Below are positions 1 through 61,977 of a stretch of DNA of 61,977 nucleotides, piece by piece. The translations under genes and the position numbers were made by a program. The notes under the pieces are model-generated. The model was not told the origin of the DNA. It worked only from the letters and a program-made list of their open reading frames with translations, and made no database searches. Positions within the stretch are counted from its first letter, which is position 1. Every line of letters begins with the position of its first letter. The stretch spans positions 735 to 62,711 of the forward strand of contig PFBD01000022.1 in assembly GCA_002773415.1 (NCBI GenBank). The letters are read 5' to 3'. Origin of the DNA: Candidatus Harrisonbacteria bacterium CG10_big_fil_rev_8_21_14_0_10_49_15. GTDB lineage: Bacteria; Patescibacteriota; Minisyncoccia; UBA6257; 1-14-0-10-44-23.

Positions 1-2
1 TA

Positions 3-1055
3 GATGAAAAATATCCGGACGGTGAGATCCCTCAGCGCTATATGTTTGAGATGGCCAGCTTTGAAGGTCAGACGCACTTCTACATGCGCGTCCCGGTCAA
101 ACAGCGCAACATGATCGAAGCCGCGTTTCTTGGTTACTATCCGGACGTGGAACTTATTGAAATAGAGGACTACATGGATAAGCTCCCGCAAAACATCACC
201 GACCTGGAGCGCCGCGGCCTAGACATCTGGTGCACAGAGTTTTATTTAAACAAACACCCGGCCTTACCAATAAAGACTTACAAAGTTTTTGAAAGCCCGG
301 ACGAACAGCATCAGTTTGATCCCATGTCCAGTTTCCTGGAAGTAATGGGCAAAATAAAGCAAGGCGAGTATCTCGGTATGCAGATCTTGGTAGAGCCTCT
401 TCATCGAAATTACGCCCAGCGTTTTGATCCCGTTATTGAAGAGCTGCGTGAACCAAAATATGGTAAAGAGAAGATGGGCGCTGGTGAATTTACTTTCCAG
501 CCGATGATGATGAAGTCTCCGGGCGAGACCGAGACCCTGAAGCAGATAGAAGAAAATCTAGCCAAGCCTCTCTTCGTCCTTGTCGTCCGGGTTGCCTACA
601 TGGCCCCGAAGCCAACCTTCTACGATGGTCTGGCTAGGCGTGGTTTACGCGGTGCCTTTAACCAGTACTCCAGCGCTGACCTTAACTACTTCAAAGACAA
701 CGTGAAAAACGGCACCAAGCCCGGCTTCTGGGACTTTCCATATGTCTACCCGGAGCAGCGCCGACGGATTCGCAAGCAGCGAAATCTAAAGCTTTATCTC
801 GGCCGCGGGTTTGGCACTCACGACAACCTCCCCGAAATAATTCTGTACTCGCACTGGCTCGCGTTTAATTTAAATCTAGAAAAGTCCATAATCAGCAGCG
901 AAGGGCTGGCCTCGCTTTTTCATCCGCCAACTCAGATGGTGCTGACAGCGCCGCATACCGAGCGCTCCGAAAGCCGCAAGGTTGGTCCGTCCTCCGGTCT
1001 GCCTATCTATGGAGATGAATCCGCGCTTGAAAAATTCCTCCCCAAAGAGTCATGA
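3..1055 (+). CDS. Conserved hypothetical protein, 5' end cut by window edge
   Basis: Frame is open from base 3 (DEKYPDGEIPQRYMFEM...) to TGA at 1053-1055, so the Met at 42 in the ORF track is internal. No family recognised by eye. Confidence 0.6.
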   Translation, partial: DEKYPDGEIPQRYMFEMASFEGQTHFYMRVPVKQRNMIEAAFLGYYPDVELIEIEDYMDKLPQNITDLERRGLDIWCTEFYLNKHPALPIKTYKVFESPDEQHQFDPMSSFLEVMGKIKQGEYLGMQILVEPLHRNYAQRFDPVIEELREPKYGKEKMGAGEFTFQPMMMKSPGETETLKQIEENLAKPLFVLVVRVAYMAPKPTFYDGLARRGLRGAFNQYSSADLNYFKDNVKNGTKPGFWDFPYVYPEQRRRIRKQRNLKLYLGRGFGTHDNLPEIILYSHWLAFNLNLEKSIISSEGLASLFHPPTQMVLTAPHTERSESRKVGPSSGLPIYGDESALEKFLPKES

Positions 1056-1103
1056 CCTCGCTAATCACCAATAATCACCAGTCACACTAATTTTGTCGCC
1101 CAT

Positions 1104-1147
1104 TCTCCCTTTCTAAAGGGAGTACCGCCGAAGGCGGGGAGGGATTT
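1104..1147. repeat. Double-hairpin repeat (tctccctttctaaaggga + ccgccgaaggcgg)
   Basis: tctccctttctaaagggagtaccgccgaaggcggggagggattt. A closely related copy lies in frame inside secA at 35831-35873. Confidence 0.7.
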
Positions 1148-1155
1148 ATACTCCC

Positions 1156-1836
1156 ATGAAGATAAAAACCAAACCTAAAAATCCATCCGCCTGGAGCCAG
1201 CTCCTGTTCGTCGAGCGCAACATCGCCAGGGTCTTTATCGGGCTCCTTTTGCTGTACTTCTTTGGTCAGCTCTTCATCCACTTCGTCTACAGCTTCATGG
1301 GCGGCCAGGGATTTAACGCCGAATCACTTCGGGTATTTTTGGAAGCCGTGGACATTGTTTGGCGCAAGCACCTTGGCGGCTTTTTTACAGTCCTCAATGT
1401 TTTGCTTTTCATCTTCCTGTTGTACTGCTACAAGCAGGCATGGAAGTTTCGCATGCAACTTAAGCTTTACCCGCCGCCAAGCGACCTGGAAGCACAACCA
1501 AAACCCATCAAAAAAGATCCAAAAGTAATGCAGCACTGGCGCGACATAGTCCTGCGCGCTAACACCGGCCAACAAGAGAAGATGCGCAGCGCCATCATTG
1601 AAGCGGACGCCTTGGTTGACCACCACTTGAAAAATATTGGTCTTGAAGGAGAGCACATGGGTGACCGGCTTAAGCAGATACGCGCCTTCCAGGTCAAAAG
1701 CCTGGACAACCTTTGGAAAGCCCACCGTTTGCGAAACGACATTGCCCACACCCCCGGCTACAAAGTCACCGCCCGCCAAGCAGAGCGTGCCCTAGTGGCC
1801 TACCGCGACTTCTTAAAAGAAATGAAAGCATTTTAA
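1156..1836 (+). CDS. Membrane protein with C-terminal soluble helical domain, function unknown
   Basis: 226-aa ORF with hydrophobic segments VFIGLLLLYFFGQLFIHFV and FFTVLNVLLFIFLLYCY, then a helical domain (...AIIEADALVDHHLKNIGLEGEHMGDRLK...AHRLRNDIAHTPGY...). TATACT at 1147-1152 lies 3 nt before the ATG. Confidence 0.7.
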   Translation: MKIKTKPKNPSAWSQLLFVERNIARVFIGLLLLYFFGQLFIHFVYSFMGGQGFNAESLRVFLEAVDIVWRKHLGGFFTVLNVLLFIFLLYCYKQAWKFRMQLKLYPPPSDLEAQPKPIKKDPKVMQHWRDIVLRANTGQQEKMRSAIIEADALVDHHLKNIGLEGEHMGDRLKQIRAFQVKSLDNLWKAHRLRNDIAHTPGYKVTARQAERALVAYRDFLKEMKAF

Positions 1837-1954
1837 GGGAATACCGAAGTCGTTCTTCCCGTAGCCTACCTGCCGGTAGGCATGGCGCACACGGGAATCC
1901 ACGCTCAACAATCAATCATTGATACTTAATTTTAAGTCTGCTATCATCCAAAAT

Positions 1955-2179
1955 ATGAGTACGGAGATGCAGGTAAAAAAATTGAACGCAGAGGTAAAGA
2001 AACTGCGCAAGGAAGTGGCGGAATTCCGACAGCTATTTTTTGCTGTCCCCGAAGATAACGAGGGAGAGTATAAAGAGGTGTTTATTAAAAAAATCACAAA
2101 GCGCGCGAGTTCCGGCAATCCATTGAAGCAATTTTCCTCCAAAAAAGATTTTTTGCAACATGTACGCAAAGCCGGTTAA
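1955..2179 (+). CDS. Putative type II antitoxin (partner of downstream RelE/ParE-like toxin)
   Basis: 74-aa ORF from ATG 1955 (the track ORF at 1919 starts further upstream in the same frame). Coiled-coil N-terminus. 20-nt overlap with the toxin gene, the usual antitoxin-toxin layout. Confidence 0.5.
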   Translation: MSTEMQVKKLNAEVKKLRKEVAEFRQLFFAVPEDNEGEYKEVFIKKITKRASSGNPLKQFSSKKDFLQHVRKAG

Positions 2180-2450
2180 AATCTTCTTTGATAAAGATTT
2201 TGAGAAGGACGTAAAGAGGTTACCAAAGAAGATTCAAAACAAGCTTGCCGACTTGCTGACTGTTGCCCAGAAGAATATATTTGATCCAAGGCTCCATGTA
2301 AAATCACTCAAGTCGCCATTGAGTGATTTTTTAAGTTTTCGTATCACTCGCGACTATCGAGTTGGTTTTATGTTCACCCCCCGAGAAGATATTCAGCTCT
2401 TGGTTGCCGACAAGCGAGACAAGATTTACAAGCGCCTTGCAAGAAAATAG
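2160..2450 (+). CDS. RelE/ParE-family type II toxin
   Basis: 96 aa. KIFFDKDFEKDVKRLPKKIQNKL...FLSFRITRDYRVGFMF...IQLLVADKRDKIYK matches the RelE/ParE fold pattern from memory. Overlaps the upstream small ORF. Confidence 0.7.
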   Translation: MYAKPVKIFFDKDFEKDVKRLPKKIQNKLADLLTVAQKNIFDPRLHVKSLKSPLSDFLSFRITRDYRVGFMFTPREDIQLLVADKRDKIYKRLARK

Positions 2451-2470
2451 ACAAATATGGCTCACGGTTA

Positions 2471-2502
2471 CGGCTCACAACCGGCTGTGAGCCGTTTAAT
2501 TT
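2471..2502 (+). terminator. Rho-independent terminator after the TA pair
   Basis: cggctcaca (2471-2479) pairs perfectly with tgtgagccg (2486-2494), followed by tttaattt. It belongs to a gagccgtt repeat family, also seen around 12178-12205 and at 41385-41432. Confidence 0.6.
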
Positions 2503-2584
2503 CTTGCTTTTCCTTGTCATTGCGAGCGCCGCGCCCCTCCGTAGCCTTGTGCGAAGGGGGGAAGCGTGGCAATCTATTATTACC

Positions 2585-4366
2585 ATGCCTCAATCAGAAA
2601 CTCGCACCTGTCAAAACTGCCAGCGAGATTTCCAGGTCACTGGCTATGATAAGGAGTTCTGCAAAAGCCTAGAGGCTCCTTTGCCAACCTGGTGCCCAAA
2701 CTGTCGGCTTCAAAGGCGGCTTTCGTTCAGAAATGAACAAAATCTTTATAAGCGTACTTGCGATGCTCCAGGGCATAGCGAGCAGCTGATTTCTAATTAT
2801 TCTGATGATAAAAAAGTAGTTGTCTATGACCAGGAGTATTGGCGATCAGATAACTGGGACCCAATGGGCTACGGCCAAGACTACGACTTCAGCCGGCCAT
2901 TCTTTGAGCAGTTCAAGGAACTCCTGGCTGTAGTCCCATTTCAAAGCCTGGTGAACTTTAACAATGTTAATAGTGAGTATTGTAACTTTACGGCTGACAA
3001 CAAGAACTGCTATCTGGTCTTCGGAGGAGACTATAATGAAGACTGCTTATATTCAACCTTCAACTTCCAGTGCAAAAACTCCATGGATGAGTACTGGTCA
3101 GAAAAGTCAGCATCTTCTTATCAAAGCATCGATTCGACGGGTCTGTACAAGTCCTTCTACTGCCAGCTTTCAGGTGACTGCACAGACTGCTGGTTTTTGT
3201 ACGACTGCAAGAATCTAAACAACTGCCTTGGCTGTGTGGGCCTAAAAAACAAGAGCTTTTGCATTTTAAACAAGCAGTATTCTAAGGAAGAGTATGCCCA
3301 GAAAAAGCAGGAGCTAAAACTGCACACCCGCAGCGGCTTAGAAGCATTCCAGAAGCAGTTCAACGAACTGAAAATGAGAATGCCCCGTCGCTTTGCTACA
3401 ATTCTCAGATCAGAGAATTCCATCGGCGAAAACTTAATTGAAGTAAAAAACTGTCTAAACTGCTTTGATGTATCTGGTCCGGCCGAGAACATTAAGGACG
3501 CATATACTGTAGCTTTTAACGTAAAGGACTGCCTAAGCATCAATCACATGGGTCACGGCATTGAGCGAGTTTTTGATACCTTCGCCCTCTGGGGCCCATC
3601 CAATAATATCAAACACTCTTTCTTGGGCGGTGTCTCATTTGACGTCCAGTACTCGATGAACTTTACAAGCTGCAACAATATCTTTGGCTGCTTGGGGCTC
3701 AAAAACAAAAGCTACTGCATCTTGAACAAGCAGTATGGTAAGGAGGAGTATACGGAGTTAACTCAGAAGATAATTGAGCAGATGAAGGAGCTTCCATACA
3801 TTGATAAAAAAGGCAGAGAGTACAAATACGGAGAGTTTTTCCCGGCTGAAATTAGCCCACTGGACTATAACGAGACAATAGCCTACGAGCTATTCCCCAT
3901 GAGAAAGGAAGAGGCAGTCGAAAATGGCCTTGGCTGGAAGGAGAAAAGCATTAAAGACAACAAAGCTACACTAGAAAGCATCCCGGACGATATCCATGAT
4001 GTAGAAGACGGTATTTTAAAGGAGACTCTACCGTGCGCACACAAAGGCGAGTGTGCCGACAACTGTACGATAGCTTTTAGAGTAACCTCCGCAGAGCTAC
4101 AGTTTTATAAGAGCCTGAGCCTGCCCGTCCCAGATCTATGCTACAAATGCAGACACTATCAAAGATTAAAGTTGAGGAATCCAATGAATCTGTGGCACCG
4201 GCAATGTCAGTGCGCTGGAGAGTCCTCCGACAACCGGAAGTACAAAAATACAATCACTCATTCTCACGCACAAGACCACTGCCCCAATGAATTCGAAACC
4301 CCATACGCCCCCAACCGCCCGGAAATAGTGTATTGTGAACAATGCTATCAACAAGAAGTCGTCTAA
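2585..4366 (+). CDS. Cys-rich double zinc-ribbon protein, paralog 1 (unknown family)
   Basis: ATG at 2585 (MPQSETRTCQNCQ...). The track start at 2504 is a TTG that reads through a repeat element. Shares N-terminal CxxC...CxxC ribbon, internal Cys-rich periodic blocks and C-terminal ...IVYCEQCYQQEVV tail with four downstream ORFs. Confidence 0.85.
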   Translation: MPQSETRTCQNCQRDFQVTGYDKEFCKSLEAPLPTWCPNCRLQRRLSFRNEQNLYKRTCDAPGHSEQLISNYSDDKKVVVYDQEYWRSDNWDPMGYGQDYDFSRPFFEQFKELLAVVPFQSLVNFNNVNSEYCNFTADNKNCYLVFGGDYNEDCLYSTFNFQCKNSMDEYWSEKSASSYQSIDSTGLYKSFYCQLSGDCTDCWFLYDCKNLNNCLGCVGLKNKSFCILNKQYSKEEYAQKKQELKLHTRSGLEAFQKQFNELKMRMPRRFATILRSENSIGENLIEVKNCLNCFDVSGPAENIKDAYTVAFNVKDCLSINHMGHGIERVFDTFALWGPSNNIKHSFLGGVSFDVQYSMNFTSCNNIFGCLGLKNKSYCILNKQYGKEEYTELTQKIIEQMKELPYIDKKGREYKYGEFFPAEISPLDYNETIAYELFPMRKEEAVENGLGWKEKSIKDNKATLESIPDDIHDVEDGILKETLPCAHKGECADNCTIAFRVTSAELQFYKSLSLPVPDLCYKCRHYQRLKLRNPMNLWHRQCQCAGESSDNRKYKNTITHSHAQDHCPNEFETPYAPNRPEIVYCEQCYQQEVV

Positions 4367-4367
4367 C

Positions 4368-4401
4368 CTTACTCCAATGTTCTTGAGAACATTGGAATAA
4401 G
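4368..4401. repeat. 34-nt palindromic element in the paralog 1/2 spacer
   Basis: cttactccaatgttct tg agaacattggaataag: 16-nt arms with one mismatch. Related copies at 6227-6260 and in frame in mnmA at 21971-22004. Confidence 0.85.
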
Positions 4402-4413
4402 AAAAACCAAATC

Positions 4414-6225
4414 ATGGAAAAAGAAACAAAAACACATTCGCCAAGCTCAGTATCTGCGACTTGTCAGTCTTGCCAAAAAGAATTCACGCTCACCGCCGGT
4501 GACCTTGAGTTTTCCGAGCGTTTTAAGACACGTCCCGTAACCTGGTGCTTTGACTGCCGCCTCCAACGCCGCATGAGCTTTCGGAATGAAAACAAGCTTT
4601 ACAAGCGCAAATGCGACGCTCCGGGTCACACCGAGGAGATGCTCTCAATCTATGCTCCGGAAAAGCCCCTTAATATCTACGACCAAAAAGCCTGGTGGAG
4701 TGACTCCTGGGAGGGCCTGCAATTTGGTAAGAACTACGACTTTAACCGGCCGTTCTTCGAGCAGTTTCAAGAGCTGATCAAGGCCGTTCCCTGGATGTCT
4801 TTGTTTAACATGAACTCCACCAATAGCGACTACTGCAACATGACCACCGACAACAAAGACTGTTACTTGGTCTTTGGTGGCGACTACAACGAGAACTGCA
4901 TGTACTCCACCTTCAACTTCTACAGCCGAGACTGTCTGGATAACTACATGACCAATGAGAATGAACTTTCCTATGAGGTTAAAAACAGTCGGTCTCAATA
5001 CAAGTGCATGTTCATTAACTGGGCCAAAGACTGCACCGAAAGTGCCTTTTTAGACGACTGCACCGGGCTATCCAACTGCATCGGCTGCGTTAATATGAAA
5101 AATGCTCAGTACTGCATATTCAACGAACAGTACTCCAAAGAAGAGTACGAACAAAAGAAAGCCGAGCTGGACTTTTCCGATGCCAACAAGTTGGCGGAGT
5201 TTAAGCAAAAATTTAACGAATTTAAGAAAAAATTTCCTAAAAAATACGCTGACATCATTAGAACTGAAGACGCAGTCGGTAATCGAATAAACGACGCCAA
5301 AAACATTCAAAACTGTTTTGATATTTTCGGACCGGCTGAAAATCTTCGCGATGTTTTCCTGACATTCAACACTTATAAAGATTCTTATTCCTGCTCCCAC
5401 GGAGGCCACGGCGTAGAGGAGTGCTATGAATCAACAGCGATCTTTGGCAACTGCCAAAGGCTTTTCGGCTGCATCCTGATGAGCTCAACGCACGACGCGG
5501 CTTATTCCTACAACTGCCGCGGTTCAAGCAACCTGTTCGGCTGTGTCGGCTTGCGCGATAAACAGTACTGCATCCTAAACAAGCAGTACACAAAAGAGGA
5601 GTACGAAGAACTTGTGCCGAAAATAAAGGCGCACATGGACCAGATGCCATACACCGACGCTGGCGGCCGAGTGCATCAATACGGCGACTTTTTCCCAAGC
5701 CAGATTTCACCCTTCGCCTATAACGAAACCGTTGCCCAAGAATATTTTCCCCTAACCAAAGAAGATGCGATCATAAAAGGCTTTACCTGGCGGGACCAAG
5801 ATGTAAAGAGCTATCAAATAACCATCCCGTCCGGCCAACTCCCGCCTAAGCTATCCGAGATAACAGACGAAATTACCAAAGAAGTTATAGAGTGCGCCCA
5901 CAAAGGTGAGTGCCAAGACGGCTGCTCCACGGCCTTTCGCATCTTACCTCAGGAGCTAACCTTTTATCGGAGGCTGAACGTTGCTCTCCCTACGCTCTGT
6001 CCAAGCTGCCGCCACGCCAGTCGTCTCGCCAGTCTCGCCCCGCTCAAGCTTTTTGCCGGCAAGTGTAAGTGCGGCGGAGCCAGCTCTGAAAATAGCCTAT
6101 ACAAAAACACAGCCAGCCACTTCCACGGCGCTGGTCCCTGTCCCAATGAGTTTAAGACCCCCTACGACCCAGCCTCAGACACTATCACCTACTGTGAACA
6201 GTGTTACCAAGCCGAAGTAGCTTAA
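4414..6225 (+). CDS. Cys-rich double zinc-ribbon protein, paralog 2
   Basis: 603-aa ORF with the same architecture as paralog 1. Shares the KRxCDAPGHxE segment after the first ribbon. Tail is ...ITYCEQCYQAEVA. Confidence 0.85.
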   Translation: MEKETKTHSPSSVSATCQSCQKEFTLTAGDLEFSERFKTRPVTWCFDCRLQRRMSFRNENKLYKRKCDAPGHTEEMLSIYAPEKPLNIYDQKAWWSDSWEGLQFGKNYDFNRPFFEQFQELIKAVPWMSLFNMNSTNSDYCNMTTDNKDCYLVFGGDYNENCMYSTFNFYSRDCLDNYMTNENELSYEVKNSRSQYKCMFINWAKDCTESAFLDDCTGLSNCIGCVNMKNAQYCIFNEQYSKEEYEQKKAELDFSDANKLAEFKQKFNEFKKKFPKKYADIIRTEDAVGNRINDAKNIQNCFDIFGPAENLRDVFLTFNTYKDSYSCSHGGHGVEECYESTAIFGNCQRLFGCILMSSTHDAAYSYNCRGSSNLFGCVGLRDKQYCILNKQYTKEEYEELVPKIKAHMDQMPYTDAGGRVHQYGDFFPSQISPFAYNETVAQEYFPLTKEDAIIKGFTWRDQDVKSYQITIPSGQLPPKLSEITDEITKEVIECAHKGECQDGCSTAFRILPQELTFYRRLNVALPTLCPSCRHASRLASLAPLKLFAGKCKCGGASSENSLYKNTASHFHGAGPCPNEFKTPYDPASDTITYCEQCYQAEVA

Positions 6226-6226
6226 C

Positions 6227-6260
6227 CTTACTCCAATGTTCTCAAGAACATTAGAATAAG
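6227..6260. repeat. 34-nt palindromic element in the paralog 2/3 spacer
   Basis: cttactccaatgttct ca agaacattagaataag. The whole 47-nt spacer 6226-6272 matches spacer 4367-4413 at 44 of 47 positions by hand alignment. Confidence 0.85.
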
Positions 6261-6272
6261 AAAAACCAAATC

Positions 6273-8027
6273 ATGGAAAAAGAAACACGCAACTGTCAGA
6301 ACTGCAAAACCGATTTCGTCATTGAGCCGGAAGACTTTGCGTTTTACCAAAAAATAGACGTTCCACCGCCCACTTGGTGCCCGCAGTGCCGTATGGTCCG
6401 CCGATTTATTTTCCGCAATGAGCATAACCTGTACCGTCGGCCAGACAGCCACACTGGCGAGGATATCTTTTCCACAGTTCCAAAAGAGTCAGACGCAAAA
6501 GTATATGAGCGCAGTTTTTGGTGGTCAGACGGCTGGAATCCGCTAGACTATGGCCGCGACATTGATTGGAATAGGCCATTCCTGGAGCAGCTTAAAGAGT
6601 TGATGTATGAAGTACCATGGCCAAGCCGTAGTGCCTTGAATCTAGTAAACTCAGATTATTGCGCCAATCTTAATGGCGGCAAGAATAGTTATTTGTGTTT
6701 TCACGGTTTTGATATAGAAAACAGCGCATATGTGATCGGCTTTTCTAGTGTCAAAGAAGGATTTGATCTATATCAATCCCGGCACGCAGAGCTTTGCTAC
6801 GACAACTATATGGCAGACGAGGTCCAGCGCGTTTTTTTCTCTACCAACGTTGAAGAGAGTCATGATATTTGGTTCTCCAAGAACATTATCGGTTGCAATA
6901 ATATTTTTGGCTCAATTAACTTACGGAATAAAAGCTACTATATTTTCAACAAGCCGGTTTCTAAGGAGCAGCACAAACAGTTCATGACTGAATTTAACTC
7001 CGGTTTATTTAAGTCCGTAGAGGAGATGCGCCAAAAAGCAGAAGAACTTTGGCTCCAACACCCAAATCGGTTTACCCTGGCCATCAATGTGATAGATTCT
7101 ACGGGAGAGCACATTGAGCACTGCAAAAATGTGAAAGATAGCTATTTCATTCATAATGGTGAAGATATGAAGCATTGCCAGATGATCGAGGACGCGAAAG
7201 ATTGCTATGATCTTTCAATTGTCGGTCGCAAATCTGAGCTAATGTATGACTCTATGGTTGCCGGTGTTGAGGCACAGAACATAAAATTCTCTTTTAACTG
7301 TGTGGAAAGCATCAGTAATCTTGAATACTGTGTGATGTGCTTTGGTACAGCGAATGCTTTCGGCTGCGTGGGTTTGAAAAAAGGCGAATACGCTATTCTC
7401 AACAAAAAGTACTCCAAGGAGGAGTATAAAGAGCTTGTCATAAAGCTAAAACAGCACATGAATGATCTGCCATACACAGACGGCCAAGGGAGAGTCTATA
7501 AATATGGCGAATTTCTTCCCGCCGAGTTTAGCCCTTTGGCGTATAATGAAAGTTTAGCTCAAACATTTTTCCCGCTCACTAAAGAAGAAGCTGTAGCGCA
7601 AGGATACCAGTGGCGCGACGAGGAGAGGAGACAGATAGAGCCGACTATCCAAGCAGGGGATCTGCCGGATAATATTGCTGACGTGCAAGACGACGTCTTA
7701 AAGCAAATCATCGGTTGCCAAACCTGCGGTGCCGCCTTTCGCATCATCCCCATGGAGCTGGATTTTTACCGCAACATCAAGCTGCCCATCCCACGCCGCT
7801 GCCCGGACTGCCGCTTCGCCCGCCGCTTCCGTTTTGTAAACCCGCCTGTATTCCGGCTATCCAAATGCCACTGTTCCGGTGCTAAGGATGCAAGTGGTCA
7901 ATACGCCAACCAGGTGGCGCATTCACACGGTGACCAGCCCTGCCCCAACGAATTTGAAACCAGCTTCCGCGAAGAAGCTAAAGAAATAATCTACTGCGAG
8001 CAGTGCTACAAATCCGAAACCATCTGA
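6273..8027 (+). CDS. Cys-rich double zinc-ribbon protein, paralog 3
   Basis: 584-aa ORF. Starts MEKET like paralog 2. HTGEDIFSTVP subtype after the first ribbon. Tail is ...IIYCEQCYKSETI. Confidence 0.85.
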   Translation: MEKETRNCQNCKTDFVIEPEDFAFYQKIDVPPPTWCPQCRMVRRFIFRNEHNLYRRPDSHTGEDIFSTVPKESDAKVYERSFWWSDGWNPLDYGRDIDWNRPFLEQLKELMYEVPWPSRSALNLVNSDYCANLNGGKNSYLCFHGFDIENSAYVIGFSSVKEGFDLYQSRHAELCYDNYMADEVQRVFFSTNVEESHDIWFSKNIIGCNNIFGSINLRNKSYYIFNKPVSKEQHKQFMTEFNSGLFKSVEEMRQKAEELWLQHPNRFTLAINVIDSTGEHIEHCKNVKDSYFIHNGEDMKHCQMIEDAKDCYDLSIVGRKSELMYDSMVAGVEAQNIKFSFNCVESISNLEYCVMCFGTANAFGCVGLKKGEYAILNKKYSKEEYKELVIKLKQHMNDLPYTDGQGRVYKYGEFLPAEFSPLAYNESLAQTFFPLTKEEAVAQGYQWRDEERRQIEPTIQAGDLPDNIADVQDDVLKQIIGCQTCGAAFRIIPMELDFYRNIKLPIPRRCPDCRFARRFRFVNPPVFRLSKCHCSGAKDASGQYANQVAHSHGDQPCPNEFETSFREEAKEIIYCEQCYKSETI

Positions 8028-8059
8028 TTTTGTACCAATCCTAATTCACGCAACTCTGC

Positions 8060-8085
8060 CGGCTTATTCGCACGAATTAGCCCAA
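8060..8085. repeat. 26-nt direct repeat, left copy, flanking the ArsR gene
   Basis: cggcttattcgcacgaattagcccaa, identical to 8393-8418. Contains the ATTCG-ca-CGAAT inverted motif. Confidence 0.9.
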
Positions 8086-8123
8086 TGGGTATATACTGAA
8101 AGAAAGAGAAAATTTAAAAAGCT

Positions 8124-8390
8124 ATGCGTAAGCTCGAAAAACTCCTCAAGGCATTCGCTAACGCGCGGCGCCTGGCGATTCTCAAGTTCCTGTCCAAAGA
8201 AAAAGAAGCACATGTCAGCGCCATCTCTCGGGAGATAGGGCTATCCTTCAAGTCAACCTCTCGACACCTGGCAGTCCTATACGCGGTTGACCTGCTAGCA
8301 AAAGAGCAGCGCGACGTGGAAGTTTTTTATCGCTTGAAGGAAGAAGCCAAGCCATCGATTAAAACGATCTTAAACATACCCACAAGCTAA
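8124..8390 (+). CDS. ArsR/SmtB-family HTH transcriptional regulator
   Basis: 88 aa. ARRLAILKFLSKEKEAHVSAISREIGLSFKSTSRHLAVLYAVDLLAKEQRDVEVFYRL is a typical ArsR winged-helix pattern. Confidence 0.8.
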   Translation: MRKLEKLLKAFANARRLAILKFLSKEKEAHVSAISREIGLSFKSTSRHLAVLYAVDLLAKEQRDVEVFYRLKEEAKPSIKTILNIPTS

Positions 8391-8392
8391 CT

Positions 8393-8418
8393 CGGCTTAT
8401 TCGCACGAATTAGCCCAA
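8393..8418. repeat. 26-nt direct repeat, right copy, 8 nt upstream of paralog 4
   Basis: Perfect copy of 8060-8085. Confidence 0.9.
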
Positions 8419-8426
8419 CCCCTAGT

Positions 8427-10208
8427 ATGGCAGAGGAAGAGAAAAAATTTTGTCAAAATTGTCAGCAGGAGTTCACGATCGAGCCGGAGGATTTTGAGTT
8501 CTACCGGCGTATTGATGTCCCGCCGCCCATGTTTTGCTGGCAATGTCGCATGCAGCGCCGATTGGCTATTCGTAACGAGCGCTCGCTATATAAGAGAGCA
8601 TGTGGGCTCTGTAAGAAAGATACAATTAGCGTCTATTCACCAGGCAAAGATCTTAATGTCTACTGCCAAGACTGCTACAAATCAGACGCCTGGGATCCGT
8701 TTAGCTATGGTCGAGACTATGACCTTAGTAAGTCTCTTTTTGAGCAGATCGATAGATTATTTCGAGAAGTTCCTAGGCCAGCACTTAACCTAACTAACGC
8801 AGTCAACTGTACCTACTCAGAAGATTGCGTTAACTCGAAAAACTGTTATTTAGTCTTTGGTGCTTATCATGCGGACAACATAATGTATAGCTACACCCCG
8901 ATTTTTTCGCGCAATTCTGTAGATGTCACTTTTACTAATCAAGTAGAGATGAGCTACGAAGTAAGCAATTCCTTTGGCCTGTACAATGTAAGGTTTGCCC
9001 ATGTTGCCGACGAATGCATGGATTCTGCCTTTTTGTATGACTGCAAGGGTAGTAAAAATTGCTTTGGTTGTGTCAATCTGCGCAACAAAAACTACTATAT
9101 CTTTAATAAGCCCTATTCCAAAAATGATTATCAGGAAGAGATTAAAAAATGGGACATCGGTAGCTACACAACTCTTCAGCGGGCAAAACAAGAATTTCAA
9201 TATCTGCTCGACAAAACACCGCGACGTTGGGCCATAACCGCAAATTCAGTAGACGTCAGCGGTAACAATATCAATCATGCTAAAAATTGCCATTATTGCT
9301 TTTCAGTTACCGAGGGTTGCGAAAACCTAAAGTTTACTGTTATGTCTGGTTTGGCCATGAAGGATAGCTATGATGTCTGGGGCGGCGGAGATAAAAGCCA
9401 ATTGCTATACGAAGTTACTGGCTGTATAGGAGGGGAGCGAGTCATGTTTACCAACAATACGCACGGTTGTGTCAATGTGCAGTATTCTAATAAGTGTTTT
9501 CACTCTCAAAATCTCTTTGGCTGTGCCGGTATTAAAAAGAAAAACTACTGTATCCTAAACAAGCCGTATTCAAAAAGCGAGTACCATGCTTTGCTTCCCA
9601 GAATAATTGAGTCTGCTAAAAATAATCCCTTTATTGATAGGGCCGGACGAGAATACCGCTATGGCGAGTTCTTTCCTATGGAGCATATGCCTGTCGCGTA
9701 CAATGAATCAAATGCCTACGAACGTTTCCCGCTTACAAAACAGGAGGCAGAAGAGAAGGGGTTTTCTTGGCACTCCGAGCCAGAACGCAATTACACGATA
9801 ACTATGCAGACAGGCAGCCTTCCCGATCATATTAAAGACGCGCCAGACAGCATAACCAATGAGGTAATAGCCTGTGAGCATGCCGGCTCTTGTCAAGAAC
9901 ACTGCACTACTGCCTTTAAAATTACTCCTTCCGAACTAGACTTTTATCGACAAATTAATATTGCTTTACCCAGACTCTGCCCAAACTGTCGCCATGGCCA
10001 AAGAGACAAGAGAAGAAATGGGATGTTTGAGCTTCATGATCGCACCTGTCAGTGTGCTGGAGAAAGGTCAGAAAACGGGCTTTACCAAAACGAAATGAAA
10101 CATTTTCACGGTACAGAACACTGCCCGAATAGTTTTAAATCTGCTTTTGCGCCTGAAAGGAAGGAAATCATGTATTGCGAAAAATGTTATCAAGCTGAGC
10201 TTATTTAA
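8427..10208 (+). CDS. Cys-rich double zinc-ribbon protein, paralog 4
   Basis: 593-aa ORF. It is unique in having an extra CGLCKK...VYCQDCY knuckle after the first ribbon. Tail is ...IMYCEKCYQAELI. Confidence 0.85.
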   Translation: MAEEEKKFCQNCQQEFTIEPEDFEFYRRIDVPPPMFCWQCRMQRRLAIRNERSLYKRACGLCKKDTISVYSPGKDLNVYCQDCYKSDAWDPFSYGRDYDLSKSLFEQIDRLFREVPRPALNLTNAVNCTYSEDCVNSKNCYLVFGAYHADNIMYSYTPIFSRNSVDVTFTNQVEMSYEVSNSFGLYNVRFAHVADECMDSAFLYDCKGSKNCFGCVNLRNKNYYIFNKPYSKNDYQEEIKKWDIGSYTTLQRAKQEFQYLLDKTPRRWAITANSVDVSGNNINHAKNCHYCFSVTEGCENLKFTVMSGLAMKDSYDVWGGGDKSQLLYEVTGCIGGERVMFTNNTHGCVNVQYSNKCFHSQNLFGCAGIKKKNYCILNKPYSKSEYHALLPRIIESAKNNPFIDRAGREYRYGEFFPMEHMPVAYNESNAYERFPLTKQEAEEKGFSWHSEPERNYTITMQTGSLPDHIKDAPDSITNEVIACEHAGSCQEHCTTAFKITPSELDFYRQINIALPRLCPNCRHGQRDKRRNGMFELHDRTCQCAGERSENGLYQNEMKHFHGTEHCPNSFKSAFAPERKEIMYCEKCYQAELI

Positions 10209-10317
10209 TCATGAGCAATCTCAAACTTCGCCTAATGCATCTGACTGGTATCATCCGCTTTGGCTGGGGGATGGTTAAGATGAAAACGCGTATTTTTATC
10301 AGAAAAAGATTTAAAAT

Positions 10318-12084
10318 ATGAGCACAGAGACCCGTCAGTGCCAAAACTGCAAGCAGAATTTCTCCATTGAACCGGAGGATTTTGAGTTTTACGAAATGAT
10401 GCAGGTACCGCCGCCGACATTTTGTCCACAGTGTCGTTTTCAGCGCCGATTCTCCTTCTATAATCAGTTTCAGTTATTTAGGAAGGAAGACGCGCATACT
10501 GGAAATGAGATCTTCTCCACATTTCCGGCGCAGGCACCAATTAAAATCTACGAAAACGAGTATTGGTATTCCGACAGCTGGGACCCGATGAGTTACGGGC
10601 GTGATTATGATTTCTCTCGGCCGTTCTTTGAGCAGTACCGAAATCTGATGCGCGAAGTGCCATGGTTGTCTCGCTCCATTCAGCGTTTAGTGAATAGCGA
10701 CTACTGCAACCAGGCCTCAGACCTCAAAAACAGCTACCTTTGTTTTAATGGTGACAGCGGGGAAGAATGCCAGTACTGCATTTCCTTCAATCGCCTGAAG
10801 AACTGTATGGATCTATATCAGGCTAGCGATAATGAGCTTTGTTATGGAGGATTTAGTATCGCCGAAAGCTATCGCGATTTTTTTGGCTGCGCAAATGTCG
10901 GCTGCCAAAATACCTGGTTTTCCAGGAACTGCATTGACTGCGCCGACTGCTTCGGCTGCATAAACTTACGCCACAAAAAGTACCACATCTTCAATCAGCC
11001 ATACACAAAATATGAGTATCAGAAGAAGATAAAAGAGTTTGCTCTGCATACGGATACGGGTCTGCAATCAGCTAAGCAGGCCGCGCATGAATTCTGGCTC
11101 CGTAATCCGCTTCGCTATATGTCCGGCGCGCTGAACGAACAGGTGACGGGCGAATATATCTGGGAGTCAAAAAATGTAAAAAATTCATATCAAATAGTTA
11201 AAGGAGAGAACGTGCGCTACTCTGTTAACGCCGTTGAAGGAGTGAAAGACTCTTGGGACTACTCAAACTGGGGTGGCGGATCTGAGTTAATGTACGAAGC
11301 CGCGGTTTGCGGAGAAAAGTGCAGTGGGCTTAAGTTCTGCCTTGATTGTTGGCCGAACATGACGGACTCTGAATACTGCGTCAACTGCCATTCCTCCTCT
11401 AATCTGTTCGCCTGCGTTGGCTTGCGCTCTAAGCAGTACTGTATCTTCAACAAGCAGTATTCAAAGGAAGAGTACGAAGAATTAGTGCCAAAGATAAAGG
11501 CGCACATGAACGAAACGCCTTATACCGATGTCGGCGGCCGAGTATATAAGTACGGAGAATTTTTCCCGGCCGAATTCAGCCCCCTTGCCTATAATGAATC
11601 CGCTTCGCAAAGCTATCTGCCTCTTTCTAGGGAACAGGCAGAGGCCCAATCGCTACTTTGGCGGGATACTCCCAAAAAGGAGTTTCAGGTAACAATGCAG
11701 GCTACGGACCTTCCGGATGCGATCGCCGATGTGCAAGATTCAATTCTCAAAGAAGCGATTGCCTGTGGCGAATGCAAGCGCGCCTACCGCATCATTCCCA
11801 AGGAGCTAGAGTTTTATCGCCGCTTTGAACTACCGCTGCCACGTCGGTGCGCTGACTGTCGGCGAAATGAGCGCCTTCAATTCCGTAATCCAGTAAAGCA
11901 GTACGAGCGCCAGTGTCAGTGCGCTGGGGAAAAATCTAGCAACGGCGCTTACCAGAATCAAAACAAAGATCACCGGGTACATAACCCAGGCGAGCCGTGC
12001 CCGAATGAATTTCAAACTTCCTACGCCCCCGATCGAGAAGAAATAGTATATTGTGAATCATGCTATCAGCAGGAAGTCATATGA
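10318..12084 (+). CDS. Cys-rich double zinc-ribbon protein, paralog 5
   Basis: 588-aa ORF. HTGNEIFSTFP subtype like paralog 3. Tail is ...IVYCESCYQQEVI. Confidence 0.85.
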   Translation: MSTETRQCQNCKQNFSIEPEDFEFYEMMQVPPPTFCPQCRFQRRFSFYNQFQLFRKEDAHTGNEIFSTFPAQAPIKIYENEYWYSDSWDPMSYGRDYDFSRPFFEQYRNLMREVPWLSRSIQRLVNSDYCNQASDLKNSYLCFNGDSGEECQYCISFNRLKNCMDLYQASDNELCYGGFSIAESYRDFFGCANVGCQNTWFSRNCIDCADCFGCINLRHKKYHIFNQPYTKYEYQKKIKEFALHTDTGLQSAKQAAHEFWLRNPLRYMSGALNEQVTGEYIWESKNVKNSYQIVKGENVRYSVNAVEGVKDSWDYSNWGGGSELMYEAAVCGEKCSGLKFCLDCWPNMTDSEYCVNCHSSSNLFACVGLRSKQYCIFNKQYSKEEYEELVPKIKAHMNETPYTDVGGRVYKYGEFFPAEFSPLAYNESASQSYLPLSREQAEAQSLLWRDTPKKEFQVTMQATDLPDAIADVQDSILKEAIACGECKRAYRIIPKELEFYRRFELPLPRRCADCRRNERLQFRNPVKQYERQCQCAGEKSSNGAYQNQNKDHRVHNPGEPCPNEFQTSYAPDREEIVYCESCYQQEVI

Positions 12085-12131
12085 ACATAAGAACAGCCTG
12101 CCCCGTAGTGAGCTTTGCTCTAGTACTGGGG

Positions 12132-12155
12132 TGCTACCAAGCGGAAGTGGTCTGA
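12132..12155 (+). pseudogene. Orphan 3'-terminal stub of the Cys-rich paralog family (CYQAEVV*)
   Basis: tgc tac caa gcg gaa gtg gtc tga, 48 nt after the paralog 5 stop and directly after a ccccgta...tactgggg hairpin repeat. Confidence 0.5.
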
Positions 12156-12243
12156 AAACGGATCGCAGGAATGTTGCAGGCCGTTTTCGTGAGCCGTTCC
12201 TGAAGTGGTATACTAAATAGAACTAATCAACCTGGTTTATCAA

Positions 12244-13686
12244 ATGGCACAAGGAAAGATTCAGATAATTAAATACGCACCGCCGCCGCCGGAGTTGCCC
12301 GTCATGGGTAAGGGCAGTCCGGAGGAGATCTGCTTCATCGGCCGGACCAACTACGTGGCCGCGCTTGAGGAAAAGAAGTTTGTTTTTGGTATCAAAAGGG
12401 ACGACCGCCGCCGCCACGTCTACATTGTTGGTAAGTCCGGTGTCGGTAAATCAAAGCTCTTGGAGTTGCTGCTACGCCAAGACGTGGCTTATGGCAAGGG
12501 GCTCTGCTTGATGGATCCGCACGGCGACGTTATTGAAGACCTGCTCGTGGCCATTCCCAAGGAGCGCATTAAAGACGTCTGTATCATTGATCCGGCAGAC
12601 AGCGAGTACCCGGCTTCGTTTAACCCGCTGGCCAACGTGAACGTAGACTTTAAGCACCAGCTGACCCAAGGCCTGATCGAGGTCATGGAAAAGCAGTTCG
12701 GTGCCAACTGGACGCCGCGTCTGGAGCACGTTTTCCGCTTCACCACCCTGGCTCTTTTAGACTACCCGCACGCGACCATGCGCGGCATGATCAGCATGCT
12801 CACAGACCGTAACTACCGCCAAAAAGTGATTGAGTACATAGAAGACGACATGGTCAAGCGCTTCTGGGCAATTGAATTCGCAGACTGGTCTGAAAAGTTT
12901 GATACCGACGCCATCATCCCGCTCGTTAACAAGCTCGGCCAGTTTTTATCCGATCCAATGCTGCGCAACATCTTCGGTCAAAAAGAGAACAAGATAGACC
13001 TGGAGAGGTTGATGAACGAAAAGAAAATAGTTCTAATAAACTTGTCTAAGGGCCGCCTTGGCGAAGAAAACTCCAGCTTCTTTGGTGCTATGTTCTTGAC
13101 CAAGATTAAACAGGCCGGTATGCAACGCGCCCGCATGCCTGAAAAAGACCGCACCGACTTCTACCTGTACGTGGACGAGTTTCAAAACGTGGTTACGGAG
13201 ACCTTTGAAAACCTCATGTCCGAGGCGCGTAAATACGGCATCGCCATCACCATCGCCCACCAGTACATGGGTCAGCTCTTGCCCAAGGTCCTCTCTGCCG
13301 TGCTTGGTAACACCGGTACCATGATCAGCTTCCGTGTTGGTGGCGCGGACGCCGAGGTCCTGGAGTACGAGTTTGCCCCAATTTTTAAAGTGAAAGACTT
13401 CATCAACCTGGGTAAGCAAGAGTTTTACATCAAATTGATGATCGACGGCGAGTCTTACGACCCGTTCTCCGCCGCGACTCTATTCGTTAAAAAGCCGGTC
13501 CACCAGTCCTATCGAGAAGAAATCATCGCCTCAAGTCGCGAGCAGTTTGCCATCACCGCCGGCGCCGCCAAAAAGTTGATAGAAGAAGAAGAATCTACTA
13601 TTATCCGAAGTGCCAGCGAAAAGGCCATCATCACCGGCCAAAAGGTAGATACTAGTATTGAAGAACACCCCGAGCCATTGATCTAG
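12244..13686 (+). CDS. TraD/VirD4-like P-loop ATPase (T4SS coupling-protein-like, soluble)
   Basis: 480 aa. Walker A is VGKSGVGKS and Walker B-like is FYLYVDEFQN. ARKYGIAITIAHQYMGQL resembles the TraG/TraD C-terminal region. No N-terminal TM segments visible. Confidence 0.75.
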   Translation: MAQGKIQIIKYAPPPPELPVMGKGSPEEICFIGRTNYVAALEEKKFVFGIKRDDRRRHVYIVGKSGVGKSKLLELLLRQDVAYGKGLCLMDPHGDVIEDLLVAIPKERIKDVCIIDPADSEYPASFNPLANVNVDFKHQLTQGLIEVMEKQFGANWTPRLEHVFRFTTLALLDYPHATMRGMISMLTDRNYRQKVIEYIEDDMVKRFWAIEFADWSEKFDTDAIIPLVNKLGQFLSDPMLRNIFGQKENKIDLERLMNEKKIVLINLSKGRLGEENSSFFGAMFLTKIKQAGMQRARMPEKDRTDFYLYVDEFQNVVTETFENLMSEARKYGIAITIAHQYMGQLLPKVLSAVLGNTGTMISFRVGGADAEVLEYEFAPIFKVKDFINLGKQEFYIKLMIDGESYDPFSAATLFVKKPVHQSYREEIIASSREQFAITAGAAKKLIEEEESTIIRSASEKAIITGQKVDTSIEEHPEPLI

Positions 13687-13704
13687 CAAAGCTAGATCAA
13701 TGGC
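13674..13704 (+). terminator. 14-bp perfect hairpin overlapping the ATPase stop codon
   Basis: gccattgatctagc aaa gctagatcaatggc. There is no clear T-run, so the terminator function is uncertain. Confidence 0.4.
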
Positions 13705-13752
13705 AATTTCTAAGTTCTAATATCTAAATTCTAAATAAATTCCAAATATCAA

Positions 13753-13821
13753 ACCAGCTACGCCCCCGACCGTCCGGAAATCGTGTACTGCGAAACCTGC
13801 TACCAAAATGAAGTCGCCTAG
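13753..13821 (+). pseudogene. Orphan 3'-terminal stub of the Cys-rich paralog family (TSYAPDRPEIVYCETCYQNEVA*)
   Basis: A 22-codon in-frame match to the conserved tail of paralogs 1-5, with no upstream gene body. Confidence 0.75.
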
Positions 13822-13886
13822 GCTATTCGCGAGTAGAAAACACCTCTTAATTGATTGTTAATGACTAACCGTGGTAACATTTAGCC

Positions 13887-14117
13887 ATGAAAAAATCGAC
13901 TCAAAAATTTACAGCTGTCTATAGGAAATCAGGCAAATGGTATATCGGTTGGATAGAAGAAGTCCCCGGGGCTAATACCCAGGGTAAAACTATCAAAGAG
14001 CTTAAAGAAAACTTGAAAGAAGCTGTAACGCTGATTTTAGAATCAAACCGAATACTGAATCGCGAAATCACCGACGATGGCAAAGTAACTCGCGAAAAAC
14101 TAACGGTTTCCCTCTAG
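13887..14117 (+). CDS. hicB: HicB-family antitoxin
   Basis: 76 aa. KFTAVYRKSGKWYIGWIEEVPGANTQGKTIKELKENLKEAVTLILE is the HicB N-terminal fold pattern. TAACAT at 13875-13880 lies 6 nt before the ATG. Confidence 0.75.
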   Translation: MKKSTQKFTAVYRKSGKWYIGWIEEVPGANTQGKTIKELKENLKEAVTLILESNRILNREITDDGKVTREKLTVSL

Positions 14118-14314
14118 TCTTTACTAAGACGAAGCGAGTCACGCTTATAAAGCATATCCGGAAAAGCGGATGTGTATTTGTTCGTGAGGGCGCGAAACAT
14201 AGCCTATTTTTTAATCCAAGTAATCATCGATTTTCAACTGTGCCACGACACACGGAAATTGATAAATTTCTGGCCAGAAAAATTTGCCGAGATCTTGGGA
14301 TTATAGAAGTATGA
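14117..14314 (+). pseudogene. hicA: HicA-like toxin reading frame lacking any ATG/GTG/TTG start
   Basis: Open frame ...TKTKRVTLIKHIRKSGCVFVREGAKHSLFFNPSNHRFSTVPRHTEIDKFLARKICRDLGIIEV* is HicA-like. The first in-frame canonical start is too late (a GTG near the end). Absent from the ORF track. Confidence 0.5.
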
Positions 14315-14366
14315 CCGCCCAGAAATATTGTACTGCGAGCAGTGCTATCAGCAGGAGGTGGCCTGA
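14313..14366 (+). pseudogene. Orphan 3'-terminal stub of the Cys-rich paralog family (DRPEILYCEQCYQQEVA*)
   Basis: A 17-codon match to the paralog tail that begins inside the hicA-like stop codon. Confidence 0.7.
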
Positions 14367-14425
14367 CCAATGGATAAGCCTATTCCGTATTGACAAAGTC
14401 AATACGTTGTGTATACTAAGAGTAT

Positions 14426-14713
14426 ATGAATAAATCACAATCTCAAATCCAGGTTAGGATTGACAGTAAAACTAAAAAAGAAGCCAGCAACACCCTCAGT
14501 GAATTAGGTTTAGATTTGTCTTCCGCTATTAAGCTATTTCTTCGCAGCGTTATTGTTACGCAGTCTATTCCCTTTGATATTAGAACCAAGAACGGATTTA
14601 CTCGTGCGCAGGAGAGAAAGATTCTAAAAGAGACGGAAATGGCAATAAAGCACGGAAAAAGATATTCCAGCGCAAAAGAGTTGCACGCCAGCATCTTTAC
14701 CGATGAGGAATAG
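14426..14713 (+). CDS. RelB/DinJ-family antitoxin
   Basis: 95 aa. IQVRIDSKTKKEASNTLSELGLDLSSAIKLFLRSVIVTQSIPFDI is the ribbon-helix-helix DinJ pattern. TATACT at 14412-14417 lies 8 nt before the ATG. Confidence 0.75.
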   Translation: MNKSQSQIQVRIDSKTKKEASNTLSELGLDLSSAIKLFLRSVIVTQSIPFDIRTKNGFTRAQERKILKETEMAIKHGKRYSSAKELHASIFTDEE

Positions 14714-14887
14714 AAAGACATGAAGTACTCAATCGTTGAGCTTCGTAAATATCGGGAGCCATCCAAAACTGTTTAAAGATTGATCTTCGCTCATCTAATC
14801 TTCATATTGTTTTCACTTTAATTGAGTAAAAGGCTGGCACGCTTCTCGCTAGTTTGATTTTCCCCTAATCAGCTAATCAGCTCGGGC

Positions 14888-15193
14888 ATGATTCTCATTT
14901 ACACAACTCACAAAAATACCGAGGCGGCCGTCAACATAGGCGACCTCCTCATCAAAGATAAGCTCGCGGCCTGCGTTAACATCTGGCCGATTCAGTCTAT
15001 CTATCGCGACGGTGATGAAATAAAAAGCCACCTAGAAGCGGCCATGCTCATCAAAACCTTTGAGCAAAAACTGCAGCAGATAGAGGAGGTAATAGAGAAA
15101 AATCATCCCGACAAAACGCCCTTTATCGGCGCCGTGGATGTCCGCCGCTTTAACCGAAGCTACCGCGAGTGGATGATGGAGGTGGTGAAGTAG
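14888..15193 (+). CDS. cutA: Divalent-cation tolerance protein CutA
   Basis: 101 aa. LAACVNIWPIQSIYRDGDEI...ML.IKT is the CutA1 pattern. Confidence 0.8.
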   Translation: MILIYTTHKNTEAAVNIGDLLIKDKLAACVNIWPIQSIYRDGDEIKSHLEAAMLIKTFEQKLQQIEEVIEKNHPDKTPFIGAVDVRRFNRSYREWMMEVVK

Positions 15194-15279
15194 GGGAATA
15201 ACCCCTCCCAGCCTCCCCTTACTCTAAGAGGAGGAGTTCACTTTACATTTTCTGAAAAAGAAGGTATTTTATTTACATT

Positions 15280-16821
15280 ATGAAATTTTCAATATCCTCA
15301 AAACTAAATAAAGCCAGTATTAAAAATGTTGAAGCCTTCTTTTTGCCGGTCTGGGTAGAGAAGGAGCGCTATCAGTATGACGACGCTGTCTCGGTTTTAG
15401 ACGCTGCAGACCAAAAACTGGTCAAGAACTTCCTGAAGGAACGCGAGCCTAAGGCGGGCGAGGTGCACCTTATCCGGCTCAACAAAAAGCCGGGCTTTGT
15501 GTTCTTGTCCGTGGAAAAGGAGTTTAATGGAAAAAAGCTGACCTTGCTCGCGCGCAAGTATATCCGCACCGCTAAAAAGCAAGGCTTTAAGGAAGTAGGC
15601 ATCTACATTGACGACCTCGCAGATGATGACCTGGCCAAGACTGAAATCGCCGGCTTATTCGTCCGCAACTCCCTGCTTGCCCACTACGACTTTAGCGAGG
15701 AGTTCAAAGCCGCCCCTAAGGACGGTTGGAAGCGCGTTCAAAACCTAACCATCTTTAGCGACCATGATGAAAAAGAGTTGCGCGCCACTGTAAAAGAAAA
15801 CGAAATAATCGCCGAAGGCGTAAACCGATGCCGTACTCTGAGTAACTACCCGCCCGTAAAGATGACTCCAGAGGGGCTGGCCGAAGCGGCACGAGATGTA
15901 GCCAACGAGTGCCGGCCCGCCAAAGGCGGTGCCAGCTCTATCAAAGTGACTGTTTTTGATGAGAAGAAGCTGTACAGCGAAGGCATGAACGCCATTTTAG
16001 CGGTTGGCGGCGGATCAGATAATCCGCCACGTCTAGTCATTATGGAGTATAAAGGAGGTCAAGATGGAGACCAGCCGCTCGCAATAGTCGGCAAAGGAAT
16101 CACCTTTGACTCCGGTGGCTTGAATATCAAGCCCGGCGAATACATGAGCGACATGCACATGGATATGAGTGGTGGCTCGGCCACTATCTACGCGGTAGCG
16201 GCTATCGCCAAACTAAAACTGCCAATAAACGTTATCGGTTTTATTCCGGCCGCGGAAAACATGCCAAGTGGTAAAAGCTACCGCCAGAACGACATCATCA
16301 CCGCTTATGGCGGCAAGACCATGGAGATAGGCAATACCGACGCCGAGGGGCGCGTGGTTATGGCTGACGCGATTGAATACGCAAAGACAAAGAAGCCAGC
16401 CCTGCTCATGACCATCGCCACTCTTACCGGCGCCGCCATGGTCGCGCTCGGCACGCGCTGGAGCGGCCTCTTTGTAAAGGATAATAAGGATCTCCGCGCC
16501 GCCCTGGAGAGTATTGGCGAGACCTCTGGCGACGCCGTCTGGCCACTACCGCTGACTGAGCAAAATGAAAAGGAGGTGGAAGGTATTTTCGCAGATGTTA
16601 CCAACACCCACAAATCCAACTCCCGCTATGGCGGTGCCAGCTCAGCCGCCGGATTCCTATCGCAGTTTGCCGGCGACCAAACTTTCGCACACCTAGACAT
16701 GGCTCCGCGCATGACCACAAACCCGGAAGAAGAGGCCCTTAGCTGCGGCGCCGCCGGTTTTGGTGTAGCCTACTTTGTAGAACTCGCGAAGCACTGGGAA
16801 ACCATCAGAAGTACGCTATAA
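15280..16821 (+). CDS. pepA: Leucyl aminopeptidase (M17)
   Basis: VGKGITFDSGGLNIKPG, DMSGGSA and NTDAEGRVVMADA motifs. Confidence 0.92.
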   Translation: MKFSISSKLNKASIKNVEAFFLPVWVEKERYQYDDAVSVLDAADQKLVKNFLKEREPKAGEVHLIRLNKKPGFVFLSVEKEFNGKKLTLLARKYIRTAKKQGFKEVGIYIDDLADDDLAKTEIAGLFVRNSLLAHYDFSEEFKAAPKDGWKRVQNLTIFSDHDEKELRATVKENEIIAEGVNRCRTLSNYPPVKMTPEGLAEAARDVANECRPAKGGASSIKVTVFDEKKLYSEGMNAILAVGGGSDNPPRLVIMEYKGGQDGDQPLAIVGKGITFDSGGLNIKPGEYMSDMHMDMSGGSATIYAVAAIAKLKLPINVIGFIPAAENMPSGKSYRQNDIITAYGGKTMEIGNTDAEGRVVMADAIEYAKTKKPALLMTIATLTGAAMVALGTRWSGLFVKDNKDLRAALESIGETSGDAVWPLPLTEQNEKEVEGIFADVTNTHKSNSRYGGASSAAGFLSQFAGDQTFAHLDMAPRMTTNPEEEALSCGAAGFGVAYFVELAKHWETIRSTL

Positions 16822-16835
16822 TATAAGTAACCTGT

Positions 16836-16899
16836 CGGGTAGTGAAATGCGACCCGCCCGCAGGACACGCTGATCAAGCGGTCGCATTTCTACTACCCG
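16836..16899 (+). promoter_or_regulatory. Long leader hairpin ending at the start codon of the second TraD-like gene
   Basis: cgggtagtgaaatgcgacc (16836-16854) pairs with ggtcgcatttctactacccg (16880-16899) with one bulge. The ATG is at 16900. TATAAT at 16817-16822 lies upstream. Confidence 0.45.
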
Positions 16900-18759
16900 A
16901 TGCCCCAGCACCGTTTTCAGTTACAAAAGCCGGAAAAAGAGCAAGACGTCACTTACCTTGCCCGAACAAATTACCGAAACGACAATCGGCTCTTTGGCAT
17001 AAAGCGCAGAGACCGCCGTCAACACATGTATGTTGTTGGAAAGACCGGTGTGGGTAAGTCTGCGCTTCTGCACAACATGATCGTCCAGGACATCATGCAC
17101 GGCGACGGTGTCTGTGTGGTGGATCCGCACGGTGAGCTGGTAGAGGACGTGCTACCGATGATCCCGAAAGAACGTGCCGAAGACGTCATCTACTTCAACC
17201 CGGCAGACATCGACTTTCACGTCGGCTTTAACGTGCTTGAGCTGCCCGACCCAAGATACAAGCACTTAGTCGCCTCCGGTCTGATGGGTATCTTCACTAA
17301 GATCTGGGCGAACGTCTGGTCTGCCAGAATGGAGTATATTTTAAACAACGCCATCCTGGCGCTTTTAGACACGCCCGGGACAACTCTGCTCGGCATCCCG
17401 AGGATTCTCGTAGACAAAGAGTACCGCCAAAAAATAATCAATAACCTCAACGACCCGGTGGTGCGCGCCTTTTGGATAAACGAGTACGAAGAGTGGCAGG
17501 ATAAGTTTAGAAACGAAGCCATAGCCCCTATTCAAAACAAAGTTGGTCAGTTCCTTTCCACGAGCATCATTCGTAACGTGGTTGGTCAGAACAAAAGCAC
17601 CATCAATATCTTTGATTTAATGAACGAGCAGAAGATCTTTTTGGTCAACGTCTCCAAGGGGCGCATCGGTGAAGACAACTCCGCTCTGCTCGGCGCCATG
17701 CTCATCACCAAAATCCAGCTCTCGGCTATGGAGCGTGTCCGTATTCCCGAGGAAGACAGAAAAGACTTTTATCTATATGTGGATGAGTTTCAAAACTTTG
17801 CAACAGACTCCTTTGCCGGCGTTCTTTCCGAAGCCCGTAAATATCGCCTAAACCTTATCATAGCCCACCAGTATATCGGTCAGCTAATGACAGACTCCTC
17901 CACTGTCGTCCGCGACGCTGTTTTTGGAAACTGCGGCACTATGGCGGTCTTTCGCGTCGGCGCGGCCGACGCGGAGTATTTTGAAAGCGAATTCACTCCG
18001 GAGTTCGTCATTGAAGACATCGTCAACATCCCGAACTACTGCATCTATATTAAACTGATGGTTAACGGCATCACCTCGCGTCCGTTTTCCGCGTCCACAA
18101 TCGCTCCCTTTGAGGTCCAGGCAGACGCCGCCGGTGCTAACGCCATTATTGAGATGTCTCGTAAAAAGTACGCCCGTGCCCGAGACAAAGTAGAGGCCGA
18201 CATCAACCGCTGGGCCAGTGGTGGCGAAGAAGAAGATGAGGACGGAGAGATGGCGCCAGGCACGGCCCGGCCCAGTGAAGCGAAAAAAGAAGGAGAGTTC
18301 TTTGAATCTGTCTGCTCCGTCTGCGGCAAAAAAGCCAAGCTACCATTTAAACCAAACCCAAACCGCCCAGTCTACTGCTCCGAGTGTCTGGAAAAGGTTA
18401 AGGCCGGCGAGATAGAGGCGCCTAAGATCCTAAAGACGCCGTCTCAAGACCGCATGGCCAAAGCCTCGGAAACGCTCGCCGCCATGGGTATTGAGTTTGA
18501 CCAAGCTGAAAAACGTCCAAGCCAAAATCATAAAAAGAGCAGTGGCGACTCTCGCGGTCAAAAAAGAGGCGGTGATTACAGAAAGAAAAATAGCGGAGGG
18601 AAGCCCGACCGCCAACCGGACTCGTCTGGCCCCCAGCCAAAGGAAGCCTCTCTCGGCGACCTAAAAGACGACGGCCGCCAGCCGCAAGTAAAAGAATCTA
18701 AAGACGCCGAAAGTATCAAAGCGGCGCTCCGCGCCGCCCTGGAAAAAAAGAATCAGTAA
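16900..18759 (+). CDS. TraD/VirD4-like P-loop ATPase, paralog 2, with C-terminal zinc ribbon and basic tail
   Basis: 619 aa. VGKTGVGKS and FYLYVDEFQNF motifs. C-terminal CSVCGKKAKLPFKPNPNRPVYCSECLEK, then a low-complexity Lys/Arg/Gly/Ser tail. Confidence 0.75.
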   Translation: MPQHRFQLQKPEKEQDVTYLARTNYRNDNRLFGIKRRDRRQHMYVVGKTGVGKSALLHNMIVQDIMHGDGVCVVDPHGELVEDVLPMIPKERAEDVIYFNPADIDFHVGFNVLELPDPRYKHLVASGLMGIFTKIWANVWSARMEYILNNAILALLDTPGTTLLGIPRILVDKEYRQKIINNLNDPVVRAFWINEYEEWQDKFRNEAIAPIQNKVGQFLSTSIIRNVVGQNKSTINIFDLMNEQKIFLVNVSKGRIGEDNSALLGAMLITKIQLSAMERVRIPEEDRKDFYLYVDEFQNFATDSFAGVLSEARKYRLNLIIAHQYIGQLMTDSSTVVRDAVFGNCGTMAVFRVGAADAEYFESEFTPEFVIEDIVNIPNYCIYIKLMVNGITSRPFSASTIAPFEVQADAAGANAIIEMSRKKYARARDKVEADINRWASGGEEEDEDGEMAPGTARPSEAKKEGEFFESVCSVCGKKAKLPFKPNPNRPVYCSECLEKVKAGEIEAPKILKTPSQDRMAKASETLAAMGIEFDQAEKRPSQNHKKSSGDSRGQKRGGDYRKKNSGGKPDRQPDSSGPQPKEASLGDLKDDGRQPQVKESKDAESIKAALRAALEKKNQ

Positions 18760-18928
18760 CGAGTAACGAGTAGCAAGTAGCGAGCTCCCTCTCTTACCGC
18801 GCCCGTCCGTAGTCTTGACGAAGGTTCCCGATTTGTCCGCGAGGAACGAGCGGATACAAATCGCAATGCCTGTGGTAAGGGAGATAAGAGGGGGTTGGGA
18901 GGGGTTATGATTACCCTCTCCCAATTTC

Positions 18929-19510
18929 CTAAAGTCCCCCTGTGGCCTTTTCCACCCGCTCGGCGTATTCGCCGGTGGCGGTGTTTATTCGCACAACGTC
19001 GCCATTGTTAATAAACAGCGGCACCTGAATAGTCGCACCGGTTTCCAGCTTCGCGGCCTTTGTACCGCCGCTCGTTGTATTTCCTTTTTCACCCGGCACA
19101 GTTTCTTCAATGCTCAGCTCGGCTTTAATAGGCCACAGAATGTTTATCGGGTCATCATTCCAATACAGAGCCGTCAGTTCAGTGTTCGGTTTGGTAAACT
19201 GCGCCTGGGTGCCCGCTACTTCTTCTGTCATAGAAAAACGAGCGCTCGGATTATCTATAGCGCTAAACCAATACTCACCACGGCTGTTATACAAATACTT
19301 CGCCGGCCGCTTTTCCACGTCCGCCTCCTCAAAAGTCTCGTTCATGTGGAAGTTCCGGTCTAAAATCTTGCCGGTAATCAGATTCTTTATCTGGGTCTGG
19401 GCGACGGGCTTTCGCTGCTGCTTGCGCAGAGTCGCGAACGAAATAACCTCGTACGGCTGCCCCTCGTACAAAAAAACCACACCCACCTTTAGATCATTGT
19501 ATGACAACAT
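18929..19510 (-). CDS. efp: Elongation factor P
   Basis: MLSYNDLKVGVVFLYEGQPYEVISF...KPVAQTQIKNLITGK. TATAAT (minus strand, 19526-19521) lies 10 nt before the ATG. Confidence 0.92.
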   Translation of the reverse strand: MLSYNDLKVGVVFLYEGQPYEVISFATLRKQQRKPVAQTQIKNLITGKILDRNFHMNETFEEADVEKRPAKYLYNSRGEYWFSAIDNPSARFSMTEEVAGTQAQFTKPNTELTALYWNDDPINILWPIKAELSIEETVPGEKGNTTSGGTKAAKLETGATIQVPLFINNGDVVRINTATGEYAERVEKATGGL

Positions 19511-19557
19511 AATGGTAAAGATTATAGCGAGTTTCGAGGTTTAGTCAATTTTTATGT

Positions 19558-19653
19558 AAGCACCAAATTCCAAGCACCAAGCATCAAATAAATCACAAAC
19601 TTCAAAATTGGAAATTGGAGCTTATTTGGGATTTGGAAATTGTCATTTGGTAT
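19558..19653. repeat. ~100-nt AAGCACCAAAT.../...TTATTTGGRATTTGG imperfect-palindrome element
   Basis: Closely related to 60060-60162. A left-arm-like copy lies in frame in lepA (about 29300-29388). Confidence 0.75.
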
Positions 19654-19671
19654 TTTATAATGCATGTATCC

Positions 19672-21057
19672 ATGAAATGCATTATTTTAGCTGCTGGCAA
19701 GGGGACGCGCATGCGTCCTTTAACGCTTCACACTCCCAAGCCCATGGTTATGGTTCTTGGTAAGCCCTTGCTTGAGCACATTATCAATGAGCTACCAAGT
19801 GAAATAACCGAGCTTATCCTGGTGGTTGGTTATCAACACGAAAAGATTCGCGCCTACTTTGGTGATAAATTCAGCGACCGAAAAATAGTTTACGTCATCC
19901 AAGAAGAGCAGCTCGGCACTGCCCACGCCCTAAACCTTGCCCGGCCATACTTGAACGAGGGAGAGAAGTTTTTGTTCATGTTTGCCGACGACCTGCACAG
20001 TGCCTCCGCCATGAAGCAGCTTGTCCAGGGAGACATCGGTATGCTTGTGCAAGAGCACGAAGACCCGCGCCCATTTGGTGTGGTTGAGGTAGATAAAGAA
20101 GGCAGGGTTACCAGTCTGGAAGAAAAGCCGGCCGATCCGAAATCAAACATGGTCGCGGTTGGTGTTTTTCTTTTTGATGACAGAATCTTCAACTATCCGA
20201 TCCGCCTAAGCCCACGCGGCGAGTACGAGTATGTAGATCAGGTCGTGGACATGCTCAAAGATCACGATTTTGTCGTTGAAAAAACAAACTTCTGGCACCC
20301 AATCGGCTATCCGCAAGACGTTGAGGTTGCTGAACGAAAACTGCGCGAAGCACACGCCGCCCCAGAGCCGGACTACACTCACATCCCGGCTGTCATCATC
20401 GCCGGCGGTAACGGCACCCGTCTTCCCGAGGGCGAGCAAGAACAGCCCAAGTGTTTGGTTGAAATAGCCGGCAAGCCCATGCTTGCCTGGCAAATAGAAA
20501 AACTGCGCCGCCAAGGTTTTAAAAACATCCGCCTCTCACTTGGCTACAAGGCTCAGATGGTTGTTAACTGGTTACAGACAAGCAATAACACAGATATCAG
20601 CTACGTCATTGAAAATGAGCCCCTTGGCACCGGCGGCGGCCTGCGCCTAGCCGCCAAAGACTTTACCACTCCCTTTATCGCGCTGAACTGCGACGACATT
20701 GCTGATGTGGATTTCGCCTCGCTCATGCGCCACGGCGGCAAAGAGTACAATGTTATCAGCGGTATGCCGTGCACCGATGCGACCACATTTGAATCACTCG
20801 TCCACGACAAAGACAAACGAGTCCTTGAATTCCGAGCCCGGTCAGCTGACATTAAAGACGCGATCGTGAACATAGGCCACTACTATCTCCAGCCCAATAT
20901 TTTTGCAGACATGCCTGAAAAGTTCTCTAATGAAAGAGACCTATTCCCCAAGCTTGTGCAAGAGGGCAAGCTTGTCCTGCACACCCACAAAGGTTACTGG
21001 CTGACCGCCAACAACGCCGAGCAGCTCGCCGCTGCCAGAGACTTTTTTTCCAAATAG
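19672..21057 (+). CDS. Tandem sugar-phosphate nucleotidyltransferase (two NTP-transferase domains)
   Basis: MKCIILAAGKGTRMRPLT... and a second VIIAGGNGTRLPEGEQEQPKCLVEIAGKPML domain. The track start 19615 (TTG) and the ATG at 19660 lie in the repeat and the -10 hexamer, so 19672 is preferred. Confidence 0.8.
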   Translation: MKCIILAAGKGTRMRPLTLHTPKPMVMVLGKPLLEHIINELPSEITELILVVGYQHEKIRAYFGDKFSDRKIVYVIQEEQLGTAHALNLARPYLNEGEKFLFMFADDLHSASAMKQLVQGDIGMLVQEHEDPRPFGVVEVDKEGRVTSLEEKPADPKSNMVAVGVFLFDDRIFNYPIRLSPRGEYEYVDQVVDMLKDHDFVVEKTNFWHPIGYPQDVEVAERKLREAHAAPEPDYTHIPAVIIAGGNGTRLPEGEQEQPKCLVEIAGKPMLAWQIEKLRRQGFKNIRLSLGYKAQMVVNWLQTSNNTDISYVIENEPLGTGGGLRLAAKDFTTPFIALNCDDIADVDFASLMRHGGKEYNVISGMPCTDATTFESLVHDKDKRVLEFRARSADIKDAIVNIGHYYLQPNIFADMPEKFSNERDLFPKLVQEGKLVLHTHKGYWLTANNAEQLAAARDFFSK

Positions 21058-21075
21058 TGGTATTTTAGTACCTCC

Positions 21076-22191
21076 ATGGCTACCACTAAGAAAAAAACTG
21101 TCTTTGTCGGCATGTCCGGCGGCGTGGACAGCTCGGTCACCGCGGCCATTCTAAAATATGGAAGACCAAGCCTGCCTGCCGGTAGGCAGGACTACGACAT
21201 AGTCGGGGTCCATTTGCGCTGCTGGAATATAGACGGCTGCGCCGAACAAGATGCCGAAGACGCCCGCCGCGCCTCCGAAACCCTAGGCATTCCCTTTTAT
21301 GTATTTGATTTTGAACGCGAGTACAAAGAGCGGGTAGTGGAGTATATGGTAGACGGCTACCGCCGCGGCATCACCCCAAACCCGGACGTGATGTGTAACA
21401 GCCAGATAAAGTTCGGGTTGTTCTACGACCGTGCGCTGAAGATGGGCGCAGACTATATCGCCACCGGACACTACGTCCGCCTGAAGCGTCTACGTACTAA
21501 GCACTACGTACTAAGCACTGCCCGTGATCCTGACAAAGATCAAAGCTACTTCCTCTGGACGCTGACCCAAGAGCAGTTGGCACACTGCCTCTTTCCACTC
21601 GGCGATCTCATTAAAAAGACCGAGGTTCGTAAACTCGCCAAAAAGTATAAGTTGCCAAATGCCGACAAAAAAGATTCTCAAGGCGTCTGCTTTCTTGGGC
21701 AAATAAGTTTACCGGAGTTTCTCGCCGGCTTTATCCCAGACAAGCAGGGCAAGATCGTAGACATCTCCGGCAAAGAGCTGGGCCAGCACACCGGCGCGCA
21801 CCACTTTACCATAGGCCAGCGCAAAGGGCTGGGCGTGGGCGGTTTTGCCAAGCCGCAGTACGTGGCCAAAAAAGACATCAAAACCAACACTGTCACCCTC
21901 GCCCCAGAATCCGACCCATCTTTGTACGCCTCCAGCGTCGAGCTAACCGATTTGAATGTAATAGACAATTCTTATTCCAATGTTCTCAAGAACATTGGAA
22001 TAAGGGTGTTGGCCAGGATTCGCTATCGACAACCACTATTTGGAGCGAAGCTGGAAAAAGGAAAAAAGAAAAAGGAATGGTTGCTGACATTTGACCACCC
22101 GCAGAAATTCATCGCCCCCGGCCAGTCCGCCGTAATGTACGACGCCAAAGGAAAAATGCTCGGCGGCGGCATCATCAAGAACGCCAAATAG
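21076..22191 (+). CDS. mnmA: tRNA 2-thiouridine(34) synthase MnmA
   Basis: VGMSGGVDSSV PP-loop, DKDQSYFL, IRYRQ and PGQSAV motifs. Carries three in-frame repeat elements. Confidence 0.92.
   Translation: MATTKKKTVFVGMSGGVDSSVTAAILKYGRPSLPAGRQDYDIVGVHLRCWNIDGCAEQDAEDARRASETLGIPFYVFDFEREYKERVVEYMVDGYRRGITPNPDVMCNSQIKFGLFYDRALKMGADYIATGHYVRLKRLRTKHYVLSTARDPDKDQSYFLWTLTQEQLAHCLFPLGDLIKKTEVRKLAKKYKLPNADKKDSQGVCFLGQISLPEFLAGFIPDKQGKIVDISGKELGQHTGAHHFTIGQRKGLGVGGFAKPQYVAKKDIKTNTVTLAPESDPSLYASSVELTDLNVIDNSYSNVLKNIGIRVLARIRYRQPLFGAKLEKGKKKKEWLLTFDHPQKFIAPGQSAVMYDAKGKMLGGGIIKNAK
21971..22004. repeat. 34-nt perfect palindrome inside mnmA
   Basis: cttattccaatgttct ca agaacattggaataag: 16-nt perfect arms, translated in frame as SYSNVLKNIGIR. 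Confidence 0.9.
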
Positions 22192-22208
22192 CGGTATACT
22201 AAATAAGT

Positions 22209-23672
22209 ATGCCCCTGCATCAAAAATCTTTTTGGCTACTTGCCTTCTTTCTACTTGGCACCGGCCTGGCCAGCGTTCTGATTGGTCCGACGATTTTAGA
22301 CTCCCCCGCACTCGGGGGATTTTTAATAGCCGTACTCCTCGGTCTCATCGTCAGCACCGCCCTACTTATGTACAAAGGCCCGCTCTTTGCCCTACTTTCG
22401 CTCGCGCTCGTTATTGGCAGTAGTTACTACTGGGCACACAACTATTTGTATGCAAGCCAGCTCACCCTGCCCTCTCCCGGGCCGGTAGAAATAAATGGGT
22501 TAGTTATCCGCTCTCAACAAAAGCCAACAAGTCAAACAATAGACGTCGCCCTAACAGGAGACTACACCGGTACCGTCCGCATAATTATTGATCGCTACCC
22601 AATAGTTCAGTATGGTGACACGCTCACTGTCACGGGCACACTTGAGGAGTTAGACGCAGACAGACTTAGCTTCTACGCAAAAGAGCGCATCGCCGCGACC
22701 ATGGCCTTTCCAAAAAAGTTAAGCATTATCTCAAGCGGTGGCGGCTCTGCCATCAAAAGACACCTCTTCGGCATTCGGGATAGCGTGCAAAACTCCTTAG
22801 AGCAGAGTCTTTCGCCGAAAACCGCCACCTTCGTCTCCGGCCTACTTCTTGGTAAGAGCGCCGGCTTTTCCAAGGAGTTTACCGAGCAGATGAAGGCCAC
22901 CGGTACCACGCACTTAATCGCCCTTTCCGGTTATAACATCAGCATCGTTATCATGATGGTGTTTTGGTTTTTCGGATCTTTGCTTGGCAGGCGCAACGCC
23001 TTTTGGATAGCAATCACCGTCATCATCGCCTTTGTCATCATGACCGGTGCCGAGGCCTCGGTCGTCCGCGCCGCAATCATGGGTTGTATCATCGCACTAG
23101 CAGAGTATGTCGGCCGGGTCCACTCTTTCAAAAATGCAATTGTAGCCGCCGCCTTTGTCATGGTCCTTTTCAATCCAAGCATTTTAGTCTTTGACGTCGG
23201 CTTTCAACTCTCGTTCCTGGCTTTGCTCGGCATTATCTACCTCCAGCCGGCGTTAGAGCTGTGGTGGCGGCTACCCAGCACAAGCTGGTTCCCCTGGACC
23301 AAAGAGCTTGTCACCACCGTCTCCGCCCAAGCCGCCGTTCTGCCAATTCTGCTTATCAACTTTGGCTTTTTCGCGCCCATCTCCTTACTCACTAACGTCC
23401 TGATTCTCGGCCTAATCCCGTGGACCATGCTCCTAGGCTTTCTCACTGTTTTAGCCGACTCTGTATCCGGCATCCTGGCGCAACTTTTTGCCCTACCAAC
23501 GCGTTTGCTCGCCGGCTTTGAGATCTGGGTGATTGAGTTTTTCAGTCAATTCCAATTCGGAGTCAGCACGCAAAGTGTCTCGCTCCTGCTCATCATTCTT
23601 TACTACCTTATCTTGATCGTTTTTATTCGTTATAGTGAAGAGAAGCATGCTTACACAACTGTTCCCGTCTAA
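22209..23672 (+). CDS. comEC: ComEC/Rec2 competence channel, membrane portion
   Basis: 487 aa, polytopic, with ATGTTHLIALSGYNISIV competence-domain motif. TATACT at 22195-22200 lies 8 nt before the ATG. Confidence 0.85.
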   Translation: MPLHQKSFWLLAFFLLGTGLASVLIGPTILDSPALGGFLIAVLLGLIVSTALLMYKGPLFALLSLALVIGSSYYWAHNYLYASQLTLPSPGPVEINGLVIRSQQKPTSQTIDVALTGDYTGTVRIIIDRYPIVQYGDTLTVTGTLEELDADRLSFYAKERIAATMAFPKKLSIISSGGGSAIKRHLFGIRDSVQNSLEQSLSPKTATFVSGLLLGKSAGFSKEFTEQMKATGTTHLIALSGYNISIVIMMVFWFFGSLLGRRNAFWIAITVIIAFVIMTGAEASVVRAAIMGCIIALAEYVGRVHSFKNAIVAAAFVMVLFNPSILVFDVGFQLSFLALLGIIYLQPALELWWRLPSTSWFPWTKELVTTVSAQAAVLPILLINFGFFAPISLLTNVLILGLIPWTMLLGFLTVLADSVSGILAQLFALPTRLLAGFEIWVIEFFSQFQFGVSTQSVSLLLIILYYLILIVFIRYSEEKHAYTTVPV

Positions 23673-24522
23673 ACAAAAAAGAAGGCAGATCGCGGGCATG
23701 CTGATAGTGCTCGGCGTTGTTGATCTCGCGCTTTGGTTAAGCGTCTTTAGTCCGGCCACTGATCCGGCCATTTATTTCCTAGACATTGGTCAGGGCGACA
23801 GCTCTCTTGTTGTGCTTGAAGGAGGCGTCAAAATACTGATTGATGGCGGGCCAGACGCAGCAGTTGTGGAGCGCCTGGCCGAGGTCCTACCACCGCACGA
23901 CCGCTACCTAGACCTCGTCGTCATGACCCACACCGATCTAGACCACATGGGCGGCCTAATAGACGTACTTCAAACATACAAGGTTGGCACGTTCATCGGC
24001 ACCGGCCGCAAAGACGACAGCGACGAGTATCGGGAGCTCATTAATGCGCTCATTGAGCAACAAGTGCCATATGCCCAACTGGCAGAAGGGGATGAAATAA
24101 ATATAGGCGACACGCGCCTGGCTGTGTTGTCGCCAAACACGCAAGAGGTACTCAGTAGCGAGCCAAACGACGCCGGTCTTGTCTTCCGGCTAACCTCGCC
24201 AAACTACAGCGCCCTGTTTACCGCCGACATTAGTACAGTCGTAGAAGGCCGGCTAGCCAAAGAGTACAATCTGCAATCCGACATTCTTAAAGTCGGCCAC
24301 CACGGCTCCAAGTTTTCTTCCTCGGCAGAGTTTCTATCTGGCGTTAGTCCGCGTTTAGCCGGAATTGGCGTGGGCAAAAACCGCTACGGCCACCCTGCGC
24401 CCGACGCCCTAGAGCGCATCGCCAAAATCACTCGCCACATCTTCCGCACCGACGAGCAGGGGACGATAAAAATAGTTCGTAATGACAATCAGCTAAAGGT
24501 ATTTGCTGAAAACAAAAACTAA
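23635..24522 (+). CDS. ComEC C-terminal metallo-beta-lactamase domain as a separate ORF
   Basis: LDIGQGDSSLV...MTHTDLDHMGG...KVGHHGS motifs with one N-terminal TM. GTG at 23635 or ATG at 23647. Overlaps the comEC 3' end in another frame. Confidence 0.8.
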   Translation: MKRSMLTQLFPSKQKRRQIAGMLIVLGVVDLALWLSVFSPATDPAIYFLDIGQGDSSLVVLEGGVKILIDGGPDAAVVERLAEVLPPHDRYLDLVVMTHTDLDHMGGLIDVLQTYKVGTFIGTGRKDDSDEYRELINALIEQQVPYAQLAEGDEINIGDTRLAVLSPNTQEVLSSEPNDAGLVFRLTSPNYSALFTADISTVVEGRLAKEYNLQSDILKVGHHGSKFSSSAEFLSGVSPRLAGIGVGKNRYGHPAPDALERIAKITRHIFRTDEQGTIKIVRNDNQLKVFAENKN

Positions 24523-24559
24523 TTATCTCAAAATATGCACGTGCATATTTTGAGATAAT
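24522..24559. repeat. 38-nt perfect palindrome at the left edge of GC-rich islet A
   Basis: attatctcaaaatatgcac | gtgcatattttgagataat, starting in the stop codon of the MBL ORF. Confidence 0.9.
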
Positions 24560-24701
24560 CGAATTTAGGGGCAAATAGAAACAACCTCCTTACATGTTCA
24601 CCAGCGTCATCAGCCATCTGGGCACTGTCCAGAAACTAGAAGCGGGCCGGACAGTGTTCTTCGCTGTTCCGGCCCGCACTGCGCGGTTACCCGCGCGGGG
24701 G

Positions 24702-25565
24702 TCAGGCTCCTCGCGCCGGCACCAACTTGAGCCAGCGCTTGGAAACGATCTCGTAGTCGATGGCTCCCCATAGAGCTCCGATGACGCCACCGAGCAGTGG
24801 CTGACCACTGTGAGCACCGATCAGTACTCCGATGGCGCTGCTCACGGCTACCAGAAGCGCCAACCGACAGTGTACCAGCTTGAAAACAGTGACACTGAAG
24901 ATCACGGGGACCATGCGTCGCTTCCACAGCCACGGCACTACCTTGCAAGCAATGCCAAGCGCGATGCCAAGTACAACCAGCGCGCCGAAGAGCATCCCCA
25001 CTCCAATCAAGATGCTTCTAACTGTGGGCTGGTACGCAAGGAAGCTCACGATACTGAACGCGCCCACGCTCCCAAGTGCGATCAGCCAGCCCCGACGACT
25101 TCTCAGCTCATTGCTACGCAGTCGTTCTAGGTCGACGTAGCGATGTCGTTTGTAGTGCTTGAAGCCGTCACTGAATACGAGAGCAAGGAGGAATAGGCAT
25201 GCCGCGAAGGCGACCGACAGAAAAACAGCTAAGCTAGCCGGCGTCGTAGCCTTGTCTGGGGTAAAGAATCGTTCCCCCAGACAGGGGGCACCGATGAACA
25301 TGTAGCTCATCAGGCTCAGATAGAGTCCGGCCCGACCCATGGCCCGCCACCACGGCCAGAAGGGTCGCCACCCGACGACATCTGTCCAGGCGGTCTTCAT
25401 AGCCGCCGGCAGCTTGGGGCTGACGAACACTCCCCAACCAACGGCTGCGCCAACCGCCATGCCGAGAATCACTGCCAGCGAGAACACCTCTGGCTGGAAC
25501 TGCAGAGCCACGGCGCTGCCCACGGTCGCGCCGATGAAGCACGACACCATGATGCGATAGAGCAT
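24702..25565 (-). CDS. Polytopic membrane protein in GC-rich islet A, function unknown
   Basis: Start moved to the ATG at 25565 (MLYRIMVSCF...), which is preceded by GGAGG-taaag. Multiple hydrophobic helices. G/C-dominated third codon positions by eye. Confidence 0.65.
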   Translation of the reverse strand: MLYRIMVSCFIGATVGSAVALQFQPEVFSLAVILGMAVGAAVGWGVFVSPKLPAAMKTAWTDVVGWRPFWPWWRAMGRAGLYLSLMSYMFIGAPCLGERFFTPDKATTPASLAVFLSVAFAACLFLLALVFSDGFKHYKRHRYVDLERLRSNELRSRRGWLIALGSVGAFSIVSFLAYQPTVRSILIGVGMLFGALVVLGIALGIACKVVPWLWKRRMVPVIFSVTVFKLVHCRLALLVAVSSAIGVLIGAHSGQPLLGGVIGALWGAIDYEIVSKRWLKLVPARGA

Positions 25566-25827
25566 CTTTACCTCCACGTGTTGTTGCAGGATGACGGCTA
25601 CCAACGCGGCAGCAACTCATCTGCGGTTCTAGTTAAAATTAGAGCAAGAAGTAGAATAAAAGTCAATATTCCATAAAAGATCTGAAATGTTGAAAATCAA
25701 ATAAGTAAAAAGCACGCGGCCGCGTACTTCTTACTTATCCCACGGCAATCAGCACCTGCGAATTAACACAGCAACCCTATTTCGCAATTTCGCCTGCCTA
25801 CCGCAGGCAGGAGAAATTGGCAAGTGA

Positions 25828-25898
25828 AAGAATCGTGCGATTAATCGCACGATTCTTGTGCATACCTTTTGACTCGTACGTACGAGTCAAAAGGTATG
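25828..25898. repeat. Adjacent perfect palindromes of 30 nt and 38 nt
   Basis: aagaatcgtgcgatt|aatcgcacgattctt (25828-25857) and cataccttttgactcgtac|gtacgagtcaaaaggtatg (25861-25898). Confidence 0.9.
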
Positions 25899-26016
25899 CA
25901 GATGAAAAGAAAGAAACTAAAATCTCCAGAAACGAATACGGACTCCGACTTTTTAGGGTCGGAGTCCGTAGCTGCGCGGTTCTTCCGCGCGGAGCGTCTC
26001 GCCGTTCGACCAGAGG

Positions 26017-26463
26017 TCACGCCGGCGAGGGCGATGTGGCGAGAGCGGGGCTGGGGTTCCACTCGGGGTCGGCCGCCCGGCAGAGCAGGTGGTAACCCAC
26101 GACGCTCTCGCCGTTGGACAACGGCACGAAGGCGCCGTGCCCGTTGAGGCAGAACCCGCGCGCCATGTCGACCGTCAGGTCGCTGGCGATGGCGAGCCAG
26201 GCCTTGCCGTCCCCACCCCAGAGGACCACCTTGCCGTTGTTCATGTCCCAACGGCCCCGCCACCCTTCGTTCTCGCAGGCGATGGAGCGTCCCCGCTCGC
26301 CGCCGATCATGCGGACGGGCAGGTCGGTTACGTGGATGAAGCCCGCGGCGCGCAGAAGCGCGATCACGGTCTCATCGCAGCCGCTGTTAGGCTGCAACGC
26401 GAGCCTGAGGCGCGCGGCGAAACCCGTGATGCCATCTCTCCGGAATCGGTGGTTGGTACCCAT
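26017..26463 (-). CDS. Hypothetical soluble protein in GC-rich islet A
   Basis: 148 aa. Third codon positions are almost all G/C when the minus strand is read by hand. GAGGAG lies 9 nt before the ATG. A hairpin at 25940-25967 lies downstream. Confidence 0.6.
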   Translation of the reverse strand: MGTNHRFRRDGITGFAARLRLALQPNSGCDETVIALLRAAGFIHVTDLPVRMIGGERGRSIACENEGWRGRWDMNNGKVVLWGGDGKAWLAIASDLTVDMARGFCLNGHGAFVPLSNGESVVGYHLLCRAADPEWNPSPALATSPSPA

Positions 26464-26699
26464 TGATCCAGTCTCCTCAAAAGGTCACATCCCATACCCG
26501 GGGACTCGGGAAGAAGGTTTTGTACCGTCCTATAATTTACCATAGCACACATTAACGTCTTTGTCAATATACCCCAAAAATGGCTGAAATGGTACAATTT
26601 TGACGTCACTAATCACTAATAATCACTAATCAAACGAATAGGCCACAAACGTTGCCGTTGCGCATTAGGCGATTCGTGATTAGTGATGTCCATACTCTT

Positions 26700-28091
26700 A
26701 TGCAACGAACCTACATCAGTGAAACGCCGCAAAAGATTGGTGAGCAAGTCACTCTTTCCGGTTGGGTGCACATTCGGCGCGACCACGGCAAGCTCATCTT
26801 CTTAGACCTGCGCGACCAAAGTGGCGTTATTCAGCTCGTGGTCACACCCAAAAGCCCTGCCTATGAAGCCGCTCAAGCGCTTCGTCCGGAGTGGGTCATT
26901 CAGGTCTCCGGCACTGTCAAAGAGCGGCCGGAATCAATGAGAAACGAGAAGCTAGAAACTGGAAACGTAGAAATGAACGTGGAAGAGCTCGTCGTCCTAA
27001 ACCAAGCCGAGACGCCGCCCCTCCCGCTAGACACCGAAGGGTTGGACATTGATGAAGAAGTTCGGCTAAAGTACCGCTACCTAGACCTGCGCCGCCCGCG
27101 GCTGCAGAGAAACATTCGCTTGCGCTCCGAGTTGGTTCAGCGCATGCGGAGTTTTCTGTTTGGCCAAAACTTCACCGAGATAGAAACCCCGTACTTTTCT
27201 AAAACCACGCCCGAAGGTTCGCGCGACTTTGTCGTTCCAAGTCGCATGTACCCCGGCCAGTTTTTTGCTCTGCCGCAAAGCCCCCAGCAGTATAAGCAGT
27301 TGCTGATGACCGCCGGCTTTGAAAAGTACTTCCAAATAGCTCGTTGCTTCCGCGACGAAGACTTGCGCGCCGACCGCGCCTTTGAACACACCCAGTTAGA
27401 CCTGGAGATGAGCTTTGTGGAGCAGGCCGATGTACTCGCGGTTATAGAAGCCATGATCATTACCGTGGCCGAGGGCATGGGTAAGAAGATCAAAGAAAAG
27501 CCGTTCCCGCGCTTTACCTACCAAGAGGCGATGGAGAAGTTCGGCGCAGACAAGTTTGACCTGCGCACCGAAGAAGACAAACAGAACGGCGTTCTGGCTT
27601 TTGCCTGGGTACTAGATTTTCCTTTCTTCGAAAAGACAGATGATGGCGGCTATACGTTTACCCACAACCCCTTCTCCATGCCCAAACCCGAGCACGTTGA
27701 GTCGCTCCTCAAGGGCGAGAGCATTGACGGCATTATGACCCAGCAGTACGATCTTGTTTGCAACGGCTTTGAAGCCGGCGGCGGCTCTATCCGCGCGCAT
27801 AAGCCCGAGATCCTCAAGGCAGTATTCAAAGTCATGGGCTACACCGACGAAAAGATAGAAGAAGATTTTGGCCACATGCTCTCTGCTTTCAGCTACGGCG
27901 CGCCGCCCCACGGCGGCATTGGTATGGGTATAGACAGACTAGCCATGATACTAGCCGGCGAGCAGTCAACACGCGAAGTAATCGCCTTCCCGCAAAGCTC
28001 CAGCGGCCACACTTCAGTGATGGACGCGCCCAGCGAGATAACTTCTGACCAGCTCAAAGAACTCGGCCTACAGGTGAAAAAATCAGAATAA
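26700..28091 (+). CDS. aspS: Aspartyl-tRNA synthetase, bacterial type without the GAD insertion domain
   Basis: ATG at 26700 (MQRTYISE...); the track TTG at 26652 reads through a repeat. Motifs FRDEDLRADR, QLDLEMSF and GGGSIRAH. Only 463 aa. Confidence 0.9.
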   Translation: MQRTYISETPQKIGEQVTLSGWVHIRRDHGKLIFLDLRDQSGVIQLVVTPKSPAYEAAQALRPEWVIQVSGTVKERPESMRNEKLETGNVEMNVEELVVLNQAETPPLPLDTEGLDIDEEVRLKYRYLDLRRPRLQRNIRLRSELVQRMRSFLFGQNFTEIETPYFSKTTPEGSRDFVVPSRMYPGQFFALPQSPQQYKQLLMTAGFEKYFQIARCFRDEDLRADRAFEHTQLDLEMSFVEQADVLAVIEAMIITVAEGMGKKIKEKPFPRFTYQEAMEKFGADKFDLRTEEDKQNGVLAFAWVLDFPFFEKTDDGGYTFTHNPFSMPKPEHVESLLKGESIDGIMTQQYDLVCNGFEAGGGSIRAHKPEILKAVFKVMGYTDEKIEEDFGHMLSAFSYGAPPHGGIGMGIDRLAMILAGEQSTREVIAFPQSSSGHTSVMDAPSEITSDQLKELGLQVKKSE

Positions 28092-28187
28092 GATTGCTTT
28101 TATTGTAGCGAATTAGTAATATTTGTATCATTAGTAATCATTAGTATACCTGCCTACCGGCAGGCAGGTTGGTATCTTAATTGAGCT

Positions 28188-28673
28188 ATGAACCACAACC
28201 ATCCAAAAGAAGAAAGAACATTAGTTTTGCTGAAGCCGGACGCCGTCCAGCGTGCCTTGCTTGGTGAAATTATCCACCGCTTTGAGCGCAAGGGTTTAAA
28301 GATAATCGGCCTCAAGATGATCCAGATGGACGAGGTTCTGGCCAAAAGCCACTATGGCAAATATGTAGACAAGCCGTTTTTTGAAGGACTTAAGAACTTT
28401 ATGGGCGCGGCCCCAATCGTGGCTGTCGTCATCTCCGGCGTGGGCGCGCTGAAGGTAGTACGCACGCTTATCGGTTCTACAAAAGCATACGAAGCGGCGG
28501 CCGGTACAATTCGCGGTGACTTTGCCATGAGCACGCAGTCAAATCTGATCCACGCCTCAGATCCGGAGGAAAACCCAGAGGAAGAAGTGACTCGTTTTTT
28601 CAGTGAAAACGAACTCTTTTCCTACAAGAAAATAAATTTCGACCTGCTCTACGCCGCGGACGAACTTAAGTAG
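28188..28673 (+). CDS. ndk: Nucleoside diphosphate kinase
   Basis: ERTLVLLKPDAVQR...GTIRGDFA...NLIHASD. Confidence 0.92.
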   Translation: MNHNHPKEERTLVLLKPDAVQRALLGEIIHRFERKGLKIIGLKMIQMDEVLAKSHYGKYVDKPFFEGLKNFMGAAPIVAVVISGVGALKVVRTLIGSTKAYEAAAGTIRGDFAMSTQSNLIHASDPEENPEEEVTRFFSENELFSYKKINFDLLYAADELK

Positions 28674-28814
28674 GATAGACTTCACTAATCACTAATAAGC
28701 ACGAATCAGACTAATTCACACCATGCAGTGATAGCTATTCGTGCGATTAGTGATTATCCGTGATTCGTGAGGTCAAGTTCATTTTTTCTTCATCGACTTA
28801 TGCTATACTGTAGG

Positions 28815-28968
28815 TACCCGCGATAAAGATTTTCCTATAGTCTTTATCACCGGGAGGACGAATCGCTTCAGGCCGTGGCCCGAAGCTGAGTCCACCCACC
28901 TACATTCAGTAGGAAACTCACTACGCGGGACCCCTTCGGGGGATAAAAAAGACCAATAGGTCTTTTTT
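28815..28968 (+). ncRNA. Candidate structured small RNA (unidentified class)
   Basis: TGcTATACT at 28801-28809. The 5' GGUACCCGCG pairs with the 3' CGCGGGACC. Internal hairpins: AUAAAGA/UCUUUAU, GCUUCAGGC-CGUG-GCCCGAAGC, CCUAC/GUAGG, CCCC-UUCG-GGGG. Ends with terminator AAAAAAGACC-AAUA-GGUCUUUUUU. No ORF. Confidence 0.45.
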
Positions 28969-29100
28969 ATTTATCCCCAGTTTTAGCTTACTTATCCAAA
29001 TTCTATCCAATGGTTATCCAGTGGTTATACACATGATAGCCAAGCACTCTCAATTACATTTGCCAGTAAGCATGCAAACCTGTAGAATCTAACCACTTGT

Positions 29101-31080
29101 ATGCAAAATATTCGAAACTACGTAATCATCGCGCACATTGATCATGGGAAGTCCACCCTGGCCGACCGCATGTTGGAGCTGACCAAAACCGTTGAAGCCC
29201 GCAAGATGCAGGCCCAGTATTTGGACGGCATGGATTTGGAGCGCGAGCGAGGCATCACCATCAAGATGACACCAGTCCGCATGATATACAAATATCATGC
29301 GCAATCACCAAATCCTAAGCACCAAATCCTAAATAAATCTCAAATCTCAAATTCTAAATCAGAAACTACAGATTCAGAACAAGAATTTGTTCTGAATCTG
29401 ATTGATACTCCCGGACACAGCGACTTTGGTTACGAAGTCAGCCGCGCTCTAAACGCGGTTGAAGGAGCTATTCTGCTGGTAGACGCCACTCAGGGAGTCC
29501 AAGCTCAGACTTTGTACAACTTTGAGATGGCTAAGCGCGCCAAACTCAAAATAATCGGCGCCGTCAACAAAGTCGACATGGCCACGCCGGAACAGATCCA
29601 AGACTCTAAGCGCGACGTGGCCGAACTTATCGCCAGCGACCCTTCGGAAATATTTGAATGCTCCGGCAAGACCGGCCAAGGCGTACCCGAACTCCTCGAA
29701 GCCGTAGTTGAACAAGTCCCACCCCCACATCGTCATCCTGAGCGAAGTGAAGGATCTCGAGATTCTTCGCCTGCAGCTCAGAATGACATAAGTCGCGGCC
29801 TCGTCTTCGACTCTCAATACGACGAGCACAAAGGCATCATCGCCTTTATCCGTGTCTTTAGCGGCTCATTTTCTTTGAACAAAAACTACTACCTTGTGGC
29901 CACCGGCGCAGAGGCAAAGACTAAAGACATCGGCTATCTGCGCCCCGGATTTACGACCTCTTCGGAAATAAAAATGGGCGAGATAGGTTATGTCGCCACC
30001 GGCATCAAAGATCCGGACGCGCTTAATATTGGTGACACACTCACCGACATCAAGCCAAGCTCTGTGGAAGATCCCAAGCAACTCGCTCTGCCCGGATACC
30101 GTGAGCCAAAGCCGGTACTATACGTTTCTTTTTATCCAGAGAACTCGGAAGATTATGACGATTTTAAAAAAGCACTTTCCAAACTGCGCCTGTCTGACTC
30201 TGCGTTAATTTTTGAACCGGACTCCAGCGAAGTTCTCGGCCGCGGTTTTAAGGCCGGCTTCCTAGGCCGGCTGCATCTGGATATTGTTGTCGAGCGTATT
30301 AAACGCGAGTTTCACATTCCGGTCGTCAGCAGCTTCCCTTCTGTTGCTTACAAAGTGAAGCTTGGCAAATACATAAAAGGGGACACCGAAGAAAAAGATC
30401 TTGAGCCGGCAGGGGACGGAATGTTCTGGGTGAAAAATCCTAAAGAGCTGCCAAGTGACCCGGCGGAGATCTTTGAGCCAATGACCCGCGTAGAGATCCT
30501 AACGCCAACTCAGTATCTGGGCGCTGTTCTTTCTCTGTCAGAGCTGTATCGCATGATGGACATGGAGACCAACCCGCTCGTCGGCTCCAGTGACAAGATG
30601 CTTGTCACTGCCAAAGTTCCACTCGCGGACCTGATCTCAGATTTTGACGACAAGCTAAAGTCAGTCTCTCAAGGTTACGCCTCGCTTAACTACGAACTTA
30701 TCGCCTACGAGCGCGCCAATGTGGATAAGCTAGAGATCCTAGTCGCCGAGTCTGTCGTTCCCGGCCTAACCCGCATCTTACCCAAAGCTGACTTAGAGCG
30801 TGAAGGACGCCGCACTGTGGAAAAGCTAAAAGAGCTCCTTCCCAAACAGCAGTTTCCCCAAGCCTTGCAAGCAAGTTGGCGCGGTAAGATAATTGCCCGG
30901 GAAACTTTGGCAGCCTTCAAAAAAGAACTTGGAAATTTTGGTAAAAACGGCGGCGACCGCACCCGCAAGATGAAGCTCTGGAAAAAACAGGCTCGCGGCA
31001 AAGAGCGCCTCAAAGAACGCGGCGTCCAATCCAACATCCAAATTCCTCAAAACGTCTTCAAAGAACTGCTCAAAAAGTGA
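29101..31080 (+). CDS. lepA: Elongation factor 4 (LepA)
   Basis: IIAHIDHGKSTLADR, LIDTPGH and NKVD motifs. 659 aa, with two in-frame repeat-derived insertions. Confidence 0.92.
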   Translation: MQNIRNYVIIAHIDHGKSTLADRMLELTKTVEARKMQAQYLDGMDLERERGITIKMTPVRMIYKYHAQSPNPKHQILNKSQISNSKSETTDSEQEFVLNLIDTPGHSDFGYEVSRALNAVEGAILLVDATQGVQAQTLYNFEMAKRAKLKIIGAVNKVDMATPEQIQDSKRDVAELIASDPSEIFECSGKTGQGVPELLEAVVEQVPPPHRHPERSEGSRDSSPAAQNDISRGLVFDSQYDEHKGIIAFIRVFSGSFSLNKNYYLVATGAEAKTKDIGYLRPGFTTSSEIKMGEIGYVATGIKDPDALNIGDTLTDIKPSSVEDPKQLALPGYREPKPVLYVSFYPENSEDYDDFKKALSKLRLSDSALIFEPDSSEVLGRGFKAGFLGRLHLDIVVERIKREFHIPVVSSFPSVAYKVKLGKYIKGDTEEKDLEPAGDGMFWVKNPKELPSDPAEIFEPMTRVEILTPTQYLGAVLSLSELYRMMDMETNPLVGSSDKMLVTAKVPLADLISDFDDKLKSVSQGYASLNYELIAYERANVDKLEILVAESVVPGLTRILPKADLEREGRRTVEKLKELLPKQQFPQALQASWRGKIIARETLAAFKKELGNFGKNGGDRTRKMKLWKKQARGKERLKERGVQSNIQIPQNVFKELLKK

Positions 31081-31258
31081 CCGAGCGCGAGCGAAGGTCA
31101 TCCTGAGCCAGCAGGCGAAGGATCTAATTCATCTGCTTTTCATCCAGCTATTGACCCCCACACCAATAAACCGGGACTGTCTTCGCCAGACGGTGCGCCC
31201 CTGCCGGTTAATTGGTGTGGGGGTTGACAAATACATTCAACTCTGCTAGGATGATTGG

Positions 31259-31345
31259 GTATGGGTAATGGTATTCCTTTGGGTTTTCAGGGGAATGCCA
31301 CCTACCGCAACTTGTGGCAAAAACCCCGCTTCTAGCGGGGTTTTT
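31259..31345 (+). ncRNA. Candidate small RNA with its own promoter and terminator
   Basis: TTGACA (31224-31229), a 17-nt spacer, then TAGGAT (31247-31252). Hairpin GGUAUUCC...GGAAUGCC. Terminator ccccgct-tct-agcgggg plus T5 (31324-31345). The overlapping minus-strand track ORF 31208-31447 is judged spurious. Confidence 0.4.
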
Positions 31346-31366
31346 GCCAACCTCTGGAAATAATAA

Positions 31367-31607
31367 GACCGTTTGAGGGGCTATCGGATAGTGACTCCAG
31401 TAAATCAGGTTCTTGAGGGGGTTATCGGATAGTGACTCCAATTGCAACTTGTGTTGTATGAGTATAGTCTCGATAACCCCCTCAAGAAACCGACCTTGTG
31501 TTGTACCGCGCCCCGTACACAGCTATGCTGTTGTACTGGGGTGAGTATAGCCTGCCCCGTAGACAACTCTGTTGTTGTACGGGGTCGCGATAGCCCCTCA
31601 AACGGTC
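31367..31607. mobile_element. Nested MITE-like elements (Russian-doll repeat nest)
   Basis: Outer 20-nt perfect inverted repeat gaccgtttgaggggctatcg (31367-31386 / 31588-31607). Inner 18-nt perfect inverted repeat ttcttgagggggttatcg (31410-31427 / 31471-31488). 18-nt direct repeat tatcggatagtgactcca (31382-31399, 31423-31440). Two ccccgta...tacgggg hairpins inside. Confidence 0.55.
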
Positions 31608-31631
31608 CAATAGTGTAGAATAAACTATATC

Positions 31632-32603
31632 ATGTTTAATAAGCAGATTCCATTATCTCTCCATAGCAACTACCGCATCGGCGGCCCGGCCAGCTTGTTT
31701 TTTATCGCAACTAGAATAGAAGACATCGTCGCCGCGGTCAGCGAGGCCAAAAAGCTGAAAGAGCCTCTCTTTATCCTGGGCGGCGGGACCAACCTGCTTA
31801 TCCCGGACGCCGGCTTTAAAGGTGTCATGCTCAAGCCGGCAATCACCAGCTTGGAACGCATTGAGGGCAGTCGCATCCGTGTTGGCGCCGGTGTGCTTGT
31901 TTCAACACTGAATTACTTCACAGTTCGCCAAGGCCTTACGGGCCTGGAGTGGTCCGGAGGACTGCCGGGTACGGTTGGCGGTGCTGTTTACGGCAACGCC
32001 GGTGCTTTTGGTGGCGAGATCAAAGACTCGGTCGTAGAAGTTTTGAGTTTAGACATCGCCGGCGCCGAACCCAAACTCATCCGCCGCACCAATCCGGAGT
32101 GTCAATTTTCATATCGTAATAGTATTTTTAAGAGTCGCACCCTGGAGGGGACCGACCAAGCCGCACCCGGCTATGCCCCGCCCAAAGAGATAATTTTAGA
32201 AGTTATCTTCCAGCTTGCTCCCGGACTATCCACGGATATAAATGCCGGAGTCCACGAAAAAATAGATTACCGCATCGCCCGTCAGCCACTGGACTACCCA
32301 AACATCGGCAGTACCTTCAAGAACATTCCTGTAACCAATGTGCCCGAAGCTGTATTAAAGCAGTATGAACACAAGATAAAACAAGACCCGTTCCCGGTCT
32401 TGCCCACCGCCGTGCTGATCAGCGAGGCCGGCTTAAAGGGAACAAAATCCGGCGGGGCTATGATCTCCGACAAACACCCGAACTTTATCGTCAACCTCGG
32501 GGGTGCCAAATCCGAAGACGTGCGCGCCCTCGCCCAGACCATCAAAGACACCCTCCACCAGCGCTACGGCGTCGACCTGGAACGCGAAGTCATCTTTCTT
32601 TAA
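31632..32603 (+). CDS. murB: UDP-N-acetylenolpyruvoylglucosamine reductase
   Basis: YRIGGPA...FILGGGTNLL... FAD-binding pattern; 323 aa. Confidence 0.9.
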   Translation: MFNKQIPLSLHSNYRIGGPASLFFIATRIEDIVAAVSEAKKLKEPLFILGGGTNLLIPDAGFKGVMLKPAITSLERIEGSRIRVGAGVLVSTLNYFTVRQGLTGLEWSGGLPGTVGGAVYGNAGAFGGEIKDSVVEVLSLDIAGAEPKLIRRTNPECQFSYRNSIFKSRTLEGTDQAAPGYAPPKEIILEVIFQLAPGLSTDINAGVHEKIDYRIARQPLDYPNIGSTFKNIPVTNVPEAVLKQYEHKIKQDPFPVLPTAVLISEAGLKGTKSGGAMISDKHPNFIVNLGGAKSEDVRALAQTIKDTLHQRYGVDLEREVIFL

Positions 32604-32793
32604 TTTGTTACATTGAAACTTCATCTCTGTAGCTGTATTATAAAAGTGGTAGTGATGCGCGCGATTCGCATTACTCCGACAAGCGAGGAAGCAAAGTGAA
32701 AATCTTAGATTTTAATTTTGTCCGAGCGCCGTCGGAACAAAGGTGACATAGGAACCTTTATTACCTAAGATTCGTATATTCGCGAATACTCTG

Positions 32794-33114
32794 ATGAAAA
32801 TAAACATCAAAACTAAAAATTTAGAATTGACTCCCGCGATGCGGGATTTTATTAACACGAAAATCGGCGCCCTGGAGCGCCAATTGATCCGTTTTGAAAA
32901 AGAGGGAGCCCTGATGGTCGAGGTGGAAATAGCCCGGCCAAGTCACCACCACCACAAAGGCAAAGTTTATTACGCCGAAGCCAACCTGCGCATCGGCAAG
33001 AATATGCTGCGTGCCGAGTCTGACGACTACAACATCCGCGTGGCTGTGAACAAGGTCCGCCAAATATTAGACCGCGAAATTCGCAAGTATAAAACTGAAA
33101 TAGGCGCCAGATAG
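32794..33114 (+). CDS. hpf: Ribosome hibernation promoting factor (short HPF/RaiA type)
   Basis: MKINIKTKNLELTPAMRDFINTKI...; 106 aa. Confidence 0.85.
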   Translation: MKINIKTKNLELTPAMRDFINTKIGALERQLIRFEKEGALMVEVEIARPSHHHHKGKVYYAEANLRIGKNMLRAESDDYNIRVAVNKVRQILDREIRKYKTEIGAR

Positions 33115-33167
33115 TCGAAGAGGCCGCCCCGGATGTCAAATCCAGTGCGGTCTCTCGCGTAGGCGCA

Positions 33168-33413
33168 TCACTCGAACCTGTCAAGGGTCCGGATGATACG
33201 CGCCTTCTCGATCTCCAGCGACCTCCGGTGGGCGCTCCACGTGTCGCGGATCTCGGCCTCTACAAAAGTGCCGCCGGCATGCTCTATGCGGCGTGTTCTG
33301 AGAAGCAAGTCGATGTTCGTTAGGCTAATCTCAATCCGCCTAAGACTCCTCCGCAACTTTTCCGCACGGCGCTCCCTTCGAGCAGCCATGAGCTCTTTCA
33401 TCCAGTTCAGCAT
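33168..33413 (-). CDS. Small Arg-rich coiled-coil protein in GC-rich islet B
   Basis: 81 aa. GGAGG lies 7 nt before the ATG. The local sequence looks GC-richer than its flanks. Confidence 0.45.
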   Translation of the reverse strand: MLNWMKELMAARRERRAEKLRRSLRRIEISLTNIDLLLRTRRIEHAGGTFVEAEIRDTWSAHRRSLEIEKARIIRTLDRFE

Positions 33414-33538
33414 GGGTGCACCTCCAAGCTAAATCATACAACAAATACATAGAAAGTCAATATCGCAGAATCAGTCATTTTCCGCTAAACTAACGCAGTA
33501 TTGTAGCGAGCTAACTGCTACTAGCTATCTGCTAATTT

Positions 33539-36031
33539 ATGTTCTCCCTTTTCTCCTCCAAGCATCCGCTTCACAAAGAAGCTGAAAAAGTCATCAAGGC
33601 CGTCAACGATTTAGAACCGGAGATCCAGGCTCTTTCCGGCGACGAGCTTAAAACCGCCAGCCTGGCGCTAATGACAGAGATTCGCGCCTTACCCGAATCG
33701 GAGCGCGAACACGCCCTTAATCGCGCCCTGCCGCGCGCGTTTGCCTTTGTACGCGAAGCAGCCAAGCGTACTCTTGGTCAGCGTCACTACGACGTTCAGC
33801 TGCTGGCTGGCTACGTGCTTCACAACCGCGCCATCGCCGAGATGAAGACCGGTGAAGGCAAGACCCTCTCTTCTACTCTGCCAATCTACCTCAACGCCTT
33901 AGCCGGTAAAGGCGCGCACGTTATCACCGTCAACGAATACCTGGCCAAGCGAGACATGGTCTGGATGGGTCAGGTCTACAATGCTCTCGGCCTCTCTGTC
34001 GCCTGCCTTATCCACAACTCAGCCGTTCTCTACGACCCCGGGTACACACAGGCAAGCCCCGTACAGTCGCAAAGCGATCACGGGGCAAGCGCGGACAAAG
34101 AAAACCCGCTTGCCGAGGGCGGGTTAATAGATAAAGAACGCGATACCACTGGCGCATTTTTAGTCCAAGAAGAATTTCTGCGACCCACCAGCCGTAAAGA
34201 GGCCTATGAAACGGACATCACCTACGGCACCAATCATGAGTTTGGCTTCGACTATTTGCGCGACAATTTGCAACAAAACATCACCAACCAAGTCCAACGC
34301 GAATACCCGTTTGCCATTATTGATGAGGTAGACAGCATTTTGATAGACGAAGCGCGCACCCCGCTAATAATCGCCGCGCCGGACGAAGAGTCCAGTGAGT
34401 ATTACAAGCAGTTCTCCCGCATCGTCAAAAGTCTGGAAAAAGACGTAGACTATGTTCTTGATGAAAAAACAAAAGCCGCCGACATCACCGAGGCCGGTAT
34501 TGATAAAGTGGAAAAGCTGGCAAACGTGCCAAACATCTACGCCCCGGAGTATATCCGTCTAACCCACTATCTACAGGAAAGTCTGCGCGCCCACGGTGTT
34601 TTCCAGCTAGACAAAGATTACGTAGTCAAAGACGGCGAAGTTATTATCGTCGACCAGTTCACAGGCCGCCTTATGCACGGTCGGCGGTACAACGGTGGCT
34701 TGCACCAGGCCATTGAAGCCAAAGAGGGCGTGAAAGTCCAGCAAGAGTCGCGCACCTACGCCTCTATCTCCATTCAAAACTACTTCCGCATGTACTCCAA
34801 GCTCGCCGGTATGACCGGTACCGCCCTAACTTCGGCCGAAGAGTTTCACAAAGTTTACGGCTTAGAAGTAGTCAGCATTCCGACCAATCGGCCACTCGTC
34901 CGCAAAGACGAATCTGATCTTATTTACAAGAATAATGAAGCCAAGTACAACGCGATTATAGAAGACATCCGCGCCCGTCACGAGCACGGCCAGCCAATTC
35001 TGATAGGTACGGTCTCCATTGAAAAGAATGAAGAGCTTGGCGCCCAGCTAAAAGCCGCCGGTCTGCCACACGAGATGCTAAACGCGAAAAACAACGAGCG
35101 CGAAGGAGCCATCATCGCCCAAGCCGGCCGCCCCGGCGCCATTACGGTGGCGACCAACATGGCCGGCCGGGGCGTGGACATTATCTTGGGAGGTAACCCG
35201 ACCACAGCCGAAGCCGCCATGAAAGTCCGCGAAGCCGGCGGCCTGCACGTCATCGGCACCGAGCGGCACGAAAGCCGCCGCATCGACGACCAGCTCCGCG
35301 GCCGCAGTGGTCGCCAAGGCGACCCGGGCTCCACTCAGTTTTTCCTCTCGCTAGAAGACGATCTCGTCCGCGTCTTCGGCGGTGAGCGCATCAGCTCTAT
35401 GATGGGCAAGCTTAATCTACCCGACGACATGCCAATCCAAGCCGGCATGCTTACCAAAGCCATTGAAAACGCGCAAAAGCGCGTGGAAGGCCGCAACTTC
35501 GACTCGCGCAAACACATGCTAGAGTACGACGACGTGCTGAACAAACAGCGCCAAGCCATCTACCGCCGCCGCCAGCGCATGTTAGAGGCTGCCAGCCCCG
35601 GTCAAATTATCGCCGGCTTAGACATGCTTTGGATGACGCATTTGGAAGACATGTCTGCTCTGCAAGACTCTGTCCGTTTGCGCGCCGTCGGCCAAAAAGA
35701 TCCGCTCGTAGAGTACCGCCGCGAAGGCCATCTGATCTTTAAGCAGATGGAAGTAAGCTTTGAAGAGATGAAGACTCGCTATGAAGAGCAACTCGCCAAG
35801 CATAACGCCGCGCACGCCACGCAAAGTGATTCCCCCTTTTCTAAAGGGGGTGCCCCGCAGGGGCGGGGGATTTCTACAACCTCTCCAATAAAACAGCACC
35901 CGGAAATTTTAGAAACCCCCCTTGCCCAAGGTGACGCCCCCGCCGCCCCCAAAAAAGAACCCGGCCGCAACGAACCCTGCCCCTGCGGCAGCGGTAAGAA
36001 ATATAAGAAGTGCCACGGGGCCAATACTTAA
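33539..36031 (+). CDS. secA: Preprotein translocase ATPase SecA
   Basis: MKTGEGKTL, TYGTNHEFGFDYLRDN, MAGRGVDI and a C-terminal CPCGSGKKYKKCHG zinc site. Contains in-frame hairpin-repeat insertions. Confidence 0.95.
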   Translation: MFSLFSSKHPLHKEAEKVIKAVNDLEPEIQALSGDELKTASLALMTEIRALPESEREHALNRALPRAFAFVREAAKRTLGQRHYDVQLLAGYVLHNRAIAEMKTGEGKTLSSTLPIYLNALAGKGAHVITVNEYLAKRDMVWMGQVYNALGLSVACLIHNSAVLYDPGYTQASPVQSQSDHGASADKENPLAEGGLIDKERDTTGAFLVQEEFLRPTSRKEAYETDITYGTNHEFGFDYLRDNLQQNITNQVQREYPFAIIDEVDSILIDEARTPLIIAAPDEESSEYYKQFSRIVKSLEKDVDYVLDEKTKAADITEAGIDKVEKLANVPNIYAPEYIRLTHYLQESLRAHGVFQLDKDYVVKDGEVIIVDQFTGRLMHGRRYNGGLHQAIEAKEGVKVQQESRTYASISIQNYFRMYSKLAGMTGTALTSAEEFHKVYGLEVVSIPTNRPLVRKDESDLIYKNNEAKYNAIIEDIRARHEHGQPILIGTVSIEKNEELGAQLKAAGLPHEMLNAKNNEREGAIIAQAGRPGAITVATNMAGRGVDIILGGNPTTAEAAMKVREAGGLHVIGTERHESRRIDDQLRGRSGRQGDPGSTQFFLSLEDDLVRVFGGERISSMMGKLNLPDDMPIQAGMLTKAIENAQKRVEGRNFDSRKHMLEYDDVLNKQRQAIYRRRQRMLEAASPGQIIAGLDMLWMTHLEDMSALQDSVRLRAVGQKDPLVEYRREGHLIFKQMEVSFEEMKTRYEEQLAKHNAAHATQSDSPFSKGGAPQGRGISTTSPIKQHPEILETPLAQGDAPAAPKKEPGRNEPCPCGSGKKYKKCHGANT

Positions 36032-36038
36032 AAGTAGT

Positions 36039-36539
36039 ATGAAGCAGCTCACACTTTGCTTAATCCACGAGCATTTACCCGACAATGGGGCGGGCCCCAG
36101 AGTTTTACTCGGTATGAAAAAACGCGGCTTTGGCGAAGGTCGCTGGAACGGCTTTGGCGGCAAGGTGGACGACGGCGAGACTATTGAAGAAGCGGCACTC
36201 CGCGAGATCCGCGAAGAGTGCGGCATTGAAGCCACCGAAATCGATAAGCGGGGAGTCCTTATTTTTAACTTCCAAGACGACACCAAAATAGGCGAAGTCC
36301 ACGTCTTTCACATCACTAAATACACCGGCGAGCCGATTGAGAGCGAGGAGATGCGGCCGCAGTGGTTCACTATCGACGAGATCCCATTTTCGCAAATGTG
36401 GCCAGACGACGAGCACTGGCTACCACTATTTCTAGCCGGTAAAAAATTCCGCGGCCGCTTTTTGTTTGATAAGCCCTCCACCAACGACTACACCAGCCAA
36501 ATTTTAGAAAAAGAACTCATAGAAGTAGAGAAGTTATAA
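36039..36539 (+). CDS. NUDIX hydrolase (MutT/MTH1-like)
   Basis: ATG at 36039 (MKQLTLCLIHE...); the track ORF from 35922 overlaps secA. Nudix box GGKVDDGETIEEAALREIREECGI. Confidence 0.85.
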   Translation: MKQLTLCLIHEHLPDNGAGPRVLLGMKKRGFGEGRWNGFGGKVDDGETIEEAALREIREECGIEATEIDKRGVLIFNFQDDTKIGEVHVFHITKYTGEPIESEEMRPQWFTIDEIPFSQMWPDDEHWLPLFLAGKKFRGRFLFDKPSTNDYTSQILEKELIEVEKL

Positions 36540-36576
36540 CAACACCCTTACATACTGGAGTATGTCAGTATGTTGT
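36537..36576. repeat. 40-nt stop-codon-containing hairpin module, copy 1
   Basis: taacaacacccttacatactggagtatgtcagtatgttgt, identical to 38660-38699. Inner palindrome acatact-gg-agtatgt. Confidence 0.9.
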
Positions 36577-36589
36577 ATATAATAAAAAC

Positions 36590-38209
36590 ATGAAGATATC
36601 GCTAACGCTTTCCAGTTTTTCCTATTCCGGCTGGTCTATCGGACGGAATATCCGCGTGGAAGCGGAGGCACAAGGGAAGAGTGTGGTGTGGGAAAAGCAA
36701 ACACGGCCTTTTTCTTTTACGCGTCTAGATATTCCTATAGATATTTTTGAAGTAAATGAGAGCCTAGAGATTCCAGTTAAAATTACGATTACTGAAAAAG
36801 ATCGTGTATTTCCGGATCGCGGAGAGCAACTTTTAACAATATCCGTACCGGAGAATACCCAATTACCAAGGACCTATACCGCGACGATTGAGGTTTCGGA
36901 GAGGCGGTTTGTTTTTTGGAAGACAAAGGCGGTGTTTCATGTTGGCATTGATGTGCGCGCAATTCCCGAAGATTCGCCTAAGCTGCGAGCATATGAATCG
37001 TACAATGGCGAAGATTATAATCGTTACGACGAGGTGATTAGAGAAGTAGTGGCTTACTGGAACGATGAATTTACCCGCCTTACGGAGGCCCCCATTGTCC
37101 CACTTGATCCAAGCCTGGTCAAAGCAATAGCGTATCAAGAATCGCGCGTTGGGAATCACACAAAAAATAATGGTAAGATCGATATTCTGCAGGTTGGCAA
37201 TGCGGGCGATCCGGCGCTTACTACTCTGCGTGGTGGGGAGCGGGAATATTGGGTTCATGACGGCAATTTAGTTCAATTGAAATACCCGAGTGCTTCGGTT
37301 GAATCTGTGCGCGACAGTATATTCTGGGGTGTTCGTTGGCTATACCATAAGGCTCACGAAAACGTAAAAAACCCAGACGGTAGCTGGAAAACGAAGTGGA
37401 AATCGTGGCAAGAAGCTGTGCATGGATACGGTCCCGGAGTTGATGAATATTCACAAAATGTATGGAATATCTATACAAAAGGTATTGATGGGCGTGATAA
37501 AAATACAATAAGACTTTGGTCATTTACCGGGTTACTCATATTGATTTTAACGCCCTTGCTTTGGAGTGGCTTTAGCGATACGGACATTCAAAAAGAATTT
37601 GTGAAAAATTTTGTCTCAAGTCCGGCAGAGCATTGGGTCAGTATTGATGTTACTCGGCACCCAGAGAATAATGCGCTCTTTGCTGTAGTTAAAAACGACA
37701 GCGATAACTGGTTTGAAGAGATGGCTATAGGAAGACTAGAAAAAGGCAAGATTACCTGGTTTCCCGATTTGCCTGTTCATGATGTAGCGAACGGCATCCT
37801 TTCGGTGCGGTGGCTGAATTTAAAAGGGTTTGGGGAGCCGATTCTTGAAGTTTTGAGCCAGACACATATGGGGAATGGCACCCTCGGTCTTTATCGCGTA
37901 GTGGAAAACGAGCTGGTTCCGCTCGCACGTATATCGGCGGTGGACAATTACCGCGAAAATATATTCGACCCATCAGGATATCCACAATATGGCAGTGGCT
38001 ACTATTCCTGTAGTTCCATTTATACAGACGGAAAGCTTGATGCTGTATATCGGGATGAAACCGGCGATGGCATTGACGACGCAGTCCTTACCGGCATAAG
38101 GCAAACATTTTGCGAAAAAAATTGGGATGATGCTCCTGTGCTGGTGGATGAACAGCCGATTAGAGAGGTATATGAATTGACTGACCTAGAAAAAGAATTA
38201 ACGAAGTAG
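36590..38209 (+). CDS. Hypothetical protein with one TM segment; possible lysozyme-like/SLT motif
   Basis: 539 aa. AIAYQESRVG...IDILQVGN weakly recalls the lytic transglycosylase E-S...Q motif. TM segment IRLWSFTGLLILILTPLLW. TATAAT at 36578-36583 lies 6 nt before the ATG. Confidence 0.6.
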   Translation: MKISLTLSSFSYSGWSIGRNIRVEAEAQGKSVVWEKQTRPFSFTRLDIPIDIFEVNESLEIPVKITITEKDRVFPDRGEQLLTISVPENTQLPRTYTATIEVSERRFVFWKTKAVFHVGIDVRAIPEDSPKLRAYESYNGEDYNRYDEVIREVVAYWNDEFTRLTEAPIVPLDPSLVKAIAYQESRVGNHTKNNGKIDILQVGNAGDPALTTLRGGEREYWVHDGNLVQLKYPSASVESVRDSIFWGVRWLYHKAHENVKNPDGSWKTKWKSWQEAVHGYGPGVDEYSQNVWNIYTKGIDGRDKNTIRLWSFTGLLILILTPLLWSGFSDTDIQKEFVKNFVSSPAEHWVSIDVTRHPENNALFAVVKNDSDNWFEEMAIGRLEKGKITWFPDLPVHDVANGILSVRWLNLKGFGEPILEVLSQTHMGNGTLGLYRVVENELVPLARISAVDNYRENIFDPSGYPQYGSGYYSCSSIYTDGKLDAVYRDETGDGIDDAVLTGIRQTFCEKNWDDAPVLVDEQPIREVYELTDLEKELTK

Positions 38210-38227
38210 AGGAGGTATAATTAAACC

Positions 38228-38662
38228 ATGGCTGAACGATTTAAAATAATCCCATCTGTCTATCTCATCCTTGACCAGGACGGTAAGACACTGCTGGCAC
38301 AGCGTTTCAATACCGGTTTTGAGGACGGCAAGTACGGTCTAGTATCTGGACATGCTGAAGAAAAGGAAGCATTTCGACAAGCGCTAGTTCGCGAAGTTAA
38401 AGAAGAGGCTGGGATTCAGTTGAGGGAGAACGATATCAAGCATGTGCTTACCATGCACCGCGATTGTGGTGACCATGAGAGAGCTGACTTTTTCTTCACC
38501 GCCTCCGCATGGCAAGGCGAGATTAAAAATATGGAGCCAAGCAAATGCGATGATCTTTCGTGGTTTGCCCCGGACGCCCTCCCCGAGAATACTATCCCTT
38601 ACATCCGCCACGCGATTGAGTGCTACCAAAAAGGAATCACCTACACCGAATTCTCCTGGTAA
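38228..38662 (+). CDS. NUDIX hydrolase
   Basis: Nudix box GLVSGHAEEKEAFRQALVREVKEEAGI. Confidence 0.85.
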   Translation: MAERFKIIPSVYLILDQDGKTLLAQRFNTGFEDGKYGLVSGHAEEKEAFRQALVREVKEEAGIQLRENDIKHVLTMHRDCGDHERADFFFTASAWQGEIKNMEPSKCDDLSWFAPDALPENTIPYIRHAIECYQKGITYTEFSW

Positions 38663-38699
38663 CAACACCCTTACATACTGGAGTATGTCAGTATGTTGT
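38660..38699. repeat. 40-nt stop-codon-containing hairpin module, copy 2
   Basis: Identical to 36537-36576. A diverged third copy lies at about 39485-39528. Confidence 0.9.
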
Positions 38700-38713
38700 G
38701 TTGACATAAAAGC

Positions 38714-39487
38714 ATGGAAAAAATAGCTATCAAAAATCGAAACGGCAAGAAAGTAGCTGTTCTGCTTGAGCAGGCTGAAGACCAGCAAGGGTTGGCTTTT
38801 GTGATGCACGGGCTTAGCGGTGTAAAAGAGCAGCCGCATATTCAGGCCTTTGCCGAAGCGTTTTTGGAAAATGGCTTTACGGTGGTCCGCTTTGATACGA
38901 CGAATACTTTTGGTGAAAGCGACGGCCAATACGAAGATGCCACGACCACAAACTATTACGAAGATTTGGAAGGCGTTATCAACTGGGCAAAGAGTCAGTC
39001 CTGGTACCAAGAGCCTTTTTGGCTCGCCGGTCATAGCATGGGTGGCATCTGTACAGCACTTTATGCTGAAAATCATCCGAAGAAAGTCGCCGGCCTAGCA
39101 CCTATTTCTACGGTTGTTTCTGGCGAGCTAAGTCGTCAGGCTCGTGGCCCTGAAAACTGGCAGAAGTGGCAGGAGACTGGTTGGCTAGAGGAGCCGCGTA
39201 CCGGCCTTCCCGGGCAGATGAAGCGACTAAAGTGGTCGCACGCTGAGGATAGGCTGAAGTACGATCTTCTGCCACAAGCTAAAAATCTCACCATGCCCAT
39301 CCTCTTTATCGTCGGCGAAGAAGATGAAAGCACGCCACCACAACACCAGCAGATACTTTTTGACGCCATCGCGCATGATCGCAAAGAGCTCCACATTATC
39401 AAAGACGCCCCGCACACTTTCCGCACCCCCGAGCATCTTCAAGAAATAAAACAGATTATGATAAACTGGATAAAAAAGTATCAATAA
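38714..39487 (+). CDS. Alpha/beta hydrolase
   Basis: GHSMGG nucleophile elbow; 257 aa. Confidence 0.8.
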   Translation: MEKIAIKNRNGKKVAVLLEQAEDQQGLAFVMHGLSGVKEQPHIQAFAEAFLENGFTVVRFDTTNTFGESDGQYEDATTTNYYEDLEGVINWAKSQSWYQEPFWLAGHSMGGICTALYAENHPKKVAGLAPISTVVSGELSRQARGPENWQKWQETGWLEEPRTGLPGQMKRLKWSHAEDRLKYDLLPQAKNLTMPILFIVGEEDESTPPQHQQILFDAIAHDRKELHIIKDAPHTFRTPEHLQEIKQIMINWIKKYQ

Positions 39488-39531
39488 TAACACCCTTGCA
39501 TACTTGAGAGTTTAAGGGTGTTGTACAGAGT

Positions 39532-39756
39532 ATGGAGATTAAAGTTGGGACATATAAGCACTACAAAGGAGATGAAGTGGAGGTCTTCGGAGTCGCATTG
39601 CATAGCGAGACGCTGGAGGAGCTTGTTCTGTATCGCCACACGACCGGTGATAAAAAGGCTGAGCAACACTATTGGGTCCGCCCGAAAGCTATGTTTCTAG
39701 AAACCGTTCAAAAAGATGGTAAAACAATGCCCCGCTTTGAGTATATGGAAGAATAA
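39532..39756 (+). CDS. DUF1653-like small protein
   Basis: YKHYKGDEVEVFGVALHSETLEELVLYRH...WVRPKAMF pattern. Confidence 0.7.
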   Translation: MEIKVGTYKHYKGDEVEVFGVALHSETLEELVLYRHTTGDKKAEQHYWVRPKAMFLETVQKDGKTMPRFEYMEE

Positions 39757-39758
39757 AT

Positions 39759-40199
39759 ATGATCTACGAAGAACCGCCAAAAGAATTCAATCCGAAGTTT
39801 GAAATAGTCAGCTGCTTTGTGGAGCATGATGGCAAGATGCTTTTATTGCATCGCCACAGCCATAAGTCGCAGGGAGATCGCTGGGGTATGCCGGCTGGCA
39901 AAAAGGATCCGGGAGAAACAGTGGAGCAGGCGGCCGTACGCGAGCTTAGGGAAGAAACGGGCATAGATCTACCGTCCTCAGCACTAACGTATTTTACGAA
40001 AACACTTCATCGCTACGAAGATTTCGATTATATCTACCACATGTTCTCGGTTCGTTTGGATGAAAAACTGCCCGTTCAGTTGAGTGCTTCCGAGCACAAG
40101 GAATACCAATGGCTTACCCCGCAAGAAGTTTTGTCCATGCCAAAAGATCAAATAATGGACGATTTAGATACAGTAACAAAAATGTTTTACAATCTATAA
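39759..40199 (+). CDS. NUDIX hydrolase
   Basis: Nudix box GMPAGKKDPGETVEQAAVRELREETGI. Confidence 0.85.
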   Translation: MIYEEPPKEFNPKFEIVSCFVEHDGKMLLLHRHSHKSQGDRWGMPAGKKDPGETVEQAAVRELREETGIDLPSSALTYFTKTLHRYEDFDYIYHMFSVRLDEKLPVQLSASEHKEYQWLTPQEVLSMPKDQIMDDLDTVTKMFYNL

Positions 40200-40201
40200 C
40201 T

Positions 40202-40594
40202 ATGAAGCAAATCACAAAGCGTCTCCTGCCGGGTCAAGACCTACGGGCCGAAATAGAAAAGATTGTTAAGGAACAGGAAATAAAAGCCGGCGTCATTCTT
40301 TCCGGCGTGGGCTCTCTTACAAATCTGCGCCTACGTATGGCCGGTGCCAAGGAGGTTAAGGAATGGTCCGGTGAATTTGAAATAGTCTCCATTACCGGCA
40401 CGCTTAGTCAGGCGGATTGCCATCTGCACCTAAGCGCTTCCAATCCCGAAGGTACGGTTATCGGCGGCCACCTGAAGCAGGGGTGTATTATCGGCACTAC
40501 CTGTGAGCTGGTACTCATGATCTTTGAGGAAGTGGAGTATAAGCGGGCCCCGGATCCAAGCACCGGATATGATGAGTTAGAAGTATGCGAATAA
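40202..40594 (+). CDS. PPC (DUF296) domain protein
   Basis: ATG at 40202 (MKQITKRLLPGQDL...GVILSGVGSL...HLHLSAS...GGHL). Confidence 0.7.
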   Translation: MKQITKRLLPGQDLRAEIEKIVKEQEIKAGVILSGVGSLTNLRLRMAGAKEVKEWSGEFEIVSITGTLSQADCHLHLSASNPEGTVIGGHLKQGCIIGTTCELVLMIFEEVEYKRAPDPSTGYDELEVCE

Positions 40595-41379
40595 TCTCTC
40601 TGAACCTCTGGGCCGGCACGCTATTTAAGCCGCTCTTGGAGTACATCAAGCAAGAAGCCGAGCAAACGGATATTTTTTGTTTTCAGGAGATGGTTTTTCA
40701 CGGTCCGGCCGAGCAGGTTACTAAGCATAGCATCCGGGGTAATCTATACGCAGAGATTGCCGCCATTCTACCCGATCACAATGGATATAAACGGCTGGCA
40801 CCCGAAGGGTCGCAGTTTGGCCCATTCGGGGATCATGTAGTTCCGGAAGAGGGCGTCCGTTTAGGAATATCTATATTTGCTAAAAAAGATCTACCTCTAA
40901 AAAATACCGGAGAATTTTTCACTTATCCGGAAGACAAGAATCCATTCGCCGGCGGCAAGCCCGGTTTAATGACCGGTAACTTTCAATACATTCAACTGCC
41001 ACACTCCGCTGGACTGCTGACAGTAGGCTCTTTGCACGGCCTATGGCAACAGCATAAAAAAGACACACCAGAACGTTTGGAGCAGTCGCGCCTGTTATTG
41101 GATTTTTTCCGTCAGCAGACAGGCGCAAAAATACTTCTAGGAGACTTTAACTTAGAGCCACATACAGAAAGCATTGCCATGATTTCGCGTGAACTGCGCA
41201 ATCTTATTACTGAAAATGAAATCTTCACCACCCGCAACGCGCAATACAAAGACATGGAAAGATACAAAGACTACATCGCGGACTATGCGTTTGTTTCAAA
41301 AGACGTGAAAGTCAAAAAATTTGATCTACCGCCGATTGAAGTCTCTGACCATCTGCCGCTTGTTTTGGAGATTGAATAA
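40585..41379 (+). CDS. Endonuclease/exonuclease/phosphatase (EEP) family protein
   Basis: MRIISLNLW...GDFNLEP...SDHLPL. Confidence 0.8.
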   Translation: MRIISLNLWAGTLFKPLLEYIKQEAEQTDIFCFQEMVFHGPAEQVTKHSIRGNLYAEIAAILPDHNGYKRLAPEGSQFGPFGDHVVPEEGVRLGISIFAKKDLPLKNTGEFFTYPEDKNPFAGGKPGLMTGNFQYIQLPHSAGLLTVGSLHGLWQQHKKDTPERLEQSRLLLDFFRQQTGAKILLGDFNLEPHTESIAMISRELRNLITENEIFTTRNAQYKDMERYKDYIADYAFVSKDVKVKKFDLPPIEVSDHLPLVLEIE

Positions 41380-41384
41380 AAAAA

Positions 41385-41440
41385 GGCTCACGGAAACGGC
41401 TCACGACCGGCTATGAGCCGTTTCCATGAGCCGTTTTTTT
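41385..41440 (+). terminator. Strong Rho-independent terminator
   Basis: 19-nt arms ggctcacggaaacggctca / tgagccgtttccatgagcc (one mismatch). Followed by g plus T7 and preceded by an A-run. Confidence 0.75.
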
Positions 41441-41524
41441 GACGAAAAAGAAGTAATCAGGTAAAAATAGGGCAGTACCGGAAGCCATGGTGGTTTCCAT
41501 CACAACCGAGAACAGGAGGTCCAG

Positions 41525-42478
41525 ATGCGACTCACCGACTTTGGTCCTGTGTGGGGCGCCTCCGGCGTCCAGGGGTTCTTTGGCGAAGGGTATCGTCATC
41601 ACCGGTATCTCGGTCCGCTCAAGCCGCGGTTTAATGGCATGACGTTCGTGGCCAAGACCACCACGCTTCGCCCAAACAAGGGCAACATGCCTCTGCGGCC
41701 GGACTTCACACCCGCCGAGCTCATCCCGCGCTGTATCATCACGAAGCCAGCTCGCGGCGTGGTGCTCAACGCAGTTGGGTTGAGCGGCCCGGGCCCGGAG
41801 CGATTGCTCGAGCAGGGTGCGTGGCAAAGCGCTACTGCCCCACTCATGCTCTCCTTCATGTCGACTGCAGGAAGCGCAGACGAGCGCCTTGAGGAGCTTG
41901 ATCAGTTCACTGAGCTGCTGTTCCTCGAGCTAAGCGCCTTCCAGGCACCGGTTGCCCTGCAGTTGAACTTCTCCTGCCCGAACGTCGGGCTGGATCCGGG
42001 GGGACTGATCAGCGAGATAAGTCAGGCGCTGAGTATTGCAGCCTGGCTCGGCATCCCGCTGATTCCCAAACTGAATGCCCTGGTTCCACCAGCGGCGGCG
42101 GCCGACATCGCTCGGCACCGGCACTGCGCCGGACTGACGCTGACCAACGCCATCCCCTGGGGGGCACTGCCCGAGCGAATCAACTGGGAAGAGATCTTCG
42201 GCGCAAGCACCTCGCCCCTCCGGCTACGCGGCTTCTCATCTCCGGGCGCGCTTTCGGGTGCACCGCTTCTGCCGATATTGCTGGACTGGCTCGGCTATGG
42301 CCGGGCCCTGATCAGCAAGCCCATCAACGCCGGTGGCGGCATCTTGCACCCGCGAGACGTAGATCGGCTCAGAAGCGTCGGCGCGGACAGCATCTCTGTC
42401 GGCTCCGCCGCGATCCTCCGTCCCTGGCGGGTGAAAGCAATCATCCGCCGCGCACATCAACTCAAGAACGGGAGGTAG
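41525..42478 (+). CDS. Dihydroorotate dehydrogenase-like TIM-barrel protein (GC-rich islet C)
   Basis: LNAVGLSGPG, LNFSCPNV, IPKLN and NAGGGI...GADSISVGSAA resemble class 1 DHOD motifs. AGGAGG lies 5 nt before the ATG. Looks GC-rich by eye. Confidence 0.6.
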   Translation: MRLTDFGPVWGASGVQGFFGEGYRHHRYLGPLKPRFNGMTFVAKTTTLRPNKGNMPLRPDFTPAELIPRCIITKPARGVVLNAVGLSGPGPERLLEQGAWQSATAPLMLSFMSTAGSADERLEELDQFTELLFLELSAFQAPVALQLNFSCPNVGLDPGGLISEISQALSIAAWLGIPLIPKLNALVPPAAAADIARHRHCAGLTLTNAIPWGALPERINWEEIFGASTSPLRLRGFSSPGALSGAPLLPILLDWLGYGRALISKPINAGGGILHPRDVDRLRSVGADSISVGSAAILRPWRVKAIIRRAHQLKNGR

Positions 42479-42561
42479 CGTGGCGCCGCAGCGCGCAAGC
42501 GCAGATGGCTCCAGTCTTCGGATTGGAGCCATCATGCATTCCGGCGTGCTATCATGGGACC

Positions 42562-43119
42562 ATGAAACAAATAATCTTTGTCACTGGCAACAAGAATAAA
42601 GTTCGCGAGGCTAAGGCGATAGTCGGCCCGCAGACACAGATAGTCCAAAGAAGGCACGACCTGGACGAGATCCAGGAGTTGGATGTGAAAAAGATAGTTG
42701 CGCACAAACTCGCCCAGGCATATGCGATCTACAAACAGCCAGTAATCGTAGAAGATGTATCCTTTGAGGTAAAGCAATGGCATGGCTTTCCCGGCCCATT
42801 CATTAAGTGGATGGAGAATACTATCACTGCCAGTCAGATCCCTTCCCTGCTTAGAAGTAGGGACCGCGCCGTGGTTTATCGCGTTGTCTACGGATACTCT
42901 GACGGCAATCAGACTAAATTTTTCCAAGGTATTCAGCGGGGCAGTATTTCAAAGAAGGCAAAGGGGACAGATGGCTTTGGATTTGATAGTATCTTTATAC
43001 CCGAGGGACAGCGTAAAACCGTAGCCGAGCTTGGCCAAGAGCACAAAAACAAAACTAGCGCCCGCTTTCAGGCTCTACACAAACTAAAACGCTTCCTGTC
43101 ATCCGAATCGACCCTATGA
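42562..43119 (+). CDS. rdgB: Non-canonical purine NTP pyrophosphatase (RdgB/HAM1)
   Basis: ATG at 42562 (MKQIIFVTGNKNKVREAK...EDVSFEV...GFPGPFIKW). TATCAT at 42550-42555 lies 6 nt before the ATG. Confidence 0.85.
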   Translation: MKQIIFVTGNKNKVREAKAIVGPQTQIVQRRHDLDEIQELDVKKIVAHKLAQAYAIYKQPVIVEDVSFEVKQWHGFPGPFIKWMENTITASQIPSLLRSRDRAVVYRVVYGYSDGNQTKFFQGIQRGSISKKAKGTDGFGFDSIFIPEGQRKTVAELGQEHKNKTSARFQALHKLKRFLSSESTL

Positions 43120-43244
43120 ATTACGAATATCCGCCAGCTGGCGGAACCAATCGCACGAATAACTCCCCGAATCCTGAACCAGATTAGTCTGATTAGTGAT
43201 CATTCGTGATTAGTGAAGTCCAGCACAAAATTAAATCCCAAAAT

Positions 43245-43571
43245 ATGCGCTATAAAGGTGTCGTCACAAAAGAAGGATTAAAAGATGAGGGTTTTTTGAA
43301 TTTCGCCACCGATCTGCGCGAAGAAAACGGTTACATTCATTTCACCGCCGATACGGATTTCGCGCCGGCTATTGTTTCCGAGATGAAAGAGGCGCTCAAG
43401 ACAGGTCCGTACTACGCCGTCATCAAGACAGAGTATGAACTCAACATTATCTTTGCGGAGAAAGTGGTGACCGCCAAGCCAACCGAAACTGAACCAATCG
43501 CCAAAGCGATCCAGTATGGCGTTTCTTTGGAAATTCCCGAGTCAGAATTACGAGCGCAAACCGGAATTTAA
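43245..43571 (+). CDS. Hypothetical protein
   Basis: 108 aa from ATG 43245; the upstream extension to 43206 runs into a repeat. No family recognised. Confidence 0.55.
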   Translation: MRYKGVVTKEGLKDEGFLNFATDLREENGYIHFTADTDFAPAIVSEMKEALKTGPYYAVIKTEYELNIIFAEKVVTAKPTETEPIAKAIQYGVSLEIPESELRAQTGI

Positions 43572-44155
43572 TGTTTACGGGAATTATAAAAGCGGTTGCG
43601 CTAATTAAGCATGCCGAGGTTAAAGACGGCTCACTGTTTTTAACCATTGCCCGGCCCAAGGGGTGGCGAATGAAGCCCGGCGACTCCATCTCTACCGACG
43701 GCGCCTGTCTAACAGTCCGCAGTGTGAATAAGAAGCAGTACACCGTTGAACTGATGCCGGAAACTTTAGACAAGACTTATTTTGGTAAACAAATCTGTTT
43801 GCAAGTTAATCTGGAACAGTCGCTTCGAGTTACTGACCGGTTGGACGGCCACATAGTCCTTGGCCATGTAGACGCGGTTGGCGTAATTAAAAAAATCGCT
43901 AATGATGGCCGGGCAAAAGTATACACCATTCAATTTCCAGCCAGATCTGCCGCGCTCGTCGCGCCAAAGGGCTCAATAACGGTTGACGGTGTTAGCCTGA
44001 CTGTCACTCGCGCAACCAAAACAACATTTTCAGTTTCGCTGGTTGAATACACACTGAATCACACAGCCCTTGGTCAAAAACAAATCGGCGACTTGGTGAA
44101 CCTAGAGTTTGATGTATTAGCAAAGTACCTGTATCGTTTTAAGCATGCAAGATAA
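43571..44155 (+). CDS. ribE: Riboflavin synthase
   Basis: MFTGIIKAV...GDSISTDGACLTV...and a second GSITVDGVSLTV lumazine-binding repeat. Confidence 0.9.
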   Translation: MFTGIIKAVALIKHAEVKDGSLFLTIARPKGWRMKPGDSISTDGACLTVRSVNKKQYTVELMPETLDKTYFGKQICLQVNLEQSLRVTDRLDGHIVLGHVDAVGVIKKIANDGRAKVYTIQFPARSAALVAPKGSITVDGVSLTVTRATKTTFSVSLVEYTLNHTALGQKQIGDLVNLEFDVLAKYLYRFKHAR

Positions 44156-44603
44156 CGTTATCAAAGGGGCAGAGGAGTTTAGCGCGGCCGGAGTGAAGGT
44201 CGGCATCGTTGTCGCTCAGTTTAACAAAGACATTACCGAGGCTCTGCTTGAAGACGCTCGCCAAGAGGCAGATCGCCGCGGGATAAGTCCGGAAGATATC
44301 ACAGTTAAGAGTGTTGCCGGCAGTGTGGAGATCCCCGTCGTTCTTCAGGCTATGGCTAAAAGTAACAAGTTCGACTGCTTGGTCGCTCTTGGCGCCGTCA
44401 TCCGCGGTGAAACAGTTCACTTTGAGTATGTCAGTAAGCTCGCGGCTGAGGGTATTAGCCGGGTCAGCCTAGACAACAACATACCCATCGGGTTTGGGGT
44501 GCTGATGTGTGAAACCAAGGATCAAGCGCTAAAGAGGATTCACTCCGGTGGCGAGGCTCTCTCCGCCGCCCTTAGCGCGTATCGCGCCTGTAAAGAGTTA
44601 TAA
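44145..44603 (+). CDS. ribH: 6,7-dimethyl-8-ribityllumazine synthase
   Basis: VGIVVAQFNKDIT...VAGSVEIP...ALGAVIRGETVHFEYV. Confidence 0.9.
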   Translation: MQDNVIKGAEEFSAAGVKVGIVVAQFNKDITEALLEDARQEADRRGISPEDITVKSVAGSVEIPVVLQAMAKSNKFDCLVALGAVIRGETVHFEYVSKLAAEGISRVSLDNNIPIGFGVLMCETKDQALKRIHSGGEALSAALSAYRACKEL

Positions 44604-44608
44604 AACCT

Positions 44609-45700
44609 ATGACAAAGTGGCAGTTTTATACAAACACAGACCAAGCCTGGGAAGGGATGCTCGCTGCTATTGCCGAAGCTAAGGAGAGCATTGACTGCGA
44701 GCAGTATATTTTTGAAAACGACTCTATTGGTCGGCAGTTCCTAGAGCTTTTCGTAAAAAAAGCCAAACAAGGAGTCCGAGTTCGCCTGCTGGTTGACGGC
44801 ATCGGCAGTCTCGCTTTACTACGTTCATCTTATCTGCCCGAGGCGCAACGGGCAGGCGTTAAGGTTCAGTTTTTTAATCCCCTAAAACCATGGTGGGTTT
44901 ACAAAGTTACCTTTTGGTTTTTGCGAGACCACCGAAAGGTTTTGGTAGTAGATGAAAAGATCGGATTCACCGGCGGCGTCGGCGTCCGCATAGCGATGAC
45001 CGGCCGTCGCGATACGCATGTCCGCGTAACCGGAGCGGTCGTCAGACAGCTTCGCGAAGCCTTTGAGGCGATGTGGCAGGCAACGCACCTGGGTGAGCGT
45101 TATATCAAGCACAAGCGCCAACAGCGCACTGAAGATGGGTTTCTATTTATCACCAACACGCCTCGCCCTCGTCAGCGATTTTTCTATCACGAACTTCGTC
45201 GCCGCATCAGTAGCGCCCAAAGTAATATCTACCTAGTAACGCCCTACTTTGTTCCGGACCGACGCTTGTTTCGGGCTCTAAAAAAAGCGGTTCGCCGCGG
45301 AGTTACTGTTAACTTAATTGTTCCCGAGCAGTCTGACCACCCATTTGTAGACATTGCCAGCCAGTCGTATTTTTGGCTGGCCCTGCACCGCGGCGTACGC
45401 ATTTGGCTGCACCAAGATCATAAAAATGGCGACAACTTGTTTATTCACAGTAAGGCCTTTGTCGTTGACGACAACTGGGCATCAGTTGGCAGTACAAATT
45501 TAGATAACTTAAGCCTGCTCTTGAATTACGAAGGAGACCTAACCAGTACCGACCCGAAATTTGTCGCAGAGGTCACAAGTCAATGTCAACAAGATATCGC
45601 TGACTCAGTAGAGCTGACTAGGAGTGATTGGAAGCGCCGCCGCACTTTCCGGCGCAAGCTCGCCGAGCTGAGCACATGGCCGTTCCACCGGTTAATGTGA
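44609..45700 (+). CDS. Phospholipase D / cardiolipin synthase-like protein (two HKD motifs)
   Basis: DHRKVLVVD...GG and IHSKAFVVDD...GSTNLD. Confidence 0.85.
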   Translation: MTKWQFYTNTDQAWEGMLAAIAEAKESIDCEQYIFENDSIGRQFLELFVKKAKQGVRVRLLVDGIGSLALLRSSYLPEAQRAGVKVQFFNPLKPWWVYKVTFWFLRDHRKVLVVDEKIGFTGGVGVRIAMTGRRDTHVRVTGAVVRQLREAFEAMWQATHLGERYIKHKRQQRTEDGFLFITNTPRPRQRFFYHELRRRISSAQSNIYLVTPYFVPDRRLFRALKKAVRRGVTVNLIVPEQSDHPFVDIASQSYFWLALHRGVRIWLHQDHKNGDNLFIHSKAFVVDDNWASVGSTNLDNLSLLLNYEGDLTSTDPKFVAEVTSQCQQDIADSVELTRSDWKRRRTFRRKLAELSTWPFHRLM

Positions 45701-45752
45701 GAGGAGCTGATTAGCTGTTTAGCTTCTTAGCTGATTAGAGTATAATCGAGAT

Positions 45753-45968
45753 ATGCGAAGGAAAGATGTAAAATCCAGTGATATTCGCTCCATCGGCTAT
45801 GACGAGAGCCTCCAGATCTTAGAGGTGGAGTTTAAGCGTGGCTCAGTATATCAATACGTGAATGTGCCAAAGCATGTTTATGCCGCGCTTATGAAAGCGC
45901 CCTCAGTCGGCAGCTACTTTAACACCCAGATCCGCGACCGGTTTCAATCTTCTCAGGTCGCCGAATAA
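45753..45968 (+). CDS. KTSC domain protein
   Basis: IRSIGYDESLQILEVEFKRGSVYQYVNVPKHVYAALMKAPSVGSYF. TATAAT at 45741-45746 lies 6 nt before the ATG. Confidence 0.75.
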   Translation: MRRKDVKSSDIRSIGYDESLQILEVEFKRGSVYQYVNVPKHVYAALMKAPSVGSYFNTQIRDRFQSSQVAE

Positions 45969-45980
45969 CTTTTCCAAAAA

Positions 45981-47117
45981 ATGACCGATTACGAACAGGA
46001 GTCCTTGAGTCTCCACGAAAAAAATGGCGGCAAGATGGAGATTGCCGCTACAGTTCCACTCACTAAGCAAGCCGATCTTTCTCGTGCCTATACACCGGGT
46101 GTAGCTGCTGTTTCTCGGGCTATTGGCAAGGATAAGGAGTTGGCCTACAAATATACAATCAAAAAGAATACAATCGCCGTAGTCACAGATGGCTCCGCCA
46201 TTTTAGGCTTAGGCAATCTTGGACCGGAAGCAGCCCTGCCGGTGATGGAGGGCAAGGCTATTTTGTTTAAAGAGTTCGCAGATATAAATGCTTTCCCTAT
46301 CTGTCTGAGTACCCAAGACCCGGAAGAAATAATCGCTACAGTTAAAGCGATAGCGCCCGGATTCGGCGGGATAAATTTAGAAGATATTGCCGCCCCAAAC
46401 TGTTTTATAGTAGAGCGGCGCCTGCAGGAAGAGTTGGATATTCCGGTGATGCACGACGACCAGCACGGCACGGCAACCGTGGTTTTGGCCGGACTGATTA
46501 ACGCTCTAAAGCTGCGCGGCCTTTCTAAAGAAAAGGCAAAAGTTGTGATAATCGGTGCTGGCTCAGCCGGCACGGCGATTATGAAAATCCTTCTGGCATA
46601 CGGTCTGAAAGATATAATTGTCTACGACAGCCAGGGAGCAATCTATGCAAACAGGCCGAATCTTACCCAGGCCAAGGCAGAGATCGCTGAGCTGACCAAT
46701 CCCGCGCAAATAACAGGACCTCTAGCAGAAGGCATTAAAGACGCTCATGTTTTTATCGGTGTTAGCAAGCCCGGCTTGCTTAGTAAAGAAATGGTTGCCT
46801 CTATGGCCGAGCAACCAATTATCTTCGCGCTCGCAAACCCAACTCCGGAGATAATGCCAAACGAAGCCATCTCTGCCGGCGCCTTCATGGTTGCCACCGG
46901 CCGTTCCGACTTTCCAAATCAAGTAAATAATCTACTTGCCTTTCCAGGGATTTTTCGCGGGGCGTTAGATAACCGAATTAAACAATTTACCGAAAAGCAC
47001 TTTCTCGCCGCCGCCACTGCCCTAGCCGGCTATCTGCCACGCCCAACCCAAGATCAAATCTTGCCAAGCCCACTAGACAAAGGCATTGTAGAAGCTATTA
47101 AAAAAGTCATTACCTAA
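45981..47117 (+). CDS. NAD(P)-dependent malic enzyme (short form)
   Basis: YTPGVAAV...VTDGSAILGLGNLGPEAALPVMEGKAILFK...GAGSAG. Confidence 0.88.
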   Translation: MTDYEQESLSLHEKNGGKMEIAATVPLTKQADLSRAYTPGVAAVSRAIGKDKELAYKYTIKKNTIAVVTDGSAILGLGNLGPEAALPVMEGKAILFKEFADINAFPICLSTQDPEEIIATVKAIAPGFGGINLEDIAAPNCFIVERRLQEELDIPVMHDDQHGTATVVLAGLINALKLRGLSKEKAKVVIIGAGSAGTAIMKILLAYGLKDIIVYDSQGAIYANRPNLTQAKAEIAELTNPAQITGPLAEGIKDAHVFIGVSKPGLLSKEMVASMAEQPIIFALANPTPEIMPNEAISAGAFMVATGRSDFPNQVNNLLAFPGIFRGALDNRIKQFTEKHFLAAATALAGYLPRPTQDQILPSPLDKGIVEAIKKVIT

Positions 47118-47124
47118 AAAAAGT

Positions 47125-47325
47125 ATGGACCAAGAAATCTCCGCCAAGTTTGCCGAGCAAGACAAAAAGCTAGACGCTATCTTCAAGTCCACTGAGCGCA
47201 CCCGGAAAATTTTTACCTGGACTCTTTGGATCACGATCATAATGATCGTCCTACCTCTCATCGGTCTTGTATTTATCATTCCGGTTTTCATCAACACTCT
47301 CAGTACCTCCGGCCTGGGTTTCTAG
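47125..47325 (+). CDS. Small membrane protein
   Basis: 66 aa with one hydrophobic helix, WTLWITIIMIVLPLIGLVFIIPVFI. Confidence 0.5.
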   Translation: MDQEISAKFAEQDKKLDAIFKSTERTRKIFTWTLWITIIMIVLPLIGLVFIIPVFINTLSTSGLGF

Positions 47326-47436
47326 GAGTATTCGCGCCTGCCTGCGGTAGGCAGGAATAATACGAATTTAAAGTAATAATGCGAATTTCTGCTATACTGT
47401 GCCTATTCGCACTACTGTGCCCCCTACGTACTAAAC

Positions 47437-47500
47437 AGCTAATAAGCTAATAAGCTAATAAGCTAATAAGCTAATAAGCTAATAAGCTAAACAGCTAATC
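47437..47500. repeat. Octamer tandem repeat (AGCTAATA)x6 plus two degenerate units in the glmS leader
   Basis: Six perfect agctaata units (47437-47484), then agctaaac and agctaatc. The ATG is at 47503 and TGcTATACT at 47390-47398. Confidence 0.9.
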
Positions 47501-47502
47501 CC

Positions 47503-49353
47503 ATGTGTGGCATCGTCGGTTACATCGGTAAAAAAGAAGTTGTGCCCATTCTCATCAATGGGTTAAAACGCTTAGAGTACCGCGGTTACGACTCCGCGGG
47601 CGTAGCTGTGCTTACTGGTAATGGCGCGCACAGCAAGCGTGTTCTTGGCCGCGTCGCCGGACTAGAAGACGCCCTGCAGGGAAACGGTTGGCAAACGGCT
47701 ACAATCGGCATCGCTCATACTCGCTGGGCCACGCACGGCAAGCCGTCTGAAGCCAATGCCCACCCGCACACCGACTGCAAAGGCAACATCTGGGTCGCGC
47801 ATAACGGCATTGTCGAAAACTACCAAGAACTGAAAAAAGCCTTAATAGAGGCCGGGCACGAGTTCAAGTCCGAGACCGACACCGAAGTCCTGGCACATCT
47901 AATAGAGGCCGAGACGGAAAAAACAGACAACTTATTTAATGCTGTCCGTCACGCTCTTAGCCATGTTCGCGGTGCCTACGGTCTGGCTGTTATCAGCGCC
48001 ACTGAGCCGGACAAAATAATCGCCGCCCGCAACTCTAGCCCGCTTATCTTGGGAATTGGGCCGGAGGAAAATCTGGTCGCCTCTGACGCCTCGGCCATCA
48101 TCAACCTCACCAAAGAAGTTATTTATCTGGACGACAACGAAATAGCCGAAGTCACGGCCGACAGTTTCCGTGTGGAAAGCCTGGAGTTTGGCCCGCATGG
48201 TAGTGAAAAGCGGGTGAAGCACCCGGAGACTATTGAGTGGGACGAGGCCGCGATTGCCAAAGATGGTCACGCGCACTTTATGCATAAAGAGATCTTTGAG
48301 ATCCCGGAGGTTATTAGAAACTCCATCCGCGGCCGTCTAATAGTAGAGGAGGGGCGGGCCAAGCTCGGCGGTATTGAAAATCACAAAGACGAGCTGCGCG
48401 ACGTAGAGCGCGTGCTTATCACCGCCTGCGGCACCGCGCACGTGGCCGGCCGCGTCGCCGAGTATATGTTAGAGGAGTACGCCGGCGTGCCCACGGAAGT
48501 GGACATCGCCTCTGAGTTTCGTTACCGCAAGCCGATTTTCGGTAAGAACGATTTACTACTCGCCATCTCCCAATCCGGCGAGACCGCCGACACACTCGCC
48601 GCTGTTAAAGAAGCCAAAGAAAAAGGCGTCACCACTATGGGTATTGTTAACGTCGTCGGCAGCTCCATCTCCCGCGACACAGACTTTGGTGTTTATAATC
48701 ACGCCGGTCCGGAGATAAGCGTCGCCTCCACCAAAGCTTTTGTATCCCAGCTCATAGTCTCCAGCTTGTTCACGCTCTTCCTCGGCCGCCAGCGCGAGAT
48801 GTCGCTAACCATGGGCAAGCGCATCGCCGAAGAGCTTAAGCAGCTACCCGAGTTGGTTAAGGTAGTCCTACAGCAGGAGGATGCAATAAAGGCGATCGCG
48901 GCTAAGTATAAAGACATGCCCGCCATCATGACCCTAGGCCGCAAATACAACGCGCCGCTGGCCGCTGAAGTTGCCATTAAATTCAAAGAGCTCTGCTACA
49001 TCCCGGCCATTGACTTGCCGGCCGGCGAGATGAAGCACGGCTCCCTTGCTCTGATAGACAAAGACTTCCCAACCCTGGCCATCGCGCCGGTGGATAGTGT
49101 TTATGAAAAAATGAAGTCTAATATTGAAGAAATAAAAGCCCGCGTCGGCCCAATCATCGCCCTAACCACCGAAGGCAACGACGAGCTCAGTCAGTACGCA
49201 AGTGACGTCATCTACATTCCAAAAACCTTAGAGATGCTCACGCCAATCGTGGCCGTGGTCCCGCTCTACCTGCTCACCTACCACATCGCCGCCCTCAAAG
49301 GCCACGACATAGACAAACCTAGGAACCTGGCCAAATCCGTCACCGTGGAATAA
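47503..49353 (+). CDS. glmS: Glutamine--fructose-6-phosphate aminotransferase
   Basis: MCGIVGYIG..., SQSGETADT, and C-terminal KSVTVE. Confidence 0.95.
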   Translation: MCGIVGYIGKKEVVPILINGLKRLEYRGYDSAGVAVLTGNGAHSKRVLGRVAGLEDALQGNGWQTATIGIAHTRWATHGKPSEANAHPHTDCKGNIWVAHNGIVENYQELKKALIEAGHEFKSETDTEVLAHLIEAETEKTDNLFNAVRHALSHVRGAYGLAVISATEPDKIIAARNSSPLILGIGPEENLVASDASAIINLTKEVIYLDDNEIAEVTADSFRVESLEFGPHGSEKRVKHPETIEWDEAAIAKDGHAHFMHKEIFEIPEVIRNSIRGRLIVEEGRAKLGGIENHKDELRDVERVLITACGTAHVAGRVAEYMLEEYAGVPTEVDIASEFRYRKPIFGKNDLLLAISQSGETADTLAAVKEAKEKGVTTMGIVNVVGSSISRDTDFGVYNHAGPEISVASTKAFVSQLIVSSLFTLFLGRQREMSLTMGKRIAEELKQLPELVKVVLQQEDAIKAIAAKYKDMPAIMTLGRKYNAPLAAEVAIKFKELCYIPAIDLPAGEMKHGSLALIDKDFPTLAIAPVDSVYEKMKSNIEEIKARVGPIIALTTEGNDELSQYASDVIYIPKTLEMLTPIVAVVPLYLLTYHIAALKGHDIDKPRNLAKSVTVE

Positions 49354-49532
49354 TTTACGCGGTACGACCGCTAAAATCCATACAACGTTTTTAATTAATT
49401 TGTAACTTATGCTGAATACGCCATACGGGTGGCGTATTCAGCGAGTATTTGCAAAGAGAAGAACAAATAGGGTAGGGTAGAAAGTGGAAGGGAGCCACTT
49501 CGGCACCCAGTCACAGACAAGGAGAGATTCGG

Positions 49533-50147
49533 ATGAAAACAGCACTGATCGCCGTCGCCAACAAGGACGGCATCCGCGAGTTTGCGCAAGGGCTACTCGC
49601 CGCTGGCTTCGGCCAGATCGTCGCCTCTGACGGCACCGCCCGGCACCTCAAGTCCTGGACAGAGCCTGTTCTGGACGACAACGGAGAGCCCGTCATGGAT
49701 GACGAGGGCAGGCCCAGGGAACGAGCTGTGCTCCGGGCTGACCAGGTTCTCACGGTCCAGGACATGACTGGCCTGCCGCCGGCGTTGGACCACCGGGTCG
49801 TGACGCTACACCACAAGATCCATGGTGGGATCCTGGCCCGCCGTGATCACTTGGACGAACTGCGCCAGCTCGGCTGGCGCTGGTTCGACGCCGTGATCGT
49901 GGATCTCTACCCTCTGTCTGCCAAGGTCAGCGACGTGCGTGCACGCTGGCAGGCAGGAGAACTCACCAGTCTGCAGGCCTGGCGCGAGGCCGTGGAGATG
50001 ATGGACATCGGCGGCCCTACGCTCATCCGCGGTGCCGTCAAGGGAGCGGTAGAGGGCAGGTACGTCGTCACCAGCCCCGATACGCGTAGCATTCTGGTCA
50101 GTCATCTGGAGGCTGGCGCGCCTGACGACACGAGGCTCCGACTCTAG
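49533..50147 (+). CDS. Stand-alone IMP cyclohydrolase-like (PurH N-terminal, MGS-like) domain, GC-rich islet D
   Basis: ALIAVANKDGIREFAQGL...DGTARHL...TGLPPALDHRVVTLHHKIHGGILARR...VIVDLYPL...MDIGGPTLIRGA aligns by eye with the PurH N-terminus. AAGGAG lies 8 nt before the ATG. Confidence 0.65.
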   Translation: MKTALIAVANKDGIREFAQGLLAAGFGQIVASDGTARHLKSWTEPVLDDNGEPVMDDEGRPRERAVLRADQVLTVQDMTGLPPALDHRVVTLHHKIHGGILARRDHLDELRQLGWRWFDAVIVDLYPLSAKVSDVRARWQAGELTSLQAWREAVEMMDIGGPTLIRGAVKGAVEGRYVVTSPDTRSILVSHLEAGAPDDTRLRL

Positions 50148-50277
50148 CTCGCCTCATTCGCGCTCTGCATGGTCCAGGACTATGACGACGATCTCCTGGA
50201 CCTCATGCAAGACATCATGGAAAGCGACACGTCGCTCTCGGACGAGTCCACGGAGGCCTGAGCCTCCGAAGCACCAA

Positions 50278-50315
50278 GAGGGGGATACCATCCGGTATCC
50301 CCCTCGCTGCTTTTC
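50278..50315 (+). terminator. Terminator after islet D
   Basis: gagggggatacc atcc ggtatccccctc (12-bp perfect stem), followed by gctgcttttc. Confidence 0.6.
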
Positions 50316-50358
50316 AACAGCTGTAAATATTGCGAAAAAGCCTGATTTCTGTTAAAAT

Positions 50359-50685
50359 ATGCGCATTCTGTTCATGGATGAGAAAAGCAAAAACCAGGGT
50401 AAAACCCTTGCTGAGCTTAAAGCGAAGCGCGAGTGGTATGTAAACCGATTGTTCTTTTTGATGATCGAGTTCCTGGTTATCTTCGGACTGCCGGCACTCG
50501 GTGCCTACTTTCTAGGAAAACACCTAGACAGCCAAGCCGGAGGAGGCTACTTCTGGACAGCAAGTACCGCTATTACCGCCTTCATTCTATCCTGGCTTGT
50601 TGTTATCTACCGCCTAAGAATGATAATGCGACAACTCAAGCAGATGGATAGTGAGATAGAAGCAGTCAAAAAACAATCAATCTAA
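50359..50685 (+). CDS. AtpZ/AtpI-like small membrane protein preceding the atp operon
   Basis: 108 aa with two hydrophobic helices. Its position directly upstream of atpB supports the call. Confidence 0.55.
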   Translation: MRILFMDEKSKNQGKTLAELKAKREWYVNRLFFLMIEFLVIFGLPALGAYFLGKHLDSQAGGGYFWTASTAITAFILSWLVVIYRLRMIMRQLKQMDSEIEAVKKQSI

Positions 50686-50695
50686 TTTCTAGTAT

Positions 50696-51499
50696 ATGGA
50701 AGGAAACTTTTTCCAAATCAAAGGAGATATCCCAGACATCGCGCCAGACGTTGTTTTTTCCATCGGCTCTTGGCCTATTTCTAATACCGCTTTGCAAATA
50801 GTACTTTTACTCGTATTATCTATTTCATTTTGCGCGCTGGTTATCCGCCGGTTTAGCGTGGAAAAACCAGGCAAATTTCAAATCGCTATTGAGGGGCTGT
50901 ACGAATCCATGGTCACCTTTACAGAACAGCTCTCCGGCAGTCGCCAAAAAGCCAATGAGATTTTACCAATAATCCTTTCCCTGTTTGTTTTTGTAGGCGT
51001 GGCTAATCTTATCAATATCATTCCCGGGCTAACCAGCATCACTTGGGATGGCATCGCCATTTTCCGCACACCAACCTCAGACTTTAACACCACTCTTGGC
51101 ATGGCGCTGGCCATGATCATTTTTATTCAAGCTACGGCTCTAACTCGGCTTGGTGTCTGGCGCTACCTTGGCCAGTTTATCAAAATAAAGCCGCTCATTG
51201 ATGGCTTTCACCAGGGATTTAGCCAAGGAATGACAGCCCTAATTGAGTTTGGCATCGGTTTTTTAGATATCGTCTCCGAGTTAGCCAAGATCCTATCGCT
51301 TTCTTTGCGTTTATTTGGTAATATCTACGCGGGCGAGGTGCTCCTAGTCATGATCTTCGGCGCGCTAGCCTTTGTCCTTCCCAGTCTTTGGATGACACTT
51401 TCGCTTTTCTTTGGTATTATCCAGGCCATTGTTTTCGGAGCTCTTTGCGCGGCATACTACGCCTCATCCGTTCCGGATGCAAAAGTAATCCCCAAATGA
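50696..51499 (+). CDS. atpB: F0 ATP synthase subunit a
   Basis: Polytopic. LSLSLRLFGNIYAGE motif with the conserved Arg. Confidence 0.92.
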   Translation: MEGNFFQIKGDIPDIAPDVVFSIGSWPISNTALQIVLLLVLSISFCALVIRRFSVEKPGKFQIAIEGLYESMVTFTEQLSGSRQKANEILPIILSLFVFVGVANLINIIPGLTSITWDGIAIFRTPTSDFNTTLGMALAMIIFIQATALTRLGVWRYLGQFIKIKPLIDGFHQGFSQGMTALIEFGIGFLDIVSELAKILSLSLRLFGNIYAGEVLLVMIFGALAFVLPSLWMTLSLFFGIIQAIVFGALCAAYYASSVPDAKVIPK

Positions 51500-51616
51500 T
51501 AGTAATCGCGAATAACCCGAATGAGGCACCAAAAGAAAAGTTCGAGTTATTACCTTGATTCGTATATTCGGGAATACTCTAAAAAGTCGTAATTAACAAA
51601 ATAATTCATAAAACAT

Positions 51617-51832
51617 ATGGAAGCAGAAGCAGCAAGATATATAGCTAAAGGCCTAATTGCCTTAGCCATGCTTGGTACCGCGGTTGGCGAAGGATATATT
51701 GTGGGTAAGGCCATGGAAGCCATCGGCCGCAACCCGGAGACCACCAACAACATCTTTCCAAAGATGATTATCGGTGTGGCCATGGCCGAGTCCACCGCTA
51801 TCTACGCGATGGTTTTGTTCTTCGTTGTCTAG
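51617..51832 (+). CDS. atpE: F0 ATP synthase subunit c
   Basis: 71-aa hairpin protein. ...GRNPE... loop and MAESTAIY with the carboxylate Glu. Confidence 0.9.
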   Translation: MEAEAARYIAKGLIALAMLGTAVGEGYIVGKAMEAIGRNPETTNNIFPKMIIGVAMAESTAIYAMVLFFVV

Positions 51833-51971
51833 AGAGTAATCACGAATAACCCAAATAGCACGTAAGGTGATAACGCGAACAAGAGATTTTTCAAGAATAC
51901 AAAATTAAAGAGTAAAAATTATCGGTTCGCATTATTAATCAAGATTCGTATCATTCGGGAATACTAAGGTT

Positions 51972-52475
51972 ATGGAGGAAGTACTAGGAAAAATAGGGTT
52001 TGACTGGAAGCTGGCGATCGTAAATTTCGTCAATGTCTTTTTGATTTTCTTGGTGCTCAAAAAGTGGGCTTTTGGCCCCATCGCCCGCATTATTGAGCAA
52101 CGCAAAGACGAAGTTGAAGCCAGTTTGGCCGCCGCGCAAAACGCAGAGGCGCAGAAGCTGGCCGCTGAGGCCGAGCGCCAAACAGTTCTCGGGAGCGCCC
52201 GCACCGACGCTCAGGCTTTAATAGAGCGAGCCGAAGGCGAAAGCAAAGGCATCGTGGATGCGGGAAGAGCCAAGGCGCTCAAAGAGCACGAGGAGATCTT
52301 ACGCAGGGCAGAGGAGCAGATCCGGTCCAGTCAGAAAACCTCCATGGACCAAGTCCGTGCTCACGCCGCGACTCTTATTGCGAGTGGCGTTAAAAAGATC
52401 TTAGCAGAGGAAGTAGATGCTAAAGTTGATGAGCGTATTATTAAGCGCGCCGCCTCTGCCGTTAAAGAGTTATGA
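51972..52475 (+). CDS. atpF: F0 ATP synthase subunit b
   Basis: N-terminal TM followed by a long charged helix. Operon position supports the call. Confidence 0.85.
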   Translation: MEEVLGKIGFDWKLAIVNFVNVFLIFLVLKKWAFGPIARIIEQRKDEVEASLAAAQNAEAQKLAAEAERQTVLGSARTDAQALIERAEGESKGIVDAGRAKALKEHEEILRRAEEQIRSSQKTSMDQVRAHAATLIASGVKKILAEEVDAKVDERIIKRAASAVKEL

Positions 52476-52855
52476 TCACTGCCAAGCAACTTGCCAAAAC
52501 TTTGCTGCAGATGAGCGAAGAAGAAGTGGACCGACAAAAGGTTATGCAACAATTTTTCGCGTTTATGGAGCGCTACCACCTGGAAGGTCTGCTTCCGAAC
52601 GTTGCAGGGGAGCTGGAATCTGCCGAGCGTGAGCGCATTCTAGCTGTTGCGCTTCACATCACCACCGCCCATCCTCTTACCCCTGCCGAAGAAGCCAACA
52701 TCCGAATGTCGATTGGTGCCAAAGACGCACCGCTCATAGCAACTCTAGACAAGGAGCTATTCGGCGGCTTCCGAGCGCGGTACCGGGGCATGGAGTACGA
52801 AGGCTCGCTCGGACACACAGCCGGGAAATTAGAGAAAAAGTTAATGGAAGAGTAA
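52472..52855 (+). CDS. atpH: F1 ATP synthase subunit delta (short, 127 aa)
   Basis: Lies between atpF and atpA with a 4-nt overlap to atpF. C-terminal GGFRARYRGMEYEGSL resembles the OSCP end. Confidence 0.7.
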   Translation: MITAKQLAKTLLQMSEEEVDRQKVMQQFFAFMERYHLEGLLPNVAGELESAERERILAVALHITTAHPLTPAEEANIRMSIGAKDAPLIATLDKELFGGFRARYRGMEYEGSLGHTAGKLEKKLMEE

Positions 52856-52863
52856 AAAGAAAA

Positions 52864-52987
52864 ATTTTCAATTTACGAATTTTCAATTCCTGCCTGCCGG
52901 CAGGCAGGTTCAAACAATGAACTAATGGGCCAATATTTTAAACATTGAAAAAATTGAGAAATTAAAAATTGAAAATTAGAAATTAAT
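52864..52987. repeat. ~120-nt AT-rich MITE-like element upstream of atpA
   Basis: ttttcaatttacgaatttt...caaacaatgaa.taat...tttaaacattga.aaattgag...gaaaattagaaattaat. Paralogous to 54491-54610. This copy carries an extra CCTGCC palindrome at 52889-52908. Confidence 0.8.
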
Positions 52988-52993
52988 GAAATT

Positions 52994-54490
52994 ATGAGCA
53001 GTGTAGATCAAATCATCGCCGGTATTAAAAAGAAAATTGAAACCCTGGAAACCGGTGTTTCCAAGCAAGAGGTCGGCACGGTCGTGGAGACCGGCGACGG
53101 CATTGCCCGCATGAGCGGCCTGGCCGGAGTTCAGTCCGGCGAAATGTTGACCTTCGCTAGCGGCGCCATGGGTATTGCTCTAAACCTGGAGTCCGACACA
53201 GTCGGCGCTATTATTTTAGGTGACGCTGCCGAGGTGGGCGAGGGCGACACGGTCAAGCGTACCGGCAAGGTGCTTCAGATCCCTGTTGGCGATGCTATTT
53301 TGGGCCGCATGGTAGACCCGCTTATGAATCCGCTTGACGCAAAAGGGCCGATTGCCGCGGACAAAGACATGTATATTGAGCGCAAGGCTCCGGGCGTCAT
53401 GGCTCGTGAACCTGTGAATCAGCCGCTCCAGACCGGTATCAAGGCCATTGACGCGCTCACGCCAGTTGGCCGTGGTCAGCGAGAGCTCATCATCGGTGAC
53501 CGCCAGACCGGTAAAACCACTGTTGCCATGGACACAATTCTGGCCCAAAAGGGGACCGGTATTAAATGTGTTTACGTGGCCATTGGTCAGAAAAAGAGTA
53601 AGGTCGCCCGCATCACTGCCAAGCTGGAAGAGGCCGGCGCACTGGAGTATACGACTATTGTGCTTGCCGGTAGCTCTGAGAGCGCGGCACTTTCTTACCT
53701 TGCTCCATACGCAGGCGCGGCTGTCGCCGAGTACTTTATGGACAAAGGCCAAGACACCCTGGTTATCTACGACGACCTGTCTAAGCACGCCGTGGCCTAC
53801 CGCGAGATCTCTCTACTACTTCGCCGCCCGCCGGGCCGTGAAGCCTATCCGGGTGACGTCTTTTACCTGCACTCTCGTCTGCTGGAGCGCTCCTGCCGCC
53901 GGAATGAAAAAGCCGGTGGTGGCTCTATGACGGCCCTGCCAATTATTGAGACCCAAGCAGGTGACCTTTCCGCCTATATTCCGACTAACGTCATTTCCAT
54001 CACCGACGGTCAGATCTTTTTAGAGACCAATCTGTTTTACAAGGGCATCCGCCCGGCCGTTAATGCTGGTCTGTCTGTCTCTCGGGTTGGTGGTACTGCT
54101 CAGATAAAGTCCATGAAAAAGATCGCCGGTAAGGTGAAGTTGGAGCTCGCTCAGTTCCGCGAGCTGGAGAGCTTTTCTCAGTTTGCTTCTGACCTAGACG
54201 CCGACACCAAAGCTAAGTTAGACAGAGGCGCCCGCATCACCGAGGGTTTAAAACAAGCGCAGAACAAGCCGCTCCCAGCCAGCCAACAGGCCGCCTGGAT
54301 CTACTTCCTAACCAGTGGCGCCGCCGACAAGCTCGCGCTCGCTGACATTGGCGCCACCGAGCAAAAGTGGTACCAGTATCTGACAGCCTCCAAAAAAGAA
54401 CTGCTTAAAGGCATGAGCGAGACCTGGGACGAGAAGCTGGAGAACGAGCTTAAGCAAGCGATCAAGGAGTTCCAACAAATGCAAGGTTAA
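52994..54490 (+). CDS. atpA: F1 ATP synthase subunit alpha
   Basis: GDRQTGKT Walker A; 498 aa. Confidence 0.95.
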
Positions 54491-54610
54491 TTTTCAATTT
54501 ACGAATTTTTAATTTTCAAACAATGAATTAATTCTCTAATGTTTTAAACATTGATAAATTGAGGCATTGGAAATTGTTTAGAAATTAGAAATTGAAAATT
54601 AGAAATTAAT
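54491..54610. repeat. ~120-nt AT-rich MITE-like element downstream of atpA
   Basis: Same termini and internal words as 52864-52987. Confidence 0.8.
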
Positions 54611-54615
54611 CTAAT

Positions 54616-56954
<2,339 letters not shown>

Positions 56955-56955
56955 C

Positions 56956-57207
56956 ATGAGTACGCTGGATCTTAAAATAGTAACTCCAGACGGCGTCCAG
57001 TTCTCGCAAGAAGTAGAGAGCGCGACCATCCCGACCAGCTCCGGGCAAATTACCGTACTGCCAAAACACAGTCCGCTCGTCTCCGAGCTTAAACAAGGAA
57101 AGCTCCTTGTGCGCACCGGCAACAAGGTAGATGAGTTTGATATTACAAGCGGCGTCCTTGAAGTTCGCCGCTCCGGAGCTGTCATCATCCTAACCGACTC
57201 CGTCTGA
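56956..57207 (+). CDS. atpC: F1 ATP synthase subunit epsilon (beta-sandwich domain only, 83 aa)
   Basis: LKIVTPDGVQF...GQITVLPKHSPL. The C-terminal helical hairpin is absent. Confidence 0.85.
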   Translation: MSTLDLKIVTPDGVQFSQEVESATIPTSSGQITVLPKHSPLVSELKQGKLLVRTGNKVDEFDITSGVLEVRRSGAVIILTDSV

Positions 57208-57232
57208 GAAGCTACTAAAATGATTGGTAGCT

Positions 57233-57736
57233 TCACTGCGCTAGCAGGAAAGGTGCCACACTCGTTTGAATAGTCTTACTAGCCGCCTCGTCCGGATTAT
57301 TCGTGTTATTTGAAACTGTAAGCGTTATCTGGACAACTGTGCTGTCCTCATCTGTAAGAAGGTCAAATTCAAGATAATCAACCCTGATCTGATCAGTAGA
57401 AAGAGGCGCAGCCGACTCACCGTTTTCCGCCACCGTTATTACACTGCCATCAAGGGCAATGGTGGTCGATGTTCCGGGGAAGCTGGCCGGTTCGTATATC
57501 AAAGAATCAACACCACCGCTATTGATAATCTCTGCGTCATTTATTCGCTGACGCAAAGCACCAACCAAGAAGTTCAACTCGCGAGTCACTTTTGTGGAGC
57601 CACTCTGGTCTCCCTGAACACGAGTCACAGTTATCAAAATAGCGCCAAACATGCCAACAATAATAGCCGTCAGCGCCGTATAAATAAGCAGCTCTATCAG
57701 AGTAAACCCTTGTTGTGATTTAAGATTATTTGTCAT
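57233..57736 (-). CDS. Type IV pilin-like / pseudopilin protein
   Basis: Prepilin N-terminal motif QQGFTLIELLIYTALTAIIVG. Confidence 0.85.
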   Translation of the reverse strand: MTNNLKSQQGFTLIELLIYTALTAIIVGMFGAILITVTRVQGDQSGSTKVTRELNFLVGALRQRINDAEIINSGGVDSLIYEPASFPGTSTTIALDGSVITVAENGESAAPLSTDQIRVDYLEFDLLTDEDSTVVQITLTVSNNTNNPDEAASKTIQTSVAPFLLAQ

Positions 57737-57776
57737 CCTAATTCCCTAATCTTCTAATCTCCCAATTTCCTAACTA

Positions 57777-58469
57777 TTATACAGCGGACGGATCAAACAA
57801 CATAATTATAGCCGTTTTTCCCATGATCGCCAGGTCTAGCCAAAGGGACTTATGCTGAGCATAGTAGCCATCGTGCTCCAGCTCCTCGCTAAAAGGAAGA
57901 CTAGAGGCGCCGTTTATCTGCGACAGACCTGTAATTCCCGCCCTCTCACGAGTTAAAAACTTAAACTCATCCGGGTACTGCGCAACCTCCTGCAACTCAT
58001 GCGGGCGCGGGCCGACCACTGAAAGCTCACCACGTAGGACATTGATAAACTGCGGAACCTCGTCTAATCTAAAGCGTCGAATAATCCGGCCAGCCCGAGT
58101 AACGCGCGGGTCGTGAGTCATCTTAAAGAAGGGTCCATCACCCCGTTCGTTTAAATGGCGTAACCGTTTTTTCTGCGTGTGCGCGCCGGCTACCATGGTC
58201 CGAAATTTATACAAACCGATAATAGACCCACCACTCACTCTTGGGAGTTTTACCAATACCGGCCCGCGTGAGTCCAGCTTGATGACCAAGGTAAAAAGAG
58301 GATATAAAATAGCGAAAAAAGACAAACCGCCCAGGCTGATTACAACATCCAGTATTCGCTTCGTCGCGCCCGTTCCATAGGAGTGCCTCCTAGCCGGCGC
58401 AAAAGAAAAAGCAGTCTCAACTGATGGTGGTGCGAATGAGATTTCCCCAGAGTTAGCCCTTTTTGGCAT
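57777..58469 (-). CDS. Polyprenyl-phosphate sugar phosphotransferase (bacterial sugar transferase family)
   Basis: KFRTM...DPRVTRAGRIIRRFRLDEVPQFINVLRGELSVVGPRP. Confidence 0.88.
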   Translation of the reverse strand: MPKRANSGEISFAPPSVETAFSFAPARRHSYGTGATKRILDVVISLGGLSFFAILYPLFTLVIKLDSRGPVLVKLPRVSGGSIIGLYKFRTMVAGAHTQKKRLRHLNERGDGPFFKMTHDPRVTRAGRIIRRFRLDEVPQFINVLRGELSVVGPRPHELQEVAQYPDEFKFLTRERAGITGLSQINGASSLPFSEELEHDGYYAQHKSLWLDLAIMGKTAIIMLFDPSAV

Positions 58470-58557
58470 ACCTTTATTCTAACACGATAATACGTTAGAG
58501 TTGTTAACATAGTTGTAGAAAATTGCTCTAATTATTCTAATTTACCTAATTGCTCTA

Positions 58558-59706
58558 ATGCGAATTGCTTTAGTTCACGATTACTTGAACCAGCTTGGCG
58601 GCGGCGAACGCGTGCTTAGCGTATTAATGGAGATGTTTCCAGACGCACCTGTTTTTACGCCGCTTCACGACCCTGTTAAGACCAATAACCGCTTCTCCGG
58701 TCGCATCCGCGGCACCAGTTTTTTAGACTTTCAGTTTGCCCGCGACCACCATCGCTTATTTATTCCATTCATGCCGCTGGCCGCCCGCTCCATTAACCTT
58801 GGCTCGGATTTTGATCTGATAATCTCCGACACCGCCGGCTTTGCCAAGGGCATCAGTTACAACTCTAAAACCACCAAGCATCTTTCCTATATCCACACAC
58901 CGCTTCGTTACGCCTGGGAGACTGAAACCTATTTTGATAACAGCCCCAAGAATCTAGCCATGAAGATCTTCGCCGCGCCCGCCTTTGCCTATGTGCGCCA
59001 CTGGGACTACAACGCCGGCCAGCGTCCGGACTTACTTTTGGCAAACTCGCACTACATCGCCGAAAAAGTAAAAAACTACTACCACCGCGCCGCCGAAGTA
59101 GTCTACCCCCCCGTCGACCCGGAATTTTTCCGTCATGAATCCTTCCCCTCGAGTCATTCTGAGCGAAGCGAAGAATCCCGCAGCTACTATTTAGCCGCCG
59201 GCCGCCTTCTCCCATACAAACGCTTTGATCTGGTCATTGACGCGTTCGCTAAGCTAAACCTACCCCTCAAAATAGTCGGCTCCGGCCACGAGCGCGCCGC
59301 CCTAGAGCGCCTGAGCGAACTACGTACTAAGCACTACGGACTAAGTACTAATCCAATTGAATTTCTAGGCCAAGCATCCGAAACGCAACTTCGCGATCTA
59401 TACACAAACGCACGCGCACTAATAATGCCCAACGACGAAGATTTCGGTCTAGTCATGGCCGAGGCTCAGGCCTGCGGCACGCCCGTCATTGCCTACAACG
59501 CCGGCGGCGCCCGCGAAATAGTCACTCCGGAAACCGGCCTCTTATTCAACGAACAAACCCCGGAAAGCCTTGCCGCCGCCGTCCACCGTTTTGAAAAAAT
59601 GACCTTTGACCCCGCTATGATCCGTCATAGCGCCCGTCGCTTCACCCGCACAAATTTTGAAACCGGCATCCGGCAAGCAGTCAAGAAACTGCTTTCTGGT
59701 GCGTAG
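58558..59706 (+). CDS. Glycosyltransferase family 4
   Basis: MRIALVHDYLNQLGGGERV... and C-terminal EDFGLVMAEAQACGTPVIA. Carries two in-frame repeat insertions. Confidence 0.88.
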   Translation: MRIALVHDYLNQLGGGERVLSVLMEMFPDAPVFTPLHDPVKTNNRFSGRIRGTSFLDFQFARDHHRLFIPFMPLAARSINLGSDFDLIISDTAGFAKGISYNSKTTKHLSYIHTPLRYAWETETYFDNSPKNLAMKIFAAPAFAYVRHWDYNAGQRPDLLLANSHYIAEKVKNYYHRAAEVVYPPVDPEFFRHESFPSSHSERSEESRSYYLAAGRLLPYKRFDLVIDAFAKLNLPLKIVGSGHERAALERLSELRTKHYGLSTNPIEFLGQASETQLRDLYTNARALIMPNDEDFGLVMAEAQACGTPVIAYNAGGAREIVTPETGLLFNEQTPESLAAAVHRFEKMTFDPAMIRHSARRFTRTNFETGIRQAVKKLLSGA

Positions 59707-59949
59707 TACTCCCGCCTTGACTTGTCTCCGGCAAGGCAGGTAGTTCTTAGTACGTAGGCGCCACTAAATAAAAAGGTAAATAAAAGGGGACTGTCCCCTT
59801 TGTTATATTAATACAATATCTTTTTAATTAGCGGTCGCTAATTAAAAAGACAGGCCATAACCATAGCCATAAAACAATGAAAAGTAAAAAATTATCGCCT
59901 TCCAGTCAAACGCTTGCATAAAAACTCATAATCAGGTATATTCTATTCA

Positions 59950-60060
59950 TTACAAATCGTCCGGCTAGTTCGGGCAACCCCAGCGTCACGAGGGTAAAAT
60001 CGGGCGTAAACAATCGTTTTTCTTATTGTTTGCGCGCCGACAGGCGCGCATTATATTTTA
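59950..60060 (+). ncRNA. Candidate small RNA or structured leader upstream of rpsB
   Basis: TTGCAT (59914-59919), a 17-nt spacer, then TATATT (59937-59942). CGUCCGG...UCGGGCG closing stem around GGGCAACCCCAGCGUCACGAGGG. Hairpin aaacaat/attgttt. GC hairpin gcgcgcc-gaca-ggcgcgc (60032-60049) plus AUUAUAUUUUA. Confidence 0.35.
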
Positions 60061-60162
60061 AGCACCAAATCACAAGCATCAAGCACCAAATAAATTTCAA
60101 ATTTAGAATTTCGAAACTTGGAACTTATTTGGAATTTGGATATTGTTATTTGTCATTTGATA
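60060..60162. repeat. ~100-nt AAGCACCAAAT... element upstream of rpsB
   Basis: Paralog of 19558-19653, with shared AAGCACCAAAT repeats, AAATAAAT core, CTTATTTGGAATTTGGA and TGTCATTTG end. Confidence 0.8.
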
Positions 60163-60169
60163 CAAAAAT

Positions 60170-61039
60170 ATGGACGAAGTAAAAACAGACGTAGAGACAG
60201 CCGCCCACAATGTGGGCGAGCCTCGCTCATCTTCAGATGAGCGGGAGGTTGCAGAAACCACGGAGGCAACTGAAGCGGATGCTCCAGATGCTGTAGCTGA
60301 CTTGCCGGAGATCCAAGAGATGGCCAAGGCCGGTATTTTGTTTGGCCGGAAACGCTCCGTCACTCACCCAAAGATGCGCAAGTATGTGTTCACCACGCGC
60401 ACCGGGTTTGAAATTATTGACCTAGAGAAGACCAAGACTCAAATAGCCAAAGCCGAAGAGTTCTTGCGCGAAGTCGCCGGCACCGGACAGTCCGTTCTAT
60501 TTGTCGGCACACGACCAGAGGCGCGCGATCTGGTGAAGGCCGCAGCCGAAGAGTTTAATTTTCCGTTTGTCACTCAGCGTTGGCTTGGCGGTACGCTGAC
60601 CAACTTCGATTCTATCAGCACTCGCATAAACTACTACATCAAGTTGAAAGAAGACCAAGCCGGAGGCAAACTTGATAAATACAAGAAGAAAGAGCGAGTG
60701 GCCATGGAAAAAGAAGCAGAGCGCATGGACCGCTTGTTTGGCGGCCTGGAGCGTTTGGAGAGATTGCCAGCCGCGCTTATCGTCGTTAGTGCCGACGCGC
60801 ACGACACTGCTATTCGCGAGGCCAAGATCAAGAACATCCCCGTAATAGTGATCGCCAACACCAGCGCAAACCCGGATATGATCGACTACGTTATCCCCGC
60901 CAATGACACAAGTCGTGCTAGTATTACTTATATACTCGCAAAGCTGACCACGGCCATCAAAGAAGGCAAGGCTAAAGTGCCTGCTAAGGTAGCTGCTCCG
61001 GAAAAGAAAGAAGGCCCTGCGAACGAAGCAGTTGAATAG
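60170..61039 (+). CDS. rpsB: 30S ribosomal protein S2 with acidic N-terminal extension
   Basis: GILFGRKRSVTHPKM...FVTQRWLGGTLTN. About 45 extra acidic residues at the N-terminus. Confidence 0.92.
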   Translation: MDEVKTDVETAAHNVGEPRSSSDEREVAETTEATEADAPDAVADLPEIQEMAKAGILFGRKRSVTHPKMRKYVFTTRTGFEIIDLEKTKTQIAKAEEFLREVAGTGQSVLFVGTRPEARDLVKAAAEEFNFPFVTQRWLGGTLTNFDSISTRINYYIKLKEDQAGGKLDKYKKKERVAMEKEAERMDRLFGGLERLERLPAALIVVSADAHDTAIREAKIKNIPVIVIANTSANPDMIDYVIPANDTSRASITYILAKLTTAIKEGKAKVPAKVAAPEKKEGPANEAVE

Positions 61040-61077
61040 ACCTCTCATTCTAAAATCTAACTTCTTACTTCTATCCT

Positions 61078-61521
61078 ATGAGTGCACAAGACGTAGCAAA
61101 ACTTCGCCAAGAGACCGGCGCCGGCATCTTGGACTGTAAAAAGGCCCTGGAAGAAGCGGCTGGCGACTTTGCCAAGGCAAGGGAAATAATCACAGTTAAG
61201 GGACTGCTCAAAGCCGATAAAAAAGGAGATCGCGAAACCGGTGCCGGCCACCTGGAAGCCTACATTCACGGCGGCCGAGTCGGTGTCTTGCTAGAGATTC
61301 GTGCCGAGACAGACTTTGTTACCCGCAACGAATCGTTTAAGGACTGCGCCCGAAACGTCGCCATGCATATCGCCGCTGTTGCTCCGGAGTCAATTGAAGA
61401 CCTGCTTACCCAACCGTATGTCCGAGAGCCGGACATCAACGTGGAGGCCTACATCAAAAATACAATAGCCAAAGTGGGGGAGAACATCCAAGTTTCCCGA
61501 TTTACACGCTACGAAGTATAA
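61078..61521 (+). CDS. tsf: Elongation factor Ts (short form, 147 aa)
   Basis: VAKLRQETGAGILDCKKALEEA UBA-like N-terminus...ETDFVTRNE. Position after rpsB supports the call. Confidence 0.88.
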   Translation: MSAQDVAKLRQETGAGILDCKKALEEAAGDFAKAREIITVKGLLKADKKGDRETGAGHLEAYIHGGRVGVLLEIRAETDFVTRNESFKDCARNVAMHIAAVAPESIEDLLTQPYVREPDINVEAYIKNTIAKVGENIQVSRFTRYEV

Positions 61522-61530
61522 TAAAGGCCA

Positions 61531-61902
61531 ATGCTAGATTTTGTTATTCAAATGGCCTTCATGGCCAGCCTAGCCGTGATAGTCTATATGCTCGCGCGTG
61601 CCATGCCGCGCGTGGCTGAGCAGTTCTGGGAAGAGGATCAGCCTAAAAGTTCGCTTGATCGCTTTTTGGAGCGCATTCCGCTTGAGCGAATAGATATCGC
61701 CCTGCACCAGATTCTGATAAAGATGCTTCGCAAGAGCAAGATAGTCATTCTAAAGATAGACAACGCCATTAACGAATACCTGGAGCAGCTGAAAAAGAAG
61801 TCCGGTTCTTCCGGGCACAAAGAACATATGGACCTGCTCAGCGGCAATGGTAATGGGAAAGAGCTACCGCCAGAAGATCCGGAGGAGTTGAAAGAGGAGT
61901 AA
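61531..61902 (+). CDS. Hypothetical membrane-anchored protein
   Basis: 123 aa. N-terminal TM MAFMASLAVIVYMLA and a charged C-terminus. Confidence 0.55.
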   Translation: MLDFVIQMAFMASLAVIVYMLARAMPRVAEQFWEEDQPKSSLDRFLERIPLERIDIALHQILIKMLRKSKIVILKIDNAINEYLEQLKKKSGSSGHKEHMDLLSGNGNGKELPPEDPEELKEE

Positions 61903-61926
61903 AAGTGCGCTAAAATTTGCAACATT

Positions 61927-61977
61927 GGGCAGATGGCGGAGTGGTCAATCGCATCGCGCTGTAGACGCGACGGCTTA
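61927..61977 (+). tRNA. tRNA-Tyr (GTA), 3' part cut by window edge
   Basis: GGGCAGA-TG-GCG-GAGTGGTCAAT-CGC-A-TCGCG-CTGTAGA-CGCGA, then the start of a long variable arm. Bacterial Tyr-type D loop. Position 37 is G, which is unusual. Confidence 0.7.

What the first reader, a model, noticed from the sequence alone, without database searches (positions are those of the whole stretch)
2585..12084. Five tandem, divergent paralogs of a ~590-aa cysteine-rich double-zinc-ribbon protein that I cannot assign to any family
Five same-strand ORFs (2585-4366, 4414-6225, 6273-8027, 8427-10208, 10318-12084) share one architecture. (i) An N-terminal CxxC-x24-26-CxxC ribbon embedded in CqnCq..F.I...D.eFY....vPpPtwCpqCR.qRR..FRNE..LY. 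(ii) W.sD.WdP..YG.dYDF.RPFFEQ. (iii) Two blocks of roughly 12-residue periodic Cys/Asn/Asp-rich repeats (solenoid-like), each closed by C.GL.NK.YCI.NKqYsKEEY plus a helical linker. (iv) Y.YGEFFPaE.SPlAYNE. (v) A second ribbon, AFRI.P.EL.FYR...LPlPr.CP.CR, that mirrors the N-terminal one. (vi) A tail, C.CaG...Y.N...H....CPNEFeT.YAPdR.EIVYCEqCYqqEV. Copy 1 has about 33 Cys by hand count. No signal peptide or TM segment is visible, so the proteins are probably cytoplasmic. Three subtypes are visible just after the first ribbon: copies 1-2 have CDAPGH.E, copies 3 and 5 have HTG.eIFST.P, and copy 4 has an extra CGLCKK...VYCQDCY knuckle. TA modules sit on both sides of the array, an ArsR regulator sits inside it, and a TraD-like ATPase sits next to it. 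That is an accessory or conflict-type context, not a housekeeping one. This is my best candidate for an undescribed system in the window.
Basis: partly seen in the sequence, partly recalled or inferred. Interest (0 to 1): 0.85.

Follow-up and report, generated by a model that had tools for sequence, protein, structure and literature searches.

The report
Unnamed zinc-finger solenoid family beside VirD4-like ATPases
Five neighbouring genes encode old, diverged copies of a large unnamed protein family found only in Patescibacteria (zinc fingers at both ends, a doubled beta-solenoid in the middle), and this family sits next to a very conserved VirD4-like ATPase whose role in these bacteria is unknown, which gives a concrete lead to that role.

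Summary
Five + strand genes (593/603/584/593/588 aa, 38-50% identical) share one architecture: a basic zf_Tbcl finger, an optional CxxC-x17-CxxC finger, a linker, two homologous beta-solenoid blocks, an acidic conserved lobe, a second zf_Tbcl finger and a CxxC-x17-CxxC-derived tail.

The 420-residue core matches nothing in Pfam, NCBIfam, PADLOC, PDB or BFVD. AlphaFold models are confident (pLDDT 86 and 89). The nearest folds are hexapeptide left-handed beta-helices, and those matches are not significant.

The family is very large (4824 clusters at 50% identity), confined to Patescibacteria, annotated only as "hypothetical", and absent from phages and plasmids. Arrays of 1-9 copies are normal. 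They hold ancient paralogs under purifying selection, not recent duplicates.

The conserved neighbour is not the TA or ArsR genes, which vary between relatives. It is a soluble VirD4-like ATPase, 76-90% identical across candidate phyla. All five ATPase-centred loci sampled carry the family downstream. A second ATPase type carries the same finger.

My best reading (confidence about 0.4) is that these proteins are clients or adaptors of those ATPases. The biochemical function remains unknown.

The parts
2585..4366 (+). Family copy 1 (593 aa, 33 Cys). After finger 1 it has CDAPGH, a degenerate second finger.
   Evidence: ORF; alignment; family HMM 887 bits; AlphaFold model pLDDT 86, pTM 0.86; the only copy with a clear ortholog in a close relative (73%).
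4414..6225 (+). Family copy 2 (603 aa, 33 Cys), same subtype as copy 1.
   Evidence: zf_Tbcl at aa 15-54, E 0.0018.
6273..8027 (+). Family copy 3 (584 aa, only 24 Cys), HTG subtype. Its second finger has a plain CxxC.
   Evidence: zf_Tbcl at aa 480-518, 23.6 bits against a cut-off of 24.
8427..10208 (+). Family copy 4 (593 aa). It has the complete N-terminal didomain: zf_Tbcl plus an exact CxxC-x17-CxxC.
   Evidence: zf_Tbcl_2 at aa 52-86, E 2.4e-4; TIGR04272 E 0.0012; hhalign to the ATPase finger 97.2%; AlphaFold model pLDDT 89.4, pTM 0.87.
10318..12084 (+). Family copy 5 (588 aa), HTG subtype, 50% identical to copy 3.
12244..13686 (+). Ta: a soluble VirD4/TraD-like ATPase (480 aa, Walker A at about aa 63, no TM segment). 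It lies directly downstream of the array.
   Evidence: Pfam DUF87, T4SS-DNA_transf, TrwB_AAD_bind and TraG-D_C, all above cut-offs; homologues 76-90% identical across candidate phyla; followed by family genes in all 5 ATPase-centred loci sampled.
16900..18759 (+). Tb: a second VirD4-like ATPase (619 aa). At aa 466-500 it carries a canonical CxxC-x17-CxxC finger, followed by a basic low-complexity tail.
   Evidence: zf_Tbcl_2 E 6e-13, TrwB_AAD_bind E 5e-12; TIGR04272 51 bits, above the cut-off of 36; the same finger occurs in 9 Tb homologues.
42..1055 (+). T1: the C-terminal 337 aa of a membrane-anchored partner of about 450 aa (weak DUF8128). The window start cuts it.
   Evidence: BLAST to full-length homologues; N-terminal TM in the L082 homologue; DUF8128 in precomputed Pfam hits; fused to the ATPase in L010, L080, L063 and L066.
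1156..1836 (+). c17: a small membrane protein of the conserved backbone (sigma-r4/HARE-HTH, then T1, c17, Ta).
   Evidence: Hydropathy 2.27; recurrent cluster.
8124..8390 (+). ArsR-type winged-helix regulator (88 aa, no Cys) inside the array. It is a variable passenger and a possible local regulator.
   Evidence: HTH_5 E 1.4e-7; adjacent to family genes in 4 of the 5 loci where it occurs; absent from the close relative.
8060..8085 (.). 26-nt imperfect palindrome upstream of the ArsR gene. It is identical to 8393-8418.
8393..8418 (.). Second copy of the 26-nt element, upstream of copy 4. A candidate operator.
4368..4401 (+). 16+16 nt palindrome (hairpin) in the 47-nt spacer after copy 1.
   Evidence: RNA fold -16.7 kcal/mol, z -5.8, no U tail.
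6227..6260 (+). The same palindrome in the spacer after copy 2. Spacer plus the first 5 codons are 87% identical between the two junctions.
14888..15193 (+). CutA1, a recurrent member of the ATPase/array neighbourhood.
   Evidence: Pfam E 3e-25; cluster c18 in 6 loci; also in L090 and L091.

Best explanation
What it is (shown). The five genes belong to one very large, unnamed, Patescibacteria-restricted protein family. Each protein is made without an export signal. The layout is:
- a basic treble-clef zinc finger (zf_Tbcl), with or without a CxxC-x17-CxxC finger;
- a conserved acidic linker;
- two homologous narrow beta-solenoid blocks, each closed by the NK.YCI.NKQYSKEEY cap and a helix;
- a highly conserved acidic lobe (YGEFFP.E.SP.AYNE);
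- a second zf_Tbcl finger and a CxxC-x17-CxxC-derived tail.
In short, the two ends mirror each other around a duplicated core.

How it most likely works (inferred). The proteins are clients or adaptors of the conserved soluble VirD4-like hexameric ATPases Ta and Tb, which are encoded with them. The constant finger didomains at both ends would be the common handle. They are basic, and Tb carries the same finger next to a basic disordered tail, so they probably bind nucleic acid or dock on the ATPase module. The solenoid faces differ between paralogs but are conserved within an ortholog pair, so they would be the paralog-specific recognition surface. An array would then supply a repertoire of distinct, co-expressed specificities to one ATPase machine. 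That machine may be membrane-tethered through the DUF8128 protein T1 and the small membrane protein c17.

It is open whether the ATPase moves these proteins, or whether they deliver something to it.
For: Architecture and internal duplication. Two independent confident models, with strands every ~6 residues in the solenoids.

Family size and restriction: 7983 of 8000 candidates hit; 4824 clusters at 50% identity; more than 591 genomic stretches, nearly all Patescibacteria.

Coupling to the ATPases:
- ATPase-cluster genes lie within +-10 kb in 34 of 83 family-centred loci and directly adjacent in 25.
- All 33 adjacent pairs are co-directional, mostly with gaps under 110 nt, and fall in 27 clusters at 60% identity.
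- The literature gives about 2 VirD4-like genes per CPR genome.
- Of 5 loci chosen only by Ta homology, all 5 have 1-6 family genes downstream on the same strand, although the upstream genes differ.
- The close relative keeps the same backbone.

Shared module: the Tb finger is homologous to the family's N-terminal second finger (hhalign 97.2%, E 5e-11).

Constant ends, variable middle: entropy 1.2-1.8 bits at the fingers and caps against 2.4-2.9 in the solenoid bodies. sol1 is nevertheless the best conserved segment (85%) in the one ortholog pair.

The fingers carry net charge +4 and +6; the rest is acidic.

Some arrays have 4-nt gene overlaps, which suggests co-translation.
Against: - No physical or expression evidence exists. 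Everything rests on gene neighbourhood and one shared 35-residue finger.
- 49 of 83 family-centred loci show no ATPase within 10 kb. Arrays also sit next to RecA/FtsK, LepA and MurC.
- The region downstream of Ta also collects TA modules, an IS element and a recombinase. It could simply be a permissive insertion site.
- The five ATPase-centred loci all come from Ta proteins at least 76% identical to the window's, so they are not phylogenetically independent.
- Nucleic-acid binding by zf_Tbcl or CxxC-x17-CxxC fingers is my inference from charge and context. No paper or solved structure was found.
Confidence: 0.4

Rival explanations
1. Exported cargo. The proteins are substrates that the VirD4-like ATPase, tethered to the membrane by DUF8128/c17, unfolds and pushes out of the cell as surface or host-directed effectors of these episymbionts. 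The conserved terminal modules act as the secretion handle. The cysteine ladder of the narrow solenoid forms disulfides outside the cell.
For: - Ta and Tb are homologous to type IV coupling proteins, which are substrate receptors.
- T1 has an N-terminal TM segment and is fused to the ATPase in several genomes.
- SecDF lies in the same backbone.
- There is no signal peptide, as expected for non-Sec substrates.
- Array content turns over between relatives: only one ortholog pair was found.
- 12-residue Cys-in-register solenoids are otherwise known from secreted disulfide-rich proteins such as insect antifreeze proteins (my knowledge; one weak precomputed PF02420 hit in L001).
Against: - No channel components (VirB4, VirB6, VirB8) occur in the window. 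Only 148 of 5713 CPR coupling-protein homologues lie near virB4.
- Three to five structural zinc sites and basic fingers are typical of intracellular proteins.
- No toxin or enzyme domain and no paired small immunity genes were seen.
- The paralogs are ancient and under purifying selection.
- The solenoid cysteines are individually dispensable: copy 3 has 24, and Cys occurrences are uncorrelated.
Confidence: 0.2
2. Independent cytoplasmic family; the ATPase linkage is only positional. The proteins are paralogous zinc-finger/solenoid scaffolds with a role unrelated to Ta or Tb, for example nucleoid or RNA organisation, regulation, or self-assembling structural elements. They accumulate downstream of Ta because that site tolerates insertions.
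For: - Many arrays sit in housekeeping contexts with no ATPase nearby.
- The same site collects TA modules, an IS element and a recombinase.
- The mirrored ends around a duplicated solenoid would suit end-to-end assembly (inference).
Against: - All 5 Ta-centred loci carry the family despite different upstream genes.
- All 33 adjacent pairs are co-directional with short gaps.
- Tb shares a homologous finger.
- Family genes lie between Tb and Ta inside the dnaK...dnaJ interval in about 10 loci.
Confidence: 0.22
3. Anti-phage or other conflict system. A HerA/FtsK-type ATPase works with an array of diversified sensor proteins.
For: - Ta and Tb give weak hits to the PADLOC models mad8 and HerA (E 1e-11 to 1e-12).
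- TA modules and an IS element lie nearby.
- Array composition varies between relatives.
Against: - The family itself has no PADLOC hit.
- It is absent from phages, plasmids and IMG/VR, apart from one contig-end fragment.
- Ta is 76-90% identical across candidate phyla. That fits a core gene, not a patchy defence gene.
- The family appears near-ubiquitous rather than sporadic.
- No effector domain was found.
Confidence: 0.08
4. Zinc or other metal buffering or storage by cysteine-rich proteins, regulated by ArsR and linked to CutA.
For: - About 34 Cys per protein.
- An ArsR-family gene lies inside the array and CutA1 nearby.
Against: - Solenoid Cys columns are occupied independently. No pair except 287/290 reaches phi 0.4, and mixed patterns such as 0111, 1011 and 0001 are common. 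A true finger quartet, by contrast, is all-or-none: 1111 in 96, 1000 in 55, 0000 in 44.
- Copy 3 lacks a quarter of the cysteines.
- The ArsR protein has no Cys and lacks the metal-site motif (sequence). It is absent in the relative.
- Long invariant non-Cys motifs argue for a specific binding role.
Confidence: 0.05

Closest known systems
zf_Tbcl (PF13451) and zf_Tbcl_2 (PF23477) / TIGR04272 'CxxC-x17-CxxC domain-containing protein'
   Same: The terminal fingers of the family are of these two types. The CxxC spacing is the same. Pfam and NCBIfam hits recur but fall at or just below threshold. hhalign gives 97% to the canonical finger of the Tb ATPase.
   Different: Those families are 35-50-residue modules of unknown function. 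They mostly occur as tiny standalone proteins of 47-72 aa in archaea and bacteria. Here up to four fingers frame a 420-residue core with no known relative, and the tail finger carries an insertion of about 22 residues with conserved His and Cys.
Type IV coupling proteins (VirD4/TraD/TrwB) and their substrates, e.g. Xanthomonas T4SS effectors with a conserved VirD4-interacting C-terminal domain (the latter from my own knowledge)
   Same: A VirD4-like ATPase is encoded beside a set of variable proteins that share conserved terminal modules.
   Different: - The ATPases lack the N-terminal TM domain and score far below every NCBIfam coupling-protein cut-off (52 against 250 bits).
- No VirB4, channel or relaxase genes are nearby.
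- The family has no toxin domain and no immunity partner.
- The conserved modules are zinc fingers, present at both ends.
Hexapeptide-repeat left-handed beta-helix proteins (LpxA, LpxD, GlmU, gamma-carbonic anhydrase)
   Same: The top 50 Foldseek PDB neighbours of the better model are all of this class. Strands recur every ~6 residues.
   Different: - No match is significant: best E 1.3e-3, probability at most 0.28, TM about 0.1, rmsd 12-19 A.
- There is no Pfam Hexapep hit.
- The sequence period is 12, not 18.
- There are no acyltransferase or metal-site residues.
12-residue cysteine-ladder beta-helix antifreeze proteins (Tenebrio type, PF02420)
   Same: 12-residue repeats with Cys in register, preceded by Asn or Asp. 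One homologue has a weak precomputed PF02420 hit.
   Different: The antifreeze proteins are secreted, disulfide-bonded, about 84 aa long, and carry TxT ice-binding ladders. Here there is no signal peptide, the Cys are individually dispensable, there are no hits in my own scans, and no Foldseek match.

Membership tests
zf_Tbcl (PF13451) | Two CxxC knuckles about 24-26 residues apart; whole-protein score at or above the Pfam gathering score (24 bits). | tested here: inconclusive
   The pattern is present twice in every copy. The best score is 23.6 bits (copy 3) and 18.6 bits (copy 2). 16 of 52 family members hit at E < 0.1. The two fingers are homologous to each other (98.9%).
zf_Tbcl_2 (PF23477) / TIGR04272 | CxxC-x17-CxxC with the (F/Y).P...RP.YC..C signature; score at or above 27 bits (Pfam) or 36 bits (NCBIfam). 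| tested here: inconclusive
   Copy 4 has the exact spacing at aa 59-83 but scores 21.2 and 18.6 bits. hhalign to the canonical Tb finger gives 97.2%. Copies 1, 2, 3 and 5 have lost this N-terminal finger. The tails of all copies match only the second half because of an insertion. The Tb ATPase itself passes both cut-offs.
Type IV coupling protein (VirD4/TraD/TrwB), for the neighbouring ATPases Ta and Tb | FtsK/HerA-type nucleotide-binding domain with a Walker A motif, plus the all-alpha domain. | tested here: met
   Walker A at aa ~63 (Ta) and ~47 (Tb). TrwB_AAD_bind scores 29.5 and 45.8 bits against a cut-off of 20.5; T4SS-DNA_transf and TraG-D_C are also above cut-offs.
Type IV coupling protein (VirD4/TraD/TrwB), for Ta and Tb | N-terminal transmembrane domain. 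| tested here: not met
   Maximum hydropathy is 1.15 and 1.26, with polar N-termini. A separate TM protein (T1) is fused to the ATPase in some genomes.
Type IV coupling protein (VirD4/TraD/TrwB), for Ta and Tb | Encoded with VirB4, channel or relaxase genes; passes an NCBIfam coupling-protein model. | tested here: not met
   No such genes occur in the 62-kb window. The best NCBIfam score is 52 bits against a cut-off of 250. The literature reports that most CPR homologues are orphans.
Known anti-phage defence families (PADLOC-DB 2.0) | A hit of the family protein to any defence-system model. | tested here: not met
   Copies 1, 3 and 4 give 0 hits at E <= 0.01. Only the ATPases hit mad8 and HerA, weakly.
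Hexapeptide-repeat left-handed beta-helix | Pfam Hexapep repeats, an 18-residue coil, and a significant structural match. | tested here: not met
   No Hexapep hit. The sequence period is 12. Foldseek best E is 1.3e-3 with TM about 0.1.
Metallothionein-like or metal-storage protein | Cysteines conserved as sets of metal ligands throughout the Cys-rich region. | tested here: not met
   Solenoid Cys columns vary independently, while finger quartets are all-or-none. Copy 3 has 24 Cys against 33 in the others.
Any family with a solved structure | A sequence-profile or fold match to a PDB chain. | tested here: not met
   - Full-length profile: 0 hits at E <= 10.
- C-terminal didomain: best hit RPB9, E 0.075.
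- Solenoid block: best E 0.32.
- Foldseek on two models: nothing at E <= 1e-3.
- BFVD: only small zinc-ribbon matches, best E 0.03.

The most novel reading that the evidence does not exclude
The arrays are the missing clients of the orphan VirD4-like ATPases that nearly all Paceibacteria-type Patescibacteria carry. Together with the DUF8128 membrane protein they would form a previously unrecognised ATPase-driven system. It would handle or deliver a repertoire of zinc-finger/beta-solenoid proteins, possibly as nucleoprotein complexes, possibly to the host cell, and it would be a lineage-defining feature of these episymbionts.
Probability: 0.18. Interest if true: 0.9.

Novelty: categorically new. 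Interest (0 to 1): 0.72.

Why it matters
Patescibacteria make up a large share of bacterial diversity, and most of their lineage-specific genes have no assigned function.

This family is among the larger of those unknowns. It has at least 4824 clusters at 50% identity and often several copies per locus. Its 420-residue core has no relative in Pfam, NCBIfam, PADLOC, PDB or BFVD.

A recent survey counted 5713 VirD4-like coupling-protein homologues in 2918 CPR genomes. Only 148 lay near a type IV secretion system, and the survey left their role open (10.1101/2025.01.22.634366).

This work shows three things:
- One such ATPase is 76-90% identical across candidate phyla.
- It is regularly followed by arrays of this family.
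- A sister ATPase shares one of the family's fingers.

That turns "what do the orphan coupling proteins do?" into a testable question with named candidate partners. It also adds a distinctive architecture (mirrored zinc-finger didomains around a duplicated 12-residue-period solenoid) as a target for structural work.

Tried and rejected
1. dN/dS. For the only clear ortholog pair (copy 1 against L084 rC, 73% aa identity) synonymous sites are saturated (pS 0.92, dN 0.18). No ratio can be computed, and only purifying selection can be stated. Among the window copies third-position identity is 0.32-0.39, which is also saturated.

2. Gene conversion. No homogenisation was found. There is one candidate tract, copy 2 at 5530-5696 against copy 5 at 11401-11567 (80% nt identity), and the two conserved junction spacers.

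3. Recent tandem duplication: rejected. 96% of array members have a closer relative in another genome, only 4 of 117 adjacent pairs share a 50% cluster, and no within-locus pair exceeds 70%.

4. Metal sponge: rejected by the Cys co-occurrence analysis.

5. Mobile-element or phage origin. There were no tblastn hits in 50,697 phage or 72,556 plasmid records, and only one contig-end fragment in IMG/VR.

6. Known defence systems: none for the family.

7. Structure and sequence searches of PDB and BFVD: nothing significant. The RPB9 hit (E 0.075) probably reflects the Cys pattern only.

8. Searching with the Tb finger to learn its other contexts gave only 6 tiny standalone CxxC-x17-CxxC proteins, because the word index found just 12 candidates.

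9. Seven literature searches found no description of the family, of DUF8128, or of the finger families.

10. A chaperone link was considered. In about 10 loci the order is DnaK, x, Tb, family, Ta, DnaJ. I treat this as lineage-specific synteny, because those loci share extended gene order.

11. No tRNA or Rfam element occurs in the window.

12. Model coordinates are not exposed, so the handedness and coil geometry of the solenoid could not be measured.

Full report
**1. Observation**

They encode proteins of 593, 603, 584, 593 and 588 aa. The copies are 38-48% identical to copy 1, and copies 3 and 5 are 50% identical. They carry 33, 33, 24, 33 and 33 cysteines. None has a hydrophobic segment: the maximum 19-residue hydropathy is 0.55-1.28, against 2.27 for the neighbouring membrane protein. 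All have polar N-termini whose first cysteine lies at residue 8-17.

**2. Anatomy**

Profile-profile comparison of slices of a 52-sequence family alignment shows two internal duplications.
- The N-terminal finger and the second finger are homologous (98.9%, E 2e-17).
- The two repeat blocks are homologous (99.9%, E 3e-35).

The fingers are of Pfam's treble-clef type zf_Tbcl. Scores are 23.6 and 18.6 bits against a gathering score of 24, and 16 of 52 members hit.

Copy 4 has an exact CxxC-x17-CxxC directly after finger 1. It scores 21.2 bits for zf_Tbcl_2 and E 0.0012 for TIGR04272. This finger is homologous to the C-terminal tail of every copy, where about 22 residues with conserved His and Cys are inserted (96.7%, E 4e-10). 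Its four cysteines are all present in 96 of 199 family members and otherwise lost as a unit.

The likely ancestral layout is therefore [zf_Tbcl + CxxC-x17-CxxC], linker, solenoid, solenoid, acidic lobe, [zf_Tbcl + CxxC-x17-CxxC].

Block 1 has a clean 12-residue period. Autocorrelation at lag 12 is 0.48 for Cys, 0.44 for Asn/Asp and 0.36 for hydrophobic residues, and Cys occupies every third position. Block 2 is less regular.

The solenoid cysteines are occupied independently of one another, and copy 3 lacks many of them. I read them as core-packing residues of a narrow solenoid, not as metal ligands.

The zf_Tbcl fingers carry net charge +4 and +6. The rest of the protein is acidic.

**3. Structure**

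Two AlphaFold2 models are confident.
- Copy 1 with 52 sequences: pLDDT 86.0, pTM 0.86.
- Copy 4 with 123 sequences: pLDDT 89.4, pTM 0.87.

In the better model the solenoid strands recur about every six residues. Confidence dips at residues 190-220.

Foldseek against the PDB gives nothing at E <= 1e-3. The 50 best neighbours of the better model are all hexapeptide-repeat left-handed beta-helices, but with probability at most 0.28, TM about 0.1 and rmsd 12-19 A. BFVD returns only small zinc-ribbon proteins. Sequence profiles of the whole protein, the C-terminal didomain and a solenoid block find no solved relative.

The core therefore belongs to the beta-solenoid class but has no specific known relative. 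I had no access to model coordinates, so handedness and coil geometry are not established.

**4. Family and distribution**

- A profile of the five copies hits 7983 of the 8000 scored candidates. The best 120 are all full-length proteins of about 590 aa. They are named only "hypothetical protein" and come from Wolfe-, Uhr-, Lipton-, Sung- and Staskawiczbacteria, Paceibacterota and Parcubacteria.
- An exhaustive search of cluster representatives finds 4824 clusters at 50% identity, 2116 of them below E 1e-30.
Of these, 591 were confirmed, and nearly all of the 80 loci kept are Patescibacteria. Two short contigs labelled otherwise are probably mis-binned.
- The family is absent from 50,697 phage records and 72,556 plasmid records, and from IMG/VR apart from one contig-end fragment.
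- No PADLOC model matches it.
- Seven literature searches found no description of it.

**5. Arrays**

Within +-10 kb of a family gene, the 83 loci hold the following numbers of full-length copies:

| Copies | 0 | 1 | 2 | 3 | 4 | 5 | 6 | 7 | 9 |
|---|---|---|---|---|---|---|---|---|---|
| Loci | 1 | 33 | 18 | 14 | 6 | 6 | 2 | 1 | 2 |

Some arrays have 4-nt gene overlaps.

The arrays are not recent duplications.
- 96% of members have a closer relative in another genome (median identity 0.57 against 0.45 within their own locus).
- Only 4 of 117 adjacent pairs fall in the same 50% cluster.
- No within-locus pair exceeds 70%.

In the window, third-codon-position identity between copies is 0.32-0.39.

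A relative whose Ta ATPase is 81% identical keeps the same backbone but has a different array: 3+1 copies, of which only one is orthologous to a window copy (73%) and the rest are at most 43% identical. It also has different TA modules (MazE-Fic), an IS element and no ArsR gene.

For that ortholog pair, synonymous sites are saturated (pS 0.92) while dN is 0.18, so selection is purifying. Solenoid block 1 is the best conserved segment, at 85%. Across the whole family the solenoid bodies are the most variable part, at 2.4-2.9 bits against 1.2-1.8 bits for fingers and caps. This is the pattern expected of old, specialised paralogs whose repertoire is reshuffled. It is not the pattern of an ongoing local arms race.

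**6. The conserved partner**

I clustered all neighbouring genes of the 83 loci. One family stands out: TraD/TrwB/DUF87-type ATPases. They occur in three forms.
- **Ta** is about 485-510 aa. In the window it lies at 12244-13686.
- **Tb** is about 620-800 aa and carries a canonical CxxC-x17-CxxC finger and a basic low-complexity tail. In the window it lies at 16900-18759, with zf_Tbcl_2 E 6e-13 and TIGR04272 above its cut-off.
- **T1** is a membrane-anchored, Walker-less partner of about 450 aa with a weak DUF8128 match. The window start cuts it (42-1055). In several genomes it is fused to the ATPase.

Cluster members lie within 10 kb in 34 of 83 loci and directly adjacent in 25. All 33 adjacent pairs are co-directional, mostly with gaps under 110 nt, and the adjacent family proteins fall into 27 clusters at 60% identity. 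For comparison, a published survey found about two VirD4-like genes per CPR genome, nearly all far from any type IV secretion genes, and left their function open.

Taking the ATPase as the starting point gives a stronger result.
- The 120 best Ta homologues are 76-90% identical across Harrison-, Nomura-, Jorgensen-, Lipton- and Pacebacteria. This is far more conserved than the PepA (55%) or T1 (39%) genes between the window and its close relative.
- All five long contigs chosen only for carrying a Ta homologue have 1-6 family genes downstream on the same strand. Their upstream genes differ: SecDF, sigma-r4/HARE-HTH, DUF8128 and c17 in two, Nramp, PGM and an ABC transporter in the others.

The Tb finger is homologous to the family's own second finger (97.2%, E 5e-11).

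Two longer syntenies recur.
- (sigma-r4/HARE-HTH), T1, c17, Ta, then the array.
- In about ten related loci: DnaK, x, Tb, family, Ta, DnaJ.

CutA1 is another frequent neighbour.

Against this, many arrays sit without any ATPase, next to RecA/FtsK, LepA or MurC. The five ATPase-centred loci are also not phylogenetically independent.

**7. Interpretation**

*Shown:* this is a very large, undescribed, lineage-restricted family. It has a mirrored zinc-finger and double-solenoid architecture. It is kept as sets of ancient paralogs and is genetically linked to a core VirD4-like ATPase.

*Inferred (confidence about 0.4):* the proteins are clients or adaptors of Ta and Tb. The constant basic finger didomains act as a shared handle that binds nucleic acid or docks on the ATPase. 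The solenoid faces act as paralog-specific recognition surfaces.

Rival readings:
- Exported cargo of the ATPase (0.2).
- A cytoplasmic family whose linkage to the ATPase is only positional (0.22).
- A defence system (0.08).
- Metal storage (0.05, contradicted).

**8.

This is only partly right. The ArsR-type gene and the TA modules are real, but they change between close relatives. The rest of the window is housekeeping: MnmA, ComEC, AsnRS/AspRS-type synthetase, LepA, MurB, SecA, GlmS and the F-ATPase, with no type IV secretion genes. The ATPase is the conserved element, and it behaves as a core gene.

**9. Verdict**

Its biochemical function remains unknown. The link to the orphan VirD4-like ATPases is the most useful new result, because it can be tested directly.

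Noticed in passing
window 4364-4416 and 6223-6275: The 47-nt spacers after copies 1 and 2, plus the first five codons of copies 2 and 3 (MEKET), are 87% identical, although the genes are only about 50-55% identical at nucleotide level. Each spacer holds a 16+16 nt palindrome that folds as a stable hairpin (-16.7 and -10.1 kcal/mol, z about -5.7) with no U tail. This could be a processing or stability element, a protein-binding site, or a trace of junction conversion.
   Followed up: partly
window 8060-8085 and 8393-8418: A perfect 26-nt direct repeat, CGGCTTATTCGCACGAATTAGCCCAA, which is itself an imperfect palindrome. One copy lies upstream of the ArsR-type gene and the other upstream of family copy 4. 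It is a candidate operator for the 88-aa, cysteine-free winged-helix protein.
   Followed up: partly
window 1156-1836: A small two-TM protein of the conserved backbone. Its C-terminal helical domain ends in RNDIAH (an Rx4H motif), and it has a weak Pfam hit to Hypoth_Ymh (E 0.06). From memory, that family belongs to the HEPN group, so this may be a membrane-anchored HEPN-like protein.
   Followed up: partly
window 12244-13686; proteins P0278-P0396: The Ta ATPase is 76-90% identical across many candidate phyla of Paceibacteria-type Patescibacteria. That is unusually high for these fast-evolving genomes and far above neighbouring housekeeping genes. It points to an essential, tightly constrained role for an ATPase currently annotated as a conjugation protein.
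   Followed up: partly
window 42-1055; L082:6639-7988; L010, L080, L063, L066: The DUF8128-like protein (N-terminal TM, about 450 aa, no Walker motif) is encoded upstream of Ta. In several genomes it is fused to the ATPase as a 747-790 aa protein, which suggests it is the ATPase's membrane anchor. It diverges fast: 39% between relatives whose Ta is 81% identical.
   Followed up: partly
loci L016, L042, L054, L059, L068, L070 and others: In about ten related genomes the order is PaaX_M-like, DnaK, x, Tb, family gene(s), Ta, DnaJ, x, arginase, CysRS, AI-2E. The ATPases and the family therefore sit between dnaK and dnaJ.
   Followed up: partly
window 1919-2450, 13887-14117, 14426-14713; L084:11822-12451 and 4923-6221: The TA-type genes flanking the array differ between close relatives. 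The window has a ParE-like toxin plus a small upstream ORF, a HicB-like protein and RelB. The relative has MazE-Fic and also carries an IS (HTH_28 + rve_3) transposase next to its array. The site appears to tolerate insertions.
   Followed up: partly
window 5530-5696 vs 11401-11567: A 167-nt stretch of copies 2 and 5 is 80% identical at nucleotide level, against a gene-wide 52%. It encodes the identical EELVPKIKAHM segment and may be an old gene-conversion tract.
   Followed up: no
window 14888-15193; L029, L035, L048, L055, L081, L090, L091: CutA1 (divalent-cation tolerance protein) recurs next to Ta or the arrays in at least eight loci including the window. Its link to them is unexplained.
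   Followed up: no

What the first reader, a model, noticed from the sequence alone, without database searches (positions are those of the whole stretch)
12085..14366. Three orphan copies of the paralog 3' terminus interleaved with an ATPase gene and toxin-antitoxin genes (cassette-like layout)
The layout after paralog 5 is as follows. Stub CYQAEVV* lies at 12132-12155. The TraD-like ATPase lies at 12244-13686. Stub TSYAPDRPEIVYCETCYQNEVA* lies at 13753-13821. hicB and the hicA-like frame lie at 13887-14314. Stub DRPEILYCEQCYQQEVA* lies at 14313-14366 and begins inside the hicA-like stop codon. The relB/dinJ gene starts at 14426. Each stub is only the last 7-22 codons plus the stop of the Cys-rich family, with no gene body. 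One explanation is that the array once had at least eight copies and three gene bodies were replaced by cargo, with breakpoints at the conserved tail. The other is that the conserved tail sequence acts as a recombination or insertion site that is regenerated when a cassette enters. That would be analogous in logic to attC or shufflon sites, but no recombinase is present in the window.
Basis: seen in the sequence. Interest (0 to 1): 0.75.

Follow-up and report, generated by a model that had tools for sequence, protein, structure and literature searches.

The report
Leftover gene ends in a decaying array
The three orphan gene ends are real, but they are most likely leftovers of three more copies of a fast-changing cysteine-rich gene family whose bodies were deleted around a conserved ATPase gene and two decaying toxin-antitoxin inserts, not sites of a cassette-capture system.

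Summary
Observation confirmed. All three stubs lie at the stated coordinates. A profile built only from other genomes finds them (stub2 E=2.7e-15, stub3 E=1.1e-10, stub1 E=0.03). The CYQxEVx-stop pattern occurs 6 times in the window against 0 expected.

Interpretation partly supported. The window is core chromosome of a Paceibacteria (CPR) bacterium. The "TraD-like ATPase" is not cargo: it is 75-90% identical across more than 100 related loci, usually after the same two upstream genes. In 76 of 91 relatives the Cys-rich paralogs (PAR) lie just downstream of this ATPase, where stub2 and stub3 sit.

The stubs differ from each other and from the five intact tails as much as the intact paralogs differ among themselves (52-76% versus 50-74%), mostly at third codon positions. 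They are relics of three further old paralogs, not regenerated sites. hicBA and relB are decaying inserts: the hicA start codon is ATG>ACG and relB has no toxin partner. The closest relative has ATPase then CutA directly.

Relatives carry 5'-only, 3'-only and head-tail relics. The stubs form no hairpin, and Pfam finds no recombinase. Some strain pairs do break at conserved PAR ends, so ordinary homologous crossover at gene termini stays open.

This is ordinary gene decay in a hypervariable array.

The parts
1955..2450 (+). A small antitoxin-like ORF (1955-2170) followed by a RelE/YoeB-like toxin gene (2160-2450), at the left border of the PAR array.
   Evidence: NCBIfam TIGR02116 Txe/YoeB E=9.7e-5 and TIGR02385 RelE E=1.4e-3, both below the curated cut-offs. 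The upstream 72-aa ORF is seen in translation and has no Pfam hit.
2582..4366 (+). PAR1, an intact Cys-rich paralog. The likely ATG is at 2582; the mechanical ORF starts at 2504.
   Evidence: Family HMM E=6.6e-221. The N-terminus MPQSETRTCQNC is shown. The tail is ...RPEIVYCEQCYQQEVV*.
4414..6225 (+). PAR2, intact.
   Evidence: Family HMM E=2.2e-218.
6273..8027 (+). PAR3, intact.
   Evidence: Family HMM E=1.6e-242.
8124..8390 (+). An ArsR-type HTH gene embedded in the array.
   Evidence: Pfam HTH_5 E=1.4e-7.
8427..10208 (+). PAR4, intact.
   Evidence: Family HMM E=2.1e-227. A weak PF23477 match at residues 52-86, E=2.4e-4, is below cut-off.
10318..12084 (+). PAR5, intact.
   Evidence: Family HMM E=9.1e-249. 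AlphaFold2 model with pLDDT 84.
12131..12155 (+). Stub1: an eroded relic of a PAR 3' end (CYQAEVV*), lying between PAR5 and the ATPase1 start.
   Evidence: nhmmer E=0.032 against model positions 125-149. Exact match to the CYQxEVx-stop pattern, 0 expected.
12244..13686 (+). ATPase1: a VirD4/TraD-like P-loop ATPase and conserved anchor gene of the locus. It is not cargo.
   Evidence: Pfam DUF87, T4SS-DNA_transf, TrwB_AAD_bind and TraG-D_C. 366 relatives were found; the best 80 are 75-83% identical and L082 is 90% identical. Most tabulated relatives have the same up1-up2 neighbours.
13674..13704 (.). A perfect 14-nt palindrome spanning the ATPase1 stop codon, followed by an AT-rich flank up to about 13743.
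   Evidence: Inverted repeat I3, 100% complementary. Similar low-complexity AT-rich flanks follow ATPase1 in L055, L087, L088, L023 and L042.
13744..13821 (+). Stub2: the last ~25 codons plus the stop of a lost PAR paralog. It has no start codon.
   Evidence: nhmmer E=2.7e-15. Protein HMM positions 549-573, E=1.8e-8. It is 59-75% identical to the intact tails over 75 nt, with differences mainly at the third codon position.
13887..14117 (+). hicB antitoxin gene.
   Evidence: Pfam UPF0150 E=7.9e-5, below cut-off. 487 homologues, several of them named HicB by their sources; the closest is 71% identical.
14129..14314 (+). hicA toxin frame with its start codon lost (ACG at 14129-14131 where a relative has ATG); probably a pseudogene.
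   Evidence: Pfam HicA_toxin E=8.6e-10. The frame has no ATG, GTG or TTG. Comparison with L158 hicA (MKRKDLIKH versus TKRVTLIKH) is.
14313..14366 (+). Stub3: the last 17 codons plus the stop of another lost PAR paralog. It abuts the hicA stop.
   Evidence: nhmmer E=1.1e-10. Protein HMM positions 556-573, E=1.4e-4. 70% identical to stub2, with differences by codon position of 3, 2 and 11.
14386..14417 (+). Promoter-like site (TTGACA-16-TATACT) overlapping a 9-bp-stem palindrome, upstream of relB.
   Evidence: Consensus scan, 11 of 12 matches, and a hairpin at 14386-14406. This is a consensus match only.
14426..14713 (+). relB/dinJ antitoxin gene with no toxin partner. Only an 18-codon ORF follows, in 14714-14887.
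   Evidence: Pfam RelB E=7.4e-13. Translation of 14700-14890 and a failed tblastn with RelE/YafQ toxins.
14888..16821 (+). CutA (14888-15193) and an M17 leucyl aminopeptidase (15280-16821): conserved right-hand neighbours of the slot.
   Evidence: Pfam CutA1 E=2.9e-25; Peptidase_M17. Synteny in relatives.
16900..18759 (+). ATPase2: a second VirD4-like ATPase with a CxxC-x17-CxxC zinc finger. It closes the variable region.
   Evidence: Pfam TrwB_AAD_bind and PF23477 zf_Tbcl_2, E=6.3e-13. NCBIfam TIGR04272 E=7.5e-14.

Best explanation
The three stubs are relics of three additional members of the PAR family (~590 aa, Cys-rich). The family forms a variable tandem array around a conserved VirD4-like ATPase in Paceibacteria.

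Inferred history. The ancestor had ATPase1 - PAR_x - PAR_y - CutA, which is the common layout in relatives. Two type II toxin-antitoxin modules, hicBA and relB(E), inserted into the spacers after PAR_x and PAR_y. Deletions then removed the promoter and body of each PAR. What survives is the few codons next to the downstream element:
- stub1 lies before the ATPase1 start;
- stub2 lies before hicB;
- stub3 lies before the relB promoter.

One deletion runs from the ATPase1 3' flank to 25 codons before the PAR_x stop. The other runs from the last codons of hicA to 17 codons before the PAR_y stop. The toxin-antitoxin modules are now decaying too.

The tail stays recognisable because it encodes the last zinc knuckle of the protein, which is its most conserved part. 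That conservation is at the protein level, not a DNA site.

Shown: the homology, the position in the usual PAR slot, the divergence pattern, the absence of the whole segment in the closest relative, and relics of all kinds in relatives. Inferred: the order of events, and the idea that ends survive because deletions reaching a neighbouring functional element are not tolerated.
For: 1. The stubs are real family 3' ends.
2. ATPase1 is a fixed gene. It is 75-83% identical in 80 GTDB species loci and 90% in L082, and most tabulated relatives show up1-up2-ATPase1 synteny.
3. PAR genes lie within 4 kb downstream of ATPase1 in 76 of 91 loci and upstream in only 6 of 86. Stub2 and stub3 therefore occupy the usual PAR slot.
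4. Stubs versus intact tails are 52-76% identical at the DNA level. Stub versus stub is 70-75%, and intact versus intact is 50-74%. Differences are mainly at the third codon position, for example 3/2/11, 2/2/9 and 5/5/14. Each stub's best DNA match is to a tail in another genome, not in this window.
5. The closest relative, L082, has PAR-PAR-Doc-ATPase1 followed 61 nt later by CutA. It has no stubs and no hicBA or relB.
6. Relics are common in relatives. Across the window and 132 loci there are 205 intact copies, nine 5'-only relics, five 3'-only relics (two of them in this window), head-tail fusions, and five disrupted full-length copies. L031 has a 3' stub about 60 nt after ATPase1, plus several head stubs. 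L093 and L094 are 100% identical apart from two deletions inside a PAR.
7. L099 shows PAR - degraded hicB - PAR 5' stub - PAR - CutA. A hicB module inside a PAR array with a truncated neighbour has therefore arisen elsewhere.
8. The toxin-antitoxin modules are decaying: hicA has ATG>ACG and relB has no toxin. The TA-bearing 14001-15000 window has the lowest GC of the whole profile (0.41; its neighbours are 0.47-0.49).
9. Other toxin-antitoxin genes sit at other array borders: RelE-like at 2160-2450, Doc in L082, and AbrB-like plus Doc in L083.
Against: Three relics that are all 3' ends of 25 codons or fewer is an unusual concentration if deletion endpoints were random. The proposed reason (ends are protected by neighbouring functional elements) is an inference, not a test.

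Short relics from the middle of the gene would be hard to detect, so the apparent restriction to conserved ends is partly a detection bias.

Stub2 and stub3 still match the family consensus perfectly and keep their stop codons. Either the deletions are recent or there is some constraint; no strain close enough to date them was found.

No genome with intact PAR_x or PAR_y at these positions and more than 90% ATPase identity was recovered, so the ancestral state is inferred from more distant relatives. The closest relative, L082, has nothing in the slot. That is equally compatible with the whole stub-TA segment having arrived later from elsewhere.
Confidence: 0.78

Rival explanations
1. The conserved PAR termini act as preferred crossover points for ordinary RecA-type or homology-facilitated recombination. 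Array segments, including hitch-hiking toxin-antitoxin modules, would be exchanged between strains as cassette-like blocks. On this view the stub-TA-stub segment was imported from another Paceibacteria array, and the stubs are the recombination anchors or footprints.
For: L098 and L099 are 99.96% identical for 8.2 kb and then differ completely. Identity returns about 45 nt before a PAR stop, inside the PEIVYCE motif. In L023/L044 a 96.6% identity tract begins at the CQNC head motif and ends at a PAR stop. The L100/L101 identity ends right after CQNC. L082 has nothing in the slot. The TA-bearing 1-kb window has the lowest GC in the profile. A degraded hicB lies inside another PAR array in L099.
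Against: There are only a handful of strain pairs, all from metagenome assemblies. The right-hand L098 junction lies about 155 nt from a contig end, so a mis-join is possible.

Homologous crossovers between paralog ends give intact chimeric genes, not headless stubs. The left junctions of stub2 and stub3 (ATPase1 flank, hicA stop) have no PAR homology, so an illegitimate event is needed anyway.

No donor was found: the nearest HicB is 71% identical, and the HicB relatives examined lie outside PAR arrays. Other breakpoints fall mid-gene (L025/L107, L093/L094).
Confidence: 0.13
2. A dedicated site-specific cassette system, like integron attC sites or a shufflon. The tail sequence would be the recombination site, regenerated at each insertion by a recombinase encoded elsewhere in the genome.
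For: Only the layout supports it: stub-gene-stub-gene in one orientation.
Against: - The ATPase 'cassette' is a fixed core gene.
- The copies are 65-77% identical, with a codon-position pattern of divergence.
- Stub lengths differ.
- DNA folding of the stubs is no better than shuffles, with z from -0.9 to +1.3 on either strand.
- Pfam finds no recombinase in 62 kb.
- There is no structural polymorphism among the same-population contigs recovered, which come from at least ten samples.
- hicBA and relB carry what look like their own promoters.
- Relatives show 5' stubs as often as 3' stubs.
Confidence: 0.02
3. The stubs are kept by selection for a function of their own. Examples would be part of the regulatory region of the downstream gene, or donors for gene conversion that repairs or homogenises PAR tails.
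For: Stub2 and stub3 are free of frame-breaking changes and match the consensus. Each lies 23-90 nt upstream of the next promoter-like site or start codon. The more divergent strain contig L141 has 9 SNPs in the ATPase1 3' end and none in stub2.
Against: The closest relative does without them. The stubs are no closer to the resident tails than unrelated paralogs are, so there is no sign of gene conversion. Stub1 is eroded to 8 codons. The SNP comparison rests on one 770-nt contig.
Confidence: 0.05

Closest known systems
Pseudogene relics left by birth-and-death turnover of tandem paralog arrays in bacterial genomes (general knowledge of deletional bias and gene decay)
   Same: The fragments are homologous to a resident family. 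They have no start codon or promoter, sit where relatives have intact copies, coexist with other kinds of wreck in relatives, and are absent from the nearest relative.
   Different: All three relics here are 3' termini of 25 codons or fewer. They lie in a very small, gene-dense CPR genome. Two still match the family consensus perfectly.
Integron gene cassettes with attC sites, including toxin-antitoxin cassettes in chromosomal superintegrons (own knowledge)
   Same: There is a one-orientation series of short conserved elements alternating with small genes, among them toxin-antitoxin modules. Toxin-antitoxin modules may also protect neighbouring DNA from deletion.
   Different: There is no integrase, no attI and no hairpin-forming imperfect palindrome. 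The repeated element is the coding 3' end of a protein family and diverges like coding sequence. One of the supposed cassettes is a fixed core gene. Breakpoints are not constant.
Integrative elements that target the 3' end of a gene (tRNA, tmRNA or protein gene) and carry a replacement copy, leaving a direct repeat (own knowledge)
   Same: An orphan copy of a gene's 3' end lies downstream of inserted DNA.
   Different: Such repeats are identical or nearly so and flank an element that encodes an integrase. Here the copies are about 70% identical, no integrase is present, and there is no intact target gene immediately upstream of stub2 or stub3.
Template repeats of diversity-generating retroelements, and silent partial cassettes such as pilS or vls used for antigenic variation (own knowledge)
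   Same: Promoter-less partial copies of a gene's 3' portion lie near the expressed genes, in a lineage (CPR) where diversity-generating retroelements are common.
   Different: Pfam finds no reverse transcriptase in the window. The mismatches are not adenine-specific. The stubs contain only the invariant last 8-25 codons and no variable region, so they store no diversity.
Type II toxin-antitoxin modules HicAB and RelBE/DinJ-YafQ
   Same: HicB, HicA and RelB are recognisable by profile or by homologues. The gene order is antitoxin then toxin, as in relative L158.
   Different: Both toxins look inactivated. hicA has lost its ATG, and relB has no partner.

Membership tests
Integron cassette array (attC sites) | An integron integrase (tyrosine recombinase IntI) with attI and Pc next to the array | tested here: not met
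   Pfam scans of the window's ORFs found no phage-integrase, recombinase or transposase family. Eleven ORFs have no hit above threshold. The rest of the genome was not available (gene table).
Integron cassette array (attC sites) | attC: an imperfect inverted repeat that folds as single-stranded DNA into a hairpin | tested here: not met
   Single-strand DNA folds of the three stubs, on both strands, gave z-scores from -0.88 to +1.28 against 200 shuffles.
Integron cassette array (attC sites) | Cassettes are mobile, with presence or absence varying between close relatives at a constant junction | tested here: not met
   The ATPase is present in all related loci, and most tabulated ones have the same upstream neighbours. 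The stub junctions differ (8, ~25 and 17 codons). The same-population contigs recovered, from at least ten samples, show no structural variant.
Shufflon or other invertible multi-site system | Short recombination sites in inverted orientation, plus a dedicated recombinase (Rci-type) | tested here: not met
   All eight tail copies are direct repeats on the + strand. No recombinase was found.
Diversity-generating retroelement (TR/VR pair) | A reverse transcriptase gene nearby, and a TR that differs from the VR almost only at adenines | tested here: not met
   Pfam found no reverse transcriptase in the window. Stub-versus-tail differences involve all bases and concentrate at third codon positions. 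Identity is only 52-76%.
Integrative island with duplication of a target gene's 3' end | Near-identical direct repeats (attL/attR) flanking an element that carries an integrase | tested here: not met
   The repeats are 65-77% identical. There is no integrase. The flanked segments are a core ATPase and small toxin-antitoxin modules.
Silent-cassette antigenic variation (pilS/vls type) | Silent copies carry the variable part of the gene and donate it by gene conversion | tested here: not met
   The stubs hold only the most conserved last 8-25 codons. There is no tract of raised identity between a stub and any resident tail.
Relic of a decayed member of the PAR paralog family | Significant homology to the family, in frame and ending at the family's stop codon | tested here: met
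   nhmmer E=2.7e-15, 1.1e-10 and 0.032 with a profile built without the window's own copies. Protein HMM E=1.8e-8 and 1.4e-4.
Relic of a decayed member of the PAR paralog family | Lies where relatives carry intact family members | tested here: met
   A PAR lies within 4 kb downstream of ATPase1 in 76 of 91 loci. Stub1 lies in the upstream array that L082 and L083 share.
Relic of a decayed member of the PAR paralog family | Divergence typical of an independent paralog that evolved under protein-level constraint before truncation | tested here: met
   The identity range equals that of intact versus intact copies, and third-position differences dominate.
Relic of a decayed member of the PAR paralog family | An intact ortholog of each lost copy in a closely related genome (direct before-and-after evidence) | tested here: inconclusive
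   The nearest relative found, L082 (ATPase 90% identical), has an empty slot. Same-population contigs are identical. Before-and-after pairs exist only in other lineages (L093/L094, L098/L099).
HicAB type II toxin-antitoxin module | A HicB antitoxin and a HicA toxin encoded side by side, both translatable | tested here: not met
   The HicA domain is present (E=8.6e-10) and HicB homologues are abundant. But the hicA frame has no ATG, GTG or TTG. ACG stands where L158 has ATG. It is a module in decay, not an intact one.

The most novel reading that the evidence does not exclude
The conserved head and tail of PAR genes are the crossover points at which Paceibacteria strains swap, lose and gain whole PAR gene bodies and hitch-hiking toxin-antitoxin modules, by ordinary homologous or homology-facilitated recombination. 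The region next to the VirD4-like ATPases would then behave as a recombinase-free cassette array under diversifying selection. The window's stubs would be footprints of such exchanges rather than of simple in-place deletions.
Probability: 0.15. Interest if true: 0.55.

Novelty: new member of a known kind. Interest (0 to 1): 0.3.

Why it matters
For the finding itself, little changes. It is gene decay plus toxin-antitoxin insertion, not a new recombination system, so it should not be filed as a cassette or attC analogue.

The context is more interesting than the stubs. A very large, unnamed Patescibacteria protein family lies in tandem arrays of zero to at least six copies beside one or two 'orphan' VirD4-like ATPases. 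The search found at least 6,798 homologues, with no Pfam family above threshold and no significant structural match in the PDB. Array content differs between strains that are otherwise more than 99.9% identical. That pattern is typical of loci under diversifying selection, such as host or phage interaction genes.

A 2025 preprint counts 5,713 VirD4-like coupling-protein homologues in CPR genomes. Only 148 of them are near virB4, and their role is unexplained. The fixed ATPase1-PAR-ATPase2 neighbourhood offers a concrete hypothesis about their partners.

The stubs also show that even streamlined CPR genomes carry recent pseudogene debris.

Tried and rejected
1. DGR template-repeat idea. Rejected: Pfam found no reverse transcriptase, there is no adenine-specific mismatch pattern, and identity is only about 70%.

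2. Read-through or frameshift extension of ATPase1 or HicA into the stubs. Stub2 is in frame with ATPase1, but three further stop codons intervene. Stub3 is in the +1 frame relative to hicA. Rejected.

3. attC-like hairpins. The folds are no better than shuffles.

4. Assembly artefact. Rejected: several independent assemblies give the same structure. Some short contigs do start or end near the stubs (13724, 13781, 13798, 14298, 14347). This fits low coverage and SNPs (there is one at 14299); no alternative join was seen.

5. Population-level structural variants. Exact-protein look-ups of HicB, RelB, PAR5 and ATPase1 returned only the same arrangement.

6. A donor for the hicBA cassette. The best HicB homologue among 5.8 billion proteins is 71% identical. 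The two relatives examined lie in a toxin-antitoxin island and between housekeeping genes, not in PAR arrays.

7. Extending stub1 upstream as a longer decayed tail. Only 25 nt are supported by nhmmer. A 'CTGCCCC' match further upstream is too short to count.

8. Confirming a relE remnant after relB by tblastn. No significant match.

9. Function of PAR from structure. The AlphaFold2 model is confident (pLDDT 84), but Foldseek against the PDB gave nothing at E<=0.001. The weak hits (E>2) are mostly left-handed beta-helix proteins.

10. Homology between the N-proximal segment (residues 48-92) and the tail. hhalign was not significant in the PAR5-type alignment (probability 2%). The N-terminal and C-proximal ribbons are clear internal repeats (98.7%).

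11. A nucleotide 'head' profile for orphan 5' ends. It was noisy because it cross-hits the internal repeat, so I relied on the protein-level classification.

Full report
**1. What is there**

The window is core chromosome of a Patescibacteria (Paceibacteria/Parcubacteria-type) bacterium. It carries housekeeping genes throughout, including an aminoacyl-tRNA synthetase, LepA, MurB, SecA, the riboflavin genes, the F-type ATPase operon, and ribosomal protein S2 with EF-Ts. Pfam finds no recombinase, transposase or reverse transcriptase.

The left 19 kb reads as follows:
- up1 and up2, two genes of unknown function;
- a small toxin-antitoxin pair, with a RelE/YoeB-like toxin at 2160-2450;
- five intact Cys-rich paralogs of ~590 aa (PAR1-5: 2582-4366, 4414-6225, 6273-8027, 8427-10208, 10318-12084), with an ArsR-type gene between PAR3 and PAR4;
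- stub1;
- a VirD4/TraD-like ATPase (ATPase1, 12244-13686);
- stub2, hicB, the hicA frame, stub3, relB;
- CutA, an M17 peptidase, and a second VirD4-like ATPase (ATPase2, 16900-18759).

**2.

The three stubs are at the stated coordinates.
- The DNA pattern for CYQxEVx-stop occurs six times in the window: three intact tails plus the three stubs. None is expected in 100 shuffles.
- A nucleotide profile of PAR 3' ends, built only from other genomes, detects stub2 (E=2.7e-15), stub3 (E=1.1e-10) and stub1 (E=0.032). It finds no other orphan tail in 62 kb.
- No orphan 5' end was found.
- Independent assemblies from several samples give the same structure at 99.9% identity or more, so this is not a mis-assembly.

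**3. The ATPase is an anchor, not cargo**

A scan of one genome per GTDB species found 366 relatives of ATPase1. The best 80 are 75-83% identical, and all are Patescibacteria MAGs. A metagenome scan added a 90%-identical relative, L082.

The gene order up1 - up2 - ATPase1 - [CutA] - [PAR array] - M17 peptidase - ATPase2 recurs across these loci. A PAR gene lies within 4 kb downstream of ATPase1 in 76 of 91 loci with enough sequence, and upstream in only 6 of 86.

Stub2 and stub3 therefore sit in the usual PAR slot. The five intact copies and stub1 occupy the rarer upstream slot, which the nearest relatives L082 and L083 share.

**4. The stubs are old, independent paralogs**

| Comparison | DNA identity |
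|---|---|
| Stub versus intact tail | 52-76% |
| Stub versus stub | 70-75% |
| Intact versus intact tail | 50-74% |

Differences fall mainly at third codon positions: 3/2/11 for stub2 versus stub3, 2/2/9 for stub3 versus PAR1, and 5/5/14 for stub2 versus PAR5. Each stub's best DNA match is the tail of a PAR in some other genome, not a tail in this window.

This is how coding sequence looks after it has diverged under protein-level constraint and then been cut. It is not how a site copied at each insertion would look. There is no adenine-specific mismatch pattern.

The tail is conserved because it is the last zinc knuckle of the protein.
- It matches the CxxC-x17-CxxC/zf_Tbcl_2 family weakly.
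- ATPase2 carries a clear copy of that module.
- The N-terminal ribbon of PAR is repeated near the C-terminus (hhalign probability 98.7%).

**5. Relics of all kinds are common in relatives**

A family HMM was run over the window plus 132 loci.

| Class | Count |
|---|---|
| Intact copies | 205 |
| 5'-only relics | 9 |
| 3'-only relics (two are in this window) | 5 |
| Head-tail fusions scored as internal deletions | 2 |
| Disrupted full-length copies | 5 |
| Middle-only relics | 0 |

L027 and L048 look like further head-tail fusions by inspection.

Individual cases:
- L031 has a 3' stub about 60 nt after ATPase1, several ~10-codon head stubs, and a CQNC|ESCY head-tail fusion.
- L083 starts its array with a 3' stub.
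- L093 and L094 are identical except for 57- and 91-nt deletions inside one PAR.
- In L098, a strain 99.96% identical to L099 over 8.2 kb, a PAR has collapsed to 64 head codons joined to a tail at two CxxCG knuckles.

The family as a whole has no 3' bias. The restriction to gene ends is partly a detection bias, because the ends are the most conserved parts. I suggest it is also an edge effect: deletions that run into a neighbouring functional element are not tolerated. That last point is inference.

**6. The toxin-antitoxin genes are secondary and decaying**

- hicA has ACG where the homologous gene in L158 has its ATG, and no other start codon is in frame.
- relB has no toxin partner.
- The TA-bearing 14-15 kb window has the lowest GC in the profile (0.41).
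- The nearest HicB homologue is 71% identical, and the relatives examined lie in unrelated contexts.
- Toxin-antitoxin genes also sit at other array borders: here at 2160-2450, a Doc/Fic gene in L082, and an AbrB-like gene plus Doc in L083.
- L099 has PAR - degraded hicB - PAR 5' stub - PAR - CutA.
- The closest relative, L082, goes from ATPase1 to CutA in 61 nt, with no stubs and no toxin-antitoxin genes.

**7. Best explanation**

The ancestral layout was ATPase1 - PAR_x - PAR_y - CutA. hicBA and relB(E) inserted into the spacers. Two deletions then removed the PAR promoters and bodies. One ran from the ATPase1 3' flank to codon -25 of PAR_x. The other ran from the end of hicA to codon -17 of PAR_y.

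Stub1 is an older, more eroded relic in the upstream array. The AT-rich stretch left of stub2 resembles ATPase1 3' flanks in several relatives. That evidence is only suggestive, because the sequence is low in complexity. I put confidence at about 0.78.

**8. What remains open**

Some strain pairs break at conserved PAR ends.
- L098/L099: identity resumes about 45 nt before a PAR stop.
- L023/L044: an identity tract runs from the CQNC head motif to a stop codon.
- L100/L101: identity ends right after CQNC.

This suggests that conserved termini serve as homologous crossover points. That would make the array cassette-like at the population level without any dedicated recombinase. The sample is small and comes from metagenome assemblies, and other breaks fall mid-gene. 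Such crossovers would also give chimeric genes rather than headless stubs.

I give this reading about 0.13 as the origin of the window's stubs. A true attC/shufflon-type system gets about 0.02, because there are no hairpins, no recombinase, no constant junction and no polymorphism.

**9. Context worth noting**

PAR is a very large unnamed family. The search found at least 6,798 homologues at E<=1e-20. Those that carry a name are called hypothetical or uncharacterized, apart from one 'Trm112 family' label. None of the window's paralogs reaches a Pfam cut-off. The AlphaFold2 model is confident (pLDDT 84) but has no significant PDB match.

Its fixed neighbourhood with two VirD4-like ATPases is relevant to a 2025 preprint. 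That work reports 5,713 VirD4-like coupling-protein homologues in CPR genomes, only 148 of them near virB4.

**10. Verdict**

This is ordinary gene decay in an unusual, hypervariable array: a new member of a known kind. Interest is 0.3.

Noticed in passing
window 2582-12084 and 12244-18759; loci L001-L133: The Cys-rich PAR family is huge (at least 6,798 homologues) and unnamed, with no Pfam family above threshold and no significant PDB structural match. It forms arrays of zero to at least six copies that usually lie just downstream of ATPase1, one of two conserved VirD4-like ATPases. This suggests a functional link between PAR proteins and these 'orphan' coupling-protein homologues.
   Followed up: partly
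L098 11040-11240 versus L099 8141-8341; L023/L044; L100/L101; L093/L094: Strains that are 94-100% identical in their flanks differ in PAR array content. Several identity breaks fall at the CQNC head motif, at a CxxCG knuckle, or inside the last ~45 nt of a PAR gene. Others are internal deletions of 57 and 91 nt.
   Followed up: partly
window 14129-14131: The hicA toxin frame has ACG where the homologous hicA of L158 has its ATG start. No ATG, GTG or TTG is in frame, so the toxin is probably inactivated.
   Followed up: yes
window 14714-14887: relB is followed by 174 nt holding only an 18-codon ORF (MKYSIVELRKYREPSKTV*). The expected RelE/YafQ-type toxin is missing.
   Followed up: partly
window 1955-2450: A further small toxin-antitoxin-like pair sits between up2 and PAR1: a 72-aa ORF plus a RelE/YoeB-like toxin (below the curated cut-offs). 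Toxin-antitoxin genes therefore mark both borders of the array. Relatives L082 and L083 have Doc-type toxins at the PAR-ATPase1 junction.
   Followed up: partly
window 4331-4428 and 6190-6287: The PAR1 tail, spacer and PAR2 start are 86.7% identical over 98 nt to the PAR2 tail, spacer and PAR3 start. The shared 47-nt spacer contains a strong hairpin (DNA fold z = -2.96). This hints at a recent duplication or gene conversion at these junctions.
   Followed up: partly
window 18295-18399 (ATPase2 residues 466-500): ATPase2 carries a clear CxxC-x17-CxxC/zf_Tbcl_2 zinc finger (E about 1e-13). The PAR tails and the PAR4 N-proximal segment match the same module type weakly.
   Followed up: partly
window 10318-12084 (PAR5 residues 4-45 and 479-520): The PAR proteins have an internal repeat. 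The N-terminal zinc ribbon recurs near the C-terminus (hhalign probability 98.7%). Head-tail fusion mini-ORFs in L027, L048, L098 and L031 look like deletions between repeated zinc modules.
   Followed up: partly
window 13733, 13735, 13741: Three clustered SNPs lie in the AT-rich spacer just upstream of stub2, in two other assemblies of the same population (L134, L140). Another contig, L141, has nine mostly 3-spaced SNPs in the ATPase1 3' end (13593-13651), which suggests a recombination tract.
   Followed up: no
window 13674-13704: A perfect 14-nt inverted repeat (GCCATTGATCTAGC / GCTAGATCAATGGC) spans the ATPase1 stop codon.
   Followed up: no
window 8124-8390: An ArsR-type helix-turn-helix regulator gene is embedded inside the PAR array, between PAR3 and PAR4.
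   Followed up: no
L152 3225-3470: In a relative's hicBA locus, several tandem copies of a ~63-nt repeat (…TTTTCACTGCGTGAAAACT…GATGAACACTTCGTGTTCATC…) lie between hicB and hicA.
   Followed up: no
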